Shown here: piece after piece, positions 1 to 64,000 of the stretch | How the letters are laid out: each line of letters begins with the position of its first letter | How positions within the stretch are numbered: position 1 is the stretch's first letter | Assembly (NCBI GenBank): GCA_044892505.1 | Contig: CM097882.1 | Coordinates: 240,622,001 to 240,686,000 of the forward strand | Direction of reading: 5' to 3' | Length of the DNA: 64,000 nucleotides | Origin: Schmidtea nova | Taxonomy: Eukaryota | Program-made: the position numbers and the translations under genes | Notes under the pieces: model-generated | Seen by the model: the letters and a program-made list of their open reading frames with translations, nothing else | Databases searched by the model: none | What the model was told of the DNA's origin: nothing

Positions 1-19
1 AAAATTTATTAAATAACAA

Positions 20-436
20 TTAGGCGTATCGTGCATTATCAACTCTCCAAATTGGAGTTGTCACTTCCTTTTTATCAACCTTGTATCCTTGAATGATTAT
101 CGTAACGAACCAGTGTTCTTGATCAATGAAATCGATTGTTTGATAAGCATTATGGAAACGAGTCTTCCTGTTATTGATATACATCGTTTCTTTACAAATT
201 AAATTCACATTGATTTTTGAAAATACTCTATTTAGTGCGATAATATCCTCTTTATCAATAATAATAGATAGACTATCATACAACGACTTTGTTAATTTTA
301 CGGGATAAGATAAGCGAAACGGAATTTCTTCTACCAAGAAATAGATTCGGCTATCATAATACATCTGGACTGGTTTCACCTCAGTCGGGAATAATCTTTC
401 TTCGCTGACATCATAACCTCGTTTTCGTGAATCCAT
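20..436 (-). CDS. Polinton accessory protein, 138 aa (mirror copy of 4710-5126)
   Basis: Same translation as 4710-5126; homologous to the TIR ORFs 24996-25412 and 40743-41159. Confidence 0.8.
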   Translation of the reverse strand: MDSRKRGYDVSEERLFPTEVKPVQMYYDSRIYFLVEEIPFRLSYPVKLTKSLYDSLSIIIDKEDIIALNRVFSKINVNLICKETMYINNRKTRFHNAYQTIDFIDQEHWFVTIIIQGYKVDKKEVTTPIWRVDNARYA

Positions 437-922
437 TTTTATAAATTGTGACAAATTTGTAGAAATGACTTTGTATTTATAGTGAGGACTGGATGCCTTT
501 GTCCAATCACAATCATGCATTTGTATTGCACACGTTATGCATGTCTTTGTTTTAAGTGTGTGTGTGTGTGTTGTATTTTGTACATTTATATTTATATCAC
601 AATAATTTATTTATTTATTTATTTCACAATAATTTTTATTCAAATACTATTTTTTAATCTTAGTAAATAAAAAGTTTAATACTAATTATTTAAAGTTAAA
701 ATAATTAATTAAATTCAAAATAATAACTTAAAGTCAAATAAAAACTATTACTTAAATAATATTACTAATAAACTATTACTAGTAACTAATTAAAAACTAA
801 AACTATTACTAAAAAACTAATAAAAACTAATAAAACTAAAACTAAAACTAAAAAATAAAAACATTTATTAATATGAAAAAACCTAAAATGACAAAAACTA
901 GAAAATGACAGTTTACAAAATG

Positions 923-1395
923 TTATTCAGCTACTCGGTGACATTCGTCACAATCTGGAGATTCGGGAGACTCCATTGGCTCATCGGATTTGAGAGGATA
1001 TGGCCCATCCAGAGTTGGGCAATCAGAATGAGCCGGACAATCTGTAGATTCAATCGATTGATCTGGAGTTGAATTTGGCCAGGACTCCTTCATATCTTCA
1101 TCTTCTTCCTCAATTGTTTCGAGGTTTTGAGTCTCGAATTCTTTTAGGGCGTTTCTGAGGAGCCAAATATTGAATCGGCGGATCCTCTCAACGCAATTTC
1201 CACACTGATATGCGCAGAGGATATGTTCCGAAACGTGGGGCAAATCATTGTGAATATTTGCCAGATGGTCGAGGACGATTTGGTTGACATCGATCCCGGT
1301 CATGATCTGGATCTTGTACGGCAGAATTTCTGCTGCCGTGTATGCCAAGGTAGGCATTAATTTCGGGAAGATTTCTTCGAGCTTGCCCAGGACCA
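923..1395 (-). pseudogene. Mirror copy of exon 2 of the Cys/His acidic-tail ORF, lacking its 5' exon and fused out of frame to integrase
   Basis: Reverse complement of 3753-4225; junction with integrase sequence at 1395/1396. Confidence 0.85.
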
Positions 1396-1686
1396 ACGCG
1401 CAAAACGACTGTAAACATCAATACATGTTAAAATATACTTGTATCCCTTGTTAATTTTTGAATACGGAATCATTTCCATCAAATCCATTTGCCACAAATC
1501 ATTGATTCTATACGTTTTATATGATCTAGTTGGAAACCGTTTCAGCATCGGTTTGTTTAGACTGTATGCAAGTTGCCCCGATAACCAGCTTTGTGTCTGT
1601 TGTTTCGACTTCTGTACTTTTTTCCTTAACTTTTCGACTCCACCGAAACCGGCTTCGTCTTTTGAGTTCGTCCAGATCTTCTCCAT
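1396..1686 (-). pseudogene. Polinton integrase 5' fragment, truncated after the first catalytic Asp
   Basis: MEKIWTN..GFGGVEKL..WQMDLMEM..YILTCIDVYSRFAR, nearly identical to 29524-29815, then switches to unrelated sequence. Confidence 0.92.
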
Positions 1687-1741
1687 TACAACAAGAAGAT
1701 TTAAAGTTTAAATTTAAATTAGGTAATGATTGACCCATTGT

Positions 1742-2272
1742 TTATGACGTTCTTTTTCCCAATAAACCAGCACCACCTAATAACGATAAAGCTAGGGGTA
1801 ATAATGCGGCAATAAACCCTCCTTGTTGTTTATATATTATTTTACGCATAAGTTTTTTATTTTTTGTTTTTACAAGTGATAACAATGGTTTTTTATGCTT
1901 GTTCAAAACCCGACGATTAGAAGGAGTTAGATTCATTTTACCTCTAACGACTTTAATTAAAATAGCGAGTAAATCATCAATGACGTAATTGGGAAACGAC
2001 TGAAGAATACCCATTCTTCTAGCACTGGGGGCTTTTAGCAATGCATTAAAGAACGGAAAACTCCGATGATGTATTTGTTTAGGATTAGATTTCAAAATAG
2101 GGGGAATTTGATTTTGTTTGGGAAAATTATCCATAATTAGTTTTTTCGAAGGAGTATAACTAGTTTTAGAAATGGGTTTCGAAACTGATTTCTTTGTTTT
2201 CTTTGTTTTCTTTGTTTTCTTCATTGTTTTTCTTGCCTTTATCAAGCGTTCAAACTTTACTCTAGATTTCAT
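1742..2272 (-). CDS. Basic Polinton core protein with an adenovirus pX-like C-terminus
   Basis: Lys-rich N-terminus; C-terminal QQGG-FIAALLPLALSLLGGAGLLG resembles the adenoviral pX GG-F hydrophobic tail; lies between ATPase and integrase. Confidence 0.6.
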   Translation of the reverse strand: MKSRVKFERLIKARKTMKKTKKTKKTKKSVSKPISKTSYTPSKKLIMDNFPKQNQIPPILKSNPKQIHHRSFPFFNALLKAPSARRMGILQSFPNYVIDDLLAILIKVVRGKMNLTPSNRRVLNKHKKPLLSLVKTKNKKLMRKIIYKQQGGFIAALLPLALSLLGGAGLLGKRTS

Positions 2273-2298
2273 TAATATGATTACTACTGTAAATATAT

Positions 2299-2922
2299 TT
2301 AACTTTGTTTATAAACCATGGCTCCTTCCTTGTTAAAAATATCAGTTCTAACTCTTAAATCATCACTGCATTGTTGCGTAAAATCCAAGAAAAGATATCC
2401 ATGAGGAGATTTTGTAGCATCCTGAAACGCATCAATCAAGAAATTCCGATTAGAGGGGTATGCTTGTCTTGCCAGAAAATCAATAACTGTTGCATCACGA
2501 GGATTTTTAAAAACAACAAGATATTGAACATTTAAATTACGAGTTTGATGACTACCACCCTGATGAAATAAATTCTGAGTAATAAAAATAACTGTAACAC
2601 CTTTGTGTCTAGCGATTTTCGTAAATAAATTATTAAAATCCTTTTCTTTATTTGCTTCTTGATACAAGTCATCAATAATAATCACATCCCCTTCTCTTAA
2701 TCTAGATGACCAGTTTTTATCGAAACCTTTTATGATTGTCATTTTTATTTTACAAAACTGATCTTGAGTCATACCGCTTTCGTCGTCAGCACCCCTATGC
2801 CAATAAATTTTATTAAACTTTGATTTGAATAATTTAGATTGTAATAATTTACAAACAAACAAAGTTTTTCCGCTCCCGCTCGGGCCGACAATTTGGTACA
2901 CTGCATCATTTCTTAATTCCAT
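2299..2922 (-). CDS. A32/FtsK-like genome-packaging ATPase, intact, 207 aa
   Basis: Walker A GPSGSGKT, Walker B VIIIDD, ARH..VTVIFITQNLF motif and GYLFLD motif typical of Polinton ATPases. Confidence 0.92.
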   Translation of the reverse strand: MELRNDAVYQIVGPSGSGKTLFVCKLLQSKLFKSKFNKIYWHRGADDESGMTQDQFCKIKMTIIKGFDKNWSSRLREGDVIIIDDLYQEANKEKDFNNLFTKIARHKGVTVIFITQNLFHQGGSHQTRNLNVQYLVVFKNPRDATVIDFLARQAYPSNRNFLIDAFQDATKSPHGYLFLDFTQQCSDDLRVRTDIFNKEGAMVYKQS

Positions 2923-3011
2923 GTTTGTAATTATTTATTAGTATTATTATTGTTTATATTGATTAAAATATTAATTATCTCTTTGTTGTTAGATTTAAAA
3001 TATTTTTAATA

Positions 3012-3479
3012 ATGATTAGAAACATTAATTACAAGGGTAAGACAGATGTGTCGCACATGATATTTCCAACTGGGAAACCACAGCAAATTGTAGATAGAAG
3101 TGGAAAATACCCAATAATATACTTTAAGACAGGCAGATATAGAATAATGGGATGCAAGGAATTTATTAGTGATGAAAAAGTAAAGTCTCACGATTTAACA
3201 ATACAATCGATAACTGTGACTGCAGATTTAGGATTTATTTGTAATTTAAATGAGTTATCTAAATTGATTCCATGTGTTTATGAACCAGAATTATTTCCAG
3301 CTTTAAGATATACAAAATATAATCCAATGTGTGTCAATATTTTTGCTAGTGGTAAAGTAGTCATATTAGGATTAAAAAATAAAGACTATGCTAATATAGT
3401 TGATAATATTATTAACGATATAAAATCAATTATAGAAGATAAAGCCTTTGTTGATTTCATACTAACATGTGACTCATGA
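3012..3479 (+). CDS. TATA-binding-protein (TBP)-like protein, 155 aa, Polinton-encoded
   Basis: IQSITVTADL..LNEL..YEPELFPAL.Y..NPMCVNIFASGKVVILGLK matches TBP repeat 2 (IQN.V.S.D..YEPELFPGL.Y....VLLIF.SGKVVLTGAK); degenerate repeat 1 (IIYFKTGRYRIMGCK); second copy at 26723-27189. Confidence 0.85.
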   Translation: MIRNINYKGKTDVSHMIFPTGKPQQIVDRSGKYPIIYFKTGRYRIMGCKEFISDEKVKSHDLTIQSITVTADLGFICNLNELSKLIPCVYEPELFPALRYTKYNPMCVNIFASGKVVILGLKNKDYANIVDNIINDIKSIIEDKAFVDFILTCDS

Positions 3480-3514
3480 CTGCAATATTCATGCACTGGA
3501 AATGCACGATTCTG

Positions 3515-3625
3515 ATTGGTCGAGTGTGTATCGATAGAATAAAGACATGTTGTGCATGCTTGATTCTTATTGGTTGAAAGTTGTTCATTTCGTACATGAT
3601 GTGTGTTTCTATCGTATATATACTA
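3515..3625 (+). promoter_or_regulatory. Putative Pol II promoter: two ATTGG (reverse CCAAT) boxes plus a TATA-like element
   Basis: ATTGG at 3515 and 3569, TATATATA at 3615, ATG at 3656; conserved in copy 2 (about 26575-26690, minus strand). Confidence 0.55.
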
Positions 3626-3655
3626 AGAACATTCTCTCATAATTTAGAATTAAAA

Positions 3656-4225
3656 ATGTGCTTACAAGAAAATATGATTAAAAATGGTAAAGATTTTAAT
3701 TAATCTTTTTTCAATTTAAAATTATTTCTTTTTTCAGGAAAACTGATGAACGTGGTCCTGGGCAAGCTCGAAGAAATCTTCCCGAAATTAATGCCTACCT
3801 TGGCATACACGGCAGCAGAAATTCTGCCGTACAAGATCCAGATCATGACCGGGATCGATGTCAACCAAATCGTCCTCGACCATCTGGCAAATATTCACAA
3901 TGATTTGCCCCACGTTTCGGAACATATCCTCTGCGCATATCAGTGTGGAAATTGCGTTGAGAGGATCCGCCGATTCAATATTTGGCTCCTCAGAAACGCC
4001 CTAAAAGAATTCGAGACTCAAAACCTCGAAACAATTGAGGAAGAAGATGAAGATATGAAGGAGTCCTGGCCAAATTCAACTCCAGATCAATCGATTGAAT
4101 CTACAGATTGTCCGGCTCATTCTGATTGCCCAACTCTGGATGGGCCATATTCTCTCGAATCCGATGAGCCAATGGAGTCTCCCGAATCTCCAGATTGTGA
4201 CGAATGTCACCGAGTAGCTGAATAA
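3656..4225 (+). CDS. Two-exon Polinton accessory gene (exons 3656-3686 and 3738-4225; 51-bp intron), 172 aa, Cys/His cluster and acidic tail
   Basis: GTAAAG..TTTTCAG intron restores the frame MCLQENMIKN-G-KLMNVV; same intron at 26459-26509 in copy 2; HILCAYQCGNC motif. Confidence 0.75.
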
Positions 4226-4638
4226 CATTTTGTAAACTGTCATTTTCTAGTTTTTGTCATTTTAGGTTTTTTCATATTAATAAATGTTTTTATTTTTTAG
4301 TTTTAGTTTTAGTTTTATTAGTTTTTATTAGTTTTTTAGTAATAGTTTTAGTTTTTAATTAGTTACTAGTAATAGTTTATTAGTAATATTATTTAAGTAA
4401 TAGTTTTTATTTGACTTTAAGTTATTATTTTGAATTTAATTAATTATTTTAACTTTAAATAATTAGTATTAAACCTTTTATTTACTAAGATTAAAAAATA
4501 GTATTTGAATAAAAATTATTGTGAAATAAATAAATAAATAAATTATTGTGATATAAATATAAATGTACAAAATACAACACACACACACACTTAAAACAAA
4601 GACATGCATAACGTGTGCAATACAAATGCATGATTGTG

Positions 4639-4672
4639 ATTGGACAAAGGCATCCAGTCCTCACTATAAATA
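4639..4672 (+). promoter_or_regulatory. ATTGG-N21-TATAAATA promoter of the 138-aa ORF
   Basis: ATTGG 4639-4643, TATAAATA 4665-4672, ATG 4710; same spacing at 40672/40698. Confidence 0.6.
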
Positions 4673-4709
4673 CAAAGTCATTTCTACAAATTTGTCACAA
4701 TTTATAAAA

Positions 4710-5126
4710 ATGGATTCACGAAAACGAGGTTATGATGTCAGCGAAGAAAGATTATTCCCGACTGAGGTGAAACCAGTCCAGATGTATTATGATAGCCGAA
4801 TCTATTTCTTGGTAGAAGAAATTCCGTTTCGCTTATCTTATCCCGTAAAATTAACAAAGTCGTTGTATGATAGTCTATCTATTATTATTGATAAAGAGGA
4901 TATTATCGCACTAAATAGAGTATTTTCAAAAATCAATGTGAATTTAATTTGTAAAGAAACGATGTATATCAATAACAGGAAGACTCGTTTCCATAATGCT
5001 TATCAAACAATCGATTTCATTGATCAAGAACACTGGTTCGTTACGATAATCATTCAAGGATACAAGGTTGATAAAAAGGAAGTGACAACTCCAATTTGGA
5101 GAGTTGATAATGCACGATACGCCTAA
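4710..5126 (+). CDS. Polinton accessory protein, 138 aa, function unknown
   Basis: Start placed at the ATG downstream of the TATA box, which gives the same length as the copy 2 homologue; four copies in the window. Confidence 0.8.
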   Translation: MDSRKRGYDVSEERLFPTEVKPVQMYYDSRIYFLVEEIPFRLSYPVKLTKSLYDSLSIIIDKEDIIALNRVFSKINVNLICKETMYINNRKTRFHNAYQTIDFIDQEHWFVTIIIQGYKVDKKEVTTPIWRVDNARYA

Positions 5127-5191
5127 TTGTTATTTAATAAATTTTACTATGAACAAATTTAGTTTTTTATTTTATTTTGTATTTATTTAAA

Positions 5192-5774
5192 ATGAAACTG
5201 CTTATAACCATGTTTGTATTTTTATTGTGTGTTCAAAATACTGATGGAGAACAGGCTTTAGAAGCTTGCCAATCAACCCATCCGTTTAGAAGAGAAGATA
5301 GTACTTGTGCGAGTTATAATGAAATATGTGTTTACTCAAACACTGAATGCAATCAAATAAAATTACAATGTGATCAATGTCCTTCAAAAAATAATTTGAT
5401 TAATAATAATGATATTGAAAAAATAATTAGCAAAATAAAATTACAATGTCCCTCAAAAAATGATTTGATTAATAATGAAATGGAAAAAATAATGATGAAA
5501 ATAATGATGAAAATTGTTGAAAGTTTGAAATGTACGAATCAAACAATTGTTAAAAAACAATATGAAGTCAGATACCAAAATCAAACAGTTGAAAGCGAAA
5601 AAACATCGATAGTTTTACATTACATAAGTTTATTCATATTAATAATGATCTTGATATTGGCAACATCGATAAGGTTAGAGAATATTAATAAGAATAAAAT
5701 TCCTGTAAATAATGTTCCTATGAATAATATTCCTAGTAGTAATAATTTTGAATCCAAATTTTGTACACGTTCGC
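5192..5774 (+). CDS. Predicted type I membrane protein (signal peptide, Cys-rich ectodomain, TM helix); 3' end in gap
   Basis: MKLLITMFVFLLCVQNTDG signal-like segment; C-x12-C-x2-Y-x3-C-x6-C-x6-C-x2-C cluster; IVLHYISLFILIMILILATSI TM; absent from copy 2. Confidence 0.6.
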
Positions 5775-6028
5775 NNNNNNNNNNNNNNNNNNNNNNNNNN
5801 NNNNNNNNNNNNNNNNNNNNNNNNNNNNNNNNNNNNNNNNNNNNNNNNNNNNNNNNNNNNNNNNNNNNNNNNNNNNNNNNNNNNNNNNNNNNNNNNNNNN
5901 NNNNNNNNNNNNNNNNNNNNNNNNNNNNNNNNNNNNNNNNNNNNNNNNNNNNNNNNNNNNNNNNNNNNNNNNNNNNNNNNNNNNNNNNNNNNNNNNNNNN
6001 NNNNNNNNNNNNNNNNNNNNNNNNNNNN
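5775..6028. other. Assembly gap; others at 7791-8370, 8455-8734, 35147-35477, 39634-39928 and 44394-44521
   Basis: N runs. Confidence 1.
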
Positions 6029-7035
6029 AGAACGCGCGTTTCACGCGCGTTCAATGAGTACTGTGATTTGTCTTATAAAACAAGGAAGAAGAACGCGCGT
6101 TTCACGCGCGTTCAATGAGTACAGTAATTTGTCTTAAACACACACACACAATTTATCTCTGTACAAAAAATTATTATTATTAAAAATTATATTTCATTAG
6201 TCTTTGTTTCGTTGCACATGGATTTCATTGTCTTTGTTAATATTTGTTGATGAGTCATACTGATGAGTCATTCTGATGAGTCATACTGATGAGTCATCCC
6301 AATGAGTCATTAAGAAAACCGTACTTACCTTTATATCCTTGTTTTGTACCCTTTGATGGTTGAGCACCCGCCATAGACCTTGGAAGGTATGACCATTGTG
6401 TGCACCTTTCAATTACCTTTTGTTTGATATGTATATTATAAGGATTGAAAAAGGTTGAAGGCTTTTGACCCCTTGAAGGTTAAGGACCCTCCATACACCT
6501 TCGAGGGTATGACCATCTTACTTACCTCCCAATTACCTTTTGTTTGATATGTATATTATAAGGATTGTAAAAGGTTGAAGGTTTTTGACCCCTTGAAGGT
6601 TAAGGATCCTCCATACACCTTCGAGGGTATGACCATCTTACTTACCTCCCAATTACCTTTTGTTTGATATGTATATTATAAGGATTGTAAAAGGTTGAAG
6701 GTTTTTGACCCCTTGAAGGTTAAGGACCCTCCATACACCTTCGAGGGTATGACCATTGGATAGACCTTTAAAAGACCTTTCGAATGATACCCTTGTTTGA
6801 AAGTCTGACCTTATTGGACCCTTGGGAATTTAAATTCAAAATTTGAATTTGAAATGAGTCATCGATGACGTCATAAAATTCAAATTTGAAATGAGTCATC
6901 GATGACGTCATCGATTAGTCATCGATGACGTCATTTATGAGTCATCCCGGGGGAGGGGGAGGGGGTATGGGTTACTCATCGATGACGTCATTTCCTTTGT
7001 TCTGCGATGACTCATGGTGCACACTTCTGTCTACT
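6029..7035. repeat. Terminal (TIR-type) region of Polinton copy 1
   Basis: Same order of subrepeats as 41260-42185: ACGCGCGT hairpin repeats, 120-bp minisatellite, AP-1/CRE array, CTACT end. Confidence 0.85.
6361..6780. repeat. 120-bp tandem minisatellite (about 3.5 units)
   Basis: Lines starting 6421, 6541 and 6661 are near-identical (tgtttgatatgtatattataaggattg...). Confidence 0.95.
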
Positions 7036-7629
7036 GGATACCCTGAAGACTTTGTAAAGAAACATTTCCTTAACGAACCATACCACAATAAACGCAACAA
7101 TAGAAAACACCAGAAACACAATAACAATAACAAACACACAACATATCTAAGATTACCTTACCTAAATGACACTACAGCCAACAAAATCACCAGCATTTTT
7201 AATCAAACAGATTTGCCTATCCACATCCGTCCAACATTCATAACCTCCGCACCGTTAAAATCACAACTCCGAAAGCCACCAATTTCCAACATCTCGAAAC
7301 ATAAATGTCTTTGCCGTTCCACAACCCGATGCTTTTGCTTTTCCAAAAATATAGTATAAAAACTTTCTTGTCAAAAATGTGATGCTACTTACATAGGAGA
7401 AACACATAGAACTTTTCGCACCCGACTTAATGAACATACTAAAATCAAAACCAGTAATTATTACGAACACTGGGAAAAAGTACATAAAACAACTCCATCT
7501 ATAGAAGAAACAAAATGCCAGATCCTACAAGAGGGATTCAAAAATTCATTACAAAGATTAGCTTCCGAGACTTTTTTCATAAAAAAATACAAACCGTCCA
7601 TCAACATTCAATTCGCACAAAAAAATTAA
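7036..7629 (+). mobile_element. Penelope-like element 3' fragment (end of RT plus GIY-YIG endonuclease), one nonsense codon
   Basis: GYP..F, then KNIV*KLSCQKCDATYIGETHRTFRTRLNEH..E..FIKKYKPSINIQ, the PLE GIY-YIG signature. Confidence 0.88.
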
Positions 7630-8734
7630 AATAAATTTTTTCATCCAATAAAATCATTATAAAATATTAAAAAAATAATTAAGGCTACTATTTAGGATTA
7701 AGTAAATATAACGATAGAAATACACACTTGATAAAGGCTGTGCCGAAATATTGTGTTATTGTTTATAAAAAAAAATTTGATCTATAGTCANNNNNNNNNN
7801 NNNNNNNNNNNNNNNNNNNNNNNNNNNNNNNNNNNNNNNNNNNNNNNNNNNNNNNNNNNNNNNNNNNNNNNNNNNNNNNNNNNNNNNNNNNNNNNNNNNN
7901 NNNNNNNNNNNNNNNNNNNNNNNNNNNNNNNNNNNNNNNNNNNNNNNNNNNNNNNNNNNNNNNNNNNNNNNNNNNNNNNNNNNNNNNNNNNNNNNNNNNN
8001 NNNNNNNNNNNNNNNNNNNNNNNNNNNNNNNNNNNNNNNNNNNNNNNNNNNNNNNNNNNNNNNNNNNNNNNNNNNNNNNNNNNNNNNNNNNNNNNNNNNN
8101 NNNNNNNNNNNNNNNNNNNNNNNNNNNNNNNNNNNNNNNNNNNNNNNNNNNNNNNNNNNNNNNNNNNNNNNNNNNNNNNNNNNNNNNNNNNNNNNNNNNN
8201 NNNNNNNNNNNNNNNNNNNNNNNNNNNNNNNNNNNNNNNNNNNNNNNNNNNNNNNNNNNNNNNNNNNNNNNNNNNNNNNNNNNNNNNNNNNNNNNNNNNN
8301 NNNNNNNNNNNNNNNNNNNNNNNNNNNNNNNNNNNNNNNNNNNNNNNNNNNNNNNNNNNNNNNNNNNNNNTTATTATTTTCAAAGTTATTTTTCAGACTG
8401 AACCGGAAATATAAAAGTTTATAAAATTAATAAATAATTAAAAATAAATTAATANNNNNNNNNNNNNNNNNNNNNNNNNNNNNNNNNNNNNNNNNNNNNN
8501 NNNNNNNNNNNNNNNNNNNNNNNNNNNNNNNNNNNNNNNNNNNNNNNNNNNNNNNNNNNNNNNNNNNNNNNNNNNNNNNNNNNNNNNNNNNNNNNNNNNN
8601 NNNNNNNNNNNNNNNNNNNNNNNNNNNNNNNNNNNNNNNNNNNNNNNNNNNNNNNNNNNNNNNNNNNNNNNNNNNNNNNNNNNNNNNNNNNNNNNNNNNN
8701 NNNNNNNNNNNNNNNNNNNNNNNNNNNNNNNNNN

Positions 8735-8910
8735 AATTAAAATTAAATTGACTTCATTTAAACAAAAAATTTAAATTTAAAAATTAACTTCATTTAAACA
8801 AAATTAAAAATTAAAAATTCACTTAATTTAAACAAAATTAAAAATTAAAAAAATTTTAGGGGGGGGGTAAAAATTTTTTTAGGGGGGGTTAAAAAATTTT
8901 TTTAGGGGGG
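8735..8910. repeat. Short AT-rich tandem repeats followed by three TTTTAG(G)n runs
   Basis: acttcatttaaacaaaa repeated about every 34 bp; three long G-runs in 8858-8910. Confidence 0.8.
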
Positions 8911-8923
8911 TCTGTTCCTGTTC

Positions 8924-9220
8924 TTGAGCGCTCCCCCTACTCTACTCGCATGCCCATTCACCGTGTGGGACCACCCACGCCATCATGTATGGTATCAAGG
9001 ATGCTCCAATTGGCCCATAATTCCGGACGAAGAATTCGAACAATGGCACTCGGAGTGTTTCGTCCTGATGTTGGACGAAAATGGATTCCCAAATTGCGTC
9101 ATTTATTGGGGCTATATTCCCGCCTCAACGTTCAAGCAGCTAGGCATCATTTTTAATATCGCGATCAGGCCACTCAGAGAAAGCGAAAAGGAACGTCTAA
9201 AGGAACCCACCAACTCCTAA
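8924..9220 (+). CDS. Hypothetical 98-aa ORF, unknown
   Basis: GC-richer open frame upstream of the coiled-coil ORF; no homology recognised; TTG start. Confidence 0.25.
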   Translation: MSAPPTLLACPFTVWDHPRHHVWYQGCSNWPIIPDEEFEQWHSECFVLMLDENGFPNCVIYWGYIPASTFKQLGIIFNIAIRPLRESEKERLKEPTNS

Positions 9221-9545
9221 ACGAATTCAAAACAAACATGCAAATCCGTGCTATCTTTTCCTACCAGGGAAAAATGTCCATGAGGTGATTTAATTTAATC
9301 AATGTATTTGTAAATGAGAGTTTCTTTTAGTTAGTTGGTAGTAGTTGATCGAAATTTATTCAAAATCCATAAATCGTGAAGAGTGACGATAAAATCTTTG
9401 TAGACTCCCGTTGATTTTGGTTAATACATGTATTAGAATTGATGTGTTTCTTTTTGTCTGTTCGATAAACGATTAATCTAACTTAATTAAAATTTATAAC
9501 TCATAAAATATATAATTAAGAGTTTCGATAAATATTCAGAATTAA

Positions 9546-10130
9546 ATGACTTCTACTGAAAAATCAATGAAATTTACTAGCCAAGTCCAAGAACGAAAGA
9601 TGAGAGATCAATAAAGGCAGATCAAGCGACTCACAGTCGCAAATGAAGAACTTAAAACTAGATGGTTTTCTCCAGATCAAATGAAGACACAACTATCGAC
9701 AATGGCCAGACTACAAGGAGCATTAACTGAGACCAAGACGGAGCTCAATGCAGTACAAAGAGAGCTGCGAAATTGCCTCAATTCGGTGACGAAAACATAT
9801 ATAGATACCGAATTGCGAGCTTTAATCCGTCCAATTACGGCTCAGCGATGGACAAAGAATCAATATCAGGAGATTGCAAATGGAACGGAGAACGAACATA
9901 TCATATCTCCAAATTCTATGATGGACGCTCCCTCCATTCTTCGCAGCAGCCAACCAGAGCCAGTAGCCCCCACAACAGCGGTCAACAAACAACGAAAGAA
10001 CCGATTAGGATCACGACAAAGGCGTCGTTGCCGAGAATTCGCTCAGCGAATGAACATGCAAGTCGATCAATTAAGCGAGTTAACAGAACTAGAACTGATG
10101 GACGAAATCGACTTGGATTTTATGAAATAA
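9546..10130 (+). pseudogene. Unknown coiled-coil ORF with one in-frame stop; paralogue of 49055-49625
   Basis: Shared blocks TRWFS/RTWFS, QRW/ERW and KNRLGSRQRRRCREFAQRMNMQVDQLSELTE vs RNRLGAKRRRERRAFAEQMGIEVDLLSGLTE; AATAAA downstream. Confidence 0.6.
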
Positions 10131-10873
10131 AATGTTGATGTTGCTGTGTTTAAAATAAAGAAATTTTCTAGTTAAAGAGTTATTAATTGAGTTTGGTATT
10201 GCCTCTCCTCGTACAAAGTACTCACATTAAATAAATCAAAACTAAATAAATCAAGTTAAGAATAAGTTCCTAAACAAAATTATCAATCAAAAGCAAAGGG
10301 CTGAAGGTTTGTTCAAAGGTGATGGTTTCAGTCAATGGGTGCACTAAGATTTAAGAGTAAATTTGACATATTGGGACGAATGGAAATAGAATTAAAATAC
10401 GTAAGACCTTCTATCGGCAGCACGAACCCGATGGAAGATAAATGGGGAGTAGTTCTGGTAACAGAGCTTATCTGCCCATCATTTTTCCACCACCGTATGC
10501 AGTACCAACTTGGCTAGTAGGGAATAGTCAAGGGCATACGCGTGTTGACGATCAGTTTATGCAAGGTTGTGGATAAGGGATCCCTAGAATACGACAGTTC
10601 AAGCAAACATATTTCACAAACCCGCCCGCAACCCCATCAGCTTCAATCACCTCCGTTTGTTTTGAAGCCTTGGCATTTGGCCAATTTCTTTCTGATACGG
10701 GATTTTCGTCATCTCTTTCTTTCCTTCTCTCCTCTCTTAACATTGTCGTTTGAATTAGCTTAGTTTCTTGCAATGGGAGTATTCTATGTTAAAACATTTT
10801 GCTTTTATATAAACTTCTTTAAATTTCCAACAATGTCTTGGTCTCATGGTACCATTTTTTCAGACTGGTATTA

Positions 10874-10910
<37 letters not shown>

Positions 10911-12189
10911 CATCAGTTTATCATTACCTTCGTTGTTGTTTATTATTGTAATTATTCAGTCGTCATTAACCTGAAACTTGTCTTTGTAGCTGTTTTCGTA
11001 TTTGCGGTCGAGTACTATAAGTGGCTCAAACCCGAAAAGTAAAGTTTGAGCAATTTTTTCTACACTATCAAAATTAGCTTTTAAAGTTTTATTACTGATT
11101 TAATTCTATTGATTTTAGCACTTAAATTTGTTGGGTTATATTAGTTAAGTGAACAAAATATTCTGATTTTCGTGTTTGCCTTGTGTTTGCGGCTAGATTT
11201 CCAGATCCATATGTTTTTATTAAATTTTTAGTAAATGAATTATGTTATTATATGAGACCCAACACACTTTCAAATATTTATATATTACATCTTCACGTAG
11301 TATCTAACTGCAGCACAGAAACAATTCTTTTAAGTGTTCAAAATGTAATTATTTAATTATTTAAACAAACTACATTTTACATGCAGCTGAAGTCTTTATT
11401 GTTGGTGTTTAAAATAAAGCTCAGAAATTAGATTTCAAATTATGAAATAAATTCCCTATTTCAGAATTCAAAAGATCAAATTCTTCAAAAATTATATTCC
11501 AAAAGTAAATTTGTCGAAGATTGTTATACACTGGTAAGTCTTAATTACTATTTTTTCGTAATATTAATAAATTTAGTTACTTAATCCATACACTACCAAT
11601 ATTGCTTGCGTTGGAGACTTCAGTGAAATGAGATATATAAAAATGTTGAATTGTACAAGATTTTCTGTAGTATCAGAAATTTTGGAAGCAACATTTATTG
11701 GTTTCCCAGTTCCAAAATTGGCAAGTTACAAAAAAGCACTTGATAAAGAGTAAGACTTGTTTTATTATCTTTCAGTATATTGAATGATGTGTGTTTGATT
11801 AAATTGGTTGATTAAATTTATGACGTAACGATTGTGTTTAGCTGCTCAGATATTTATATGACTTATGATCCTTAAAAAGAGAATATTATTGTTATATTAA
11901 ATAAATATGAAATTGTTAAAAACTCTAATATTTTATAACTGCTAGTATATTTATACTAAAGTGAAAGAAATCTAGAAATAATCGATAATATCTCTTTTAA
12001 TACGCAAATAAGTGAAATTTATTTTCCTTCCAATACGTTAGCACAATGTAAAACATATCCAAATGCCCATTATTAAAATATCATCACTCAAAGCGCGTGA
12101 CCATATTTTGTATTCTGATTTTATAGTAACATTTTAACAAAAACCTTCAAAGGTACCAAAAACAAAGGTAATGGAAAAAATGTGGAAAT

Positions 12190-12234
<45 letters not shown>

Positions 12235-13416
12235 AACCTAATCTCATGCACATAGTGTTCCATAATTATTCTGCCTTCATAACTAGGAAAACAATATCAG
12301 CAAACACAAACACGGTTAAACTACTCAATTTCATACAAATTATTTACAGTAAAAATATGACGTAAAAATATATGGTGTTGTTATTTATACACAAGATATA
12401 AGAGGGAACGACGAGAAAAGGTTCACAGGACAGATGAACAGTCGAGCTCGGTATTGCTTGAGAAACATATTTATAGTCCCAATAATACGACCAGCGACTG
12501 CTACTTCTTTAACATTTAAAGAAGCATCTACAATAGAAATCGTTCAGAGACACCAAGGATTTACAGAACGCGGTAGACGAGTTCTACGATGAAAGCAAAT
12601 TGGATTCCATCAAAAGTTCATTTCTAAAACTCCTATACGTTGACAGAAATGCATAAAGCGACTTCGCTTATACGTATAAATAAAGTCTTCCTTATGTTGA
12701 TCTTAACGTGTTTAAAAATTAAAAGTTGTACTGAGTTTATTCTCAACTCAAGTCAAGGAATTATTGGACATATAACGTATATAATTACATATTAAAAACA
12801 AAGTTTTTTTTCTATTTTATATATTTATTCTAACTATTTAAAATTGAATTTTTAAATAAATAATTTTAAAATTAAATTGAAATTTTTTAAAATAACACAT
12901 CGAAAGAAAGTGATAAAATATTATCATGCTTTTCCAATAATATTCGATTTATTTAATGGCATAAAAATCAATAATATTTATTTAGAAAATATATTTAGTA
13001 TTTACATAAAAATTTCTTTTAAAAATTTCCACTGTTACAGATTTAATATTTATTTTAAATAATTTTTATTTGTATTAAATGTGAAATATCGCTATTATTG
13101 CGGTTATTCTTTTTTATTATTTATCATTAATTATAATAAATTTAATTTAAGTGTTCAAAATCATTTTTTTAGAATTAAAAAAATCTGTACTTTTATTAAT
13201 TAATATTCTTATTTTCAATTTTCCTTACCTTAAATTTTTTAGACAAAAAATTATTAGTTGTTCCATTTAGCACAAATTTTCCGCATAGCTTTATCCAAAT
13301 GTTTTTTTAATAATGTAATTTTTTAAAGTAAAAATTTATTATACAAGTTTCATTTTATTTGAAAAATACTAACTTGGTTGGAAAAAACTTCAGCATAAAT
13401 TATATTTCATCAAGTA

Positions 13417-13885
13417 CAGAGGCGTAACTAAGGTATGGCAGGCATGGCACGTGCCATGGGCGCCAGCTGAAGGGGGCGCGAAAAAACGCCTAACGTATAA
13501 ATACGCAAATGAAAATAAAAAAATATTTTTATAGATATAAATATGTGTATTAAAAAAGTGCGTAGGAAAAAGCACGCATTCGTTTTTCGTTTGTTTGTCC
13601 ATGTTCTCTATGCCTCTAGCTTTCTCTCTCTCTACAAATGTGATTTTTTATTTAAATAAAAAGGCAGAATAGTAGCGTGTGTTGTGTTCTGTGCTAAAGC
13701 TAATTTGCGTCAGCTAAAGCAAGTAAAATAAATTTGTAATAAAGTGTTTAACGATTTAACTCGTGTGCTTTTTTGCCCAATTCTAAAGTAGTTTTTTAGA
13801 AAATAAATCGTAAGTAACCTATCGTCGGGGAGTGGCGCAAGATCGGTGTTTGCCATAGGCACCATTTACCCTAGGTACGCCACTG
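13417..13885. mobile_element. hAT-type MITE, 469 bp
   Basis: TIRs CAGAGGCGTAACTAAGGT / ACCCTAGGTACGCCACTG; perfect 8-bp TSD ATCAAGTA at 13409-13416 and 13886-13893. Confidence 0.92.
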
Positions 13886-16570
13886 ATCAAGTAACATTCA
13901 GTATTATTTAATAAAGTTTACACATTTGTTAAGTGTGTTGAGACTGAAGTAAAATAAAATCTGAATGCAAAGAAAACTGCGTGTAAAAGAACAAAATGGT
14001 AGAATATAGAACAATTCTAAAAGATAATAAAAGAACTGAAAATTGATTACAAATTAGTATTTTTTGTGGAAATGGATATGAACAGATGGCAAATGATAAA
14101 ACAAACATAAATATGTTGAGAATAACTATTAATAAATTAAATATCATCACAGACAAATAAAATGATTGGGGGAAAATGGACAGGATAAATGATATGATAA
14201 TTTACAATTCGGAGAACCAGGAAAGAAAAGTAAAAATTGAGAAATAAGAAGATGGAAGTAAAAAAAAGAAATTGAACAATTAGCCAGAAAAAATGATTCC
14301 TTATATAAAAGTACAAAAACAAAAAAGAACAAAAACAATAAAAACAAGAAAAAATATTATATCTTGATAGCTTGTCAGAGATATCAGGATTGAATGAGAA
14401 AAAGTTGAAATAACAAAAAAGGGAACTATGACATATCTCGACAGCTGTCACAGATAATGCAGAGGTAGGAGAAAAATATGAAGTATGCTGGGGCCAAAAA
14501 CGGGAAAAATAAAAGTTATCTCGAAAGACAGAAAATGACGAGCTTTAAAAGGGAAAGCCACAGTAATTGAATAGAGAAAATTTATATTGGTAGAACAATT
14601 ATAGGCTTCGATAAATTACATAAATTACATTGGATAAGTTTTATATGTAATTGGAAATTTTATAATGAGTATATAAAGAAAACGAAGCAAACGAGAATTA
14701 AAAATGATTCAAAGTATATTCATTAAATTATCAAGTTAAATCATGAAAACAACAGAAATAAATTGCCAATAATTGATTCTAAATCAGTGGTCAGTGATTG
14801 ATGTATTCTAGATATAATACATTAGGGCTATTCCTCACGAAAAGTTTTAATAAGCTCTTTATATTTGCCTATTTCTGTGTTGAACTGATCGTGTCATTGT
14901 AATTTGTGTAATCAACTGAGATAATCAATAAAGGTGTACATTGTCTGAAAATTGTTGTTTTGTAGATCAAATAAAGCATGCTTTGGAGTCAGAGAATTAA
15001 TTAGTAAATTTTAATTTCACCAAGAAGATAGTAACCCAACAAATATAGTAATATAAATTTGATTTGAGATTCCTAGAAAATTTGATTTGAAAAATACAAA
15101 TTAATTAATTGAGAAAAGCAAATAAATTTTATATCCGAATGGAATCCCAAGATTGACAAGTGAAGTGTCAGTCTGTCAAGAATTAAACAAATCTTTTAAT
15201 TTTACCAAATTTTATTTGGTTCCTCGTATGCAATAAATTGAATTTTGAAACAGTTGACTAGCAGGAAGACCTATAAAATGAATAAAAAAAATCACTGAAA
15301 TCACCATTCTGGTCAAAAAGATAAGAGTAAAAAGTTAAATTATTTAAAAAGACAAAAAGAAAAGAGCTTTTATCAGAGTTAATCAGATTCGTTTTATTGA
15401 TTAGGGTGATTTCTCTTAGAGACACCTGCCCTTATTATAAAAGAAAATGTAATTTGTATTGGTGAAAATTTGAAATAATGTAATTTGTAGTAATAATAAA
15501 AGGTTATAGTGTTGAATTATTAATTTTATTGATCAAGAACACACTGAGTTAGATTTGCAGTTCAGTCCTACCAAATTATAGTTATTGAATAATCACGCAG
15601 TCATATTCATCAACAAATATGAAGTTAATTTAGCAAATTAGAGGAAGGTTAAAAATCTATATGAACATTTTAGAAAAGAATCTATGGTTTCCCAAATGCA
15701 TGCAAATTTGATCTCAAACTTACATGTATTCTTAAGAAATCACTAAGCATTTATATTTTAAGAATATATTTAAAGATCCTTTATAGGTTTGGCAAAACGT
15801 CTTCTCCATTGACATATTTTTCTTCGAAACCTCTTATGGCTCTTAAATTAATTGAATGAGATAAAATGGAACTTTATTTTAAAATAGTTTCTTATCCATG
15901 ATCCTAGGTGACCATATTTTGAAAATGTCAAACAAGGACAAAATGAAAAAATGAAAAACCCAAATGAAATAGGACAAAACATTTTACCAACATTAATTTT
16001 TCGTTAGTATTAAATCGAGTCGTTAAAAGGAAGCAAGAGGAATAACAAAACAATAAATTAAAAACTAAGATTATAATAAAACGAATAATAAAATGATATA
16101 AAGAAATAAAGGTGAAGATTATTATTTAAACATGAACAGTTTTATTATTTAATTTTAGAGCTGATATACTTGCTACTGTGTACAAGACAAATATGCAGCC
16201 AGTATCAAAAGTTAAGATCTACCAACAATATAAACAAAATTATTATATAGTAAACAACACATACTCTCTCATTTCATTTCAATATTTAAAATATAAAAGA
16301 AATGTATAACATAGAAATACAAACATAAAATAGAAAAACAAAGCAAGTCAGCAAAATCTCGAAAGCACAGTATCCATACTCAAAAAGCATATTCAATAAT
16401 AAAAAAGACATTCATTTTGAACAATCAATGAAAGCAATTTCAAAATTTAAGTACTTGTTATATATTTATATATAATCAATCATTAATTTAAAGTTGTTTT
16501 AATAACTAAAATTTTATGTTTAAAAAATATTTGAATTTAACTAGTTTCTAGTATTCAGTACTTCTTAACA

Positions 16571-17347
16571 ATGGCGTCACCGCACATGTTAGGAGAATTA
16601 AACCTGCAATGCGCAGAAGAAGCCAAATGCTGGCTCCTAGCATTTTCAGCTATATCGAGATGCAACCTGTCAACATCAGAAGACAGTGGCAGAATTTTGA
16701 CAATCAATTTCATGGCCAGATGCGGAATTAAAGCCTTAATGAAAACTCAGACAATTGTGGAACCCGAGAAGATTGAAGAAATGGAATTCGAGAAAATTCA
16801 CAAAGCCCTGTTGCAGTATCTTGAACCAAAAAGAAGACTGGTTATTGTGGAGAGAACAAAGTTCTATATGACAAAGCAAATAGCCAACGAATCAATAGCC
16901 GATTTTGTCACAAGACTAAAGACAAGGGCACGATTCTGTGAATTCGAGCAGTTAAAGAATGTAATCGACCCTACAGAGGAGATGTTAAAAATAGCAGTAT
17001 TGACAGGAATTCGGGACAAAGCAACACAAGAGAAGGTTCTCATACAATGTCAGGACAATTGCAAATCAATTCACGAGATCCAGAACATTATTCAGAACAT
17101 AGAACAAATACAATTATTCATCAAAGGCGAAGAAAACATCACAGAAAATGTAGGAGATAAAGAATTCGAGATAAACTTTTCAAAGCAAAAGTCAACCATG
17201 AAACTGTTACAAACTCCAAATTTTGCCGATCGAATCACAAGAAAAGACAATGTCCAGCATTCAACAAAGAATGCAAACTATGTGGGAAAAGAAACCATCT
17301 GGCAAAAGTGTGCCGATCGACCCAGCTCTCAAAAGAAACTAAGGTAA
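16571..17347 (+). CDS. gag: Gypsy gag
   Basis: YLEPKR..IVERTKFY..KQ..NESIADFVTRLK..ARFCEF retrotransposon gag motif; starts 1 nt after the 5' LTR. Confidence 0.85.
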   Translation: MASPHMLGELNLQCAEEAKCWLLAFSAISRCNLSTSEDSGRILTINFMARCGIKALMKTQTIVEPEKIEEMEFEKIHKALLQYLEPKRRLVIVERTKFYMTKQIANESIADFVTRLKTRARFCEFEQLKNVIDPTEEMLKIAVLTGIRDKATQEKVLIQCQDNCKSIHEIQNIIQNIEQIQLFIKGEENITENVGDKEFEINFSKQKSTMKLLQTPNFADRITRKDNVQHSTKNANYVGKETIWQKCADRPSSQKKLR

Positions 17348-18159
17348 TGAATTATATATCTGAGAACGAGGAGGAGTATGGCATATATCATGTCGAGACT
17401 GTAAAGCAAGTTGGGGATAATATAGAGACGTACACAATCAAGTCAGTACCGGTAAAAATGCAATTAAACACAGGAGCCACTGTATCAATAATATCGACAT
17501 CAATATGGGAGTACTTAGGCAAACCCAAACTAAAGAAAACAACGAAGACTCTAGAAGCATATGACGGTCATTTACTGAAATCAACCGGTAAGTTCAACAC
17601 TACCATCGAAACGAAATCAAAAATATATCCGATCGAGTTAATAGTAGTATAATCTACGAAAGAATTTGGCCTGTTGGGCCAGGACATTATTTCGATCTTA
17701 AATGAAATGGAATTATCAATAAATCAAATCTCAAATGAAAAACACCCATCCGAAATTCTCCCGCCGATAAAAGGAATAAAAGCGTCAATGACACTAATCG
17801 AGAACTCGAAAGACGTATTTTGTCGAGCACGCCCGATACTCTTAGCATTAGAAAGCAAGGTGAACGATGAACTAACCCGATTAGAGAAGATAGGAATAAT
17901 CAGTCCATGCACAACCCCGGTTACGAATGCCTCGCCGGTGATTTGGAAAAAGAAGAGAAATAGGGAGTTAAGAATGTGTGTAGACTTCAAGGTGCATGTA
18001 AATGAGAGAATCAAAATGGATGCCTACCCTCTCTCGAATATTGAGACCATCTTCGCCAAATTAAAGAATGCCAAGGTCTTTGCAAAGTTAGATTTAACTT
18101 CAGCTTACTGGCAAATCGAGCTAGACGAACAAGCAAAGAAATTGGATTTGAGAAGGAGA
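17308..18159 (+). pseudogene. pol: Gypsy protease and N-terminal RT fragment
   Basis: MQLNTGATVSII (catalytic D to N), ASPVIW..LRMCVDFK, KVFAKLDLTSAYWQIEL; truncated at the PPT. Confidence 0.88.
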
Positions 18160-19089
18160 TGTTATATATATATATATATATATTAAATCAATCTTTAATT
18201 TAAAGTTGTTTTAATAACTAAAATTTTATGTTTAATAAATATTTGAATTTAACTAGTTTCTAGTATTCAGTACTTCAGAACAGTACTTTTAAAGAAAATA
18301 AGATCAATAATATTTAAAAGAAAGAAAAATAAAATTTTTTAAAGCATTAAAGCTTTGACAATAAGGTTAGTAAACATTATACTTGAAAATCTCTAATATT
18401 TTGTAATTGAACAAGTTGGAGGACAGTAGAAATAAGTTGTTAGAAAGTGAAGAGATGTTTTACAAATTCTGTAACTATATGTGACAATGGTTTGTATTTC
18501 AATTGAAATCTAACTAATTGCTAATTCATGAAAGTAAAATGATTTTAAAAGGGTCGTTTGAATTATATTTTAATACTTTATAATTAAAGTTTATTATTAA
18601 ATAATTAATAAAAAGCAAATTAAACATTCTCAGAAAAGTCTTATTAGGTGAAAATCCTTGATTATATAAATAATCCTTATTAATCTTTTATTGTTTTTTT
18701 ATTAGTTATTTAATTATTGCTGCTACCAAGAAACCACTATTTTATAGTTTAAAAAATAATTAGAATAAAATCATAAAATATGTGTGAATAATTATTAACC
18801 GTCAAATAATCTTTTCTTTTAGAATTCAAATATTATCTAACACCGGGGTAACACTAAAATGGTTTCTGGAGGATTTAAAATCGAGCAATGACACCTGTGA
18901 AATTGGCTTATCGGAATCTTTATCAATTGGTTACAACAATTCAGCTGGCACATTTATTGTTACACTGATTATTTATGCAATTGGATGCAGTTTGATAGCT
19001 TTAGAACATTTTATTATATATTTAATAAAAATAAATTTCATTAAAAATTTTTAAACGAGTAGTTATTTTTAAATGCTAATTATTTTAAC

Positions 19090-19169
<80 letters not shown>

Positions 19170-19224
19170 TATTTTTATAAGTAATTATTATTATTATTTT
19201 TATAAGTTATTTTTAACTTGCATA

Positions 19225-19520
19225 TTTTTAACATGTCTTTGTTAAGTAGCAGCTGCATTGCAATGTCTTTATTTTAATTGTACAAAGGGGAAAATAATTT
19301 GCTGAAGGCATGTGCATCATACTTGTAATTACCTTGTAATTACTTGTAATTACATATACATATATATGTGTGTATTATATAGTTTTAAAAAATTTTGACC
19401 TTGGAGGGTATATTAATCATACTTGACTCGCAATTATTTTTTGAATGATGTATATATTATAAGGTTTTAAAATATTGAACCTTGGACCCTGGGAGGGTAT
19501 GACTATGATACTTGCCTTTA
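19225..19520 (+). mobile_element. Degenerate relic of Polinton TIR sequence (third copy)
   Basis: tgtctttgttaagt..ctgcattgcaatgtc matches 41465-41500; ggagggtatgactatgatacttg and gaatgatgtatatattataaggttt match the TIR minisatellite at 41660-41800. Confidence 0.7.
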
Positions 19521-19603
19521 GTTTGATATATTTCTAAATTAATTTGTGTTTTAATAATTATTTATTTGCCACTTTTTATAAAATGTTAATTAAATAAATT
19601 TAT

Positions 19604-20966
19604 GATGGAATTGAAGAATTTTAAAGCCGATTTTGATTTAATTGGCAAACACGTCGAAAATCGGAATGTCAGTACAGTTTTGAAATCAACAAAGTCGTTA
19701 ATGGAATACCTACCATAATCACACTGAACATCTGACGATATGATGGATGAGGATTAAAAGAAGCAGAAGAATGGATTAGTGGCATAGAATAATGACTGTT
19801 GACAAATGAACAGCGATTGACAAGCACCTTCGATGTGTTATTAGTGATAGAGACTAAGACATTGTGGGGTAATTTCAGAGAAACAGAAACAACAGATGTG
19901 AAAACAAAAACTTGGTTCTTAAATACATTCACAATTACGAAATAAATAACTGACAAAATCAAAGAATTAGCCGCTTTAGAACAGGAAGATGATGAACGTT
20001 TTGCAGTTTTTGAAATACGACTAAGGAAAGCTTTAGCTGACGTTATAAATTTAGGACAACCAGAAGAAAATATAATTCAAGATCTTATCGCAAATATAGC
20101 ACGCGATGCGAGACTGCGGAAGATATTATTGACAAACCAGAAACAGTATTTGAAGAAACGAGATCATTTGGCGTAGATTTCTGAGAGTAACAAAAATGGA
20201 AGCAATAACACAGGATTTATTAAAACAATCGGTCAAAGAACATTTGCTACCATGACTAAAAAAGGGCAGTTGAGAAGCCAACAGAATACTTAAGATACGA
20301 AGAGCCATTTAGTCATCAAAAATCAAGAAGAGACAAACATTCTATACGCGAATCAATAAATTACTAAGAAAATAACTGCGGTCGGCCAGAACAATTCCCA
20401 AGAGAACAATTTTTGAGAAACTCAAGAATGTCAGATGGCTTAGAAAGGAAACTGTCGACAATTTCCATGAAAAAACTTTCAAAAAAACTCGATAATGAAA
20501 GTAGAAGACTACCAAAAGTAACAGTAAGTGATTGTTTTTGCAGTGGTAAAAAGGGATACAGAAGATATGAGTGCCCACGGGGAAATAAGTGCCTGATATG
20601 TGGCAAAGGGGAACAGGAAAAGTCATAAAGACCCCGATGAGCTACTAGGGGAAATATTTAGAAGAATTCAAAAAAGCAGGATTTAAGATAAATCCAGAAA
20701 AATTGAATTCAATAAAACAGAAATGTGTTTCTTTAACAGTTTAAAAAAGGGTATCCTGACAAACAGGAAGAAAGTTGAAGAAATAGAGAAAGCAGAAATA
20801 TCAAAATGTTCGAAGCAATTAAGATCGTTTCTCGGATTAATGAACTACTTAAGAATATTCTTTAATGACTATGTCAGAATCGTAGAACCATTATATGCCA
20901 CAACATCTGAATGCGATAAAGATATAATTTGGACTAAAAAAAGTTCTTCGAAATCTTTACATGCTT
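19604..20966 (+). mobile_element. Decayed Gypsy gag (CCHC knuckles) and RT C-terminal fragment
   Basis: CFCSGKKGY..ECP..KCLICGK zinc-knuckle relic; KINPEK..F and KQLRSFLGLMNYLRIF..Y..IVEPLY RT thumb motif. The 5' flank recurs at about 45450-45540. Confidence 0.8.
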
Positions 20967-21440
20967 AAAAACTATTAATATTCAACTAATTACTCATTGG
21001 CTTTTTCTAATATATCAAAATATTTGTATTTTAAAAAACTTTGATTTCGAAGAACTTTCTACAATTGAATCTACTTAAGAAATAATGATCGTTTTTAACC
21101 ATTTTACAGTCATTTAACCCATTTTACAAACATTTACCATATTTTGCAATATTTTAACCCATTTTTGTATCATCAAGAAGTACTTAAAATCATTGATTAA
21201 TAAATTATTGATAATTAAATACCGATATTGTCAATAATTTTAAAAGTTTGTACTAAATTTAGTCTGAAAATAATAATTATACTCTGTAAAATTGATTATT
21301 ATTTAAGGGAAATGATAGAAAATTTACATGTTCTTGAATACCATAATTGTATGATGCAAGCAATACAAGTGCATGACTCATGTAGTACTTACATAACACG
21401 GCATATACAGTGCAACTATTTCACACAAGCGTAATAAGCA

Positions 21441-21533
21441 TTGGTCGCTTGATTGGTGTGAGAGGTGGTGGGGCGAGCCTGGAACCTGAAGCCGTTAGAC
21501 GGTCTTATCGAAATCTATAAAAAATCTTATATG
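21441..21533 (+). other. Upstream module plus spliced-leader copy A (SL 21491-21533)
   Basis: GCCGTTAGACGGTCTTATCGAAATCTATAAAAAATCTTATATG matches the planarian SL as recalled; not followed by GT; preceded by ttggtcgc..gtgagag..gtggggcgagcctggaacctgaa. Confidence 0.85.
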
Positions 21534-21888
21534 GCAACTTTAGTGGAAATAAGGTAAAAATATAATAGCCACCAAAATAAAACTCCAGAAGAAGTGATTG
21601 AAATCTTAGAGAATAAACAAAATGAAAACCAAACTAAATGTCTGCTACAAGAATAAAGCTGGTATTCAGAAAATGCTTGTGCCTGAAAATAATTCCTCCG
21701 CCGTGCTTGTTGATGAAAAGAAAAGCTTAAATCTAATTAAAAGTCTAAATGCAGAAATCACTGACTACAAAGTGAAAATTGATGATCTTGATGATGAAAT
21801 TTTGGTTTTGAAACAATTTGAAAATGTTCAAACTCAAGATCCAGAAGCAACCCAAAAAGAAGCTTTATTACAAAATTTTGAAAATTGA
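21531..21888 (+). pseudogene. Unidentified SL-initiated processed mRNA fragment
   Basis: Frame opens at the SL ATG (MATLVEIR*...) and is interrupted by stops and frameshifts; coiled-coil-like translation; not identified. Confidence 0.45.
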
Positions 21889-23932
21889 TTAGAAATTGAA
21901 AACTCTGTACGCAATGGCGCCGAAAAGCTTTTACAACTCCACAAAGGCAAACCGCATCGCGTCTGTGTGCGCGACACAAATGTTGGTGTTGTAGTCGGTA
22001 TGCGCAAACAGACGCGAGGATCTTCGAATCGCTGTTGAAAGAAATAACTTTGGAGTTAAAAATAAATCGAATTATTGGATTTATTAAAAACATTTTCTTT
22101 AGCAGTTGTTTTGCTTGGCTGAATTTTTAAATTGGTTTTTGTTGCGGAGTTTTTTAAAATTAAAATTTATATTTAAAAAAGGGCTTTGGGACAGTCACTT
22201 GTTTATCTGTGCTTATTTGGGATTATTGGTTTTGTGTTTTTTAAGGATAATAAAATTATAAAGTCATTTTTAAATTTTGTAAACTGCGTAATTCACCATA
22301 ATGAATGAAATGCTAATTCACACGAGCAACATTATCAACTGGAAAAGCATTAAAATTAATCCACATTTAACATCGACAGATTAAATATTGAAATGCAGTA
22401 TTCAAGTTTTGAAATATTTTCAAGTGGAATGCAACAATCACAAGGATTTGATTCTGGGCGATAGATCGGATTTGAGAGTAATCGTGAAACTATTTCTCAT
22501 TAACAACCATTACGAAGACATTCTGAAGCATTTATCACAAATATTTAAATATTTGGAATGCAATGAATTGGATTCGTTGATTATTTCTATCGCTCCTGAA
22601 ACTATACGCTCTTCAATTTGTATACATGATGTATATTAGATCATATCAACCAAGCATCATTGTGATTTAATTCAACAATTCAGACTTGAAATTTGATGAG
22701 TAACACAATAGTTTAACCCTAATAGCAGAAAATTTGTAGCAGAACATTGATAGCAGAACATCTTTTGTGATGGTTTTTATCTACAAAAGCTTTATATTGT
22801 ATTTAACTATACTACAAGTGCATGCCCTATGCGTAACACACATAACATGAATCGTTCACTCACAGGTCATTTTATCTACTTTGTTTTAAAATAAACCCAT
22901 CATTATAGCAATGTTTTATTGATTTATGTAATTTTTGTCATTATTTTGATCAATCACATAAATTTTACAGTCTTATTGTGTTAAAAATTGATTTTATTTA
23001 CATAAATTTAAAAATTAATTAATTTTACTTAGACAAGAATGTAAAATCATTAAATTTTACACTCGTATCTAACTTAAGTAATATGTATTTAATTAGTTTT
23101 ACAAAAGAATCTATATTAATCTCTTTAAACCTTTAAATAATCATTAAAATTAATATCAAACAAACATACATTTATTTTCGATAAATTAAATTTACAATAG
23201 CATAAATGCTACAGAATTCAATTTTTATCTTCGATATATTTTTAATCTTCTTTGGTTTTACTAATAGTCCTACTATTTTTAACCAATTCTATAAGTTTTC
23301 GCCACTGTCCATTTTCTGGAACCCAGGGGAATATTTCACTTTGGATAATCTAAAATAATAATAATAATAATAAAAATAATGATATATTTAAAAAATAATA
23401 TAACTGTACTGACCACTGAAAATAATTTTCATAATTTGAACCTGAATTATTCATTATTTGTTTTATATACATAACGCCACAATGACATGTGACCACTTCA
23501 TTTCAGACTCAAATAACGAGTAAAACACGCTTTTGAATGCATATTTCTTGCTTGTAGCCTATTTCTGATTCAAAATCCATGAATAGTCGATAGAATTGAA
23601 ATGATATATTTTCTCGGTATCAGACACCAAAATTTGTAAATTTGTTATGACTTTAACATCATTGTCATCTTTTTCTTTTGATAAGAGACTATCAATAAAA
23701 TTTAAAATAAATATTTCTTGATTCATTTCATTAATAAGAGTAAATTTTCAAGTGTTTAAACAAATTTATTCAAGATTTGTATGTGTATTACTCATGAATT
23801 ACAACTTGATTGCATCTCAATTGTAATTTGATTGCATCTCAAGAGCATGGACAACAAATATATTGTAATACAACTCTAAGTCATACAACTACATGTAAAA
23901 AATGTTATTTGAGTAGGCAGTTATGTGCCCTC

Positions 23933-24193
23933 TGACTCATCGTTAAACAAAGACAATGACGTCATCGATGACTCATAACAAAGAACATGAGTCACTCCTA
24001 CCCCCCCACTCCCGCCCATATGACTCATCGATGACTCATCGATGACTCATCAGTATGCCTCATCGATGACTCATCGGTATGCCTCATCGATGACTCATCA
24101 GTATGACTCATCGATGACTCACCAGTATGACTCATCGATGACTCACCGATGACTCATTTCAAATTTGAATTTTATGACGTCATCGATGACTCA
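23933..24193. promoter_or_regulatory. Subterminal array of AP-1-type (TGACTCA) and CRE-type (TGACGTCA) motifs
   Basis: 14 TGACTCA/TGAGTCA heptamers and 2 TGACGTCA octamers counted in about 260 bp. Regulatory function is inferred. Confidence 0.55.
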
Positions 24194-24995
24194 TTTCAAA
24201 TTTTAAATTTGAATTTCCAAAGGTTAAATAAGGTCAAACCGTCAAACAAGGGTATCATTCGAAAGGTCTTTGAGAGGTCTATACAATGGTCATACCCTCG
24301 AAGGTTTATGGAGGGCCATGAACCTTCAAAGGGTCCAAAACCTTCAAATCTTTTTAAACCTTATAATATAGATATCATTCGAAAGGTAATTGAGAGGTAA
24401 GTATGATAGTCATACCCTCGAAGGTCTATTGTGTATGCTCAACCTTCAAGAGTCTTAAACCTTCAAAAATTTTCAAACCTTATAATATACATATCATTCA
24501 AAAGGACTTTTGAAGGTGAGTTCGAAGGTCATACCCTTGAAAGTTCCAAGGTTCAAAAATTTGAAAACCTTATAATATGTATAATATGTATGGTGTGTGT
24601 ATGTAAAATTTATCAATCACTATTTTATAAAATTTCGTACCTAAATTTAAACAAGGACATTGCAATGCAGATTCAACTTAACAAAGACATTGCAAAGTAA
24701 ATGCAACGAGACAAAGACTAATGAAATATAACTTTTAATAAAATTTTTGTACACGGATATCTTGCGTGTGTGTGTGTTTGAGACAAATAAAAGTACGCAT
24801 TGAACGCGCGTTTCACGCGCGTTCTTCTTCCCTTGTTGTTTAAGACAAATAACAGTATGCAATGAGCGCGCGTGGAACGCGCGTTCTTCTGCCCTTGTTG
24901 TTTAAGACAAATAACAAAATTTATGAAAATTCCAACAATCAAAAACTAAAATTTAAATTAATAACATTTATTAAATAACATTTGTAAAATAACAT

Positions 24996-25412
24996 TTATG
25001 CATATCGTGCACTGTCAATTCTCCAAATTGGAGTTATAACATCTTTTGTATCGATTTTATATCCCTGAATGATTATGGTAATAAACCAATTTTCTTGATC
25101 CTTGTATTCGATCGATTGGAAAGCATCATGGAAACGGGTTTTTCGGTTGTTGATCCATATAGTTTCCTTGCAACTTAAATTGTTATTGATTTTGAATAAA
25201 ATTTTATTTAGTGCAACAACATCTTCTTTACTTAGATTTGCAGCTAAACTGTCATACAATGACTTTGTTAATTTCACTGGATATGACAAACGAAACGGTA
25301 TTTCTTGTACCAAGAAATAAATTTTGTAATCGTTATACATTTGTACTGGTTTGACTTCATTATTGATTTTTCTTTCTTCACTAATGTCATAAGTTGATTT
25401 ACGTGCTGGCAT
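24996..25412 (-). CDS. TIR-encoded 138-aa accessory protein
   Basis: Open frame, homologous to 4710-5126; mirror at 40743-41159. Confidence 0.8.
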   Translation of the reverse strand: MPARKSTYDISEERKINNEVKPVQMYNDYKIYFLVQEIPFRLSYPVKLTKSLYDSLAANLSKEDVVALNKILFKINNNLSCKETIWINNRKTRFHDAFQSIEYKDQENWFITIIIQGYKIDTKDVITPIWRIDSARYA

Positions 25413-26015
25413 TTTATAAATTGTGACAACATCTTAAAAAATGTCTTTGTATTTATAGTCACGGATGTATGTCTTTGTCCAATCAGAATCATGCATTTGT
25501 ATTGCACACGTTATGCATGTCTTTGTCACGTGTCTTTGTAACATGTTTTGCTGCATGTATGTAATTGATGCATGTGTGTTTTTAATATTTATTTGTTTAA
25601 TAAATTCATTTTCAAATTATACCTTTAATAAAAATATCTTATTAAAAACAACTATTTAACTAATTAAAACCTTTTAGAGTCAATCTATAATAACCTATTA
25701 AAACATAAATAACACTTTAACTAATAAAAAGAATGTTTAAAGTAAATTTATAATTACTTATTTAAAAACTAAATAACACCTTAATACTCAGCATAACATC
25801 TTTTTAATAAACTTTATTTAGTTATAAAAATTGTTATTAAACTTATATCCCTTGTTAATAATAAAAGTCAAATAAAAAACTAAAAAAAATGACTACTACT
25901 TAAAAACTAATAAAAACTAAAACTAAAAACTAAAATATTTATTAAAATGAGAAATCTAAAAATTACATGAAACTAAAAATGACTGGTTACAAATAAAAAA
26001 CACACACATAAAATG

Positions 26016-26540
26016 TTATTGATTTTCTTGTTGTTCATCAGGAACTCTGTGACATTCGTCACAATCTGGAGATTGCGGCGATTCATCGCATACAATCATT
26101 GAAGTAGTCAGCTCGGGTGTTGAATTGGGCCAAGTTTCTTTCATATCTTCATCTTCCTCCTCAATTGTTTCGAGTTGCGAATCGAATTCTTTGAGGGCGT
26201 TTCGTAGAACCCAAATAAAAAATCGGCGGATCCTCTCAACGCAATTTCCGCATTGATATGCGCAGAGGATATGTTCCGATACGTGGGGCAAATCGTTGTG
26301 GATATTTGCCAGATGGTCCAAAACGATTTGATTGACATCTATGCCAGTCATGATCTGGATCTTGTACGGCAGAATTTCTGGTGCCGTATATGCCAGGGTA
26401 GGCATTAGTTTCGGGAACATTTCTTCTAACTTGGCCAAGACCACGTTCATCAGTTTTCCTGAAAAAATAAATAATATTAAAATTGAAAAAGATTAATTAA
26501 AATCTTTACCATTTTTAATCATAGTTTTTTGTAAGCACAT
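26016..26540 (-). CDS. Two-exon Cys/His acidic-tail accessory gene (intron 26459-26509)
   Basis: Homologue of 3656-4225 with a conserved 51-bp GT-AG intron; MCLQKTMIKN-G-KLMNVV. Confidence 0.75.
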
Positions 26541-26722
26541 GCTGTTTTATAATTCTAAATTATGATTGAATGTTCTTAGTATATATACGATAGAAACACA
26601 CATCATGTACGAAATGAACAACTTTAAACCAATAAGAATCAAGCAGGCAAAACATGTCTTTATTCTATCGATACACACTCGACCAATCAGAATCGTGCAT
26701 TTCCATTGCATCAATATTGCAG

Positions 26723-27189
26723 TCATGAGTCACATGTTAGTATGAAATCAACAAAGGCTTTATCTTCTATAATTGATTTTATATCATTAATAATATTATC
26801 AACTATATTAGCATAGTCTTTGTTTTTTAATCCTAATATGACTACTTTACCACTAGCAAAAATATTGACACACATTGGATTATATTTTGTATATCTTAAA
26901 GCTGGAAATAATTCTGGTTCATAAACACATGGAATCAATTTAGATAACTCATTTAAATTACAAATAAATCTTAAATCTGCAATCACAGTTATCGATTGTA
27001 TTGTTAAATCGTGAAACTTTACTTTTTCATCGCTAATAAATTCCTTGCATCCCATTATTCTATATCTGCCTGCCTTAAAGTATATTATCGGATACTTTCC
27101 ACTTCTATCTACAATTTGCTGTGGTTTCCCAGTTGGAAATATCATATGTGACACATCTGTCTTACCTTGTAATTAATGTTTCTAATCAT
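26723..27189 (-). pseudogene. TBP-like gene, 1-nt deletion near codon 8
   Basis: About 97% identical in nucleotides to 3012-3479; aagggtaag became aaggtaag; the downstream frame is open. Confidence 0.8.
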
Positions 27190-27279
27190 TAATAAAAATA
27201 TTTTTAAATGTAACAACAAAGAGATAATTAATATTTTAATCAATATAAACAATAATAATACTAATAAATAATTACAAAC

Positions 27280-28934
27280 ATGGAATTAAGAAATGATGCA
27301 GTTTACTAAATTGTCGGCCCGAGCGGGAGCGGAAAAACTTTGTTTGTTTGTAAATTATTACAATCTAAATTATTCAAATCAAAGTTTAATAAAATTTATT
27401 GGCATAGGGGCGCTGATGATGAACATGGAATGACTCAAGATCAGTTTTGTAAAATAAAAATGACAATCATAAAAGGTTTCGATAAAAACTGGTCATCTAG
27501 ATTAAGAGAAGGGGATGTGATTATTATTGACGACTTGTATCAAGAAGCAAATAAAGAAAAGGATTTCAATAATTTATTTACGAAAATCGCTAGACACAAG
27601 GGTGTTACAGTTATTTTTATTACTCAGAATTTATTTCATCAGGGCGGTAGTCATCGAATTCGCAATTTAAATGTTCAATATCTTGTTGTTTTTAAAAATC
27701 CTCGAGATGCAACAGTTATTGATTTTCTGGCAAGACAAGCATACCCCTCTAATCAGAATTTCTTAATTGATGCGTTTCAGGATGCTACAAAAGCTCCTCA
27801 TGGATATCTTTTCCTTGATTTCACACAACAATGCAGGGTGGCCGGACAAAATGTCCGCGGACAAAATGTCACGGACAAAATGTCACGGACAAAATGTCAT
27901 GAGGACAAAATGGCACGGGACAAAATTTCCGCGGACAAAATGTCACGGACAAAATGGCACGGACAAAATGTCACGGACTCACAGACAAAAAATTGCGGAA
28001 AAAAATATAAGACAGAAAAACAATGAAAATATTTCAATAATGCATTTATCAAATTTAGTCTAACTTTATTATAATAATTATATGGCACGGACAAAATGTC
28101 CGCGGAAAAAAATCGCGGGAAAAAAACACAGACAAAAAAAATGTGCAGTTAAAATGTAACCATTATTATTCGCCCGGCCGGCTAGTAAAACTTGAACCAA
28201 GCCAGGTTCCAACCAAAGACATTGACTGGGAGACGTCACTGCTTCTTATTTCCGTGTCAACTTAAAATTACTCAACTCTGCAATCTGGTGACAGATTTCT
28301 TGAACGCATTGGCATAAAATTTCTATAACAACGGCTGGGAGGAAAAAGAAAACATACATCCGCGTCAACGAGGCATTGCATGCCATGGTGACCGACTACA
28401 ACAACCGAGATCCAATCACATATTTAGGAGACATTGCACGTGTTTTAAACATTAATGTTGTTTGACTTCATTAGTTATTTTCATTGATAAAAGACTCGAT
28501 TATTTATTTATGTTATTATTATGTTATAAGACTAAGCTATTTTATTAACTGAATATCTAACACTAAATTAATATAGGCTAGATATAATTATTATAATAAA
28601 GTTAGACTAAATTTGATAAATGCATTATTGAAATATTTTCATTGTTTTTCTGTCTTATATTTTTTTCCGCAATTTTTTGTCTGTGAGTCCGTGACATTTT
28701 GTCCGTGCCATTTTGTCCCGTGCCATTTTGTCCTCATGACATTTTGTCCGTGACATTTTGTCCGCGGACATTTTGTCCCGTGCCATTTTGTCCTCATGAC
28801 ATTTTGTCCGTGACATTTTGTCCGTGACATTTTGTCCGCGGACATTTTGTCCTAGCACCCAATGCAGTGATGATTTAAGAGTTAGAACTGATATTTTCAA
28901 CAAGGAAGGAGCCATGGTTTATAAACAAAGTTAA
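27280..28934 (+). pseudogene. Packaging ATPase, disrupted by a TAA at 27307 and by an insertion at 27836-28860
   Basis: Colinear with the intact copy 2299-2922; the empty-site sequence acaacAATGCAgtgat is restored when the insertion is removed. Confidence 0.92.
27836..28860. mobile_element. Non-autonomous foldback-type DNA transposon, 1,025 bp
   Basis: GGGTG..CACCC ends, TIRs 27836-28083 and 28582-28860 built from GGACAAAATGTC repeats, 6-bp TSD AATGCA. Confidence 0.9.
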
Positions 28935-28954
28935 ATATATTTACAGTAGTAATC

Positions 28955-29468
28955 ATGTTAATGAAATCTAGAGTAAAGTTTGAGCGCTTGATAAAGGCTA
29001 GAAAAACAATGAAGAAAACAAAGAAAACAAAGAAATCAGTTCCGAAACCTGTTTCTAAAACTAGTTATACTCCTTCGAAAAAACTAATTATGGATAATTT
29101 TCCCAAACAAAATAAAATTCCCCCTATTTTGAAATCTAATCCTAAACAAATATATCATCGGAGTTTTCCGTTTTTTAATGCATTGCTTAAATCACCCAGT
29201 GTTAGAAGAATGGGTATTCTTCAATCGTTTCCTAATTACGTTATTGATGATTTACTCGCTATTTTAATTAGAGTCGTTAGAGGTAAAATGAATCTAACTC
29301 CATCTAATCATCGTGTTTTGAACAAGCACAAAAAACCATTGTTATCACTTGTCAAAACTTATGCGTAAAATAATATATAAACAACAAGGAGGGTTTATTG
29401 CCGCATTGTTACCCCTAGCTTTATCATTATTAGGTGGTGCTGGTTTATTGGGAAAAAGAAAGTCATAA
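28955..29468 (+). pseudogene. pX-like core protein gene with a 14-bp frameshifting deletion
   Basis: Versus copy 1, aaaac[aaaaaataaaaaac]ttatg is deleted near 29357; the QQGGF tail is still present out of frame. Confidence 0.8.
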
Positions 29469-29523
29469 ACAATGGGTCAATCATTACCTAATTTAAATTT
29501 AAACTTTAAATCTTTTTGTTGTA

Positions 29524-30570
29524 ATGGAGAAGATCTGGACGAACCCAAAAGACGACGCCGGTTTCGGTGGAGTCGAAAAGTTAAGGAAAAAAGCACAGAA
29601 GTCGAAACAACAGACACAAAGCTGGTTATCGGGGAAACTTGCATACAGTCTAAACAAACCGATGCTGAAACGGTTTCCAACTAGGGCATATAAAACGTAT
29701 AGAATCAATGATTTGTGGCAAATGGATTTGATGGAAATGATTCCGTATTCAAAAATTAACAAGGGATACAAGTATATTTTAACATGTATTGATGTTTACA
29801 GTCGATTTGCTCGGGCTATCGCAGTAAAATCTAAATCCGCTAATGATATGGCAATCGCGATCAAAGCAATGATGAAAAAGGATCGTCCAACTAATTTACA
29901 AACCGATTTGGGTAAGCTAATAAATATTTTATAAAATGATAATTATTAATCTAGGTAAGGAATTTTACAACAGTAAAGTCAAGGAAGTTATTAAGGGAAT
30001 CAATCATTACTCGGTATTCTCGCAATTCAAAGCAGCCCATGTCGAGAGATTTAATCGTACATTACGAGATCGGCTCAAAAAGTATTTTGTACATCAAGGT
30101 AATAAAACATGGAATAATGTTTTACCACAAATGATCCATAGTTATAATCATTCTGCTCATCGAGGTATAAATGACAGGAAACCTGCTGAAGTAGTTAATA
30201 CTGAAAATATCGTGAGTAATACAATAACAAAGAAACCCAAATATAAAATTGGTGATCATGTTCGAATTAGTAAAATTAGTGCATCGCCATTCATTAAAAA
30301 TTTTGATAGAAATTGGAGTGATGAGGTATTTAAAATATCCAAGGTCAACACAGTCCAGAATCCTGTCATGTATACTATTTCTGAGTCTGATAACAATGTA
30401 GTCAGTGGGAAATTCTATGAACAAGAATTACAAGTTATACCCCTCCGACAATATTTAGAATTCAAAAAATATTGGAAACTAAAATGGTAGGTAAGGATAA
30501 ACAATACTACGTCAAGTGGCATGGATATAAAGAACCATCATGGATTTCGTCAAAAAACATAGTAAAATGA
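29524..30570 (+). pseudogene. Polinton DDE integrase with C-terminal chromodomain; 43-bp intron 29912-29954; 1-nt frameshift near 30441
   Basis: WQMDL..IDVYSRF, spliced TDLG-KEFYN, HVERFNRTLR; shifted frame gives FRIQKILETK..QYYVKWHGY..SWI (chromodomain), stop at 30568-30570. Confidence 0.9.
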
Positions 30571-31583
30571 ATTTTTACACTCTTTTACCGTGCAATAGTT
30601 GCCCGAATATCCATCCAGATAATACCGCAAGTAAATTCATGGTCAATCTACAAAATCCTATTTATTTACATGGAAATTGGGAAGTTGCTCTATTGGATTT
30701 TACATTTGTTTACCAACCTTTTCCATTTTATAGTCAATGTAAAATTTTTTACAATCAAATAAGAACGACTGTTGCATATGCATTTTTCTCGATATATAAT
30801 GATAGTGGCAAGCTTAATGTTCCAACTCACACTATTGATCCAGATATCGAAATGCGGTATAGAAGTGGCAGAATTCTTCTCACATGTAATTTTCTTCCTT
30901 ATACAATTACATTTAATAATCTTGATGATGCAAAACGAATGGGAAGTAATAAACTAACATTCACATGTAATGAAGAAGAATGTGAATTCAGAGTTTCGCA
31001 AAAAGCTGGTAGTAAAGATGAAGAAGTATTTAATTTCAGTATATCTTATAATAGAGATGAACTACATGTATTCACGTTCAAGAATGACTTGTATATAACG
31101 CATCTAGATGAATTACAGAAATATATTTCCGATAATTGTTCGGATATTTTTACTATTGTTGAATTAAATAAATTGTTCAAATTCAAACTAAAAGAAAATA
31201 TTTCTAATGTGAAATTTGATAAATACCTTGTACATACATTGGGATTAGATAAGGATACATTTAGCGGTAAAAATATCGTTTCTGGTGTTCGTCAACCGAA
31301 AATATCTAAACTTCATCAGCAATTATTCATATATAGTAACATTATCGAACCGATAATTGTTGGAGATTCTTTGGTTCCTTTACTGAAATCGGTATGGATC
31401 GAAAAATACGAGGTAGATGAAATTGTTCAAATACAAATAGAAAATCCAATGTATTTATCGCTTTCGAATTCATGTATAAACAATATAGAAATAAATATCA
31501 GGGATGATAGTGGAAGATTAATAAACTTTCCAAAAGATTCAAAAACTCATTTAACTCTACATTTTCGGAAAAACGATGAGTAA
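30567..31583 (+). CDS. Minor capsid (penton-like) protein
   Basis: MNFYTLLPCNS..HPDNT..F...L.NPIYLHGNWEVAL N-terminus; YSNIIE..IVGD..PLL..INNIEINIRDDSG..LTLHFR C-terminus; ATG overlaps the INT stop (ATGA). Confidence 0.85.
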   Translation: MNFYTLLPCNSCPNIHPDNTASKFMVNLQNPIYLHGNWEVALLDFTFVYQPFPFYSQCKIFYNQIRTTVAYAFFSIYNDSGKLNVPTHTIDPDIEMRYRSGRILLTCNFLPYTITFNNLDDAKRMGSNKLTFTCNEEECEFRVSQKAGSKDEEVFNFSISYNRDELHVFTFKNDLYITHLDELQKYISDNCSDIFTIVELNKLFKFKLKENISNVKFDKYLVHTLGLDKDTFSGKNIVSGVRQPKISKLHQQLFIYSNIIEPIIVGDSLVPLLKSVWIEKYEVDEIVQIQIENPMYLSLSNSCINNIEINIRDDSGRLINFPKDSKTHLTLHFRKNDE

Positions 31584-31956
31584 TCCCGATATAGTTTCTT
31601 TGTACAGTAATAGCCAAACTGGTGGCGAATTACCGTATTTTGTAGGTAAACAGTATGGATCAGGTTGGTTGAAAACTATTGGTAGATTTGCACTTCCAAT
31701 ACTTAAGCGATTAGGTAGTTTTGGATTCAATACTGCCAAGGATGTTATCATGAAGGATAATAAAATATTACCATCATTGAAAACAAATGCTTTAGCCGCA
31801 GTTAACAAAGCAATACCTGCTGTAACACAAATGCTTCCTTCAATTACAAATATGTTTACAAAGAGTGAACCGGAACCTGTACCAGTAGGACCAAGACGTA
31901 AACGAAGACGTATAAACAAACGAATGAAAGGGCATGGAACTATATTTGAAGAATGA
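31576..31956 (+). CDS. Small basic Polinton core-type protein, 126 aa
   Basis: QTGGELPYFVG..QYGSGW....RFALPILK motif typical of Polinton core ORFs; Arg/Lys-rich C-terminus. Confidence 0.7.
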   Translation: MSNPDIVSLYSNSQTGGELPYFVGKQYGSGWLKTIGRFALPILKRLGSFGFNTAKDVIMKDNKILPSLKTNALAAVNKAIPAVTQMLPSITNMFTKSEPEPVPVGPRRKRRRINKRMKGHGTIFEE

Positions 31957-33170
31957 TTTGCGGTAAATCTGAATTATGTATTTTTGATCGACCAAGCCCC
32001 CAAGCAGTTATTGAATATGGGGTGTTTGAAGATGTGTTTCCAATGAATTCTATTACAGATAGTAGAAATGATGTTGAATTTTACATTAATGGTTCACAAA
32101 CCGAATATTTGGATTTGAACGATACATTATTATCCGTTACGGTCAAAGTTGTAGATAAAGATAAAAAACCTTTGGTTGATGCGAGTGATGTAGTACCTAA
32201 TAATTACTTGTTTCATACACTTTTCAAAGATGTAATTCTTGGATTTAATAATATAAAAATCGAGGGTGGAAACAATACTTATGCACACAAGGCAATAATC
32301 GAAACTATTTTAAATTATACGAATGATTCAAAAGAAACTTGTCTTACTCCCATGGGATATGGTGCAAGTGACGATAGAAAAAGGATCAAGGGATCGAAAC
32401 TTTTTAACATGTGTTCATCATTACAACTTGATTTTATGGATCAACCTAAATACTTACTTCCTGGAGTTAATGTACATATTAGATTGAAGCGATCTGATTC
32501 TGCACTATCTTTGAAATCGGCAACTGGGAAACCAATACTTCAATTACTAGATGCTAAATTAATGGTTCGAAGAGTTCGGTGTGAATCTTCAGTTTTGGCA
32601 GGTCATCAAATTGGCTTAAATAGCAAACATGCAATTTATCCGATAAAATCCAAAGAAATCGTATCGTTTGCTATTGGGAAAGGTGCATCATCATTTTACA
32701 AGGAGCAAATATTTGGAGATAGAAGAATGCCTAATTTCATTCTTGTGGCTTTTCAAACAGAAAATCAATATAACGGATCATATGTTGAATCTTCATCTAC
32801 ATTCAAACACTTTAATGTGACTTCATTATCATTGTCGAAAAATACCGATTATCGAGAAACTTATACTCAAGATTTTGAAAATGATAATTTTAGTGCCACA
32901 TATATGCAAAGTCTTGTACGAAATTTAGGATATTTGGATAAAAACTTGGATTGTGGTATAAGTCTGGATGAATTTAAAGCAAAATATCCATTCTTTACAT
33001 TTGTTCTGGCTCCCGATTTCGATTTGAATCAAAGTCAAATCCCTCAAAACGGTAATTTAAAGCTAGATATAAAGTTTGCTAAACCCATTGAGGAACCGGT
33101 TCATGTAATTATATATGGAATGTTTGAAAATGAAGTACAAATTACTGCCAATCGAACAGTATTGGTTTGA
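31953..33170 (+). CDS. Major capsid protein (double jelly roll), 405 aa
   Basis: KSELCIF..P.Q..IE.G, EYLDLNDTLL.V.VKV and LQLDFMDQPKYLLPGV.V.IRLKR motifs of Polinton MCP. Confidence 0.9.
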   Translation: MICGKSELCIFDRPSPQAVIEYGVFEDVFPMNSITDSRNDVEFYINGSQTEYLDLNDTLLSVTVKVVDKDKKPLVDASDVVPNNYLFHTLFKDVILGFNNIKIEGGNNTYAHKAIIETILNYTNDSKETCLTPMGYGASDDRKRIKGSKLFNMCSSLQLDFMDQPKYLLPGVNVHIRLKRSDSALSLKSATGKPILQLLDAKLMVRRVRCESSVLAGHQIGLNSKHAIYPIKSKEIVSFAIGKGASSFYKEQIFGDRRMPNFILVAFQTENQYNGSYVESSSTFKHFNVTSLSLSKNTDYRETYTQDFENDNFSATYMQSLVRNLGYLDKNLDCGISLDEFKAKYPFFTFVLAPDFDLNQSQIPQNGNLKLDIKFAKPIEEPVHVIIYGMFENEVQITANRTVLV

Positions 33171-33235
33171 GCAGTATTGGTTTGAGCAGAGCTCAAACAG
33201 TATAAATAACCAAAGTTATTATTATTATTATTATT

Positions 33236-33612
33236 ATGGAGTAAGTTTTTAATTGAATAATTTATTATTTTTAATTAGTTCTATTCAGGTATTACAGCAA
33301 GGTAAAAAACTATTGGGAAACCAATTTATCGGAGTTTTTCCGTTAGATAAAATACCTTATTTGAAAATGAATCAAGCCATCATTGTAAATACTCACACTT
33401 CTACTTTGGGCGGTGAACATTGGATTGCGGTTTACGTGAAACCGGATCGAATACATGTATTTGATCCCTTTGGATGTTATTATCCCAATTTACTTGTTCG
33501 AAAATTGCAAACTATTGGTAAACCTATTGTGTATAATAGAATTCGGTATCAACATCCATTAACAACCACTTGCGGACAACATTGCCTTGCATGGCTAAAA
33601 TCAATGTTATAA
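33236..33612 (+). CDS. Adenain-like cysteine protease (ATGGA exon 33236-33240; 38-bp intron 33241-33278)
   Basis: GEHW, FDPFG and YQ....TTCGQHC catalytic motifs; splicing gives MDSIQV..FIGVFPLD; ATTGG-N20-TATAAATA upstream. Confidence 0.88.
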
Positions 33613-33645
33613 ACAATTTAGTTAAATAAATGTTATTGTAAAAAA

Positions 33646-34047
33646 ATGACTTGTTATTTTATTGATATTTATGGATATAATGAAATGGGTGGAACAACAA
33701 TTAAGGAATTATGTATTATGAATGTAAATAGTATTTTCACACCCTTGTATTATATATACAGTGATTTGTCTTTCTGGACTGATCGTTTAGAATCGTTTGA
33801 AGGACAAGATTATTTTTGCCCAAAATGTATAATGGATGATATTGAAGATAAAGGAGCTATTTTCTATGTTACAGATAATGAAAAGTTGCAAGTTTTGAAG
33901 AAATATTTCCCGAAATTGAGATTAATTAAATATAATTTTAAAGAATTTGAAGATGTTCCAGAAAATATCTCATGTCCATATAAAGACCATAGTATGTGTG
34001 CATATAAAGAATGCTTGTCTGGTGTAATAGATTATTTAAAACAATAA
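33646..34047 (+). CDS. Polinton accessory protein, possible Maelstrom/DEDD-like fold, 133 aa
   Basis: FIDIYGY....IKEL.I, FYVTDNEK and C-x3-H-x2-CA pattern. Confidence 0.45.
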   Translation: MTCYFIDIYGYNEMGGTTIKELCIMNVNSIFTPLYYIYSDLSFWTDRLESFEGQDYFCPKCIMDDIEDKGAIFYVTDNEKLQVLKKYFPKLRLIKYNFKEFEDVPENISCPYKDHSMCAYKECLSGVIDYLKQ

Positions 34048-34576
34048 ATATATTATTCGTGTTTTATTTTTATTATTATTAATATTTTCATAAACTTGCA
34101 GAATTCACATCCAATTTGCAGATAAACATCCATCTAGCAATACTTTTCGATTATCATAAAGAAATTGCATGCAGACACGCATGCAGACACTCAATTTTTT
34201 CACATATAAATTGACTTGGGTGTATTCACATCTGCATCTACACCCATAAGATATTTCATAAACTCATTAGTCACGTAGTGTCTTTGTATCATTGCATCCG
34301 ACATGCTTCGTGCAATATAACAAAGACATAACTCATACTTGGTGAGTTAATTATTAACACACATACTTGGTGAGTGATTTTTAACATACATACTTAGTGT
34401 GCACACATACTTTTTCTACCCTATCTCACTTGTGATTGGTTCGTGAATAAAGTTTGTAATAAAGTTTGTAATAAAGTTTGTAATAAACGTGATATATACT
34501 ATATGTTTTCATTATTTCATCACAATTAAAACAAATCATTTAAAAACATTATAAAATTATTATTTTACAAAGAAAA

Positions 34577-37500
34577 ATGCAGAACCTTTCAAGAGATATC
34601 AAAAATATGATGAAGAAAAATGGTAATTTTTAATCTATTTTATTAATTATTTTTATAAAAATATATAATTTTTTCAGTTAACTTTAATTCTACAATGAAT
34701 GTCGTCAGCGTCCCTATGCTCGAAAATAAAAATGCAAATGGTAAAAAATTTTAAATTTTTAAAAATAATAAATTATTATTATTTGCATTTTAGTTAGAAA
34801 TGTCGAATTCTCAAATCAGTTCTATGCTGCAAGTCGAAATGAGAAACTAAATGTGGATATAGATGGTAATAATTTCATATTTGATATTTTCTTTATTAAT
34901 TTACAATTAATTTTATAGCAGAAAATAATCACCAAAATGAAGAAAATAATCTTGTAAATAAGCAAGAAAATGTAGAAAATAAATATGAAAATGGAGCAGA
35001 AATCAATGATGTGTTTGATGAGCGATTTAATGGTAGACAAAAATGTAAGTAATTTTTATTTATTTTATATAAATTTTTATTAAATTTTAAGTTTTTATTA
35101 AGTGTTAATGTTTTTATAATTTAAATTTAAGATATCTTATTAGTAANNNNNNNNNNNNNNNNNNNNNNNNNNNNNNNNNNNNNNNNNNNNNNNNNNNNNN
35201 NNNNNNNNNNNNNNNNNNNNNNNNNNNNNNNNNNNNNNNNNNNNNNNNNNNNNNNNNNNNNNNNNNNNNNNNNNNNNNNNNNNNNNNNNNNNNNNNNNNN
35301 NNNNNNNNNNNNNNNNNNNNNNNNNNNNNNNNNNNNNNNNNNNNNNNNNNNNNNNNNNNNNNNNNNNNNNNNNNNNNNNNNNNNNNNNNNNNNNNNNNNN
35401 NNNNNNNNNNNNNNNNNNNNNNNNNNNNNNNNNNNNNNNNNNNNNNNNNNNNNNNNNNNNNNNNNNNNNNNNNNNNNAATAAATTCAATATTAGTTTAGT
35501 AATAGAATAAAATAATTGTTATTTTAAAATATTTTGATAAATATTTTTATTATTGTATTTTAATTCAGGCCGTCTTTATACTGCATATTGCAATAGTACT
35601 TTTCATAATAACTGTCATGTAGTTATGGAAAAGTACTATTCGCTAAAATATAACAGTGTCACCCACCTAATATGTCCCACATGTAAAACTGAAGAAGCAA
35701 TAGGTTATACAGAATTTTACAATAAGCATAAAAATCATCTATCTCAATTTAAACCATCAAAAAAGAATCTTTTTAACTCAATTAATATTACAAAAAATGT
35801 TTTACAAACTAATATACAACAAAATTTACCAAAAGAATATATTTCATCAAAAACTAATGTGGACAGCGATCCCATCAAAATAAATAAAAGAAAACTAAAT
35901 GATAATGTGGATTGTGTTCCCACAAAATTAATGAAAACCACAAACAATAAGGAAACAATGACCGATAATGTGGACTGCGTTCCCAAATTATTAAGTAATA
36001 ATAATAATATTAATGTGGACTGCGTTCCCAAATTATTAAGTAATAATAATAATATTAATGTGGACTGCGTTCCCAAATTATTAAATAATAATAATTATTA
36101 TAATTATAATAATAATATTAATGTGGACTGCGTTCCCAACAAATTAATTGAAATAGTTGAAATCAGTGATGACGAAGAAGTAATTGTCATCAGTGATGAG
36201 GAAATTGTCATTTCGTCTGATGAAGAAATGATACCTTTAATTAATCAGGTTGGATCTGGTCTTGTAGAGATTGAATCTGATTTAAATAAATCGCATATAA
36301 TTATAAAGATGGACGTCTCGCGTTTCAACTTTAAATCTTTATCTGTTCCGACTATCCTTTTAAATAAATTAAATGATGTTGTTATAAAAATGCAATCAGT
36401 TAAAATTCAATTTTGTATAAAGGTAGAATTTGAGAAGGATAATGAATATCATCTCAAATTCTGCCCGGCTTTGGAGTAATACTTTCATTGATGAAGGTAT
36501 TACACTTCTTAATGAAAAAATAACCCAAATGAATGAAAAGGGTTCAAATTGGGTAATTAACAAAATTGAATATATTAGTTTTGTATTAACTAAATATTCA
36601 CAAATTTCACGATTAAGCGGCCGACAATTTTTTGATACGCCGACTTCACTTAAACGTAAAAACTGCATAGTTAATGTTATTAACACCGATGAACTATGTT
36701 TCCTATATAGTGTTTTATCAGTCCTAAAATATGACGAAATTGATGATGATTTACGCAATCAACCTTCTTCTTATAATCTTTCTTCTCTTCGTTTTGACCC
36801 ACAAGATATGCCCATGAAACTTCAGAACATTGCTAAATTTGAACTGCTAAATCCTGGGTTATCAATTAATGTTTTGTCGTAAAATGAAAAAGCATTAATT
36901 GATTTAACAAATAAAGACGAGGTGTTGAAACATCCATTCATCGACATAATTTATAAAAGTAAGATTGTTTCTCCCACACCTATAAATTTATTATTATTGG
37001 AAAAGAAAGATAAATTTCATTACACTGGTATAAATGATATAAACAAATTTTTAAATTGTAAAAATGCTTCAATTACCCAAGTGAGAATTTCTTGTAAATG
37101 GTGTCCTAGGTGTCTTAACGGCTTTCGAAATAATGATACTTTTCTTCGTCATCGTGGTCTTTGCGATAAAAACCAATTAGGTACAACCTTGTATACCTTA
37201 CCCGAAAATCCCCTTCTCGAATTTGATGACTGGAAGAAAACTGTCACTCCTCCCTTTGTAATCTATGCTGATTTCGAAGCAATCTTGCCTAAGGACGCTA
37301 AATATTATCAGAAACACTTACCCTTTTCAGCAGGGCTTTTGTGTATTAATAATCTCACTGGAGATAAATTTTATAAATCTTTTTACGGATCGGAATGTGT
37401 AGATCAATTTCTCCATGAAATTGAGAAAATTAGTAAAAATATTGTAACACCTTTTTACTATAATAATTTTAATAAACCTATTATTTTAACCGACGAGGTC

Positions 37501-39633
37501 ATTGAAAATTTTTGTACCTCCACTCATTGCTATTTATGTAAAAAATTAATTGAGAAACCTGTTATGGATCATGATCATTATAACGGGAAGTATCTTGGAG
37601 CAGCTTGCTCAAAATGCAATCTTTCGCGACAAATTCGTCACAATCTGCCAGTTGTGTTCCATCATATCCTCAAATTTGGCTTGTCTAAATATGAGAAATG
37701 GAATATAAGCTGTGTCCCAGTAACTAGTGAGAAATTTCTAAGTCTTTACGCGAGAATTGGTTCACTGACTGTAAAATTCATTGATTCTTATCAGTTTGTC
37801 AATAAATCTCTCGATACAGCTGTGAAAACATTAACATCATTTCCTTTGACTTCATCTGAATTCACGGGTTCAATAATAACATCTAAGGGAGTTTTCCCAT
37901 ATGATGCTGCTACATCGTTGCAAGTTTTGAGGTCAACTTCTGAATTACCACCAATTTGGAGTGGTGTGACCGATTCTGAATATGAAATGGCTAAAAGAAT
38001 ATGGAGAGAGACCAATTGTAATTCGCTTTTCGATTACATGATGGTCTATTTGAAACTCGACGTATTTCTTTTGGCAGATTATTTCCAACAATTTCGTGCA
38101 AGGAGTATCGCACACAATAAACTCGAGCCACTAAATTTTCTGGGAATTCCAGGTATGAGTTGGAGTTCGGCTCTTATGACTTTGGAACATCCCATTACAC
38201 TGTTAACTGACATGGAGATGTATAACTTCTTTAAGGGTGGTATCAGAGGAGGGTTAACTTTCGTAAATAAACATTTTGTTCAATCAAGTTCACATACAGA
38301 GCTGTTGTATATAGATATCAACAACCTGTATGGCTGGGCTTTATCTCAAAACTTACCGGGCGGAGACTTTGTTTGGGTCACGGATGACCAATTATTAAAT
38401 AATATATTAATTGAATGCACTACGGTAGATCTAAGTCTGCTTAGCTATGGTTATACCATAGAAGTAGACTTAGAAATACCGGCATCTATTCACGACTACG
38501 TGGATGATCTTCCACTAGCCGCTGAAAAGATGTGTGCTCCTGGCTCAAAGGTTGAAAAATTGATGTTAACACATTATTCAAAAACAAATTATGTTCTCCA
38601 TTGGAGACTTTTACAAATATTTTTACAATTAGGTGTTATAGTCACAAAAACACACAGAGCAATTCGTTTCTCACAAAGTAAATTGTTCAAAGATTATGTG
38701 GACACCAACACAAATTTAAGAGCTTCATCCACCACAAAGATAGATAAAGACTTTTATAAATTATTAAACAACAGTCTTTACGGCAAGACTGTTGAAAATT
38801 TAAAGAAACGCATTAATTTGCGTTTGTGCAATTCTACAACAAAATTAATGACATATTGTAGTAGTCCATATTTCCGTAGTACTACCAAAATTGATCATAA
38901 TTTGATTTCAGTCTTGCTAAGGAAGCAATCAGTGTGTTTAGATAGACCTAGTTACATCAGTCAGACTGTACTAGATCTATCTAAACTGAGAATGTACCAG
39001 CTACAATATAATGAGCTGCAAAAATATCGCGAACAATTTGACTGCGTAATAAATATTGTAGCTGGAGACACTGATTCCTTCTTTTTGGAAATCAAAAACT
39101 GCAAACTAAATATTCTTTTGTCCGCGATGATTAGGGATGAATTATTAGATACATCCAATTATGACCCTAATCATCCATTGTATTCGAGGAGCCTTGATTC
39201 TGTCATTGGAAAATTCAAAGACGAGAATAAAGGACTCAAATACAATGAGTGGGTATTTTTACGACCAAAATGTTATAGCTTGCTGGGTGATGAGGAATGT
39301 ATAAAAGCAAAGGTAATAACATTGAAAGATGCGGGGCTTCATCATGCGAAATACTTTGACTGTTATAAGAATAATAAAATATATACAGTTCCACAGTTTA
39401 GGATCATCAGCAAAAAATCATCAACTATACAGCATAAATAATCACAAAACAGCACTGACATGTAACGATGACAAACGCAACTGGGTTGCAAAAAATAAAT
39501 CTTTGGCATATGGACACTATCGGGGGGGTGACACTTTTATAGATGATCCTCCGATTGATCCAGACCAAGAGTCCAGGAGAATAACCGAATACCTGGAACG
39601 GCGAGCAAGACAATTGCAAAATGAGCCGTCAAC
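34577..39633 (+). pseudogene. polB: Protein-primed family B DNA polymerase with a spliced 5' region; frameshifts near 36450 and 39412, nonsense at 36880
   Basis: IYADFEA, DHDH.NG.YLGAAC..CNL, KFIDSYQF, KGVFPY, YIDINNLYGWA, KLLNNSLYGK, AGDTDS, GKFKDE, RPKCYS, DDKR..AYGHY. 5' exons 34577-34622, 34678-34740, 34794-34865 and 34919-35044 are joined by phase-1 GT-AG introns. Confidence 0.92.
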
Positions 39634-40304
39634 NNNNNNNNNNNNNNNNNNNNNNNNNNNNNNNNNNNNNNNNNNNNNNNNNNNNNNNNNNNNNNNNNNN
39701 NNNNNNNNNNNNNNNNNNNNNNNNNNNNNNNNNNNNNNNNNNNNNNNNNNNNNNNNNNNNNNNNNNNNNNNNNNNNNNNNNNNNNNNNNNNNNNNNNNNN
39801 NNNNNNNNNNNNNNNNNNNNNNNNNNNNNNNNNNNNNNNNNNNNNNNNNNNNNNNNNNNNNNNNNNNNNNNNNNNNNNNNNNNNNNNNNNNNNNNNNNNN
39901 NNNNNNNNNNNNNNNNNNNNNNNNNNNNCATCAATCAAACAATCATTCAATCAATCAAAAAGTTTTTAATCAATAAAACAGAAATCTTACAACCTACACA
40001 ATTCGTAAAATAATTTAGAAGCTCAATCCACATTTCAATCAATCAATCCACATATTAATCAATGCAAATTGTGAATAAATTTTGTGTTAACATTTTTATT
40101 TGTAAAATATTTGAATATAAGTTATAACTTATTCTCAGTTTTAATTATTTTGTCTTAGTTTTTATTATTAATAACATCATTATTATTATAAATTATTCAA
40201 CCATTTTGGTAGGTAAATTAACAAATGTATTTTTATTTTAGTTTTTATTTAGTTTAAGTTATTTATTTAAGTTAGGTTTTTATATAATATTGTTTTAAAG
40301 AAAA

Positions 40305-42185
40305 GGATATAAGTTTAATAACAATTTTTATAACTAAATAAAGTTTATTAAAAAGATGTTATGCTGAGTATTAAGGTGTTATTTAGTTTTTAAATAAGTA
40401 ATTATAAATTTACTTTAAACATTCTTTTTATTAGTTAAAGTGTTATTTATTTTTTAATAGGTTATTATAGATTGACTCTAAAAGGTTTTAATTAGTTAAA
40501 TAGTTGTTTTTAATAAGATATTTTTATTAAAGGTATAATTTGAAAATGAATTTATTAAACAAATAAATATTAAAAACACACATGCATCAATTACATACAT
40601 GCAGCAAAACATGTTACAAAGACACGTGACAAAGACATGCATAACGTGTGCAATACAAATGCATGATTCTGATTGGACAAAGACATACACTCGTGACTAT
40701 AAATACAAAGACATTTTTTAAGATGTTGTCACAATTTATAAAATGCCAGCACGTAAATCAACTTATGACATTAGTGAAGAAAGAAAAATCAATAATGAAG
40801 TCAAACTAGTACAAATGTATTACGATTACAAAATTTATTTCTTGGTACAAGAAATACCGTTTCGTTTGTCATATCCAGTGAAATTAACAAAGTCAGTGTA
40901 TGACAGTTTAGCTGCAAATCTAAGTAAAGAAGATGTTGTTGCACTAAATAAAATTTTATTCAAAATCAATAACAATTTAAGTTGCAAGGAAACTATATGG
41001 ATCAACAACCGAAAAACCCGTTTCCATGATTCTTTCCAATCGATCGAATACAAGGATCAAGAAAATTGGTTTATTACCATAATCATTCAGAGATATAAAA
41101 TCTATACAAAAGATGTTATAACTCCAATTTGGAGAATTGACAGTGCACGATATGCATAAATGTTATTTTACAAATGTTATTTAATAAATGTTATTAATTT
41201 AAATTTTAGTTTTTGATTGTTGGAATTTTCATAAATTTTGTTATTTGTCTTAAACAACAAGGTCAGAAGAACGCACGTTCCACGCGCGCTCATTGCATAC
41301 TGTTATTTGTCTTAAACAACAAGGGAAGAAGAACGCGCGTGAAACGCGCGTTCAATGCGTACTTTTATTTGTCTCAAACACACACACACGCAAGATATCC
41401 GTGTACAAAAATATTATTAAAAGTTATATTTCATTAGTCTTTGTCTCGTTGCATTTACTTTGCAATGTCTGTGTTAAGTTGCATCTGCATTGCAATGTCC
41501 TTGTTTAAATTTAGGTAGGAAATTTTATAAAATAGTGATTGATAAATTTTACATACACACACACCATACATATTATACATATTATAAGGTTTTCAAATTT
41601 TTGAACCTTGGAACTTTCAAGGGTATGACCTTCGAACTCACCTTCAAAAGTCCTTTTGAATGATATGTATATTATAAGGTTTGAAAATTTTTGAAGGTTT
41701 AAGACCCTTGAAGGTTGAGCATACACAATAGACCTTCGAGGGTATGACTATCATACTTACCTCTCAATTACCTTTCGAATGATATCTATATTATAAGGTT
41801 TGAAAAGATTTGAAGGTTTTGGACCCTTTGAAGGTTCATGACCCTCCATAAACCTTCGAGGGTATGACCATTGTATAGACCTCTCAAGGACCTTTCGAAT
41901 GATACCCTTGTTTGAAGGTTTGACCTTATTTAACCTTTGGAAATTCAAATTTAAAATTTGAAATGAGTCATCGATGACGTCATAAAATTCGAATTTGAAA
42001 TGAGTCATCGATGAGTCATAGTGATGAGTCATCGATGAGTCATGCTAATGAGTCATACTGATGAGTCTTCGATGAGTCATCCGGGCGGGGGTGGGGTAGG
42101 GGTGACTCATGTTCTTTGTTATGAGTCATCGATGACGTCATTGTCTTTGTTTAACGATGAGTCAGAGGGCACATAACTGCCTACT
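40305..42185. repeat. Right TIR (1,881 bp)
   Basis: Reverse complement of 23912-25850. Confidence 0.95.
40743..41159 (+). CDS. TIR-encoded 138-aa accessory protein (mirror)
   Basis: Six amino-acid differences from 24996-25412. Confidence 0.75.
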   Translation: MPARKSTYDISEERKINNEVKLVQMYYDYKIYFLVQEIPFRLSYPVKLTKSVYDSLAANLSKEDVVALNKILFKINNNLSCKETIWINNRKTRFHDSFQSIEYKDQENWFITIIIQRYKIYTKDVITPIWRIDSARYA

Positions 42186-42515
42186 TATTTGTAAACCCGT
42201 TCATTTGAAATCCACAATATCCAATCTTTAACTACATTGTATTATTTATATAACACTGAAATTTTGAGAAAACTTATATAATTTGCATGTGTGGTTCAGT
42301 AATTAATTATACATAGAAACTGCACTGATTTACCATGACAAGTTTTGGTCAACTGGTACTCAAATAAACACTGATCATGTTCTTTACTAAAATCATTATA
42401 AAATACTAAACAGATGTGTTTTTACCAAAATATATGTTAAAGCATTCAAACTAACACATAAAATTCGTGAAGTATTTACAACTTACCTACTAAAGATTCA
42501 CAATAAAACTGTGAT

Positions 42516-43285
42516 TTAATCATTAAATAGTACTGTGGAGAGGGTAGCGGTTGTTTCTGAGATAGTGCGTGCTGGTTGAGTTGAGATTGTGTGCGTTGGA
42601 CGTGGTTTGCTGTGAGGAAGGGTGTTCACTGGCAGAAAGTCATCGGAGCGTCCAGGAATATCCGATGACTCGATTAGTCTTTTGCATGGTGGTGACTGCT
42701 GGTGTGTCATGTACATCCTTCGATGCACAATTTGGCTTCGTTCTTGAATAGGTGGTGGTGGATGCAGATTGGAATGACTGGGTAATGAGAATTGTAGGAA
42801 TTCGGAAGTGCAACCAATGCAGCTATTTTGTGCATATTTTCTAAATCGGCTGTGGAAATAGAAAATTAGTGGTGTGTTGATACAGGGTTGTACGTTTTGT
42901 GTGCGTGTTGCCGGTGGACGATTGGGGTGTTGTACTAGATGTAATTGCGATGTATGGTCGGGATATCTTTCGACGTTGCGAGCGTAGTGGTTTTCAGGTG
43001 TATGTGTTGCGTTGACAATGGGAGATGGTGGTAGTGGTGTGTAATTATCAGCGCACGGTTTATGTGGTTGAAGTGCGTAAATGCGGTCGGCTATTTTTGC
43101 TAGATGATATGGGTCTTCGGAGTCGACCAATGCAAGCTAGGTTTGTAGGTGGTAGTACAGTGCATAAAGGAATTGGTGTGTCAATAGGTGTGAATTTTTG
43201 GAGAGTCCAGGTATGGCCGCATCGTTTGAGCGAATGATCTCAGCCAAAAAGAGGCTCGGTTGTTGGCCTGAGTAGCGTTGTGGGG
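42516..43285 (-). mobile_element. Decayed Gypsy gag relic
   Basis: QPSLFLAEI..FLYAL..LALVDSEDPYHLAKIADRI and FYFHSRFRKYAQN resemble the PSQLL..LA..ADRI..CYYH.RFG..A..C gag family. Confidence 0.65.
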
Positions 43286-43860
43286 CTAATAACTTTTGTA
43301 GGGCTTACCAAATTCATCATAATACGCCGGTGTGCATTGTAAACTTTGAACTGCCATATTCATTTTATTCGTGAACAACACTGGTTTGATTTGTTCAACA
43401 ATAGCCTGTCGCAATAAGATCTCTGTTTGAATGCAGATTCCGGAAACACAATTCACAAAAACAATTGTTCCATCATTAACTCGCAATAACGCTTTCATTT
43501 CACTGCTGAAATCAATGTGGCCAGGAGAATCGATTAAATTTATTATAAATCCTTTTTTGTCAGTTTTCCCATCGTCACCTAACGTTACAGGTTGACCATA
43601 TTTTACAGTAGCTAAATTGCAATCAGGCATTTCATTGTACATAGAAAAAGCTGTAGATTTTATGATTATGCATCTTCCCTGTTCATCTTTTCTTGAATCT
43701 GTAAATCTAGCCTCATCGGCTTTGGTACCTGCTATGATACCATCTTTACTCACTAACGAATCTGTTGAGTTAGACTTTTCTTGGTCAACATAATTTATGG
43801 AATTCATATTTACATTCATAAAAATTAATTTACGAAACAGGATATCTTTATCTGCAATGT
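43286..43860 (-). pseudogene. EEF2: Processed eukaryotic elongation factor 2 fragment (N-terminal GTPase part)
   Basis: [48 protein letters not shown] and [18 protein letters not shown]; no introns over about 190 codons. Confidence 0.9.
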
Positions 43861-43869
43861 TTATATTCA

Positions 43870-44360
43870 AATGACAAAAATTAAAAATTCCAAAATATTC
43901 CAGAAGCGTTTATTTCAAATTAAATTCAAATTAGATTCAAAGCACCATCAAAATCTAAATTGTTCTCAAACACTAAATTCCCTTTTTTTTAAATTTCCAG
44001 CAAAAATTCCAATTCAATTGGATTAATAAAACAAATCCAATAATCAAACGTTTTAAAAATCCAAAAATAATTGATTCCGAAATTCCATCAAAAAATAACA
44101 ACAATTGAAAGAATTCGACCCAAACGCGCACACAGACGCGAGAAAATAAAGAATAAATAAAGCATGCGCACACAGACGCGAAAGAATCATAACGCGCACA
44201 TAGACGCGAATTAAACTAAACATATAACTATGCGCACACAGACGCTGATAATAACGCACACACAGACGCAATTAAGCTAAAATACGCACACAGACGCGAT
44301 TAAAACTACAAATGCCACTGCACACACACACACATAGGCTCAAAGTTTGAGCCAGGATTA
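43870..44360 (-). repeat. T/G-rich tract with six GCGTCTGTGTGCGC-like motifs
   Basis: gcgcacacagacgc at 44126, 44166 and 44232, with variants at 44194, about 44256 and 44284; starts with TAATCCTGGCTC, also at 55538. Confidence 0.8.
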
Positions 44361-46350
44361 TCCATTATTATTATTTTAATAAATATATAATTANNNNNNN
44401 NNNNNNNNNNNNNNNNNNNNNNNNNNNNNNNNNNNNNNNNNNNNNNNNNNNNNNNNNNNNNNNNNNNNNNNNNNNNNNNNNNNNNNNNNNNNNNNNNNNN
44501 NNNNNNNNNNNNNNNNNNNNNGTAGATTTGACTAGGAAAAGCCGGAGAAGAAACTAAAAAAATTACTATTTTATTAAATATTTATAAGTGAGGGTGGGGG
44601 GTTGTTATCCTTTGAATGAATCATGCCAGTCGTTGTGGTGGACGACCTTAAGCCAACCTAATGGGAGGCCTCTGCGATGATTAGGTTTTTAGTTTTTTAA
44701 AAGTTTTTTACCAAAATAATAATTAAATTTGGTCAAAGTGGCTATGACTATGTCTTGCCAGGACATGAAACAATACTTTGTGGATGATGTCTTGGTAGCT
44801 ATCTACCCTTGATTATCTGAACATGATCGCTATAGATAGCGAACTATTGATGCCCAGGTCCTATTGGCCCCACTTTGGGGGGATGGCAGCCATGACCCTT
44901 GTGGGTGCGATTACTTGCCCAGCATGTCTTTTAGGCACAGGCATTTAATCACTGCTCTTTAGGACTGGCAATATTAAGCACAAGTTCTTCAATCCTGTCT
45001 TCTCTTTTCTTGATAAATTAATAATAATAAAAATAATGAGACTATAATAATAATAATTTTAAAAATAACACTAATTAAAATAGTAATAAAAAATAGTATC
45101 AATAATAATGTTAATTAATATCAATAACAATTATTAAAAATTTTAAAAAATTAATAATAAATATTGAAAATAATAATTAGAAAAATAACACTTAAAAAAT
45201 AGTAATAATAAAAAATTTTTTTCACACGATGCCATATTTTGATCTTTGACACCAATTTAAGCTTGAAAAAACAAATGGTCGATTCAAAATGGTTGACAAT
45301 ATTTTGATTTTTTACATTAAAATTCAAATTGGCGTAAAATTTTGACCTTACATTGTAAGGCTTACAATACAAAATGGCGTAAAAAATGAAAAATCGGGAG
45401 GGAGGGTAGGGGCATTGGTTATGTAGATAGCCAACATCCTATTACCTACTTGTGTTTAAATAATTGATTATTTGGCACTTTTTATAAAATTTTAATTAAA
45501 TAAATTTTTGTCGGAATTGAAGACTTTTAAAACAGAGTTTAAATTAACTAAATCAAATTACATTTATAAATTAAAACAAAAATTTAAAATCTTATCAAAA
45601 TTAAGATAAGAAATGCAATAAATATTTCATTAAATTGACATAAATTCTCAACGTCAGTAAAATCAATTAATAAAATCCATAAAATTCATCAGATCGATTT
45701 GACTGATTTTTCATTATTCTTTGTGATGTGCACATTGATCCAATTCCTATTTGAACGTTTTATGTAATATTCCAATTTTATGATGTTTGCTATTCTCCGA
45801 TCTTCCAATACATACATTGTTGTCTCGATAGATGAGATTTGAAAAAAATAAGGCAAACAAAAATCCTATAATTACCTCTTTTAGAATGGATGTAGAATAA
45901 AGAAGTAGCTAAACAATCCTATATAAACCTGTAGAAAAGAGATTTATAATGAGTATTTCAGGTCACGTAGCTTGCCTATTCATTAGCGGTCTACATTTCT
46001 AACACATCGGGCGAAGAGTGTTTGTATTGCGATTGTGAGCGTGATTAGTTTTTATGCGGGTGTCAAATTAAACTCGGATGAACTGAAAATCAAGAAGATC
46101 TCATCCATTTATTTGACTACTAAGCCTAGTAAAATATATTTGCAAAGCAAAAACATTTTGTAAATGATAATAACATTTCCCCATCTTGTTTTTCTACGTC
46201 TTGATAAAGAACCTCAGTAATTGACACCATACGCGGTTGAACGATTGATAATGAATTTTCCGCTATCGTTTGGCAATTGTAGGAAAAGGATTAAATGGAT
46301 TATCATTTTCTTTATCACTTTCAAACAAATATTAAAAAAAAATTGATTAC

Positions 46351-46618
46351 ACTTAGCCCTCGATTTACATGATGCTCAATTTGCACGGTTTCGGTTTAAC
46401 ACGATTGAAAAAATTCGGAAAAGTTCTATTTATGTTACACTAGTTTTCAGTTTAAGATGGTCACAAAAATCAAGAAATATTTAATATGTTTTCTTTTAGT
46501 TTAGATTTTTTCAATAAAATATATATTTAATTATTAATTGGACGATTTCAATATACACGATCTCGATTTACACGGCATTTTTGAGGAACTAACATGCCAT
46601 GTAAATGGAGGGCTAAGT
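46351..46618. mobile_element. pogo/Tigger-like MITE
   Basis: 21-bp TIR ACTTAGCCCTC(G/C)ATTTACATG with 1 mismatch; TA at the left flank, degenerate right flank. Confidence 0.55.
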
Positions 46619-49054
46619 ACATTTTTTTATATTCTTACAAATGAATAATAAAATGTTAAATAATTAAACATCTTTACGAAAACCCAAAAAATGTAATGAT
46701 ATTAATGACATGAAAATATAAAATTATTGCAGTTGTACTTATAAAAAGTATCTCAGAATGCTTGCGTGAGACTTTCGGCGACTCCCACGGCACATGGCGG
46801 CTTAGAAGGAAAAAGGTTTACAAATTGTTTTTTCTAGAAGATTTAGTTTAAATATTTTTTATTTGTTCAAACAAATTTAGTGAAAGTTCGCCATTTATTT
46901 TAAATTCAAAAAGATATAAAAAAGAATTGTTGGGACAACCAAAACCTGAAATTTAGCTCAATTAATGGGTAAAATAATAAAAATAATCAAGTGGCTTACT
47001 AAATAACAAGTACAATTGCTGAGTAGGAAAGACAGCTGCAAAAGAAATTGCGACAGCTAGAAAAGCAATTAAAAACGTAAGAGCATTACTTTAGTCCATT
47101 GGAGACAACAGCTGAAAGCGGGAACACTCCAGGAATTCTAAAATAAATAACAAATTTAAGCCACTTAAAAATCTAATTAAAAATAACAACCATAGTAATG
47201 TGAAATAATAACAACAAATAAAAATTTACCGAGTTGAAATTACGAACCAACAAACGTGATCTGATTGGTTGAGACAAGTCCAGAAAAACTATAAAAGGAA
47301 TGCTGAAATCAGTCTAACGATATCATTTTTTACCTAACATCATTTTTACCGAAGTGTCAATTTTTATTGAGACAACATTGTACTTTCTGACAACTGCATT
47401 GGAATCAAATAAAGGTATACATTATCATTGTTCATTTTGATTGTTAACTATTCTTAAACCCTCATGTTTTTTCATTAATCTTGCTAAGAGTACGTCCCGA
47501 CGGTCTCCTGACCCGACGGGAGAAAATAGGTCTCCCGACGCAACACCCCCTGGGTGATGACCGGTGCGGCGTATCAGCGTTAATTATGTGGAGGGGATTG
47601 CACATAGGTCATTCTTGTTTACCAGAAATGAATTAGTGGAGAACAAAATGCATACGACAATGAAGCGAATTGGGGAGCAACATCTTGTCCACCGAGTGGC
47701 ACTATAACGATTTACTCGATACACGAAACAATGAAACGTGGGATGAGTAATGCAGGGGAAATAGCTTTCTGCGCGATGTTTATGTCGAGAGTGACCGAAA
47801 TCATCCAGGAAATAATTTTCGTAATGTTCATGGCATTAAAATGAACTAAATGATTGAGAAATGATGGGAGAAACATCCCACGAATGGTGATTGAAAAATG
47901 AGTGAATGAAATAGTCCTTGATAATTTGTAGGAGAATATAAATCAATACGATTATATTTGAGAATGCATGTGGTTGATTGACGAAACAGTAAATGCGTGT
48001 GATTGACTGAACGATTTAAACAGCTGTTTGTGACAATGAGTTGACGTACTGTAACTGACTGACTATACTGTGGACGATCAATGGGTTTGAATGAAGTATA
48101 AATGCATAAAAGGGGAGAGCAGTCTGACGTCGATATGATTGAAGTGTGTGTTGTGAGAAGTTACCTGAGAATGATGGAACTTTTCCTTAATTAATTGTAT
48201 CTATAATTAAATGCGTTTATTTTCTTCTATGCAGGAAAATGAAGGTTACTCTGACTAATAAAACTAAAACATCCGGCTAATTCCAAGAGGGCCACACCAG
48301 TCATTTCACGGCTGACTCCACAGGTTCCAATATCAATTCGAGACGAGATCAACCGTCATGCTAGACACTGGAGAAGAGAATTCCAGCAATCTGACTATTT
48401 TAGTCAAAAAAATCAAACCAAAAGTAAAATTATCTAGGAAGGTGGGCCACGATGGCCAAATAGAAGTGCAGTTTTCACCCGTAACCTTCTGAGGTGGTTG
48501 ATTGAGCTGACCGATGAGACCAATGTTGCTCTTTCAACCTATCGAGGTACCGACACTGAACCAACTGGTATATATCACGTTAGATAAACCTCGTAATACC
48601 AGTACAAGCGAGGAAATTGATTACTCCAACCTACGGGAAGGATTTCGAACCGAGTGCAGAGCGCGATCACCTTGGGCCGCAACAATTACGTTTTGATAGA
48701 TTTTCCTATACAAAGGAAATCTGTACTGGCAGCCCAATCCGGAAGACTATTCGTCAGGTTCCATCAGGAAGGAGGACAGTAACTACTCGCAAGAATGGAT
48801 GTGTGAACTCTGAGATGAGGTGTTGATCATTTCCATGTATTGTCATTTACTTTAAATGTGTCTTGAATGATAATAAATCTACTTGTTACTTTCGAATTTA
48901 ACGAGTTGGAGTGTGTGATGACCCGTATGATGGGAAGGGGATGAATGTATAAAGATAGTCAGGAATAGGTCATAAGGTGCATATGAGTCAGTAGCCGTGT
49001 ATCAATGTTATTTCAAATCTAAATCATGCACACCCTCTCATAAACTAATTTTAG

Positions 49055-49625
49055 ATGGAAAGCCTCAGTAAACTCCTAAATTCCGACGACACTCGACAGT
49101 TACGGCGACGAATAAGACTCCTCAAGGGAAAATTAAATCGCCAAGAATTAGAGATTATCGATCTGTGGAGAACGTGGTTTAGCCAAGCAGTCCTGAAGGA
49201 GACCTTGACCAGTACAGAAAAGGCTAGGCGTGCGTTAGATGATCAGACCAAGGAGCTATCGGCCACTAAGATAGAATTGAATCGCTGCATGCTGACGATG
49301 ACAAACAAGTTCATCGAGCAGCACTTACGGGACCAGATCCGTACTAATACTTTTGAGCGATGGATTCCCCAATGAAGGGTAGACGCGGAAACGCAGACCG
49401 CAGAGACGGGTACCGCTGAAATCTTTGCCGAGGCTAGTACAGAAGTGACTTCGGATTTTGAAGGTATTACCAGGAAAGTCTAAAAAGAGAAATCGACTGG
49501 GCGCAAAACGAAGACGCGAGCGCAGAGCTTTCGCTGAGCAGATGGGGATAGAAGTCGATTTGTTAAGTGGCTTGACTGAAAAACAGTTGGTTAAGGTGAT
49601 AAATACGAACATTTTCATAAAATAA
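49055..49625 (+). pseudogene. Unknown coiled-coil ORF (stop and frameshift), paralogue of 9546-10130
   Basis: Protein similarity described under 9546-10130; preceded by an acceptor-like aattttag. Confidence 0.6.
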
Positions 49626-50897
49626 ATAAACGCATTGGGTTGTGTAAATCTGTTTTCTTGTATGTATGCGACGTATGATGAAATAGTGTAATGAATAAAC
49701 AAATTAGTATGTCAAATCAAAGGAGAAAAGGGACCGAAAGGAAGCCACATAAGTCTTTTATCGACAGTGGTGGACCCGTAAGTTTAATGGGGAAATAGTT
49801 AAGGTTGTTCACCTGCCCTATTAAACTACAACGCTGGGTGCAATACCAACATGATGAGCAATTAAGGGCGAGTCATAGGCAACAGAGGGGGGAGATATTT
49901 TTATGTTGGTGGGATTACCCTAAATTTAACTCAAACCCATGTTGAACATCAAGCCAACAGACCAACAGAATCTAATCCATCCGGTATATAATTTACACAT
50001 TAACAGAAACTAAAAATAAATATTTAATTGGTTTTATGGTGAGAAATAATATTTTTATTAGATATACTAAAACCAGATGAGAAAATATATTTAAATCTGG
50101 AAAATTTAAATTTTTCCGGTTTCAAAAAATAGAAATGAATACATATTTATATACATATATTAATTGCAAAAAATTGAACAAGCATTTATTTGAGCCTTCA
50201 AATAATTAGCAAAATTAAAGAAAAAGATAAATGCTTGTAATAAGTGTCGCTTCGTGAGTGAAAAGCGCCCTGTGCAAAAGTTGTTTATCGCATTAATAAA
50301 AAATAGAACGAATTACCTTAAAAATAAATGTAATATTTTATGTATAACTAAATAAGTAGTAAAAAACAATAACTATACAAAATTAGGTTACAATATTTTC
50401 ACAATTTTCTTGAAAAAAAGCAACAGAACAATAATTTATTTTTATTTCTTACGATGAAAAGACGCCAAAAATCTTCAGGTGCCCCAATGCAATCCCCGCT
50501 TTACACAATAGCACCCAACGCCTATATTCGTAATAATATACAATATTGAAATTTTTTTTTAATAAAATAAATAAATATTAAGTAATTTGATTAAATATTA
50601 TATTATATAATACTTATAAACTTTAACTAATACATTTAAACAATTGTTATTCAGATTATTGTAAAAAACATTTCAATTTTCTTTTAATGAAAATTTCAAT
50701 TTTTACTTAAAATTAAATTTAAATATGAGAATTTTTAAATAGAAATAGTACAATAAAATGACAAAAGAAGGAGAATCCTCATTTTGAAGGAACAGTACTG
50801 ATGAATAGTATCCATTTCTTCCGATTTGAATATAAAATTTGTTTATTAAAATAAATTAAAAAAAATAATTATAATGACTTGAGGATTTACTGATAGC

Positions 50898-51352
50898 CAG
50901 TGCCGAATTTACCTATAGGCTAACTAGACTACAGCCTAAGGCCACCGTTATTCAAGGGGCCCAGAACCGAAATTTTACTTTTAATTGTTTTTATAAAAAT
51001 CTAAATTTTTAAAATAATTGAAATTAAATAATGAAATTAATTATTTTGAAATTTTGTAACTACTGTTTGTAATTCTTAAACAAACTATTATTTTAACAAC
51101 TAATTCTAAAACAAACAAAAACAGGTATTGAAATATTATTTTTTAGATTTTTATACATAGATTTTATTACTATACATTACTAAACGTTATTTATACATAT
51201 ATTTCTGTAACATTTACTTAATAAAATTATGTATTTTAAGGTGTTATTAGTATGAATTAAATAATCAAACAATTATTACTGAAGATAAAATATTTATAAG
51301 GACACCAAGACCATATTAGCCTAGGGCCTCTACAATAGTAAATCCGGCTCTG
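50898..51352. mobile_element. hAT-type MITE
   Basis: TIRs CAGTGCCGAATTTA / TAAATCCGGCTCTG; degenerate 8-bp TSD ctgatagc / ttgatatc. Confidence 0.75.
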
Positions 51353-51435
51353 TTGATATCAATGTTATTATAGCTCTAAAGCAATTCAGAAAAAAAATAC
51401 GTTACTATTAAATTTTTTCCAAGATGCATTAACTT

Positions 51436-51582
51436 TTGGTCGCGCCCGCTCTTAAAATATTTTTAAAATTACTTAAATAATAATTAAAATAATTAATTGG
51501 GTGTTTGATCGCTGTGAGAGATTGTGGGGCGAGCCTGGAAGCCGTTAGACGGTCTTATCGAAATCTATATAAATCTTAGATG
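51436..51582 (+). other. Upstream module plus spliced-leader copy B (SL 51541-51582)
   Basis: GCCGTTAGACGGTCTTATCGAAATCTATATAAATCTTAGATG; the 105-nt upstream segment is shared with 53647-53760. Confidence 0.88.
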
Positions 51583-52375
51583 TCGGAAGATTCCAAATCA
51601 AATGACAGTGGTAAAACTCCACTTCAGACAGTGTTTATAAACGGTAACAAAATCAGCACATTAATTCCAAATCGAATATTTGTCGGGGGATTTCCACAGA
51701 ATACTACAGAAGAAGAATTGGAAAGTTTTTTCTATAAGTATGGAGAAATAAAGGATGTTAAAATTATCCCTGATAAGCTGGACAAGCTAAAGGAAGTTAT
51801 GGTTTTGTAACATTTGCCAGCCAAGAAGTTGCAGAAAGAATTATTACCGAACAGGCTGAAACATTAGTACCAGATCGAAAGTTGAACATTGGTAGAGCTG
51901 TAAAAAAGCAACCGTTGACTGGTAAATCTGAACTACAAAACACTTTGATATTAAATAAATTGCCACTTTCGTATGGATCAGTTTATCTATATCAAGATTA
52001 TTCTTATCTTTTCAATCAAGATTTGAATGCATTATATCAAAACTATTCAAATCAATTATCTCAAATAAAGTTTCTACCCGCTTATGCATCTTCATTATTG
52101 TCTCCATTTGTTGGAAATCATGTAACCCTGGGTCTTTCCATAAATCCTTATCAACAATTACAATCCTTATTACCATTGTCAATGACAGCACCTCAAAGTA
52201 ATTCACCATTTCACTCGAATCAACCACTTAATTAAATGAGCAATTATCAAAAAGTCAGCCTGCTTCTGTGGAAGCAAATATTTCAACTGATACCAGCAGA
52301 GACATTGAAACTACAACCATTTCCAGCAATTTTCAGAGCTATGATAATAATTATTCTCAAACAAAACTTCATTGT
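51580..52375 (+). pseudogene. boule: Processed boule (DAZ family RRM) retrocopy, frameshifted in RNP1
   Basis: IPNRIFVGGF..TTE.EL..FF..YGEIKDVKII.D; shifted frame KGSYGFVTF..A..RKLNIGRAVKKQ; ATG supplied by the SL; intronless. Confidence 0.85.
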
Positions 52376-52960
52376 AAATTGATTAAAAAGGAATCTTGGA
52401 ATTTAATCGATTGGAATTTTTTGAGGTTTATTTAAAAACATTAACTTGATTGATTTTGTGATTTGGTTTATTTTTTGGATTTAAGTTTTGTTTATTGGGA
52501 TTAATGGTAATTTTTTTTGACTTAAAAACGATTGGTTTAACTGGGTAACTTTAATGCAATTAACTTAGGGTGATTTTGAACTTTTGGAATTTAATTTTGA
52601 GGAATTATTAAAAAACTTAGTTTTAGATTTGTTTGTGTTATCGGATGAATTGATGAATTTTTGGCAGAATTAATTTTTAATTTGTAATTAACTATTGGTG
52701 GAATTTTGGATTTTGTTTATCTGCGTCAATGAATTGGATTGTAATGTTTTTTATTGAATTAACTTTTGAATTTAATTAAGGATTTAACTTTGAATTATTT
52801 TTGCTGAATTATTTTTGGATTTACGAATTTTGGGGGTCAATGAATTGAATTTGGGAATTAACTTTTGAATTTATTATGTTTAATTGCTGATGCTGAATTG
52901 GACTTTTGAATTGGATTTTGAATAAAATGTTTCGATTTCGATTTTTTTGATGAATTTAAA
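52376..52960 (+). repeat. Strand-biased T/G-rich low-complexity tract
   Basis: Very low C content (ttggattt, ttgaatt units); similar tracts at 22060-22300, 54170-54400 and 55540-55830. Confidence 0.7.
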
Positions 52961-53646
52961 TTTGGATTAATTTCGACTTGGCATTTAAAGCGATGGCGTT
53001 GAATGGATTACTTTCTGTGGATGTTCGAGATAATAATTGTGGCGTAGTTGCTTCACAAAGAGAAGTTCCAGGTAAAATGAACAAACAGAGTTCTGCTACA
53101 AGATTATTTAACATAACTGAAAGTACCGATTGCGTTAGGACCGGAATGATTCCTGATTGCAGATCGCAAGTATGCCGTGCACAAATGAAAGCTGCACGAT
53201 GTGAATGCAAATTTCATCATAAACTGTCCTGTGAAAGGATTTGTTGATGTATTGCCGATATTAATCAATCGTACACTCAATCAGCCTCAATGATCGCATT
53301 ATTATATGATGACTCATCATTGATGACGAAAGCAATAGGAGCTGGATGCGCCAAACCAACTTTAATATTAACAATATTTTGGCACAGCCTTTATCAAGTG
53401 TGTATTGATGAAGGCTGTCCCTAAATATTGTATACTTATTTAAAATAAATTTTGATCCATAGTCATCCATTATGGGAATTATTGATATTAATACTTTTAA
53501 TTCAAATAAAATTTTATTTTATATAATCAACTATTTTATTTTACTGATTATTTAATTAATTATCGGGGATATATGAACAATAATTTACATTACAGTGGTT
53601 ATAATTTGTGTAAATAAGGGAGAGCTAACACTTCATTTTATTATAT

Positions 53647-53802
53647 TTGGTCGCACCCGCTTTGTAAAAATATTTTTAAAATTAATTAAATAAAAGTTAA
53701 ATGGTAAAAAGCGGGGCTGGATTGCTGTGAGAGATTGTGGGGCGAGCCTGGAAATCTGAAGCCGGTAAACGGTCTTATCGAAATCTATATAAATCATATA
53801 TG
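53647..53802 (+). other. Upstream module plus spliced-leader copy C (SL 53761-53802)
   Basis: GCCGGTAAACGGTCTTATCGAAATCTATATAAATCATATATG (3 substitutions from the recalled SL1); module ttggtcgcacccgct..gctgtgagagattgtggggcgagcctggaaatctgaa. Confidence 0.85.
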
Positions 53803-54069
53803 ATATGGCCTGTGTACCACAACATGGGCGGTGCAATTGCCATTCATTCTGCTGTTGAATCTGTGATTACTTCACTAGTCGGATTAGTTGTAATTAATGT
53901 TGTTGAACGATCGGCACTCGGCGCATTATACAGTATGAATAATTATCTTCACAGCAGACCATGTGTTTTCAAATCACTATTTCATCAGTATTCCAACTCT
54001 CGGACTATATACTTAATCGATTCACCGATTCCTTTAAGTGCTCATCAATCGTCTCCTGATTTGTATTAA
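53800..54069 (+). pseudogene. PPME1: Protein phosphatase methylesterase 1 internal fragment, in frame with the SL ATG
   Basis: HNMGGAIAIH..SLVGLVVINVVE.SAL.AL.SM..YL.SRP..FKSL matches PME-1 HSMGGAIAVH..L.GL.VIDVVEGTA..AL.SMQ.FL..RP..FKSL. Confidence 0.8.
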
Positions 54070-54433
54070 AATTTCAACAGTGCGCCACAACCCTACAGTA
54101 ACCAGTGAAGATATCAAAACTTATTCTATTTGTGTGTAACATAAATATCCTATTAGTGACAATTCAATTGCTGATTTTTAGGAACTGAATTTGTGATTAA
54201 TTTAGAATTTTAAATTTTAAAAAATTATTGGAATGAAATTGTAAATTTGGTAAATTAGATAATTTTGTAAATGGTTTAAATTTGGCTTAGTAATTTTTAA
54301 TTTTTGATTAGGATTTGGAATTTTAAAAGGTGATTAATAATATTTGTGTAATTATTGGATTACTTGTATTTGATGGAAATATATATTTATTCAAAGCGTT
54401 GCAAAGACTTCTTGAAAACTTGATAATATAAAA

Positions 54434-54937
54434 TCGGATGCTAATATTTTATTGGATCAAATGCGACTGAATGCTCAACGTCATTTGCTAACCTTGCAAG
54501 AACCAATTCCAGTTGATCAATTGGTAACGCAGATTTGTGATTTATTGCACGCCTACACAATGTATGGTGGCCGACGGCCTTATGGAGTCTCTATGCTCTT
54601 TATTGGATGGGATAAAGAATACGGCTATCAGTTGTTCCAGTTAGATCCATCTGGTAATTTTGTCGGGTGGAAGGCCACTTGTATTGGTTTGAATTCGGCT
54701 GCGGCTTCCTCCATGCTAGAACAGGAATACGAGAAACTTGACGTGGAAAGCGGCTTAAAGCTCTGTGTTAAAATTCTTTATAAATCGATGACAATATCAG
54801 AACTAACTGCAGAAAAGATTGAATTGGCAGTAATGAAACGCAAGGATGATAAAACTTATGTCAAACTAATTGATCAAACTAAAATTGAGGCTTTGATCAA
54901 AGAAGTGGAACAAATTGATTTAAAGGAAAAGCAGAAA
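54434..54937 (+). pseudogene. PSMA4: Proteasome subunit alpha type-4 (alpha3) 3' two-thirds, intronless
   Basis: SDANIL..MRL.AQR.L..LQEPIP..QLV..ICD..AYT.YGGRRPYGVS.L..GWD..YGYQL.Q.DPSGN..GWKATCIG.NS.AA.SML. Confidence 0.9.
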
Positions 54938-55000
54938 GGAAACGGTTATTTGCCACTGAGAGGTGACGTTCCAGAGATGACAGCTGACCCTGAACGCTAT
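54938..55000 (+). pseudogene. NAE1: Short NEDD8-activating enzyme regulatory subunit fragment fused in frame to PSMA4
   Basis: GNGYLPLRGDVPEMTADPERY resembles NAE1 G.LPVRGTIPDMIADS.KY; short match. Confidence 0.6.
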
Positions 55001-56784
55001 GAAAGGATTGAGAAAATCAATCGCACCTGGCCGAAGTCAACCAATAAAAATTGATGTGGTTTCTTTTCGTAACATTTGTTATTTGCACTTCTGATTAATG
55101 GTGTTAAGATGGACTCACCTTTAGCTTCTACATTCATTTCTGTTTCTATGTAAAATTTAAAAAGTGAATAAACCTTTATTACACAAACGTTATTTAGATG
55201 ATATATTTCTTATATTTAACAATAAAAAACACTCTGGGTTTTTTTTGTGTTATATAAATAATTTCCAGAGTCATAACATTTACTATTAAAGTTGAAAAAA
55301 AAGAAAAACAAACAATTTAGAACCGACTAGGTAAACTTTAAATACTGGCCTGTATACAAATTTTATGATTTTAATCATAAGAAATATTATAAGCGATTGG
55401 TTTATTACCGCTAATTTACCGCCAATTTACTGTAGATCTATAAATAATTTTGATTATTTTATTTAAGTTAGTGCAGAATAACGGATATTCAAAATCTTCT
55501 CGAATGATGTGTGAAGCTATTGATATGTGTATCTGGTTAATCCTGGCTCGGATTATGAGATTCGCGTGGTTGATTGTGCGTTAATGTTTTTGATTAGTCG
55601 AATTAGTTTTTTCAATTTTTATTATCAATCCAATTGGAGCTTTTCTTTTTGTGTGTGTAATTTGATTATGATGGTGTGTGTCCTATAATGGTTTTTGTGT
55701 GAGTAATAAGATTATTATGGTGTGTCTATTAATGGTTTTTGTTAGAATTGGTTTATTTTAAAAATTTGGATTGAAATAATAAAGCTTTTTTCAATTCTGA
55801 ATTCGACTAATTTTAAATTGACTGCAAATAAATCTGACGTAACGTATGAAAATGAGATTAACAATGTATATTTAACCGATTTTTTGGTAAGAAATCAATG
55901 AAAATCTTAATGGTTGGTTTAATGAATCGACATTGCAAATAATTTTAGGGGTAATTGTCGATTCATTTATTTTAATTTTTGTCTCGTAAAAATTAATAAA
56001 TAAATTGAATAATACTTTGCGGTATTCCAGTGGTCGAAGTTGCAGTTGCGACTGTATAAAATGACTGGTTTGATCATACAAATGATCATACATTTCTGAT
56101 TGTTGGATATAATTATCCTGATATCCAATTTGAGATGAATGTTCATTCCTTGCATTGTTGGGTAGAATATCCTATAACAATCGCATGGTTTGATTTAGTG
56201 TTTAATTATATGAGTTTACCAGCCATATTATTAAAATGTAAAAACTAATTGATTTGCTAATAAATAGATTACAAATAAAAGACAAATTTTATTTTAAACT
56301 TCAAACTTTTTTTTCTTTTTAAAACAACTTGTCATACTTTTTATAAATCATACTTTTAATAAAAAATACTTTTTAATAATAAAAATAAGTAATAGTTCAT
56401 AACAAAATGTTGAATTTTTTGACGGAGACACGAAGATTGAAATAATAAATAGATTTTTCACATTGAGATTACCTAATTTTCTTCAAGAATTTATTAATAT
56501 GAAAATATCATTCTTGGTCTATGTTTTACAATCTCTTGTTATTTATCGCTCTTTGATTGAATGGAACTGAAAGGGGAGGCTAATTGGATGGATTAGACAA
56601 TTCATAATCAATAAAGTTCGATTTCGAAATTATTAGAAAACTTCAGCGATTTGTTGCCATGGTTATTATTGACAAATTTAAATGGGTGCTGAGTATCAGT
56701 AGACGTTGTAAAAAAATCAATATTTTTGAAAAGTATTTTCAATACAAGAATATAAGTAACAGCTGTGAGAGAAGGAATGATTAG

Positions 56785-57175
56785 GAATGGAGATGATGTG
56801 ACAACAGAACATTACAGTTGGTCTCGATGAAGCTGTTGAAAAAACAATTATTTACAAATTGGAACTTGGTGAAATTGGTACGATTCATAGAATTATTTTT
56901 AATGTAGAAACAGTTGAAAATATGAACCTTTGTTTCACAGTGTGGGACGTAAAAGGAGAAGAAAGAATTCGACCATTATGGTGTCTCTATTTTCAGAATT
57001 TATAGAGTTATATTTCGAGTTATATAATCTAATTTGCAGATAATTTGCATAAAATGCTGGAAGAGGTATATCTCAGAGATATTGTGACTTTTGTATTTAT
57101 TAATAAAAAAGATCTGTAATGTAATGTCGGCTGTAGAAATTACAGATAAATTACTACTTCATAATTCGGAAGTTG
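56785..57175 (+). pseudogene. ARF1: Decayed processed ARF GTPase copy
   Basis: VGLD.A...[64 protein letters not shown]. Confidence 0.85.
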
Positions 57176-57275
57176 TTCCCGAAGAATATACATTGTTGTT
57201 CAATGAAGCTCTATTCAAATCGAATACCAACAGAGAAAAGCTGACTCGAATCAGGTTTATAACTTTCAATGCTCC

Positions 57276-57277
<2 letters not shown>

Positions 57278-57343
<66 letters not shown>
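57278..57343. repeat. (TA)n microsatellite; others at about 10877-10907, 12192-12230, 18165-18182 and 61052-61105, (TAT)n at 19087-19170
   Basis: Directly visible. Confidence 0.95.
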
Positions 57344-57346
<3 letters not shown>

Positions 57347-59139
57347 TCTGTTCAAGCTGTGCTATTTCTTAATGCTTCTGGAAGAACAATAGTTCATATT
57401 TATGTTGGTTGTGGGTGCGTGATAGATTTTTGTATTTTTAAATTTTGTTCATTTTACTTATCTAGGGTCGCATTGCAACACATAAGAAGTCTACTATCCG
57501 TATGCCCGTAAGTATCACTTTGTACTCACGTTGGTATTGCATACGACAGGTGAATGTGAATCGGCAGGTGAGATTTTATACAAAAGCTATTGCCGATCCT
57601 AGCATTCTAACGGGTTCCCTATTGACCGATAGGTCTTTGCTAATTCATTTCCCCTTACCCTTTGTGCTGTTCTCTCCTTTATGGTATAATTTTCTTGTTT
57701 AATTGTTCACAACTTAATTGCCACACCCCTTTCCCGTTACTTTGTCACGTAAATTAATAAAACAGAATCATTTAATTAAAATAAAACAAGACAGTAACAC
57801 TCAACACATTATATTCAACGATTAGGGCACAAATCTAATTAAGTTATCGGTAAACTCTTTTGAATTTTCAGCAGACACTGTCTTTTGAATAAACTAATCC
57901 GTTTTCGTTTCTTTGGGTGACTTCTTAAGTTTGTTTGACCCGCAATCATCTACTGCGACTGGATTAATCTTAGGAAACCATTAAGACAGGGTTATAAGTC
58001 TGATTTGGTTTTTTAAGTCGTCTTCCACGAAATGTACTGTCAAAATCCTCTTGCAATTTCGTAACTCAATACATACGGCTTTCAACTCTAAATTTAGGTC
58101 ATCATTACTCTGACGTAACCGTGCTATTCTAACTTTTTCTACTTTCATCTCGGTTGGCGAAAATTTTGAGCTTTCTTAATCAATAATACGTCGTTTTAGC
58201 CGAACGATACTATAATCGGAGTGCATGGATTAGATATTCTCTCGGATCATGGTTATACTAATCTCTCACAAGCTTAGCTGCGTATCATAAATTATCAAGA
58301 ACACTGAACAATAAACAAAAACAATCTGTCGGTTGATTATATCGTCAAAGTACGACCTTAGTTTTTACAACTACCATGACCTACTTGTCCCCTTCACTTC
58401 TCTTATTTACTCTTGATTCAAAACAAAATATCAATTTAGTATTCGTCTCTTGTAATTGACGTGATTCATCGCAATCATCACATTGTGGAAAATCTTCTTT
58501 TGCGAATTCTTACTCGAATGTTTTTAGTTCCATCCGCAAAATCCATATACAGATTGTACTGTAGAAAATTCAACACTAAGACTTTAATACTTCTGAATTT
58601 TTCATGTTGGAAACATGTTTATTACACATGCTAACATTATTTAAAAACAAAAGAACAAAAGCAAAAATTATGCGTGAGTTTGTGCGTTGATGGATGATGA
58701 GTGACTCACTAAGATATTACGATTCATAACGTTTTGTATCGTTTTTATGTTTTCTAAGTGAATAAGCAGACTTACGTTTGGTGAGACCAATAATAATAAG
58801 CATTTTTTAAATTAATATTAATTTACATTTTGTCAATATATGGCTTCTAGCCTTCTAAATGTAGTAATCCCCTGTTTATTTTAGTGCGAAATGTGCAATA
58901 CTAACACCGTATAGGCTATACCATATAGTTAACTAAATTGTCTTAGTTATTTGTTTAAAAAATAAAAATCATATTTACCCCATAATGAGTGATATAAGGA
59001 ATTTTTTTATCAAAAAGTGAAAGGAGAATGAAGAAATTCATGAGAGCTCTCAGATACTTCATTCGGATCCTTCCACTTCTATGTCATTGTCAACGTTATC
59101 GTCTGATTTATCAATAAAAAAGACATTTTAGAAGAAACT

Positions 59140-61050
59140 GCACAAAGCGGCATGTATTTAAACAAGCATATTAATGACGTGGAAAGATTGAAACTTTTAA
59201 AAATCCACTGGGTACCCAGTATAGAATATAATTTCAAAAAGGACGTAAATACTACTGAAAAACGAGCATTTCGTCTGGAATGGTTAACAATTCATCCTTG
59301 GATAGGTTACTCTGCCGCTACAAAAGGCCCATTTTGCCGCTTGTGTGTATTGTTTCAACCTGTAATGCATTGCAGTTTATTTGGAGCATTAATTGTAAAG
59401 CCATGCGTTCAAATATATGAAATTTAATGAATGGGCAAAAGGTCATGCATCCACCCAATGACATCGTGATGCAATGAAACAATCAGAAAATGTTCTTAGA
59501 GTAGCATCAGGAAAACAAGCAGACGTATATCAGCTTTTAAACAGTGCTAAGAAATTGATGCTAAATGAGTGAAATTTCGATCTATAATAGCTTCGATGGT
59601 TTTTTGTGCGTGTCATGATCTTCCTTTTCGTTGCAAAACTGACGATGGGGCTGTATACATAGACTTACTTCATTTTTGAGTGAATTCTGGAGATAAAATT
59701 TTGCAAAAACACTTGGAATCAGGGGCTAAGAATGCATTATATATCTCATCAGTCCCAAAATGAAATTATTGATGCTCTACAAAGTTCGTTGAGAGAAACA
59801 TAGATTAATGAAGTTAAAGAAGCTCAAGTTTTCTCTGTTCTAGCTGATGAAACTGCTGACATTGCAGGGATAGAACAGATATCAATTGGAATTCGTTACT
59901 GATATAAAGATGAAAATGATATATTCAAAGTCATGAAGAATTTATGGGATTTTCTTCTCTATCTGACTTAGATGCCAGATCTATATGTAAGGTAATAATG
60001 AAGACAATACAAGATTTAGTTTTACATCTTAACCTTTTGGTTGGTCAAGGATACGATTGATGTGTTACAATGTCTGGTCAAAACGGTCAATACGAGTCTT
60101 ATACCCAAAAGCAATTTTCTTTCATTGCGCAAGCCATCCTTTAAATCTCGTGATTAATGACACAAACAAAGTGAATGAAATTAGAAATACCGTTGGGACA
60201 ATTAAGGAAATAATACACTTTTTCCGGGAATCTACTCTACGAAGAAATACGGTTACCAATATTCATTACTATGTGAAACTCGCTGGTCTGCCAAACATAA
60301 AGAAATAAAAATTTTTAAAGAAAAATTTAAAGAAATAATTTCTGCTTTGGAAAATATTGCTGAAAATGGAAACTCACAAACAAGGCAAAAGGCACACATG
60401 CTTTACACTGCAGCAACTAATAGTATTTTTGTAGTAGCACTACACACAATTGCTTTATATTCATCAAAATTAGAACCAGTTACTACTGCGTTGCAAGAAT
60501 TTCAACTGGACCTGCAATCTCTCAATGCAGAAATTGGCAAGCTAATGAAGATTTTCCATCGCCACAGAGAACATGCAGAAGAAAATTTCAAACTTATCTT
60601 TCAAGATATTAAAAAATAATGTGACTTAATGAATATTGACCTTAAATTACCCCGTATTGGGAAGATAATGGCACACAAATACAATCAACCAGCAGATTCT
60701 ATTGAGGAGTATTTTAGAACATCAATATTCATTCCTTATTTAGATTCGATTATTTGTGCCTTGAATGAGCGTTTTTCTGATACCCATAGTACACCATTCT
60801 CGCTTTTGCAACTGTAACCGCGAGAAATGAAATTGTTGACAAAAACTGATTTTTTAAATATTGCAACAAATTTGGAACAGTTTTATGGAAATTTTCTTAT
60901 GGATAACTTTATTAGTGAAGCTTGTACATGGTATGAAACTTGGGCCGAAGATGACGTGGATACATCAAAGGTGGAATATATAGATTTATTAGATAAGGCT
61001 AAAAGATTTTATCCTTCAATTTTTTAAGCTATTAAAATTGGCCTCACTCT
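59140..61050 (+). mobile_element. Decayed hAT transposase (ZMYM1/P52rIPK-like)
   Basis: TTF-type zinc finger (WL..HPWIGYS...GPFCRLCVLF), FSVLADETADIAGIEQISI.IRY, GQGYD, FHCASHPLNLVIND, YFRTSIFIPYLD..L.ERFS; many stops. Confidence 0.88.
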
Positions 61051-61108
<58 letters not shown>

Positions 61109-62259
61109 GCTTCTCATGAATAAATTTATGAATAAAATTATTTAAAAAAATTAATTTTTGAATTAATTATGTTTTTGCAACTTTCTAAGAAAATCAAGCA
61201 AATATTACAAAGATCTAAATAAATATGATCATTATTTATCAATATATTTGCTCACTATAATTTAGATGAATTATTTCTATTCTTGAGGCTAGATTTTCGT
61301 TCAAATTAAAATTTTTACACCATTTTTACATGATTTTATTACACAATTTTACCATATTCAATTTGCTATAAGCACAGTATCTTTTCGTAACGCCCGTGAA
61401 ACTATTGTTTGTAAGCTGGACATTTATAAATCGATCCAGATGTATTTATCTAGCTGGCAAGTGTATTTGTCTGCATATCACAAATGTGTTTGTGTGTATG
61501 ACTTGAATTCTTAATACAATGTTATGCTTTTACTTAGTAAAAAAATTTACTAGGATATATTTTAAAAATATAATAATTGATTCACTTGTAATTGACTGCA
61601 TGTTACAAATTTGTATGCATGAATATGTTTTAGGCTACACATTTCTCTGCTTATGGAAGATTCGAATTCAAAATGTTGTATATATTACAGCAGACAAATG
61701 AACGAACTTTCATTGAATATGAAAGTTATTCTGCAGAATGATGTAAACAAGGGAGTGTTGAATGATTTTAATTAATTAAGACATTTGAACAAGATCAATG
61801 TGTATTTTTATTGTTTTTCTAGTAAATGATTAAAGATATGTCAAATTAATTAATTTTGAATAAAAACCTTTAATTTGAAAATTAAAAATAAACCTAAAAC
61901 TTTTAAGTTTATAGAAATGTACTGTCTATATATATATATGTGTGTGTATTCTTAGCCCTTGGTATTAAAAATTAAAATGCGCCTTCAAAATGCTTTCAGA
62001 TTTTTTATTTAAAAAATTGAAAAAATGCTCAATTTTAAAAACAAAAATTGTATTTTTCAATTAATAAATTATTCATTTTGAAAGAAGAAAATATTTTCAA
62101 TAATGTAATTTAGAGAAATAAAGAGAATAAAAAAATATAATAAAAAAAAGAATAAATGTTAAAAGAATAAGCTGAATGCAGTTCTTTCATAATATAAATT
62201 AAGATATTAAATAATATTGTTTCAGGCTGTTGTGCGCTACATTTATACCAGCCTATGTT

Positions 62260-62348
62260 GCGTCTGTGTGCGCGTAGTTGAAATTCTTTTTGGTCTCGCG
62301 TCTGTGTGCGCATTTCTTAATTTTGGGTTCATATGCGTCTGTGTGCGC
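62260..62348 (+). repeat. Three GCGTCTGTGTGCGC motifs spaced 37-38 bp
   Basis: At 62260, 62298 and 62335. Confidence 0.85.
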
Positions 62349-62699
62349 ATTTCTGGATTTTATTCTATGTACATCAACAATCCAATGCTTCTTTTGATGA
62401 TTTCAGTTTAAAGGGAAGGGAGGGAAGGTGTGTCCCGTGGGGTTGGAAGGTTAAAAAACGTAATACAAATTTTCATAAAAACTTTAGTAGAAAAAACGAT
62501 TACGATGGAAGTTAAATCCTTAGAAAGAGGGGATCTCATCGAGTCACCAGCGTTGAATATTTGATGGGAAAAAATTATAAGATGGTTGTAAATTGTCTCT
62601 ATATAATATAAAAATGGGTTCAACCCTACATTTAAGTTTAGGGTTGAATGGGGGAAGTCCTTTAATCGATGCTGAGTTTGAGGTAGGATATAAAAAGCA

Positions 62700-63770
62700 A
62701 ACTGGTTTAAAAATAGCGTTAGGGCGTCTTCGTAATAAGGAGCTAGCTGAGTCAGTGGATTCCACTAAAGAACAAAATTGAAGAGAAGCGTATGGTGATA
62801 TATATGAAGAAGTGGTGACAAAATTAGAAAAGCTAAAGAAGCAAACTCGGGAATTAGAGAGAGTAAGCCAACTAAAAGATATTGAGAGAGATCTCGAACG
62901 ATTGGAAGCGGAATTTAACGGAATAGGAGAGCTTGCATTCAGTAAAAAAGAAGAGAGTATTAAAATGGAATCATTTAAGATTGGGGAACAATCTTTTAAG
63001 ATTGAGAAGATTAATAAAAGACCAAAACTGTTGGTAGGGTTGAAACCCTTACAGCTTCCGGTATTCAATGGAAAGATCATGGAGTATTCTGGATGGCGAG
63101 CAATTGTGAGAGCCTGCATCAAGGACACATATGAAAAGCAAGCGAAAGGAAATACCTGTACTTAAGACAGTATTTGGAAGGGAAACCTCTGCAATTAATT
63201 GCTTTTATCGGATATGGCTCTCAGGCTTTTGAAGCGGCAATAAAACTATTGGATGAGAGATATGGTGGACCAGAACGATCATATTCAATGATGCTGGACG
63301 CGGTACAGAGGTTCTTTCCAGTGAGGCTCAATGTATTGGAAGAAATAAAACGGTTTGAAGAGCTACTGGGAAATATCATCCTGACATTCTAGGACCAAAA
63401 AAAGAGAAGGAGAGTTAAACGATGGAATCCTGTATCACCAATTGTTGAAAAAGTTACCGGAAACCATGTTAATACAGTGGGCATGAAATTGTGAGTCAGG
63501 GAATGAGGCAAACGTAAAAACGTTATCGAAATGGGTCAAAAAAGAAGCTGACAGGCATCGCAAAGCTTTGAACATCCTGTTTGGAGGAAGTAGAAAAGAA
63601 GTTGAAAATAGGAAGAAGTTCACAAATTTTGTGGATAAATATCCGAAGGTAGAAGCTGGTGGAGAACAAATAACGATACCTAGATGTAAGAATCAAAATG
63701 AGAACATGTCAATGGTGACTTGTTGCAAGATTAACTCCTCTCAGATGGACATGTCTGGGAAAGATCAATA
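62700..63770 (+). mobile_element. Decayed BEL/Pao gag
   Basis: LKPLQLPVFNGKIMEYSGW..LEGKPLQLI..FEAAIKLLDERYG (DUF1759-like). Confidence 0.8.
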
Positions 63771-64000
63771 GGGATCAAGCTCCGTGACACTCCCATTTTG
63801 TCCGCAGTTACTTTTCTAAAGTATAATGGTTGGACAACCAGTTATGGCAATTTTGGGAAATTGAAGAAACACATACGGAAAAAATTAAGTTTTGTCAAAA
63901 TGAAGATAACACAATAAAGGAAAATATTGCTGGTGAAATGGTTGACAACTCTGGGTCTGTTGGTATTTCAAACAAAAATGAAATAAATACTACTTCAAAC

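Follow-up and report, generated by a model that had tools for sequence, protein, structure and literature searches.

Structure of a mirror-ended Polinton

We analysed a 64,000-nucleotide window of Schmidtea nova contig CM097882.1, the left edge of which cuts into a Polinton of 8,944 bp that, in the assembly, consists of two ~3.3-kb arms around a 2.36-kb core. The right arm (3753..7035, (+) strand; 3,283 bp) has an intact CTACT end and is made up of ~2.0 kb of genes that are normally unique, followed by the native ~1.2-kb terminal inverted repeat (TIR) of the family. The unique core spans 1396..3752 (2,357 bp), and 1..1395 on the (−) strand is, by sequence comparison, the inner stretch of the mirrored left arm. 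As the initial annotation held, this part mirrors 3753–5145, matching its reverse complement at 99.64% identity with three substitutions and one 2-bp indel. The predicted continuation of the mirror was also found, running a further 1,909 bp upstream of the window through a 200-aa open reading frame (ORF) and the TIR to position G000:C1:240620092, for a total left arm of 3,304 bp. The target-site duplication (TSD) GGATAC lies at 7036..7041 (+) and again directly before the left end, where it is preceded by the 5′ ORF part of a Penelope element, both as predicted. The insertion split this element, the 3′ part of which (7036..7626, (+)) carries a GIY-YIG endonuclease (PF01541, E 3.2e-5), and GGATAC occurs singly at three other loci, which are uninterrupted Penelope copies. 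The AGTAG expected at the left terminus is not there: the first 10 bases are missing and the element starts with AG at the second AGT, whereas the right end is complete. The element thus has AG...CT ends with terminal inverted repeats, the left one 10 bases short, and that shortening leaves the proposal that both origins were retained unsupported. The giant TIRs that had been described are real as 3.3-kb arms, but ~1.2 kb of each is the ordinary TIR of the family. Together, these results confirm that the mirror is genuinely present in the assembly and support an integrated, non-autonomous Polinton with both arms derived from the right end and a true 6-bp TSD.

Within the element, a truncated integrase ORF of 109 aa (1357..1686, (−)) joins 97 integrase residues to 12 residues read out of frame in the mirror arm. 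Only the 5′ part of the gene is present, matching positions 3–38 of Pfam rve below the curated cut-off (24.9 bits, E 2.6e-5), and the break falls just past the first catalytic Asp region, where the initial annotation had put it. The core also holds a basic 176-aa ORF with no Pfam match (1742..2272, (−)), a 207-aa A32-like packaging ATPase (2299..2922, (−); Pox_A32 E 1.5e-6, above cut-off) and a 155-aa TBP-like ORF (3012..3479, (+); PF00352 E 6e-15). Two ORFs without assigned function follow, one of 159 aa (3746..4225, (+)) with a start-less mirror at 923–1357 (−), and one of 187 aa (4563..5126, (+)) mirrored by a 166-aa ORF at 20–520 (−). The last ORF (5192..5774, (+)) enters an N stretch and has hydrophobic N-terminal and internal stretches that, judged by eye, suggest a membrane protein; its mirrored left copy is the 200-aa ORF upstream of the window. 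Neither a protein-primed PolB, which relatives carry, nor a double jelly-roll (DJR) capsid gene was found within the 8.9-kb element; half of the gene complement is gone.

The window contains a second, decayed Polinton of another subfamily, copy 2 (23912..42185), with the TSD TATTTG and 2-kb gene-bearing arms. The layout of its polymerase-side arm was found in at least 39 further places, and its integrase scores above the curated rve cut-off. Its 405-aa capsid-like ORF scores 0.98 to clusters in which 15–30% of members have DJR-like domains, a score of low recognition value, and gave no match in Pfam or PDB sequence searches.

Junction and age of the arms

The mirror junction (1395..1397) was compared with four close relatives, which revealed two shared bases and one extra base with no three-base homology. 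The extra base reported earlier therefore stands; the accompanying CGT microhomology shrinks to two bases, which is chance level. The junction sequence occurs once in the 1.25-Gb source assembly (G000), which gives no sign that a helper amplified the element as a defective genome. Seven public runs are listed, none recorded as RNA; in Logan contigs from four runs, the matches listed show native continuations and none bridges the junction, although such contigs drop single-copy variants.

Both arms carry the same variants, in the TIR and at 3815 (+), that are found in no other sampled copy (the 3815 substitution is absent from 42 others), which shows that a single template supplied the whole arm. 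Between the arms there are 11 substitutions and 7 indels, and almost every one is private to a single arm. Arm-specific substitutions number ten to eleven per ~6.2 kb and the core has 4 per 2.36 kb (at 1665, 2276, 2546 and 3496, private relative to 42 copies); as these levels match, the mirror and the insertion are of about the same age. The raw count of arm differences shows an excess in the TIR (8 versus 3). Taken as proof of a post-integration origin, this excess failed, as calibration with regional rates from 29 copies removed its significance (7 versus 3, P 0.15–0.22).

TIR differences pooled over 15 mirrors, a set without C1:168.89 Mb, which belongs to a rare subfamily, and C1:173.89 Mb, which has an internal end, came to 15 observed versus 13.0 expected (P 0.28), by a run-based counter that undercounts, giving 2 TIR differences for the mirror-ended copy versus 7–8 by alignment. 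Mismatched TIRs were rarer in mirrors (4/15) than in ordinary copies (18/28; P 0.027). Shared private variants were commoner in mirrors (12:33) than in ordinary TIR pairs (4:49; P 0.014), the null of this comparison being diluted by mismatched TIRs.

Mirror elements across the genome

The Polinton family comprises ~1,800 copies with native TIRs of ~1.2 kb, and its members encode a protein-primed PolB and a jelly-roll-like capsid ORF. When inward-facing marker pairs were fetched, 16 of 17 proved to be mirror elements, 13 of the 16 with matching perfect TSDs; end searches added two TSD-matched mirrors, giving 15 other TSD-bounded mirror elements in all. The pair at C1:49.4 Mb was rejected as a mirror, being two separate elements, and short candidates of 11.2, 15.1, 15.9 and 8.3 kb showed no mirror past their own TIRs, the 15.9-kb one matching references poorly. 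Right-end mirrors make up ~3% of family copies and left-end mirrors ~6%, and near-perfect snap-backs are also present.

We found that 10 of 17 mirror lengths lie within 0.86–1.09 of the unit genome (18.1-kb median), in a set without marker pair C1:517.0 Mb, which as a mirror would be ~29 kb and break the length ceiling. The mirror-ended copy is 0.49 of unit length, and five other mirrors likewise fall outside an adenovirus-like window. Among nine snap-back folds, five lie at mid-genome, at a distance of 8.4–9.6 kb from the end, and no fold is farther in; this clustering has a post hoc P of ~0.001, or 0.004 if one exception is allowed, with C1:298.57 Mb and C1:168.89 Mb left out of the test. 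Native hairpins underlie two folds.

Individual mirrors differ in composition. The one at C1:63.91 Mb joins arms from two family haplotypes. In that at C1:18.70 Mb the TIR is mismatched but the extension identical, and 5 bases are inserted at the junction. Another holds a nested Polinton within one arm only. Four mirrors or inversions (C1:120.89 Mb, C1:173.89 Mb, C1:9.98 Mb and C2:27.92 Mb) include host flank, which shows that integrated templates do yield inverted copies here; one of the four is of unit length with its fold at mid-genome. Inserted bases (1–48), a signature of host end joining, are present at 7 of 16 resolved junctions, and three of three tested mirror junctions were found once each.

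Of the 15 further mirrors bounded by TSDs, not one has an outer end that lacks 10 bases like the left end of the mirror-ended copy. Short ends are rare, making up 5 of 12 in one set and 1 of 30 read in another versus 3,676 intact ends, and 4 of 6 are located in inverted structures. The second set was drawn from 75 ends with an altered base at position 9, of which 30 were read (29 point variants and the one short end).

Replication or repair

Because similar elements exist as a population, replication is the more probable origin of the mirror-ended copy, and the length pile-up and mid-genome folds favour template switching during free Polinton replication. The initial annotation had called the element an integrated copy-back genome; integration, non-autonomy, arms from one end and a true TSD survive from that description, and a meaningful microhomology does not. 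We give about an even chance to an origin by template switch in free, protein-primed replication followed by insertion by an integrase supplied in trans. Synthesis would begin at the right end and proceed ~5.6 kb into the integrase gene, where the nascent strand would switch to the displaced strand or to itself at the position of 3753 and copy back. It would finish at the second AGT, or be restarted there at a later stage, which leaves the terminus short by 10 bases. The resulting linear molecule, with a right-hand end on either side, would then integrate once, with no further amplification. For the population, the pile-up at one unit length may come from forks that start at the two ends and stall on meeting, from size selection by the capsid, or from a combination of the two. 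For the mirror set as a whole, it is likely that the copying enzyme doubled back before insertion. The single template and matching age of the arms, the lack of a significant TIR excess after calibration, the fewer mismatched TIRs, the perfect TSDs, the folds on native hairpins, the mirror that joins two haplotypes and the behaviour of adenovirus count for replication; half length, the short left end, flank-including mirrors, junction insertions, the higher frequency of shared private variants in mirrors, the C1:18.70 Mb mirror and the lack of any multiplied junction among the three tested count against it.

Repair of an integrated copy accounts for the mirror-ended element almost as well and is nearly as likely, though we place it somewhat below an even chance. 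A full-length copy would have integrated and, after a break or one-ended cut, lost its left two thirds; host repair would have copied the right arm inverted, and the flank would have been rejoined at the second AGT with the TSD kept, as in a whole-arm version of Galileo TIR extension. This single event would account for the left end being 10 bases short, for the element's half length and for the variant at 3815 that both arms share, and it fits the rarity of short ends and their concentration in inverted structures, the inversions that include host flank and the junction insertions. The raw TIR differences lean towards it non-significantly, and such repair is described for Galileo (PMC3573991). 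However, repair leaves the mid-genome clustering of folds and the stop at unit length without a reason, predicts TIRs older and more often mismatched than extensions, which is not seen across the 15 mirrors, and demands a deletion that stopped within ≤3 bases of the old terminus.

Two further explanations fare poorly. With terminal repeats retained on both sides, the element could be a defective-interfering or satellite Polinton copied by a helper and spreading as its own subfamily, and an arm-extended layout can spread, since at least 40 times in the copy-2 subfamily a gene-bearing 2-kb arm lies beside the polymerase. The single junction in 1.25 Gb, the private variants shared by no sampled copy and the short left end make this very unlikely. 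Least probable is an assembly or amplification fold-back artefact: ~1,800 near-identical copies could mislead an assembler, and no listed public contig bridges the junction, but the flanks are different sequences that together restore one Penelope ORF, with a 6-bp duplication that is single at three other loci, the diverged arms are not identical arms running into one flank, and the Polinton nested in one arm only of another mirror also speaks against it.

Relation to known systems

AAV snapback genomes have reportedly been observed, and Vierula and Bertrand are said to have described a kalilo hairpin derivative in 1992. Adenovirus and kalilo resemble the present case as protein-primed linear replicons that give inverted dimers or hairpin derivatives; theirs occur as free molecules, either in culture or in mitochondria, whereas the mirror-ended copy is half length and integrated. 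In adenovirus, genomes of 75–105% length are selected, those outside this range rearrange toward unit length, and short vectors are packed as direct and inverted dimers (PMC4189039). Copy-back and snap-back defective genomes (PMC13506859), known chiefly from RNA viruses and AAV, likewise have one end copied back, complementary arms and a unique core; the mirror-ended copy differs as double-stranded DNA integrated in a germ line with TSDs. In open-access text without supplements, our searches brought up no account of Polintons in copy-back or snap-back form.

The AG...CT ends, 6-bp TSD, RVE integrase (in the mirror-ended copy a 5′ part that scores below the cut-off) and A32-like ATPase are those of Polintons/Mavericks, and the element departs from the standard in having both ends from one side and lacking PolB and capsid. 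The 18.1-kb unit length compares with ~17 kb in vertebrate Polintons, the 3.3-kb arms with vertebrate TIRs of 46–1,447 bp, and the ~1,800 young copies with a reported maximum of 287 (PMC8097293, PMC11161782). Mirrors would escape the survey behind that maximum, which accepted an element when it had both integrase and PolB; Polinton particles were unobserved as of PMC8097293, and how Polintons replicate is deduced from their gene content. Galileo 2RT copies (PMC3573991) are also similar, as sequence internal to one TIR recurs inverted at the other end and the longest arms are on non-autonomous copies; the mirror-ended copy has recruited ~2.0 kb of internal sequence beyond its native TIR. Galileo, however, belongs to the P superfamily with a 7-bp TSD, unlike the RVE integrase and 6-bp TSD here, and its recruited tracts, put down to break repair, measure hundreds of bases, in contrast with the 1.5–8 kb of the Polinton mirrors, which hold whole genes and pile up at unit length. 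PMC3573991 also states, citing Jurka 2007, that inverted repeats of Polintons have been reported to expand.

The TSD-bounded mirrors form an event-by-event record of replication or repair that annotation pipelines requiring integrase and polymerase miss, and the length ceiling and mid-genome folds offer a census test of free replication and packaging from assemblies alone. It is possible, though we think it rather unlikely, that the genome holds roughly a hundred independent copy-back or snap-back Polinton genomes, each integrated once and capped by the capsid at one unit length. If true, this library would be direct genomic evidence that free linear Polinton DNA replicates in an animal, with defective genomes as in adenovirus and packaging before germ-line entry. 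If the mirrors instead arose by repair, they would show by what route Polinton TIRs lengthen and take in genes, and would document inverted arms of 3–9 kb that survive at many places in an animal genome.

A Polinton mirrored about its right end

At the start of the window lies a Polinton whose right end is repeated, inverted, at its left. In a self-comparison of the window, positions 1–1395 are the reverse complement of 3753–5145, as the initial annotation had described; identity is 99.64%, the differences being three substitutions and a single 2-bp indel. The mirror continues for 1,909 bp upstream, matching the predicted ~1.9 kb. The whole element spans 8,944 bp, its 2,357-bp core lying between a left arm of 3,304 bp and a right arm of 3,283 bp. 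GGATAC and the 5′ part of a Penelope element, both expected before the left end, are present there. We found GGATAC directly outside both ends, and the flanks are two pieces of one Penelope-like ORF, the downstream piece carrying a GIY-YIG domain. Because uninterrupted Penelope targets at three other loci (L122, L267 and L268) have a single GGATAC, this is a true target site duplication (TSD). The left terminus had been predicted to be AGTAG; instead it is short by the 10 outermost bases seen at the right end and opens at the second AGT. The mirror junction has two shared bases and one extra base, so that the extra T previously called there stands and the three-base CGT homology does not. A 33-base word across the junction occurs once in the 1.25-Gb assembly (GCA_044892505.1, in which the window is C1:240622001–240686000), with up to one mismatch allowed.

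Between the two arms there are 11 substitutions and 7 indels, nearly all of which pair an allele common in the family with one private to a single arm. These one-arm-private alleles, the two different flanks and the TSD rule out a fold-back chimera. No contig bridging the junction was among the matches listed for four public runs, searched as contigs rather than raw reads. The interrupted Penelope copy is 5′-truncated and itself sits inside an older Polinton polymerase gene (stretch L021, 6850–8091), making three nested insertions. At L267 and L268 (C1:56.06 and 56.19 Mb) outward-facing, tail-to-tail polymerase arms flank Penelope sequence, an arrangement seen twice.

Gene content, family and age

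The core genes are a cut integrase, a 176-aa ORF, an A32-like ATPase and the TBP-like gene of the family (window 3012–3479; Pfam E 6e-15). Three arm ORFs had no Pfam match, and polymerase and capsid genes are absent. Relatives carry a protein-primed PolB and a 405-aa ORF whose resemblance to jelly-roll capsid clusters we treat as a lead only. The assembly contains 3,676 occurrences of the terminal 24-base motif, corresponding to ~1,800 elements, and over the first 30 Mb neighbouring ends lie a median of 18,126 bp apart (29 of 35 pairs at 14–23 kb). The native TIR is ~1.2 kb in 21 sampled places, and the focal arms are therefore extended by ~2.0 kb. Ordinary family copies are mosaics of haplotype blocks with mismatched left and right TIRs in 18 of 28, pointing to heavy recombination among them. 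In the subfamily of a second, decayed Polinton (window 23912–42185), a 138-aa ORF lies within a 2-kb arm; the layout of this copy's polymerase-side arm recurs at 40/40 places among the matches listed, and the arm-extended form may have spread.

Comparison with 42 copies leaves four substitutions private to the focal core, and the extension has one common to both arms (3815), two right-only and one left-only. The 3815 variant had no other carrier among 20 fetched of the best 40 genome-wide matches, and the two focal TIRs both carry a short array of repeats along with one or two private substitutions. Since private variants are common to both arms in extension and TIR alike, a single template gave rise to both arms. 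Differences between the arms are more closely spaced in the TIR (8 vs 3 in the extension), an excess that is not significant after calibration for regional rates (P 0.15–0.22); private substitutions per kb in 29 ordinary copies are 1.0 in the TIR, 0.57 in the extension and 0.75 in the core. The arms have diverged to about the same depth as the private variation of the core, so that mirror and insertion are of roughly equal age, which fits formation just before insertion or early repair after it.

A population of mirror elements

Reading match lists by eye, we screened for arm markers that lie beyond the native TIR and occur as pairs facing inward. Right-arm pairs occurred in 2/98, 3/37, 2/38 and 0/38 elements listed and left-arm pairs in 3/97, 5/35 and 3/36, with one further pair listed. 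The resulting frequencies of ~3% and ~6%, which would put the total on the order of a hundred, are only rough because the lists overlap on the start of contig C1 and favour young copies. Sixteen of 17 examined pairs were mirrors and one was two separate elements; 13 of the 16 have a matching 6-bp TSD, two are missing one end and another carries inverted host flank (57 bp). End-motif searches added elements at C2:399.11 Mb (TSD AACAAA), C1:168.89 Mb (TATATA within a TA tract, uninformative as a TSD) and C2:27.92 Mb, the last with inverted flank. Mirror junctions show 5–13 shared bases, native hairpins, blunt joins or 1–48 inserted bases, the last being typical of host end-joining; three junctions searched genome-wide were each unique.

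Individual mirrors vary in structure. The snap-back (near-perfectly folded) element at C1:96693070–96729482 (L248–L251; TSD CACAAT) has ~9.6-kb arms and folds within a native hairpin array; just one of its arms contains a nested Polinton. The 13.2-kb element at C2:399111594–399124792 (L252, L169) contains three left arms: an internal end lacking 10 bases is bluntly joined to the polymerase region, followed by a fold on a 9-bp native hairpin. The two right arms at C1:63912286–63930619 (L243, L244; TSD AGAGAT) are different family haplotypes (84% in a 159-aa ORF). Inverted duplications pass the Polinton end into the flank, by 57 bp to >2.7 kb, at L163/L257, L286/L287, L301/L302 and L278. Elsewhere, a full-length copy at C1:33.92–33.94 Mb (L051–L053) has its right half repeated in tandem behind it (9 kb), and at L165, L171, L172 and L274 one non-Polinton sequence adjoins Polinton ends, inverted on both sides in L172; this sequence may be an independent foldback element that has picked up Polinton termini.

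Seventeen mirrors measure 6.6, 8.9 (focal), 11.3, 12.5, 13.2, 13.5, 15.5, 16.9, 17.1, 17.2, 17.4, 18.1, 18.3, 18.6, 19.2 (minus a nested insert), 19.8 and 23.9 kb, the longest including an internal end and 860 bp of inverted flank. Ten of the 17 fall at 0.86–1.09 of the unit length (the median full family copy, ~18.1 kb), with the caveat that assembly may lose long palindromes. The sum of both runs from the common end is 0.85–1.04 units in 10 of 14 mapped mirrors and never above, a ceiling near which short extensions are bounded anyway. Snap-back folds lie 8.4–9.6 kb from the end in 5/9 and none lies further (P ~0.001 under an even spread, 0.004 with one exception), the length and fold windows having been chosen after the data were seen.

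Free replication or repair

The initial annotation had read the focal element as an integrated copy-back genome; the structure it observed holds, and its interpretation is supported in part. Our best reading, in which we place about even confidence, is that the template would have switched during free, strand-displacing Polinton replication and the mirror product would then have been integrated in trans. This accounts for whole-arm copying, the two-haplotype mirror, the hairpin folds and the unit-length pile-up, which could arise from converging forks or a capsid size filter, either of which could suffice; such a filter is shown by adenovirus in the portion of PMC4189039 available. It also accounts for TIRs that are mismatched less often in mirrors than in ordinary copies (4/15 vs 18/28, P 0.027) and show no age excess across 15 mirrors (15 differences vs 13.0 expected, P 0.28). 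Repair of an already integrated copy, as proposed for Galileo in the accessible text of PMC3573991, is a serious contender that we hold somewhat doubtful. It fits the half length and short left end of the focal copy, and common private variants are enriched in mirrors (12:33 vs 4:49, P 0.014, against a diluted null). Few ends are short by exactly 10 bases (six, vs 0/8 at a control position, P 0.016–0.03), and four of the six sit in inverted structures. Flank-including inversions exist among mirrors and, because they include host flank, integrated copies do act as templates. Replication switching and repair may both act in the Schmidtea nova genome.

Snap-back genomes have reportedly been described for AAV (PMC8235507, by its listing). 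Copy-back and snap-back genomes are documented in RNA viruses (PMC13506859, in part), a title cited in PMC11161782 records a hairpin derivative of the kalilo plasmid, and an inverted copy of one end region replaces the other in cytomegalovirus strains (PMC2885757, available sections). Polinton inverted-repeat expansion was previously reported according to the Galileo paper, which cites a review in the text available; PMC5033970 offered nothing specific, and among the papers listed in searches of the open-access literature we found no account of copy-back Polintons. Taken alone, the focal element is a derivative of a known kind and a dead end; together, the mirror population and its length pattern make Polinton free replication and packaging testable.

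Follow-up and report, generated by a model that had tools for sequence, protein, structure and literature searches.

A conserved TBP-like protein and a recurrent promoter box in a lineage of Polintons

Results

Two Polintons in the window

The window analysed here is a stretch of 64,000 nucleotides from Schmidtea nova (contig CM097882.1). Polintons are defined by terminal inverted repeats (TIRs), AG...CT ends and a 6-bp target-site duplication (TSD). All of these were found here, in an internally deleted element that begins before the window (copy 1) and in a full-length one (copy 2). The features of copy 1 are as follows.

From 1,909 bases before the window to 7035: copy 1, an internally deleted Polinton of 8.9 kb, target duplication of 6 bp (GGATAC)
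3753..7035: right inverted arm of copy 1, mirrored by an arm that starts 1,909 bases before the window and ends at 1395
1396..1686, minus: 5' part of an integrase, truncated by the inverted arm
1739..1746, minus: CATAAACA box, upstream of a small ORF and the integrase
1742..2272, minus: basic ORF of 176 aa, likely a core protein from its composition and position; no Pfam match
2299..2922, minus: A32-type packaging ATPase, 207 aa (Pfam Pox_A32, E 1.5e-6)
2306..2313, minus: TATAAACA box in the last ATPase codons, 40 nt upstream of the 176-aa basic gene
2951..2958, minus: TATAAACA box of the ATPase; ATAAAC starts 35 nt upstream of its ATG
3012..3479, plus: TBP-like gene, 155 aa, intact (Pfam and predicted model)
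3746..4225, plus: ORF of 159 aa with an acidic tail, fast-evolving, no box
4563..5126, plus: likely a single-stranded DNA-binding protein with an OB fold (T7 gp2.5/Enc34-like; the copy-2 homologue was modelled, Z 7.7, rmsd 2.6 over 98 residues)

The core of copy 1 spans 2.4 kb and lies between near-identical inverted arms; it comprises the cut integrase, the basic 176-aa gene, the A32-type ATPase and the TBP-like gene. A search of this copy for polymerase, capsid and protease genes found none. Many elements in this genome are similarly palindrome-like, their PolB copies pointing outward at a distance of 10 kb, and copy 1 is arm-duplicated in the same manner with other genes. The 159-aa ORF is likely spliced, because an ATG-GTAAAG...pyrimidine tract-AG arrangement stands upstream of it in most copies, apparently placing a short exon upstream of 3735-3745. 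A PC4-like identity for the 187-aa neighbour was rejected on its predicted model, which is an OB fold.

Copy 2 is full length, yet several of its genes are broken.

23912..42185: copy 2, a Polinton of 18.3 kb with AG...CT ends, TIRs of about 2 kb (97%) and a 6-bp target duplication (TATTTG)
26723..27189, minus: TBP-like gene, frameshifted at codon 8
Start 26920: YATAAACR box within the TBP gene, on the strand opposite to it
27244..27251, plus: TATAAACA box upstream of the ATPase
Starts 28920, 29376, 29464, 31475, 31911, 33608 and 37038: other YATAAACR boxes
29524..30490, plus: rve integrase, in two frames
30540..31583, plus: ORF of 347 aa, likely minor capsid protein from position and size only
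31953..33170, plus: ORF of 405 aa, likely major capsid protein from an indirect profile link
33367..33612, plus: adenain-type protease, partial frame (Pfam Peptidase_C5, E 2.1e-5)
37564..39441, plus: protein-primed PolB, C-terminal frame (Pfam DNA_pol_B_2, E 3.6e-26); start without box

The Polinton gene set of pPolB, rve integrase, A32 ATPase and adenain was recovered from copy 2 and its relatives. It resembles that of the Alpha-PolB adintoviruses/Polintons (pfam03175 PolB, rve integrase, A32 ATPase, adenain, TIRs, 6-bp TSD), of whose traits the pfam03175 PolB part was confirmed. No direct Pfam match for a double jelly-roll (DJR) capsid was found in copy 2 or its relatives; the profile of the 405-aa ORF matches a protein of a second Polinton family (E 1.2e-9), a homologue of which matches Pfam DJR-like (E 2.9e-17).

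Several further features were observed. The TIRs hold tandem TGA(C/G)TCA words (23933-24193, 41964-42164 and 6251-7014), which we take to be AP-1-like; 37 of the window's 43 lie inside the two elements, and they may form a stress-inducible early enhancer. The copy-2 ATPase is interrupted by a 1-kb MITE-like insertion (27836-28860) with 124-nt inverted ends and GGACAAAATGTC repeats. Behind a box and just upstream of the integrase lies a small ORF (29471-29683) that begins MG and has a Cys-Cys pair; it was found in several lineages and possibly, as a guess, encodes a myristoylated virion protein. Elsewhere in the window, frames at 16571-18186, 43286-43819 and 54461-55054 correspond to a Gag/protease/RT-like retroelement, a fragment of an EF-2-like GTPase and part of a proteasome subunit.

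The 155-aa protein has a predicted two-lobed TBP fold with a rewired DNA face

An earlier note on this DNA had described a compact ORF bearing the strings YEPELFPAL and IFASGKVVILG, and both are present in the 155-aa ORF. Pfam TBP (PF00352) matches its C-lobe only (residues 62-134, E 6e-15; 55.3 bits against a cut-off of 22.9). A phmmer search of the PDB returned 35 sequences, all TBP-containing, the top one an archaeal TBP (E 5e-19). The AlphaFold2 model, built with 66 homologues, reached a mean pLDDT of 94.6. In Foldseek, all 44 PDB matches at E<=0.001 outranked the first non-TBP row, and an independent structural aligner placed model residues 1-145 on TBP (Z 11.9, rmsd 2.7 over 142 residues; next fold Z 6.2). 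Both lobes are therefore present, and the predicted model has the two-lobed saddle that the note had proposed as a check. The first repeat, which the note had called degenerate, is better described as remodelled than decayed: its strands have pLDDT above 90 and align with TBP.

We counted residues over 223 family sequences, in register with canonical TBP by hhalign; retrieval by profile inflates the conservation in these counts. The TFIIB-contact glutamates are kept (E91 in 200/220, E93 in 217/220). Canonical TBP has four intercalating phenylalanines, of which three are kept (F38 in 194/195, F95 in 219/220, F111 in 215/215) and the fourth, in the N-lobe, is lost from the family, its position being K22 by manual count or P23 by hhalign. 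We take the three to be yeast F116, F190 and F207, and N4, also kept, to be N69. On the concave face, N6, Q25, R44, M46, S66, T68 and N109 replace mostly hydrophobic residues. At six positions the new residue has become fixed in the family: Val has given way to N6 (135/145), R44 (193/196) and T/S68 (217/220), Thr to M46 (215/215), Asn to S/T66 (220/220) and Leu to N109 (214/215).

In the TBP C-lobe the glutamate pair contacts TFIIB, and its first member also Brf1/Brf2; a basic N-lobe patch binds the regulators TFIIA, TAF1, Brf1 and Mot1 (PMC7221094, in its accessible text). The protein lacks the full basic N-lobe helix that serves these regulators: the region is shortened to a 6-residue helix in the model, and distant family members retain more. 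The G47-Q65 linker has 17 aa here and at most 22 aa in 139/215 members, against 32-33 aa in 14 canonical TBPs. The model is a single saddle of 155 aa, with no extra polymerase-binding domain.

The gene is multicopy and under purifying selection

The TBP-like gene and the ATPase were said to lie head-to-head in both copies. They do: they are divergent and 89 nt apart in copy 1, and copy 2 has the same layout. This arrangement is that of the present genome; in other lineages the TBP-like gene stands before the ATPase, divergent from it, after the protease and 133-aa gene, or after the minor capsid gene. A 26-mer from the gene has at least 1,215 exact matches in this genome (control 26-mer, 0). 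A protein search gave at least 150 matches, 145 of those listed at 100% identity, and a family search revealed TBP-like subfamilies at 55-97% identity. In a sample drawn by a distant-ATPase search, and so independent of TBP-gene ranking (52 of at least 150 places: the 12 top loci and 40 hand-picked across frame lengths), the TBP-like gene adjoins the ATPase in 50/52 loci, 38 of them with an intact frame.

The by-eye count of 8 synonymous and 4 non-synonymous changes plus a 1-nt deletion proved exact for copy 1 against copy 2 (pN/pS 0.14), the deletion lying at codon 8 of copy 2. Using Nei-Gojobori on 741 non-independent pairs among 39 sequences, we obtained dN/dS of 0.17 at dS 0.05-0.2, 0.16 at 0.2-0.6 and 0.13 above that, where dS is partly saturated; the 86 closest pairs gave 0.59. 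Two other samples were set aside, the ATPase-ranked loci as too young (2 variants in 29 copies) and the TBP-ranked loci as biased. Among 25 close members, shared variants had pN/pS 0.17 and private variants 0.49. Selection therefore acts mainly during element propagation and is relaxed after insertion, and the purifying selection suspected earlier holds between subfamilies, where dN/dS is 0.13-0.17 rather than about 1.

A regular gene of a Polinton lineage

Among database matches, 82/94 outrank the first canonical TBP, and a profile search of 50%-identity representatives gave at least 150 matches, nearly all of those listed being family-like. Of 56 metagenome loci with the TBP-like gene, another element gene was found in 40 and a core Polinton gene in 26; the 16 loci without other element genes are 1.0-3.1 kb long. 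The TBP-like gene is thus a regular gene of a Polinton lineage and, with a family of 200+ sequences, is not private to the element as had been supposed. The family's taxon labels (archaea, arthropod) come from just 1-9 labelled members, and we set them aside.

A FastTree tree of 96 rows split 89 family rows from 7 canonical TBP rows, one of them a host paralogue, with support 99, so that the host paralogue sampled is not the recent source of the gene. The tree omitted shorter and partial rows and had no NCLDV rows among its 96, and we make no statement on origin from it. The host has several TBP-family loci, two near-canonical and two divergent with both repeats in one frame.

Scans of viral contigs with the family alignment and with the capsid protein gave no confirmed match; those with ATPase and PolB gave only distant PLV-like contigs, which had no TBP match. 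A scan with a distant-family alignment found a linear viral contig of 15.8 kb with identical inverted ends and a two-repeat canonical-type TBP (7076-7672, Pfam E 5.5e-27), which we rejected as unrelated to the family. Polinton fragments occur at three loci inside bacterial metagenome-assembled genomes, probably mis-binned; two of them have no box in 10 ORFs.

A fixed-distance box precedes packaging and capsid-module genes

Reading upstream of homologous genes, we noticed the word (T)ATAAAC(A). We scanned all hexamers at positions 30-40 upstream of 178 ORF starts in 40 de-replicated loci (59 before clustering); TAAACA (37 vs 2.1 expected) and ATAAAC (41 vs 4.3 expected) ranked highest. The earlier note had named TATAAATA as the target. 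That word did not stand out: ATAAAT was seen 8 times against 5.3 expected, and the enriched word is ATAAAC. Position 7 is almost always C, with ATAAAA (2) and ATAAAG (1) at or below chance; GTAAAC was seen 0 times (0.7 expected), and AATAAA is not enriched (3 vs 5.1 expected). The distance to the start codon peaks at 32-37 nt. In 43 sites the flanks are T34/C7 before and A37/G6 after, and the box is strand-specific, with 6 matches in all on the opposite strand. The 22 more distant loci alone have ATAAAC at 15/71 ORFs against 0.6 expected.

The box is distributed by gene. It stands before the ATPase in 11/13 cases, the 176-aa gene in 5/8, the 133-aa gene in 6/11 and the major capsid gene in 4/8; the integrase and genes of unassigned function also carry it. 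It is nearly absent before the TBP gene itself (1/36), the SSB-like gene (1/13) and PolB (0/2). A strict 29-41 nt rule fails for most starts of the minor capsid (1/8), protease (0/6), 126-aa (1/7) and integrase-fragment (0/7) genes, of which either the boxes lie further upstream or the starts are mis-called. TBP-gene starts have a canonical-like TATA in 18/35 and the Inr-like word TCAYT in 18/35, against 4/36 and 3/36 for genes of the box class.

Many boxes fall inside the preceding gene. Over the final 40 codons of upstream genes, 54/94 possible sites use ATAAAC against 21.3 expected; elsewhere in genes 38/235 do, against 42.6 expected. Within the minor capsid gene, the box is spelled in 8/8 cases by the Ile-Asn pair that comes first, 34-39 codons ahead of the stop; at the following Ile-Asn site, 3-5 codons later, it is spelled in 0/6. 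The box dictates synonymous codon choice in the gene that contains it.

A TBP-less Polinton family lacks the box

The same genome holds a second, distant Polinton family whose PolB is 28-33% identical to that of the first. In 35 stretches of it we found no TBP match of its own, the 4 matches present adjoining first-family ATPases. The box was found at 0/54 starts and in 0/90 ORFs of this one lineage, whose ends are undelimited. The second family has a DJR-like capsid match and a different gene order, is often nested with the first, and most of its starts read ...AAAATG. What links protein and box is co-occurrence; the negative controls are this one lineage, three PLV-like contigs that are distant, and the two box-less loci from bacterial metagenome-assembled genomes, which are partial and may or may not have a TBP gene.

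A profile of 10 animal TFIIBs, which recovered its positive controls, detected no TFIIB-like frame in 60 loci (215 kb), most of them partial; a very divergent viral TFIIB could escape such a profile. On one contig of the genome, at least 7 copies of an intronless 294-aa TFIIB-like ORF cluster near 71.2-72.8 Mb, one at locus coordinates 1198-2082; these are either host retrogenes or mobile.

Discussion

The element carries a conserved, lineage-wide gene for a probable viral TBP mimic with a private promoter. Because a conserved TBP-like protein and a shared TATAAAC(A) box occur in one element, the element likely brings its own promoter reader. We consider it fairly probable that the shrunken TBP-fold protein binds the YATAAAC(A/G) box, a predicted interaction, and that it would thereby bring host TFIIB and Pol II to the genes for packaging and for the capsid module. 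The TBP-like gene itself would be made early, by host TFIID, from an ordinary TATA/Inr promoter. The N-lobe of TBP reads the 3' half of the TATA box; here the rewired concave face, with one N-lobe Phe lost, would read the C at position 7 within that half. As no TFIIB gene was found in the elements, we propose that the kept E91/E93 loop docks host TFIIB, and the shortened N-lobe helix region may free the protein from TFIIA, TAF1 and Mot1 control. The outcome would be an early-to-late switch with the protein as late-promoter reader, 'late' referring here to gene class and not to timing. Of the two roles suggested earlier, to redirect or to inhibit Pol II initiation, redirection is the better supported, because a fixed-distance box exists in the TBP-bearing elements and is unseen in the TBP-less family examined.

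The main rival, which we judge unlikely, holds that host TBP or a paralogue reads the box while the element's protein acts as a decoy or repressor, titrating TFIIB or blocking promoters and so damping host or early-gene transcription. It gains from the retention of E91/E93 beside a shortened regulator surface, and from the several TBP paralogues of the host. We take the seventh base of the box to be position -25 of the TBP structure named next. Host TBP could read TATAAAC, because canonical TBP is seen on a C(-25) TATA variant, and tolerates this C (PDB 1qn3). A pure decoy, however, has no need of a near-invariant rewired DNA face (R44, M46, N109); position 7 is almost always C, and the TBP-less family in the same host has no box.

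The other alternatives fit worse than the decoy. That another factor reads the box, either a host forkhead protein or an element gene such as the 133-aa ORF, and that the TBP-like protein for example bends the AT-rich terminal repeats for replication or packaging, we find quite doubtful: ATAAACA does fit the forkhead consensus, RYAAAYA, and the 133-aa ORF is likewise conserved across lineages, but GTAAAC is never used, a last-position G is tolerated in 6/43, and the box is strand-specific at a TATA-box distance. Moreover, the 133-aa gene itself stands behind a box, and a role in replication would not preserve the TFIIB loop. Recruitment of Brf1/Brf2 and RNA polymerase III, or direct contact with polymerase, in place of TFIIB is very improbable. 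The first glutamate also contacts Brf1/Brf2 and herpesvirus ORF24 bypasses TFIIB, yet Brf1 also uses the N-lobe surface shortened here (PMC7221094 and PMC12529657, accessible text); the target genes are long, T-run-rich and protein-coding, and the protein has no extra polymerase-binding domain. Least credible, and scarcely so at all, is a polyadenylation signal of the preceding gene unrelated to the TBP-like protein. Many boxes do lie at the 3' end of a preceding gene, but one stands before the ATPase although its neighbour is divergent, that of the minor capsid gene lies 34-39 codons before the stop, and the distance is fixed relative to the next ATG, with AATAAA below expectation.

The proposed recruitment of host TFIIB by the element's own box reader can be set beside three kinds of known TBP. 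With cellular and archaeal TBP (PDB 2z8u, 1mp9, 1vol) the protein shares the two-lobed saddle, three of four intercalating Phe and the TFIIB-contact E/E pair; it differs in its 155-aa size, shortened N-lobe helices, lost Phe and polar DNA face. The herpesvirus mimic KSHV ORF24 offers a parallel in a virus without its own polymerase, a TBP-fold factor and a polar DNA interface, and beta/gammaherpesvirus late genes have a variant TATA word, TATTWAA, read by the TBP mimic (PMC12529657, accessible text). That source describes ORF24 as large and multi-domain, part of a six-protein complex, binding Pol II directly and predicted to be incompatible with TFIIB, whereas the Polinton protein is a far smaller, bare saddle that keeps the TFIIB loop and lacks a Pol II-binding N-terminal domain. 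Herpesvirus BcRF1 is a weak fold match to our model. By analogy, the Polinton system likely works as ORF24 and the TATT box do, while lying outside that family of TATT-binding proteins (ORF24/BcRF1/UL87). NCLDV and mirusvirus TBP-like proteins, fold matches at E 5e-8 and weaker, are likewise viral two-lobed TBPs that have lost the eukaryotic N-lobe signature; they mostly vary at the E/E pair (about 40% keep the first) and pair with a viral TFIIB (PMC7221094, accessible text). In contrast, the Polinton family keeps the pair in 91%/99%, no TFIIB gene was found, and its elements are <20 kb.

The gene had been thought undescribed and outside the canonical Polinton set. In the accessible text of Starrett et al. 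2021 (PMC8502044), the Fig. 5 legend lists 'TBP' in one adintovirus-like element, with no TBP family, structure, selection or promoter analysis; the gene is therefore not wholly new. TBP is indeed absent from the eight core vertebrate Maverick genes of PMC8097293, whose accessible text never mentions TATA; in the present lineage it is a regular gene. No description of the box in Polintons surfaced in a full-text literature search whose scope excluded subscription papers and Repbase.

The fullest form of our proposal is a one-protein late transcription system in a widespread lineage, in which the smallest two-lobed TBP reads TATAAAC(A), uses host TFIIB and is deaf to TFIIA, TAF1 and Mot1; for this compound claim we regard the balance as even. 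The finding touches the open question of whether animal Polintons are real viruses, and how capsid genes are timed without a polymerase or a helper giant virus. As a factor-and-box pair it makes predictions, the box of transcript starts and the protein of their switch. It also amounts to a natural experiment in TBP specificity, in which a saddle that most cellular life conserves was trimmed and given a different, equally fixed DNA face. If the proposal is true, Polintons would have a genuine early/late programme of the viral kind and, since the gene is present more than a thousand times in this genome, the TBP-like protein could fire host DNA bearing the same box.

What the first reader, a model, noticed from the sequence alone, without database searches (positions are those of the whole stretch)
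21441..21533. Spliced leaders in genomic DNA, each preceded by the same non-mRNA upstream module and fused directly to host mRNA sequence
Seen: three SL copies (21491, 51541, 53761). None is followed by the GT donor of an SL RNA gene; each continues from its terminal ATG into coding sequence (unidentified, boule, PME-1). All share the upstream block gtgagag..gtggggcgagcctggaa(tctgaa) abutting the SL, and a farther ttggtcgc(g/a)cccgct..aaaatatttttaaaatta block (at -105 and -114; internally deleted in copy A). Known: the flatworm SL ends in AUG and is added by trans-splicing, so an SL-mRNA junction in DNA implies reverse transcription. Ordinary retrocopies should have unrelated sequence 5' of the SL. 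Inference: either cDNAs recombine into SL RNA genes through the leader and acquire the SL-gene promoter, or a mobile element carrying an SL-gene-derived donor trans-splices onto host pre-mRNAs and retrotransposes the product. Either would be a trans-splicing-driven gene-capture system that I do not know to be described.
Basis: partly seen in the sequence, partly recalled or inferred. Interest (0 to 1): 0.92.

Follow-up and report, generated by a model that had tools for sequence, protein, structure and literature searches.

The report
Spliced-leader retrocopies sharing one upstream module
Three decayed, reverse-transcribed pieces of flatworm mRNAs still carry their spliced leader, and all three are joined to the same short upstream sequence, which shows the leader was fused to a pre-existing module before or during copying; the module's source could not be settled from this window.

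Summary
Three copies of a 42-43 nt flatworm-type spliced leader (SL) lie at 21491, 51541 and 53761, all on the + strand. None is followed by a GT donor. Each runs from its terminal ATG into a different coding-like sequence. Each is preceded by the same module, which starts abruptly at TTGGTCGC, with unrelated DNA upstream.

New findings:
- The loci are dead mosaics of intronless, partial host-gene pieces: an RRM protein, PME-1 from about residue 150, and proteasome alpha-4-like and another alpha-type piece. They are interleaved with C-poor T/G-rich spacers and, in copy A, with a motif of a repeat family (X).
- No target-site duplication was found, and only one A-rich tract.
- The 6-7 nt between module and SL in copies A and C share CTGAA, so module-SL is a native contiguous unit rather than three fresh junctions.
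- The window holds no intact SL RNA gene, and the three loci share no 3' flank.

Best reading (confidence about 0.45): these are chimeric retrocopies made by a template-switching reverse transcriptase. SL-bearing mRNAs were joined through the leader to an RNA that carries module-SL at its 5' end. That RNA is either a retroelement leader that had acquired an SL or an upstream-initiated SL RNA.

In-situ recombination into SL RNA genes remains possible, but I could not obtain a genuine SL RNA gene to test it. Novelty: a new variant of a known kind.

The parts
21441..21490 (+). Copy A module: TTGGTCGC head, interior of about 61 nt missing relative to copy B, proximal block, then CCTGAA
21491..21533 (+). 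Copy A spliced leader (43 nt, ends ATG; next bases GCAACT, no GT donor)
21534..21956 (+). Copy A first coding-like piece; unidentified, open frames broken several times
   Evidence: no Pfam match
21957..22290 (+). Copy A: repeat family X motif GCGTCTGTGTGCGC (once forward, once inverted) followed by a T/G-rich spacer
22291..22640 (+). Copy A second coding-like piece (weak Clathrin/VPS-region match, E 0.046)
51436..51540 (+). Copy B module (105 nt): distal block, AT-rich variable middle, proximal block abutting the SL
51541..51582 (+). Copy B spliced leader (42 nt; next bases TCGGAA)
51583..52390 (+). Copy B: processed pseudogene of a single-RRM protein (DAZ/boule-like is plausible). It reads on in frame from the SL ATG, and the reading frame changes at least twice
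   Evidence: Pfam RRM_1 2e-10; PDB matches; ORFs
52391..52984 (+). C-poor T/G-rich spacer (about A 0.29, C 0.05, G 0.19, T 0.48)
52985..53330 (+). Proteasome alpha-subunit fragment (profile positions 10-82 and beyond), lacking its 5' end, decayed
   Evidence: Pfam Proteasome 8e-9
53647..53760 (+). Copy C module (114 nt), ending with ATCTGAA before the SL
53761..53802 (+). Copy C spliced leader (42 nt; next bases ATATGG)
53803..54168 (+). Copy C: internal piece of protein phosphatase methylesterase-1 (human residues about 150-235 of 386; the catalytic-motif serine is replaced), cut short at both ends of the gene, followed by about 100 nt unassigned
   Evidence: PDB 3c5v/3c5w/7soy, E 6e-13 to 2e-12; closest relative P0056, 78% identity
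54169..54394 (+). C-poor T/G-rich spacer
54395..55315 (+). Proteasome alpha-4-like processed fragment (from about residue 55 to the stop at 55054), its 3' UTR, and the only A-rich tract of the mosaics (55295-55315)
   Evidence: Pfam Proteasome 6e-34; 77% identity to P0001; an intron in the relative's gene is absent here; A-tract

Best explanation
The three loci are dead chimeric retrocopies. A pre-existing unit, made of the module plus a spliced leader and with a fixed 5' end at TTGGTCGC, is joined exactly at the leader's terminal ATG to a processed piece of a host mRNA. Further processed mRNA pieces and spacer sequences follow. I think a reverse transcriptase that switches templates several times made these mosaics, as in retroposition mediated by LTR retroelements. 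The module-SL unit is most likely the 5' end of an RNA. That RNA is either a retroelement leader that had itself picked up an SL, or an SL RNA transcript that starts about 105 nt upstream of the normal start. SL-bearing host mRNAs would have been joined to it through the 42 nt they share, either by copy-choice within the leader during reverse transcription or by trans-splicing from the extended donor.

Shown: the anatomy, the processed and decayed state of the pieces, the fixed 5' end, the inherited module-SL junction, and the lack of an SL RNA gene or a shared 3' flank.

Inferred: that the module is transcribed, which enzyme acted, and how the join was made.
For: 1. The SL is joined to coding sequence with no GT donor, three times with three different partners.
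2. The pieces are processed and partial. An intron in a relative's alpha-4 proteasome gene is absent in the window copy. PME-1 starts at about residue 150 and stops near 235 of 386. Proteasome and RRM pieces are truncated and broken.
3. Several unrelated genes lie in one locus without target-site duplications and with a single A-rich tract. These are the features listed for template-switch, LTR-mediated retroposition (PMC5131818).
4. Retroelement material lies in and beside the mosaics. An RT-bearing element is upstream of copy A on the same strand (RVT_1). The motif GCGTCTGTGTGCGC lies inside copy A, upstream of an EF2 pseudogene, and about 450 nt upstream of a gag-like region.
5. Homology among the three loci begins at the same nucleotide with unrelated DNA before it. 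This is the mark of an RNA 5' end or an element terminus rather than of a fading promoter.
6. CCTGAA (A) and ATCTGAA (C) share CTGAA, so the module-SL junction was inherited from a source family.
7. B and C differ strongly in the middle of the module (21/34) but not in the flanking blocks (41/48 and 28/28). They therefore come from different members of a constrained source family.
8. In parasitic flatworms, partial SL copies tied to LTR and LINE elements have been reported and ascribed to trans-spliced retrotransposon transcripts (PMC12582326).
Against: - No element body, LTR, or copy of the form module-SL-retroelement gene was seen.
- The module has no significant similarity to repeat family X or to any other sequence in the window.
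- It matches no Rfam family, and its predicted folds are no better than shuffles (z -0.3 to -1.2).
- A start with TGG plus a G+C-rich run looks like a primer-binding site, but no tRNA could be matched, and there is no LTR before it.
- The genuine SL RNA gene flank of this species could not be obtained, so the simplest rival is untested.
- Microsimilarity at the junctions could not be examined without the parent genes.
- There are only three copies, and two are neighbours.
Confidence: 0.45

Rival explanations
1. In-situ recombination with SL RNA genes. The module is the native promoter flank of SL RNA genes. cDNAs of trans-spliced mRNAs recombined with such genes through the 42-nt leader, or were copied in during break repair, and replaced the intron half of the gene. 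The three loci would then be former SL RNA genes.
For: The module shows two conserved blocks separated by a variable AT-rich stretch, a pattern expected for promoter elements of a gene family. B and C lie 2.2 kb apart on the same strand, and A is also on the + strand. Flatworm SL RNA genes often sit in same-strand clusters less than 5 kb apart (PMC12582326). The module-SL junction is native. Capture of several cDNA pieces at one break would also give mosaics without target-site duplications.
Against: The window has no intact SL RNA gene. No remnant of a shared intron half or 3' flank lies after the mosaics. Similarity stops at the same nucleotide in all three loci instead of fading. The best-conserved block abuts the SL, and its distance to the SL start varies by 0, 6 or 7 nt, which is odd for an element that sets a start site. 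Three genes would all have to be hit within 64 kb.
Confidence: 0.2
2. End-to-end template jump onto a discrete module-SL RNA. A roughly 150-nt RNA made of module plus SL, ending at the leader's ATG, served as the last template when a reverse transcriptase ran off a host mRNA. The host mRNAs need not have been trans-spliced. Known analogues are U6-mRNA chimeric retrogenes in mammals and the WEIRD-RNA chimeras of Magnaporthe.
For: The module has a fixed 5' end and the SL a fixed 3' end. In copy C the SL is joined inside the PME-1 coding sequence. In the one PME-1 gene with introns that I could read, the exon boundary lies about 22 codons upstream of that point. An A-rich tract at the 3' end of the B-C mosaic fits priming on a poly(A) tail. 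There is a precedent for multi-jump chimeras (PMC2104539).
Against: No known RNA has this form. There is no Rfam match and no better-than-chance fold of module plus SL. In copies B and C the SL ATG is in frame with the coding sequence that follows, and in B the join lies about 30 codons before the RRM, where an N-terminus is expected. No target-site duplication was found.
Confidence: 0.15
3. One ancestral module-SL insertion was later duplicated locally, and its downstream part was replaced by rearrangement.
For: All three copies lie within 33 kb on one strand, and B and C are adjacent.
Against: The middle of the module is only 21/34 identical between B and C while the flanking blocks are near-identical, and copy A has a large internal deletion. 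The flanks are unrelated on both sides up to the very ends of the unit. It would take three exact replacements at the ATG.
Confidence: 0.08
4. Assembly artefact or cDNA contamination.
For: The window has six N gaps and is rich in repeats.
Against: The pieces carry frameshifts, stops and substitutions typical of old genomic pseudogenes. The three modules differ by indels. None of the junctions is next to an N gap.
Confidence: 0.03

Closest known systems
LTR-retrotransposon-mediated retroposition by template switching (Tan et al. 2016, PMC5131818; Ty1 in yeast, Bs1 in maize)
   Same: Partial mRNA copies; several parental genes fused in one locus; no target-site duplications and little or no poly(A); extra bases at some junctions; retroelement sequence in and around the chimeras; identical switch points among related copies.
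   Different: No LTRs or complete flanking element were identified here. The recurrent join is to a module-SL unit rather than to retroelement coding sequence. The same switch point is used with three different host genes.
Retrogenes with spliced-leader relics in dinoflagellates (PMC6050394, PMC5585692, PMC12014239)
   Same: A DNA-encoded SL at the 5' end of an intronless gene copy proves that a trans-spliced mRNA was reverse transcribed and re-integrated.
   Different: In dinoflagellates the sequence 5' of the relic SL is local DNA, or further relic SLs from repeated recycling. It is not one shared non-mRNA module.
Partial SL copies associated with LTR and LINE elements in parasitic flatworms (PMC12582326)
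   Same: Same phylum. SL sequence in DNA without the rest of an SL RNA gene, linked to retroelements and ascribed to trans-spliced retroelement transcripts.
   Different: Those are described as partial leaders inside annotated elements. Here the leader is complete, is preceded by a fixed module and is followed by host gene pieces.
Small-RNA/mRNA chimeric retrogenes made by LINE template jumps (U6-type chimeras in mammals, from my own knowledge; tripartite WEIRD-RNA chimeras in Magnaporthe, PMC2104539)
   Same: A fixed small non-coding unit with a complete 5' end sits 5' of varied mRNA copies, and several jumps are possible.
   Different: The unit here matches no known small RNA. It contains the SL, which is normally found only on mRNAs and SL RNA. 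No target-site duplications were seen.
SL-gene-specific non-LTR retrotransposons (SLACS, CZAR, NeSL-1; from my own knowledge)
   Same: Retroelement activity tied to spliced-leader sequence, with SL-gene promoter and SL sequence lying 5' of inserted material.
   Different: Those elements interrupt the SL exon at a fixed internal position and carry their own RT and endonuclease genes. Here the SL is complete to its ATG, and host mRNA pieces follow it.

Membership tests
SL RNA gene | Leader exon followed at once by a GT splice donor | tested here: not met
   The next bases are GCAACT, TCGGAA and ATATGG.
SL RNA gene | Intron half with an Sm-type site and stem-loops; whole RNA about 90-110 nt | tested here: not met
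   Coding-like sequence follows the leader. There is no Rfam match at gathering or E<=10 thresholds. The three loci share nothing downstream.
SL RNA gene | Upstream flank identical to that of genuine SL RNA genes of the species | not testable with these tools
   The window has no genuine SL RNA gene. The papers with the gene sequences are not held. The genome is absent from the searchable collections.
LINE-type processed pseudogene | Intronless copy of a spliced mRNA | tested here: met
   An intron in a relative's alpha-4 proteasome gene (L006) is absent in the window copy. The RRM and PME-1 pieces are continuous coding stretches.
LINE-type processed pseudogene | 3' poly(A) tail and flanking target-site duplication | tested here: not met
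   There is one A-rich tract (55295-55315) for the whole B-C mosaic and none in A. No convincing direct repeat flanks any unit.
LTR-mediated (template-switch) retroposition chimera | Partial mRNA copies, often from several parental genes in one locus, without LINE hallmarks | tested here: met
   RRM, proteasome alpha and PME-1 pieces lie in 51.4-55.3 kb, and two pieces lie in copy A. Hallmarks are absent.
LTR-mediated (template-switch) retroposition chimera | Flanked by discontinuous parts of an LTR retrotransposon, LTRs included | tested here: inconclusive
   An RT-bearing remnant lies upstream of copy A on the same strand. The X motif lies inside copy A and next to a gag-like region at 62-64 kb, where the DUF1759 match is only E 0.2. 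No LTR pair was identified.
LTR-mediated (template-switch) retroposition chimera | Microsimilarity between partners at the switch points | not testable with these tools
SL-gene-specific non-LTR retrotransposon insertion (SLACS/CZAR/NeSL type) | SL exon interrupted at a fixed internal position by an element with its own RT gene | tested here: not met
   The SL is complete to its ATG in all three copies. What follows are host gene pieces, not RT ORFs.
Small-RNA/mRNA chimeric retrogene (U6 type) | The 5' part is a full-length copy of a known abundant small RNA | tested here: not met
   The 5' end is fixed, but there is no match to any Rfam family and no fold better than shuffles.
SL-relic retrogene (dinoflagellate type) | DNA-encoded SL at the 5' end of an intronless gene copy | tested here: met
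   The shared module 5' of the SL is an extra feature not described for that class.

The most novel reading that the evidence does not exclude
A family of RNAs in this flatworm, either a retroelement or an upstream-extended SL RNA, carries the spliced leader behind a fixed 5' module. It uses the leader as a portal, by copy-choice in the shared 42 nt or by trans-splicing from the extended donor. Any trans-spliced host mRNA could then be attached to the module and written back into the genome, making this a recurrent, leader-guided route of gene-fragment capture and shuffling.
Probability: 0.25. Interest if true: 0.85.

Novelty: new variant of a known kind. Interest (0 to 1): 0.55.

Why it matters
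Spliced-leader relics in DNA are direct proof that mRNAs were reverse transcribed. They have been used in dinoflagellates to trace gene recycling. A shared module in front of the relic would mean the leader does more than mark the event: its 42 nt, common to perhaps a third of all mRNAs, would guide where the cDNA is joined. If the module proves to be the SL RNA gene promoter, such fusions could put an mRNA copy behind a strong small-RNA promoter. If it is a retroelement leader, the leader would be a general recombination handle between host mRNAs and mobile elements. Either way it would add a concrete mechanism to exon shuffling by retroposition in a phylum where the agents of retroposition are not known. 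The three copies seen here are broken and show no sign of present function.

Tried and rejected
- Known RNA families for the module: Rfam gave nothing at gathering or E<=10 thresholds. I checked hammerhead and HDV-like ribozyme layouts by eye; the core motifs are not met.
- Module as a structured RNA: its folds are no better than shuffles.
- Module as the intron half of SL RNA (a circular permutation, or a branch read-through): it is too long, has no clear Sm-type site and no leader upstream. Dropped.
- Module start as a tRNA primer-binding site: it starts with TGG plus a G+C-rich run, but the window has no tRNA and there is no LTR before it. Kept only as a hint.
- More copies from public data:
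  - A metagenome scan with an SL 20-mer gave only bacterial chance matches.
  - IMG/VR scans gave chance matches or nothing.
  - A search with the peptide encoded by module plus SL found nothing.
  - Five exact-protein look-ups failed: four window ORFs and the PME-1 relative P0056. Contigs reached through relatives are from other organisms and lack the SL.
- Target-site duplications: only chance 10-11-mers.
- A shared 3' flank or SL-gene remnant after the mosaics: none.
- T/G-rich spacers as copies of one sequence or as C-to-T hypermutated copies: alignments, with or without C and T merged, score only z 1-4. They share words, not alignable sequence.
- Spacers as the 3' UTRs of the upstream gene pieces: unlikely for copy C, because PME-1 stops mid-gene, and for copy A, because the X motif lies between.
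- SL join in copy C as a conserved exon boundary: not supported by the one intron-bearing PME-1 gene I could read; planarian introns remain unknown.
- Module similarity to repeat family X or to the gag-linked leader at 62 kb: none.
- A 17-nt SL-like match at 10402-10418 (minus strand): chance.

Full report
**Observation.** The window is AT-rich (30% G+C), repeat-rich DNA with six N gaps, which I left untouched.

- A 29-nt core of the reported leader occurs three times, all on the + strand: 21491, 51541 and 53761. None is expected by chance.
- The full leaders are 43, 42 and 42 nt and end in ATG. The next six bases are GCAACT, TCGGAA and ATATGG, so none has a GT donor.
- The 17-mer GTGGGGCGAGCCTGGAA occurs only three times in the window, always just before a leader.
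- The distal block TTGGTCGC(G/A)CCCGCT lies at -105 in copy B and -114 in copy C. Copy A keeps TTGGTCGC at -50 and lacks about 61 nt of the interior.
- Alignment and self-BLAST show that the three loci are alike only from TTGGTCGC to the leader's ATG. Nothing before or after is shared.

The description is therefore correct in every checkable detail.

I could not confirm from a printed source that the 42-mer is the host's leader. The two papers on planarian SL RNAs are not held, and the sequence does not occur in the searchable library. Its build does match published flatworm leaders: a 5' CCGT...ACGG hairpin, about 40 nt, ending in ATG (PMC3795323). From my own knowledge it corresponds to a Schmidtea-type leader.

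**What follows the leaders.**

- *Copy B* reads from the leader's ATG, in frame, into the N-terminal part of a single-RRM protein (Pfam RRM_1, 2e-10).
  - DAZL RRM structures are among the matches (4e-8), but hnRNP and PABP RRMs score as well or better. 'Boule' is plausible but not shown.
  - The frame changes at least twice further on.
- *Copy C* reads in frame into protein phosphatase methylesterase-1, but into its middle.
  - The piece aligns with human residues 153-210 of 386 (E 2e-12). It is 78% identical to a flatworm-like relative, P0056.
  - The serine of the catalytic motif is replaced, and the similarity ends far before the C-terminus.
- *Copy A* runs into a coding-like stretch with several breaks, which I could not identify.

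**The mosaics.** Each leader-linked piece is followed by a C-poor, T/G-rich spacer, with about 5% C and 47% T, and then by a second, unrelated processed gene piece.

- After B comes a proteasome alpha-subunit fragment (Pfam 8e-9).
- After C comes an alpha-4-like proteasome fragment, from about residue 55 to the stop, with its 3' UTR (Pfam 6e-34).
- After A comes a further coding-like piece.
- The alpha-4-like piece is 77% identical to a protein from a related flatworm's genomic contig. That gene has an intron at a site where the window copy is continuous, so the window copy is processed.
- More such pieces lie nearby: an EF2 fragment on the minus strand (GTP_EFTU, 9e-26) and, by eye only, ARF-like and actin-like fragments at 56.8-57.3 kb.
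- No unit has a convincing target-site duplication. The only A-rich tract is at 55295-55315, after the alpha-4-like 3' UTR.

**Retroelement material in and beside the mosaics.**

- A remnant with a reverse-transcriptase domain lies upstream of copy A on the same strand (RVT_1).
- The motif GCGTCTGTGTGCGC occurs eleven times against 0.03 expected:
  - once forward and once inverted inside the copy A mosaic;
  - six times upstream of the T/G-rich spacer that precedes the EF2 fragment;
  - three times about 450 nt upstream of a gag-like region at 62.8-63.8 kb, which is broken and gives only a weak DUF1759 match, E 0.2.
- Two copies of this repeat family, which I call X, begin with TGG(A/T)TAATCCTGGCTC, and the DNA before them is unrelated.

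Partial mRNA copies from several genes fused in one locus, no LINE hallmarks, and retroelement pieces in and around them are the features described for template-switch retroposition by LTR retroelements (PMC5131818).

**The module.** Four observations constrain what it is.

1. All three copies begin at the same nucleotide, with unrelated sequence before it. This is expected for the 5' end of an RNA or the terminus of an element. A promoter whose conservation fades would look different.
2. Between B and C the distal block is 41/48 identical, the proximal block 28/28 and the leader 38/42, but the middle only 21/34. The two copies therefore come from different members of a source family whose outer blocks are constrained.
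3. The bases between module and leader, CCTGAA in A and ATCTGAA in C, share CTGAA. They also resemble the preceding CCTGGAA. Independent untemplated additions would not agree like this. So module and leader were already contiguous in the source, and copy B probably lost the tract by slippage.
4. The module matches no Rfam family, does not fold better than shuffles, and resembles nothing else in the window.

Its start, TGG followed by a G+C-rich run in an AT-rich setting, looks like a primer-binding site. The deletion in copy A removes roughly a predicted hairpin, as a reverse transcriptase skipping a stem would. Both points are hints only.

**Mechanism.** The leader-to-coding joins show reverse transcription, and the mosaics show repeated template switching. 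The native module-leader unit with a fixed 5' end points to a source nucleic acid in which the leader is preceded by the module.

- *Most likely (about 0.45).* That source is an RNA: a retroelement leader that had itself acquired a leader, or an SL RNA transcript initiated about 105 nt upstream. Partial leaders linked to LTR and LINE elements are reported in parasitic flatworms (PMC12582326). Leader-bearing host mRNAs would have been joined to it through the shared 42 nt, by copy-choice during reverse transcription or by trans-splicing from the extended donor.
  - For it: the two-block conservation pattern, and the same-strand, 2.2-kb spacing of B and C, which resembles flatworm SL gene clusters.
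  - Against it: the window has no intact SL RNA gene, the loci share no 3' remnant, the 5' boundary is abrupt, and the distance between the best-conserved block and the leader start varies.
- *Second rival (about 0.15): an end-to-end jump onto a discrete module-leader RNA, so that the host mRNAs need not have been trans-spliced.*
  - For it: in copy C the leader is joined to the middle of PME-1. In the one intron-bearing PME-1 gene I could read (L010), the exon boundary is about 22 codons upstream of that point.
  - Against it: the in-frame ATG in both B and C, and the N-terminal position of the join in B.
  - Internal, low-level trans-splice acceptor sites are also known in flatworms, so the PME-1 join may still be a real trans-splicing product.
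- A single ancestral insertion (0.08) and an artefact (0.03) are unlikely, for the reasons given under the rivals.

**Comparison and novelty.** Leader relics in front of retrogenes are well known in dinoflagellates. Chimeric multi-gene retrocopies are known from LTR-mediated retroposition and from LINE template jumps (PMC2104539). SL-gene-specific retrotransposons are known in trypanosomatids and nematodes (my own knowledge). None of my eight literature searches on leaders, retrocopies, flatworms and retrotransposons turned up a fixed non-mRNA module in front of the relic leader, shared by fusions to different host genes. I rate it a new variant of a known kind. The copies are broken and give no sign of present function. 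Three copies in one window cannot show a genome-wide system.

**Limits.** The genome of this window is not in any collection I could search. The decisive comparison, with genuine SL RNA gene flanks and with further module copies, could therefore not be made.

- No contig that I took for human was fetched, saved or compared. One human protein appeared in a hit list and was not used.
- N stretches were not filled.
- The window holds genes of a large virus-like element and of LTR-type retroelements.

Noticed in passing
43909-44364 (minus), 55534-55810 (+), 21957-22290 (+), 62260-62348 (+): Repeat family 'X'. It starts with TGG(A/T)TAATCCTGGCTC, with unrelated DNA before it in the two copies that have the start. 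Repeats of GCGTCTGTGTGCGC follow (11 hits against 0.03 expected), then GTCGAATT..TTCAATT, then a T/G-rich stretch, after which host gene fragments follow. At 62.3 kb the motif lies about 450 nt upstream of a gag-like region. The copy at 55.5 kb looks like a CpG-depleted version.
   Followed up: partly
52391-52984, 54169-54394, 22040-22290, 55627-55807 (+); 43909-44107 (minus): C-poor (1-6% C), T/G-rich spacers. Words such as GAATTT, TTGGAT and GGAATT are enriched 12-14 fold. The spacers cannot be aligned to one another, and each is followed by a host gene fragment lacking its 5' end. Their origin is unexplained; a retroelement leader, UTR-like sequence or a decayed simple repeat are possibilities.
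   Followed up: partly
43286-43870 (minus); 56780-57260 (+): Further processed gene fragments without a leader: elongation factor 2 (GTP_EFTU, 9e-26) and, by eye only, an ARF-like GTPase piece followed by an actin-like piece.
   Followed up: partly
about 24000-42050 and 1-6850: Genes of a large virus-like mobile element in two copies or parts: a Pox_A32-like packaging ATPase (E 1.5e-6), an 839-aa ORF that looks polymerase-like by eye (no Pfam polymerase match), an integrase-like ORF (by eye), a TBP-domain ORF (6e-15) and several ORFs without matches. Arrays of 120-bp tandem repeats lie at 6329-6847, 24209-24545 and 41612-41962. The element separates the copy A mosaic from the EF2 mosaic. I did not reconstruct it or analyse it further.
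   Followed up: no
16571-21000 (+): Decayed LTR-type retroelement remnant: a gag-like ORF, a reverse-transcriptase domain (RVT_1, 1e-5) and a second RT-thumb-like stretch. It is broken by several stops and frameshifts and ends about 450 nt before the copy A module.
   Followed up: partly
50890-50960 with 51300-51345; 53371-53431 and 7719-7790: Short inverted-repeat, MITE-like elements. One pair lies just upstream of the copy B module. A palindromic 60-nt element between the B and C units recurs at 7.7 kb next to an N gap.
   Followed up: no
L006 (Logan SRR33002330 contig), 886-1060: In a related flatworm's proteasome alpha-4 gene, the sequence after the stop codon is also T/G-rich. C-poor, T/G-rich 3' regions may therefore be a general trait of these genomes.
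   Followed up: no

Follow-up and report, generated by a model that had tools for sequence, protein, structure and literature searches.

The window, a stretch of 64,000 nt of Schmidtea nova contig CM097882.1, carries between positions 51436 and 57175 two complete solo long terminal repeats (LTRs; 51437-53358 and 53648-55043) followed by a decayed LTR which probably belongs to a sibling family lacking the spliced leader (SL). Other DNA lies between them, 289 bp in the first gap and about 490 bp in the second. These units are LTRs of a clade of BEL/Pao retrotransposons, left behind as solo LTRs, and relatives lie elsewhere in the window (Table 1). In the SL-bearing family the LTR is made up of a 105-bp end (the "module"), a whole 42-nt SL, slot 1 with one or more host pieces, a T/G tract, and slot 2, again with one or more host pieces. 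In each LTR the spliced host mRNA of both slots can be exchanged, and the slots assort independently. Some LTRs contain serial pieces, two SLs, or a tract-cargo-tract-cargo series.

Table 1. LTR units in the window and their component features
Feature	Position	Strand	Remarks
Solo LTR 1, SL-bearing BEL/Pao family, TG...CA	51437..53358	+	exact TSD ACTTT at 51432-51436 and 53359-53363
Constant 5' LTR end (module)	51437..51540	+	adjoins PPT in 3' LTRs; not an SL RNA gene promoter
Complete 42-nt spliced-leader exon, ends in ATG	51541..51582	+	one change vs SL RNA genes found
Slot 1, spliced RRM (boule/DAZ-like) mRNA	51583..52372	+	five introns lost, ends before stop codon
T/G-rich, C-poor tract, inner LTR segment	52392..52972	+	putative U3 promoter region; position from sibling family
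Slot 2, proteasome alpha-6 (PSMA6) piece	52973..53300	+	"Cys-rich fragment" of the sequence-only reading
Constant 3' LTR end	53326..53358	+	coding in Gag frame in paired copies
Solo LTR 2	53648..55043	+	TSD matches 3/5; sister copies with exact TSDs, PPT or PBS
Spliced-leader exon, diverged variant	53761..53802	+	common to PME-1-carrying subfamily
Slot 1, internal alpha/beta-hydrolase piece	53803..54150	+	81% identical to P0131
T/G tract	54175..54432	+	
Slot 2, PSMA4 piece, 5'-deleted in this copy	54433..54942	+	second intron lost; stops just short of parent's stop codon
Slot 2, short NAE1/APPBP1 piece	54943..55000	+	in-frame fusion to PSMA4 and to LTR end
Decayed unit, probably LTR of SL-less sibling family	55534..57400	+	TG start, tract, ARF piece, actin-like piece
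Solo LTR of SL family, older, shorter	21442..22652	+	exact TSD AGCAT, SL at 21491-21533
LTR of SL-less sibling family	43286..44364	-	tract with repeated 14-bp motif, then EF-2-like GTPase piece
Decayed copy of third sibling lineage	62240..64000	+	tract motif, ubiquitin remnant, DUF1759-like Gag

An earlier sequence-only reading of this DNA had named most of the pieces, and had rightly seen a module with SL twice (51437-51582 and 53648-53802). Its boule fragment is an RRM piece according to Pfam, the gene name being less settled (DAZL is among the PDB matches, not the top one), and the fragment at 52978-53247 which it left unidentified is PSMA6. The alpha/beta-hydrolase piece is presumably PME-1. 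The PSMA4-NAE1 fusion was confirmed, NAE1 being checked on a longer sister copy. A sister copy likewise supports the ARF relic, which starts near 55860, is broken by about 870 bp (parts at about 55860-55940 and 56815-57130) and continues into the actin-like piece beyond 57175 (Pfam E 0.0034). The 3' end and TSD of this unit were searched for and not found. The architecture was said to recur at 21441-22750 and 43286-44360; the former is an SL-family solo LTR, the latter belongs to the SL-less siblings and lies on the minus strand. Within 51436-57175 all identified pieces are on the + strand. The copy at 62240-64000 was considered as a cargo-free and ubiquitin-free sibling, and rejected, since ubiquitin is present in its relatives and cargo in two of the three that were read. 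An Rfam scan of the 64,000-nt window gave no matches.

The nature of the units is apparent from paired copies, in which direct TG...CA LTRs flank a primer binding site (PBS) after the 5' LTR and a polypurine tract (PPT) before the 3' LTR. One locus (L043) displays the order TSD, LTR, PBS, Gag, PPT, LTR, TSD; four contig runs of unknown kind cover all of its bins, such runs showing neither starts nor strand. Another (L087), the only one of nine paired-copy loci read to contain pol, encodes DUF1759, CCHC, protease, RT, Peptidase_A17, integrase zinc and DUF5641 domains. LTR pairs are 99.56-99.95% identical (7/7) with exact TSDs in 5/7. The 62 LTRs with both ends comprise 43 solo, ten 5' and nine 3' LTRs, and the 5-bp TSD is exact in 35 of the 43 solos (16/22 outside microsatellites). 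LTRs of the clade measure 1.1-2.7 kb, most of it host mRNA, and many copies lack pol. The clade is a recently active and abundant retrotransposon, and from its domains and ends its BEL identity appears almost certain. The PBS of BEL/Pao elements is of the tRNA-iMet type, which we take to be the case here as well. In the available text of a paper on BEL/Pao elements (PMC3118150) we find the same DUF1759 Gag, CCHC and protease-RT-Peptidase_A17-integrase order, and the same TG...CA LTRs, 5-bp TSD, PPT and solo LTRs. What differs here are the LTRs made of host mRNA, the start of the open reading frame inside the LTR, the chaperone and ubiquitin before Gag, and the many copies without pol.

The T/G tracts were described earlier as strand-biased spacers, and the GC skew of the three tracts inside 51436-57175 is 0.47-0.84 (95th percentile of the window 0.37, 99th 0.52). 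They are, however, an inner segment of the LTR and not spacers, because in the SL-less sibling family the tract directly follows the terminal TG. Homologous repeats they are not, their mutual alignments scoring at or near shuffled values, and a 14-bp tract motif is confined to 15 of the 62 LTRs of the SL family. The module was rejected as an SL gene promoter, the sequence upstream of true SL RNA genes being unlike it, and its folding (z -1.2 and -1.8) lends no support to a ribozyme or other structured RNA. Three true SL RNA genes combine the SL exon with a GT donor, an Sm-like site and hairpins (z -4.0), a combination absent from the LTR copies in the window.

Parent genes were found for three cargoes (boule, PSMA4 and PME-1), and wherever a parent was found the pieces proved intronless, as the sequence-only reading had claimed. 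Five introns are lost from boule, two from PME-1 (in a longer sister copy), and the PSMA4 introns are missing from 23/23 and 16/16 spanning copies in a comparison covering 29 loci. The loss is precise, and the comparison with parent genes, which that reading had recommended, does not indicate capture at the DNA level. Poly(A) tails are absent, as it had also observed; in boule and PSMA4 the piece breaks off ahead of the stop codon, has no tail and lacks the other mark of LINE retrocopies, a variable TSD of its own. Its exclusion of LINE-made retrocopies is upheld by the SL, the missing poly(A), the exact intron loss and ends before or inside the last exon. PSMA4 cargo begins about 15-30 nt before its ATG, joined there to different tract ends, and the boule piece is joined to the SL exactly at the parent's AG acceptor, the one gene in which the exact join was examined. 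Many slot-1 pieces are internal and not SL-led 5' ends (PME-1, LSM14, ankyrin, DCB). Capture of host mRNA by reverse transcriptase is very likely. LTR-mediated retroposition is known to generate chimeras of several genes, partial, intronless and lacking poly(A), that are re-amplified as non-autonomous elements (PMC5131818, and maize Bs1 cited there); in the portion of that article available, few cases are described and the retrocopy replaces internal ORFs between the LTRs. Here, in contrast, both slots sit inside the LTR, only the chaperone and ubiquitin pieces being internal; the cargo occupies two fixed slots, spreads with solo LTRs, and in one slot keeps to the Gag frame.

That slot is slot 2. 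The reading frame which it opens crosses the LTR end and the PBS, continues over a chaperone piece and ubiquitin, and enters Gag. It is likely, judging from the frame, that slot 2 is translated. The frame is open across the PBS in 30/30 copies and breaks downstream within 559 codons in 7/30; these copies, the best 30 among 1182 candidates, are closely related and hence not independent. In 56/62 LTRs no open frame is longer than that of Gag. Five independently identified donors (PSMA4, PSMA6, NAE1, FHA and CID) are all in the Gag frame, the chance of which is about 1 in 240, and HSP90, HSP70 and ubiquitin are also read in it. The slot-donor survey provides no proof of frame in 6 of its 11 marker peptides, since these had been picked in the Gag frame. 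Shared stops upstream of Gag number zero among the 30 copies (about 7.6 expected). Shared N/S values there are 24/4 for slot 2, 28/5 for HSP90 and 9/12 for ubiquitin; those for the Gag N-terminus (63/31) and PSMA4 (37/19, counted in at least three copies) are only mildly below neutral. PSMA4 has five shared stops at the 2-copy level; another, at the 6-copy level, may be an artefact of the alignment near a junction. LRGG precedes Gag in 28/30 copies, and ubiquitin-Gly-Gly occupies this place in three lineages with a Gag identity of 38-44%, Asn replacing Arg74 in one of them. In the SL family the residue directly after Gly-Gly is a Met, at which Gag could begin; two of the three lineages have no such Met. 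A search for ubiquitin-Gag in other species was swamped by polyubiquitins.

We propose, with a probability of about 0.8 and from sequence features, that these elements capture host mRNA into U3 and U5 by template switching and that ubiquitin cleavage frees Gag. The reverse transcriptase would jump to co-packaged mRNAs, and strong-stop transfer would yield new U3/U5 pairs. U3 would comprise the module, SL, slot 1 and tract, with a short R at the tract/slot-2 border and slot 2 as a translated U5, a placement of R and U5 that we slightly favour. The 5' end of the captured mRNA would supply the start codon, and host deubiquitinases would cleave after Gly-Gly, a step we consider reasonably probable. 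With Gag freed of any N-terminal cargo, selection on slot 2 would be mainly for an open frame. The resident SL may help the enzyme to switch back from trans-spliced mRNAs, with which it shares 42 nt of homology, a tentative part of the proposal, against which it must be said that many slot-1 pieces are internal and not SL-led.

Those same pieces, and the presence of the entire SL exon, fit an explanation which we nevertheless hold unlikely: the SL entered the LTR by trans-splicing of the element's own RNA, or was kept as a TATA box or transcript start (it contains the word TATATAAA), slot 1 and the tract then belonging to R. In the accessible text of a study of parasitic flatworms (PMC12582326) such an origin is suggested for partial SLs at 597 loci close to LTR/LINE elements. 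There, as here, the SL adjoins such elements, but the leaders are partial, and were noted in passing and discarded, whereas ours is a full SL with a fixed place in the LTR and host mRNA behind it. This explanation is opposed by the boule piece, which is an exact host trans-splicing product, by SL-less siblings sharing the same tract and slot 2, and by the long ATG-rich leader which the Gag frame would have to follow.

Rather improbable is the same LTR capture with every part passive, ubiquitin, SL and cargo merely hitchhiking while Gag starts from its own Met (e.g. after trans-splicing), and open frames reflecting youth or escape from nonsense-mediated decay. The Met after Gly-Gly in the SL family, the extreme youth of the copies and the weak or absent amino-acid constraint on cargo would suit it; the agreement of five donors in one frame would not, nor would the retention of Gly-Gly by three old lineages, of which two lack the following Met. 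The lack of shared stops upstream of Gag also argues against it, given that slot 1 of the same LTRs loses its frame: slot-1 reading frames are not preserved, and that opened by the SL-ATG in LTR 1 closes after 76 codons.

The sequence-only reading itself, that one long element strung mRNA pieces together with T/G spacers as an RNA analogue of Pack-MULE or Helitron, is very improbable, and is refuted for 51436-57175 taken as a single unit. It was correct in assuming RNA-level capture and one kind of element, its pieces are sense and intronless, and the compound LTRs mentioned above resemble its serial array. The form it proposed is wrong, since each unit is a solo LTR with two or three pieces: every unit is bounded by TG...CA ends and by a TSD pair, which had not been noticed, unrelated DNA lies between, and copies of each unit occur singly elsewhere. 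Separate TSDs for each fragment, which it had named as evidence against itself, exist at the level of the unit. Pack-MULEs and Helitrons capture at the DNA level, keep introns and have long TIRs or TC...CTRR ends; here introns are lost and the ends are LTR ends. A non-autonomous DNA transposon (Ginger-like, TGGT...ACCA) or an SL-gene-targeted non-LTR element with retrocopies might explain the short terminal inverted match, the 5-bp TSD and the fixed place of the SL, but is refuted by the paired-LTR copies, with their PBS, PPT, direct repeats and BEL/Pao gag-pol; the upstream region of true SL RNA genes, unlike the module, also speaks against it.

In Ty1 the GAG frame also begins in the 5' LTR and crosses the PBS; its U5 is Ty1's own sequence, unlike the swappable host mRNA found here. 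Ubiquitin insertion in cytopathic pestiviruses serves cleavage. According to the available part of PMC2850149, host ubiquitin was acquired there by RNA recombination and lies immediately ahead of a downstream protein of the polyprotein. Those are sporadic dead-end events in an RNA virus, whereas here the ubiquitin lies upstream of Gag and is stably present in three lineages of retrotransposons. The giant Burro/GYPSM1 elements of planarians have host-like domains, ubiquitin-related ones included, in their polyprotein, but are Gypsy elements of >30 kb with Gag at the N-terminus and fixed internal domains; the portion of PMC6431247 at hand reports neither an SL nor an mRNA cassette for their LTRs. 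No description of such mRNA-carrying LTRs was found in the literature searched.

If the proposed capture cycle is correct, a normally non-coding LTR is at work in an animal as a cassette for continuous exon shuffling, the ubiquitin release of Gag gives a plain reason for tolerance of cargo, and spliced leaders acquire a new use. One might go further and suggest, speculatively, that host-mRNA capture is built into the replication cycle: captured ubiquitin would uncouple Gag from upstream sequence, U5 would therefore become a free in-frame trap for host 5' UTRs and start codons, the SL would make U3 a second trap for trans-spliced mRNAs, and solo LTRs would spread chimeric retrogenes with promoters, derived from housekeeping and stem-cell genes and numbering on the order of a thousand, over the genome. 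As the family is large and young, packaged mRNAs, RT switch sites and any targeting of parent genes by piRNAs raised against the element should be measurable. The false paralogues and SL-bearing loci which it seeds will mislead gene and trans-splicing annotation; the genome contains >100 PSMA4-like and PME-1-like matches.

The host mRNA pieces at 51436-57175 are a real feature, but the sequence-only reading mistook its form in treating the ~5.7 kb as a single serial mosaic. The module (the constant 5' end of the unit) and the 42-nt spliced leader (SL) found at 51437-51582 recur in the window (G000:C1:240622001-240686000) at 53648 and 21442. The SL sequence and flatworm-like homologues suggest that the host is a freshwater planarian. 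A search of the 1.25 Gb genome turned up 2081 first-look candidates; 40 of these were scored and 30 read. These figures are no copy numbers, and all counts presented here, being drawn from top-scoring matches, are biased lower bounds. The 30 loci read share a TG start, have unrelated flanks and, past the SL, run into differing coding sequences. Units which share cargo stop at a common ...CCA motif and are bracketed by matching five-base sequences. Among 62 two-ended units 43 were solo, 10 were followed by a primer-binding site (PBS) and 9 preceded by a polypurine tract (PPT). The target-site duplication (TSD) is exact in 35 of the 43 solo units; of the 22 solos that lie outside microsatellites, 16 have an exact TSD and 19 one with at most a single mismatch.

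Locus L043 presents the complete order TSD, LTR, PBS, internal region, PPT, LTR, TSD. The LTRs of seven pairs are 99.56-99.95% identical, cargo included, which indicates recent transposition, and five of the seven have an exact TSD. Another paired copy, L087, encodes DUF1759, zinc knuckle, protease, RT, Peptidase_A17, integrase zinc domain and DUF5641 over two frames; in the remaining paired copies read, pol is absent and a coiled-coil region accompanies Gag. On the basis of the LTR ends, TSDs, PBS/PPT pairs and L087 domains the units are solo LTRs left by a BEL/Pao element. Three neighbouring insertions therefore make up the 5.7 kb. The third, from 55534 onward, is a probable LTR assigned by resemblance; a search for its 3' end was negative. 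AT-rich microsatellites host 21 of the 43 solo LTRs, which suggests a target preference. Across the internal regions of loci L081-L095 a long coiled-coil stretch in the Gag ORF replaces pol in most paired copies.

LTR units and host mRNA pieces in the window
Feature	Position	Remarks
LTR unit	51437-53358	TSD ACTTT, exact
LTR unit	21442-22652	TSD AGCAT, exact
LTR unit	53648-55043	TSD 3/5 matching
RRM piece, boule-like		slot 1 of unit 51437-53358
PSMA6 piece		taken for an unidentified Cys-rich fragment in the sequence-only reading; PSMA6 by match
alpha/beta-hydrolase piece		presumably PME-1
PSMA4 piece
NAE1 piece
ARF piece
Actin-like relic		weak match

Each LTR has two cargo slots, one after the SL and one between a T/G tract and the LTR end. 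The tracts are strongly skewed and can hardly be aligned to one another. Comparison with parental genes, located in three cases, revealed lost introns in each and points to an RNA origin of the pieces. The boule-like LTR copy (parent at C1:89.48-89.50 Mb) lacks five introns, ends ahead of the stop codon, and has the SL joined to the base next to the parent's AG acceptor. The PSMA4 introns (53 and 51 nt) are missing from 23/23 and 16/16 spanning copies at 29 loci, this cargo starting ~15-30 nt upstream of the ATG and ending just before the stop; two PME-1 introns are absent from one long LTR copy.

Slot 1 holds 22 sequence clusters from ~20 donors, including LEM, LSM14, ankyrin, HSA and TRIP12-like pieces. 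Most reading frames that begin at the SL ATG are short; in the boule copies the frame closes after 76 codons, where the sequence is frameshifted against the parent. The SL might have served as a homology handle for capture, which would agree with boule and disagree with the several slot-1 pieces that are internal parts of mRNAs; alternatively, it may be a promoter or trans-splicing relic. A TATA-like word inside the SL (51563-51573) could serve as a promoter element when the SL is present as DNA. The module is not the promoter of an SL RNA gene: three true SL RNA genes, recognised by a donor, an Sm-like site and three hairpins, have upstream sequences unlike it. These genes are clustered at G000:C2:409.01 Mb in two orientations. 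At L083+L084 (G000:C1:294.196-294.205 Mb) a single LTR contains 12 tandem copies of an 828-bp unit of module, SL and slot-1 cargo. The LTRs of L085 (849-2587) and L095 (797-2537) contain two SLs ~320 bp apart, the second leading a piece nested in slot 1.

The slot-2 frame runs through the LTR end and PBS in 30/30 close copies, with 63-440 codons upstream, and all 559 codons read downstream of the PBS stay open in 23 of them. Five donors were identified without reference to frame (PSMA4, PSMA6, NAE1, FHA, CID), and every one of them matches the frame of Gag. The 3'-most piece is in frame in 50/54 LTRs with a match, 23 of the 54 relying on markers picked in that frame, and in 32/35 when independent markers alone are used. 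Upstream of Gag the 30 copies share no stops (~7.6 expected), and amino-acid changes are unsuppressed in slot 2 (24 N/4 S) and in the HSP90 piece (28/5). Private changes in PSMA4 are neutral (213 N, 61 S, 21 stops; frameshift in 9/12 indels); its two shared indels are both in frame, and five stops are common to at least two copies. The slots assort freely, PSMA6 occurring with five slot-1 leads plus PME-1, and boule with two slot-2 types. Close to the LTR end, the slot-2 segments of L082 and L135, which differ from each other, carry hydrophobic-then-acidic motifs that we take to resemble SUMO-interaction motifs.

We infer that slot 2 would be a translated U5 with a short R, because in SL-less siblings the LTR begins with the tract, slot-2 cargo starts near host 5' ends, differing tract ends join at the cargo start, and the slots reassort the way U3 and U5 would.

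The interval from PBS to Gag holds the HSP90 piece and a ubiquitin, which ends in LRGG in 28/30 copies and has 9 N/12 S shared changes among the 30. Ubiquitin also precedes Gag in the one copy read of the SL-less sibling family, which has a nearly identical PPT and whose tract is followed by EF-2-like pieces among others. A third lineage, with ATG-cargo, has the same PBS frame, HSP70 and a ubiquitin ending in NGG. The three ubiquitins are identical at 49-53 of 76 positions, all keeping Leu73 and Gly75-Gly76, and the Gags are 38-44% identical; the ubiquitin may reflect a single old gain or several. Host enzymes cleave ubiquitin after Gly-Gly. By analogy with this general biology and with the pestivirus parallel in excerpts of PMC2850149, such cleavage would take place ahead of Gag. 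One sibling LTR (L209, 100-1500) is ordered tract-cargo-tract-cargo. Its first cargo presumably resembles eIF3L.

Template switching inside the particle is, in the portion of PMC5131818 consulted, an established route to LTR retrocopies. The element would work like LTR-mediated retroposition, but here the cargo sits within the LTR itself, in two slots, and is fused in frame to ubiquitin-Gag. No description of this two-slot architecture was found in the literature searched; repeat collections (Repbase, Dfam, curated libraries), supplements or subscription papers may already contain the family. The nearest published remark, in excerpts of PMC12582326, concerns 597 partial-SL loci close to LTR/LINE elements; a comparative planarian genome paper, in the part consulted, leaves expanded transposon families for later identification.

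The window also contains a large element (23912-42185) with 2-kb terminal inverted repeats (94%) and a long polymerase-like ORF; it also holds matches to an A32-like ATPase and to an adenovirus-type protease, and we take it to be Maverick/Polinton-like. A rearranged partial copy of it, with a 1.4-kb inverted duplication, occupies 1-5145, and a Penelope-like relic with a GIY-YIG match lies at 6919-7629.
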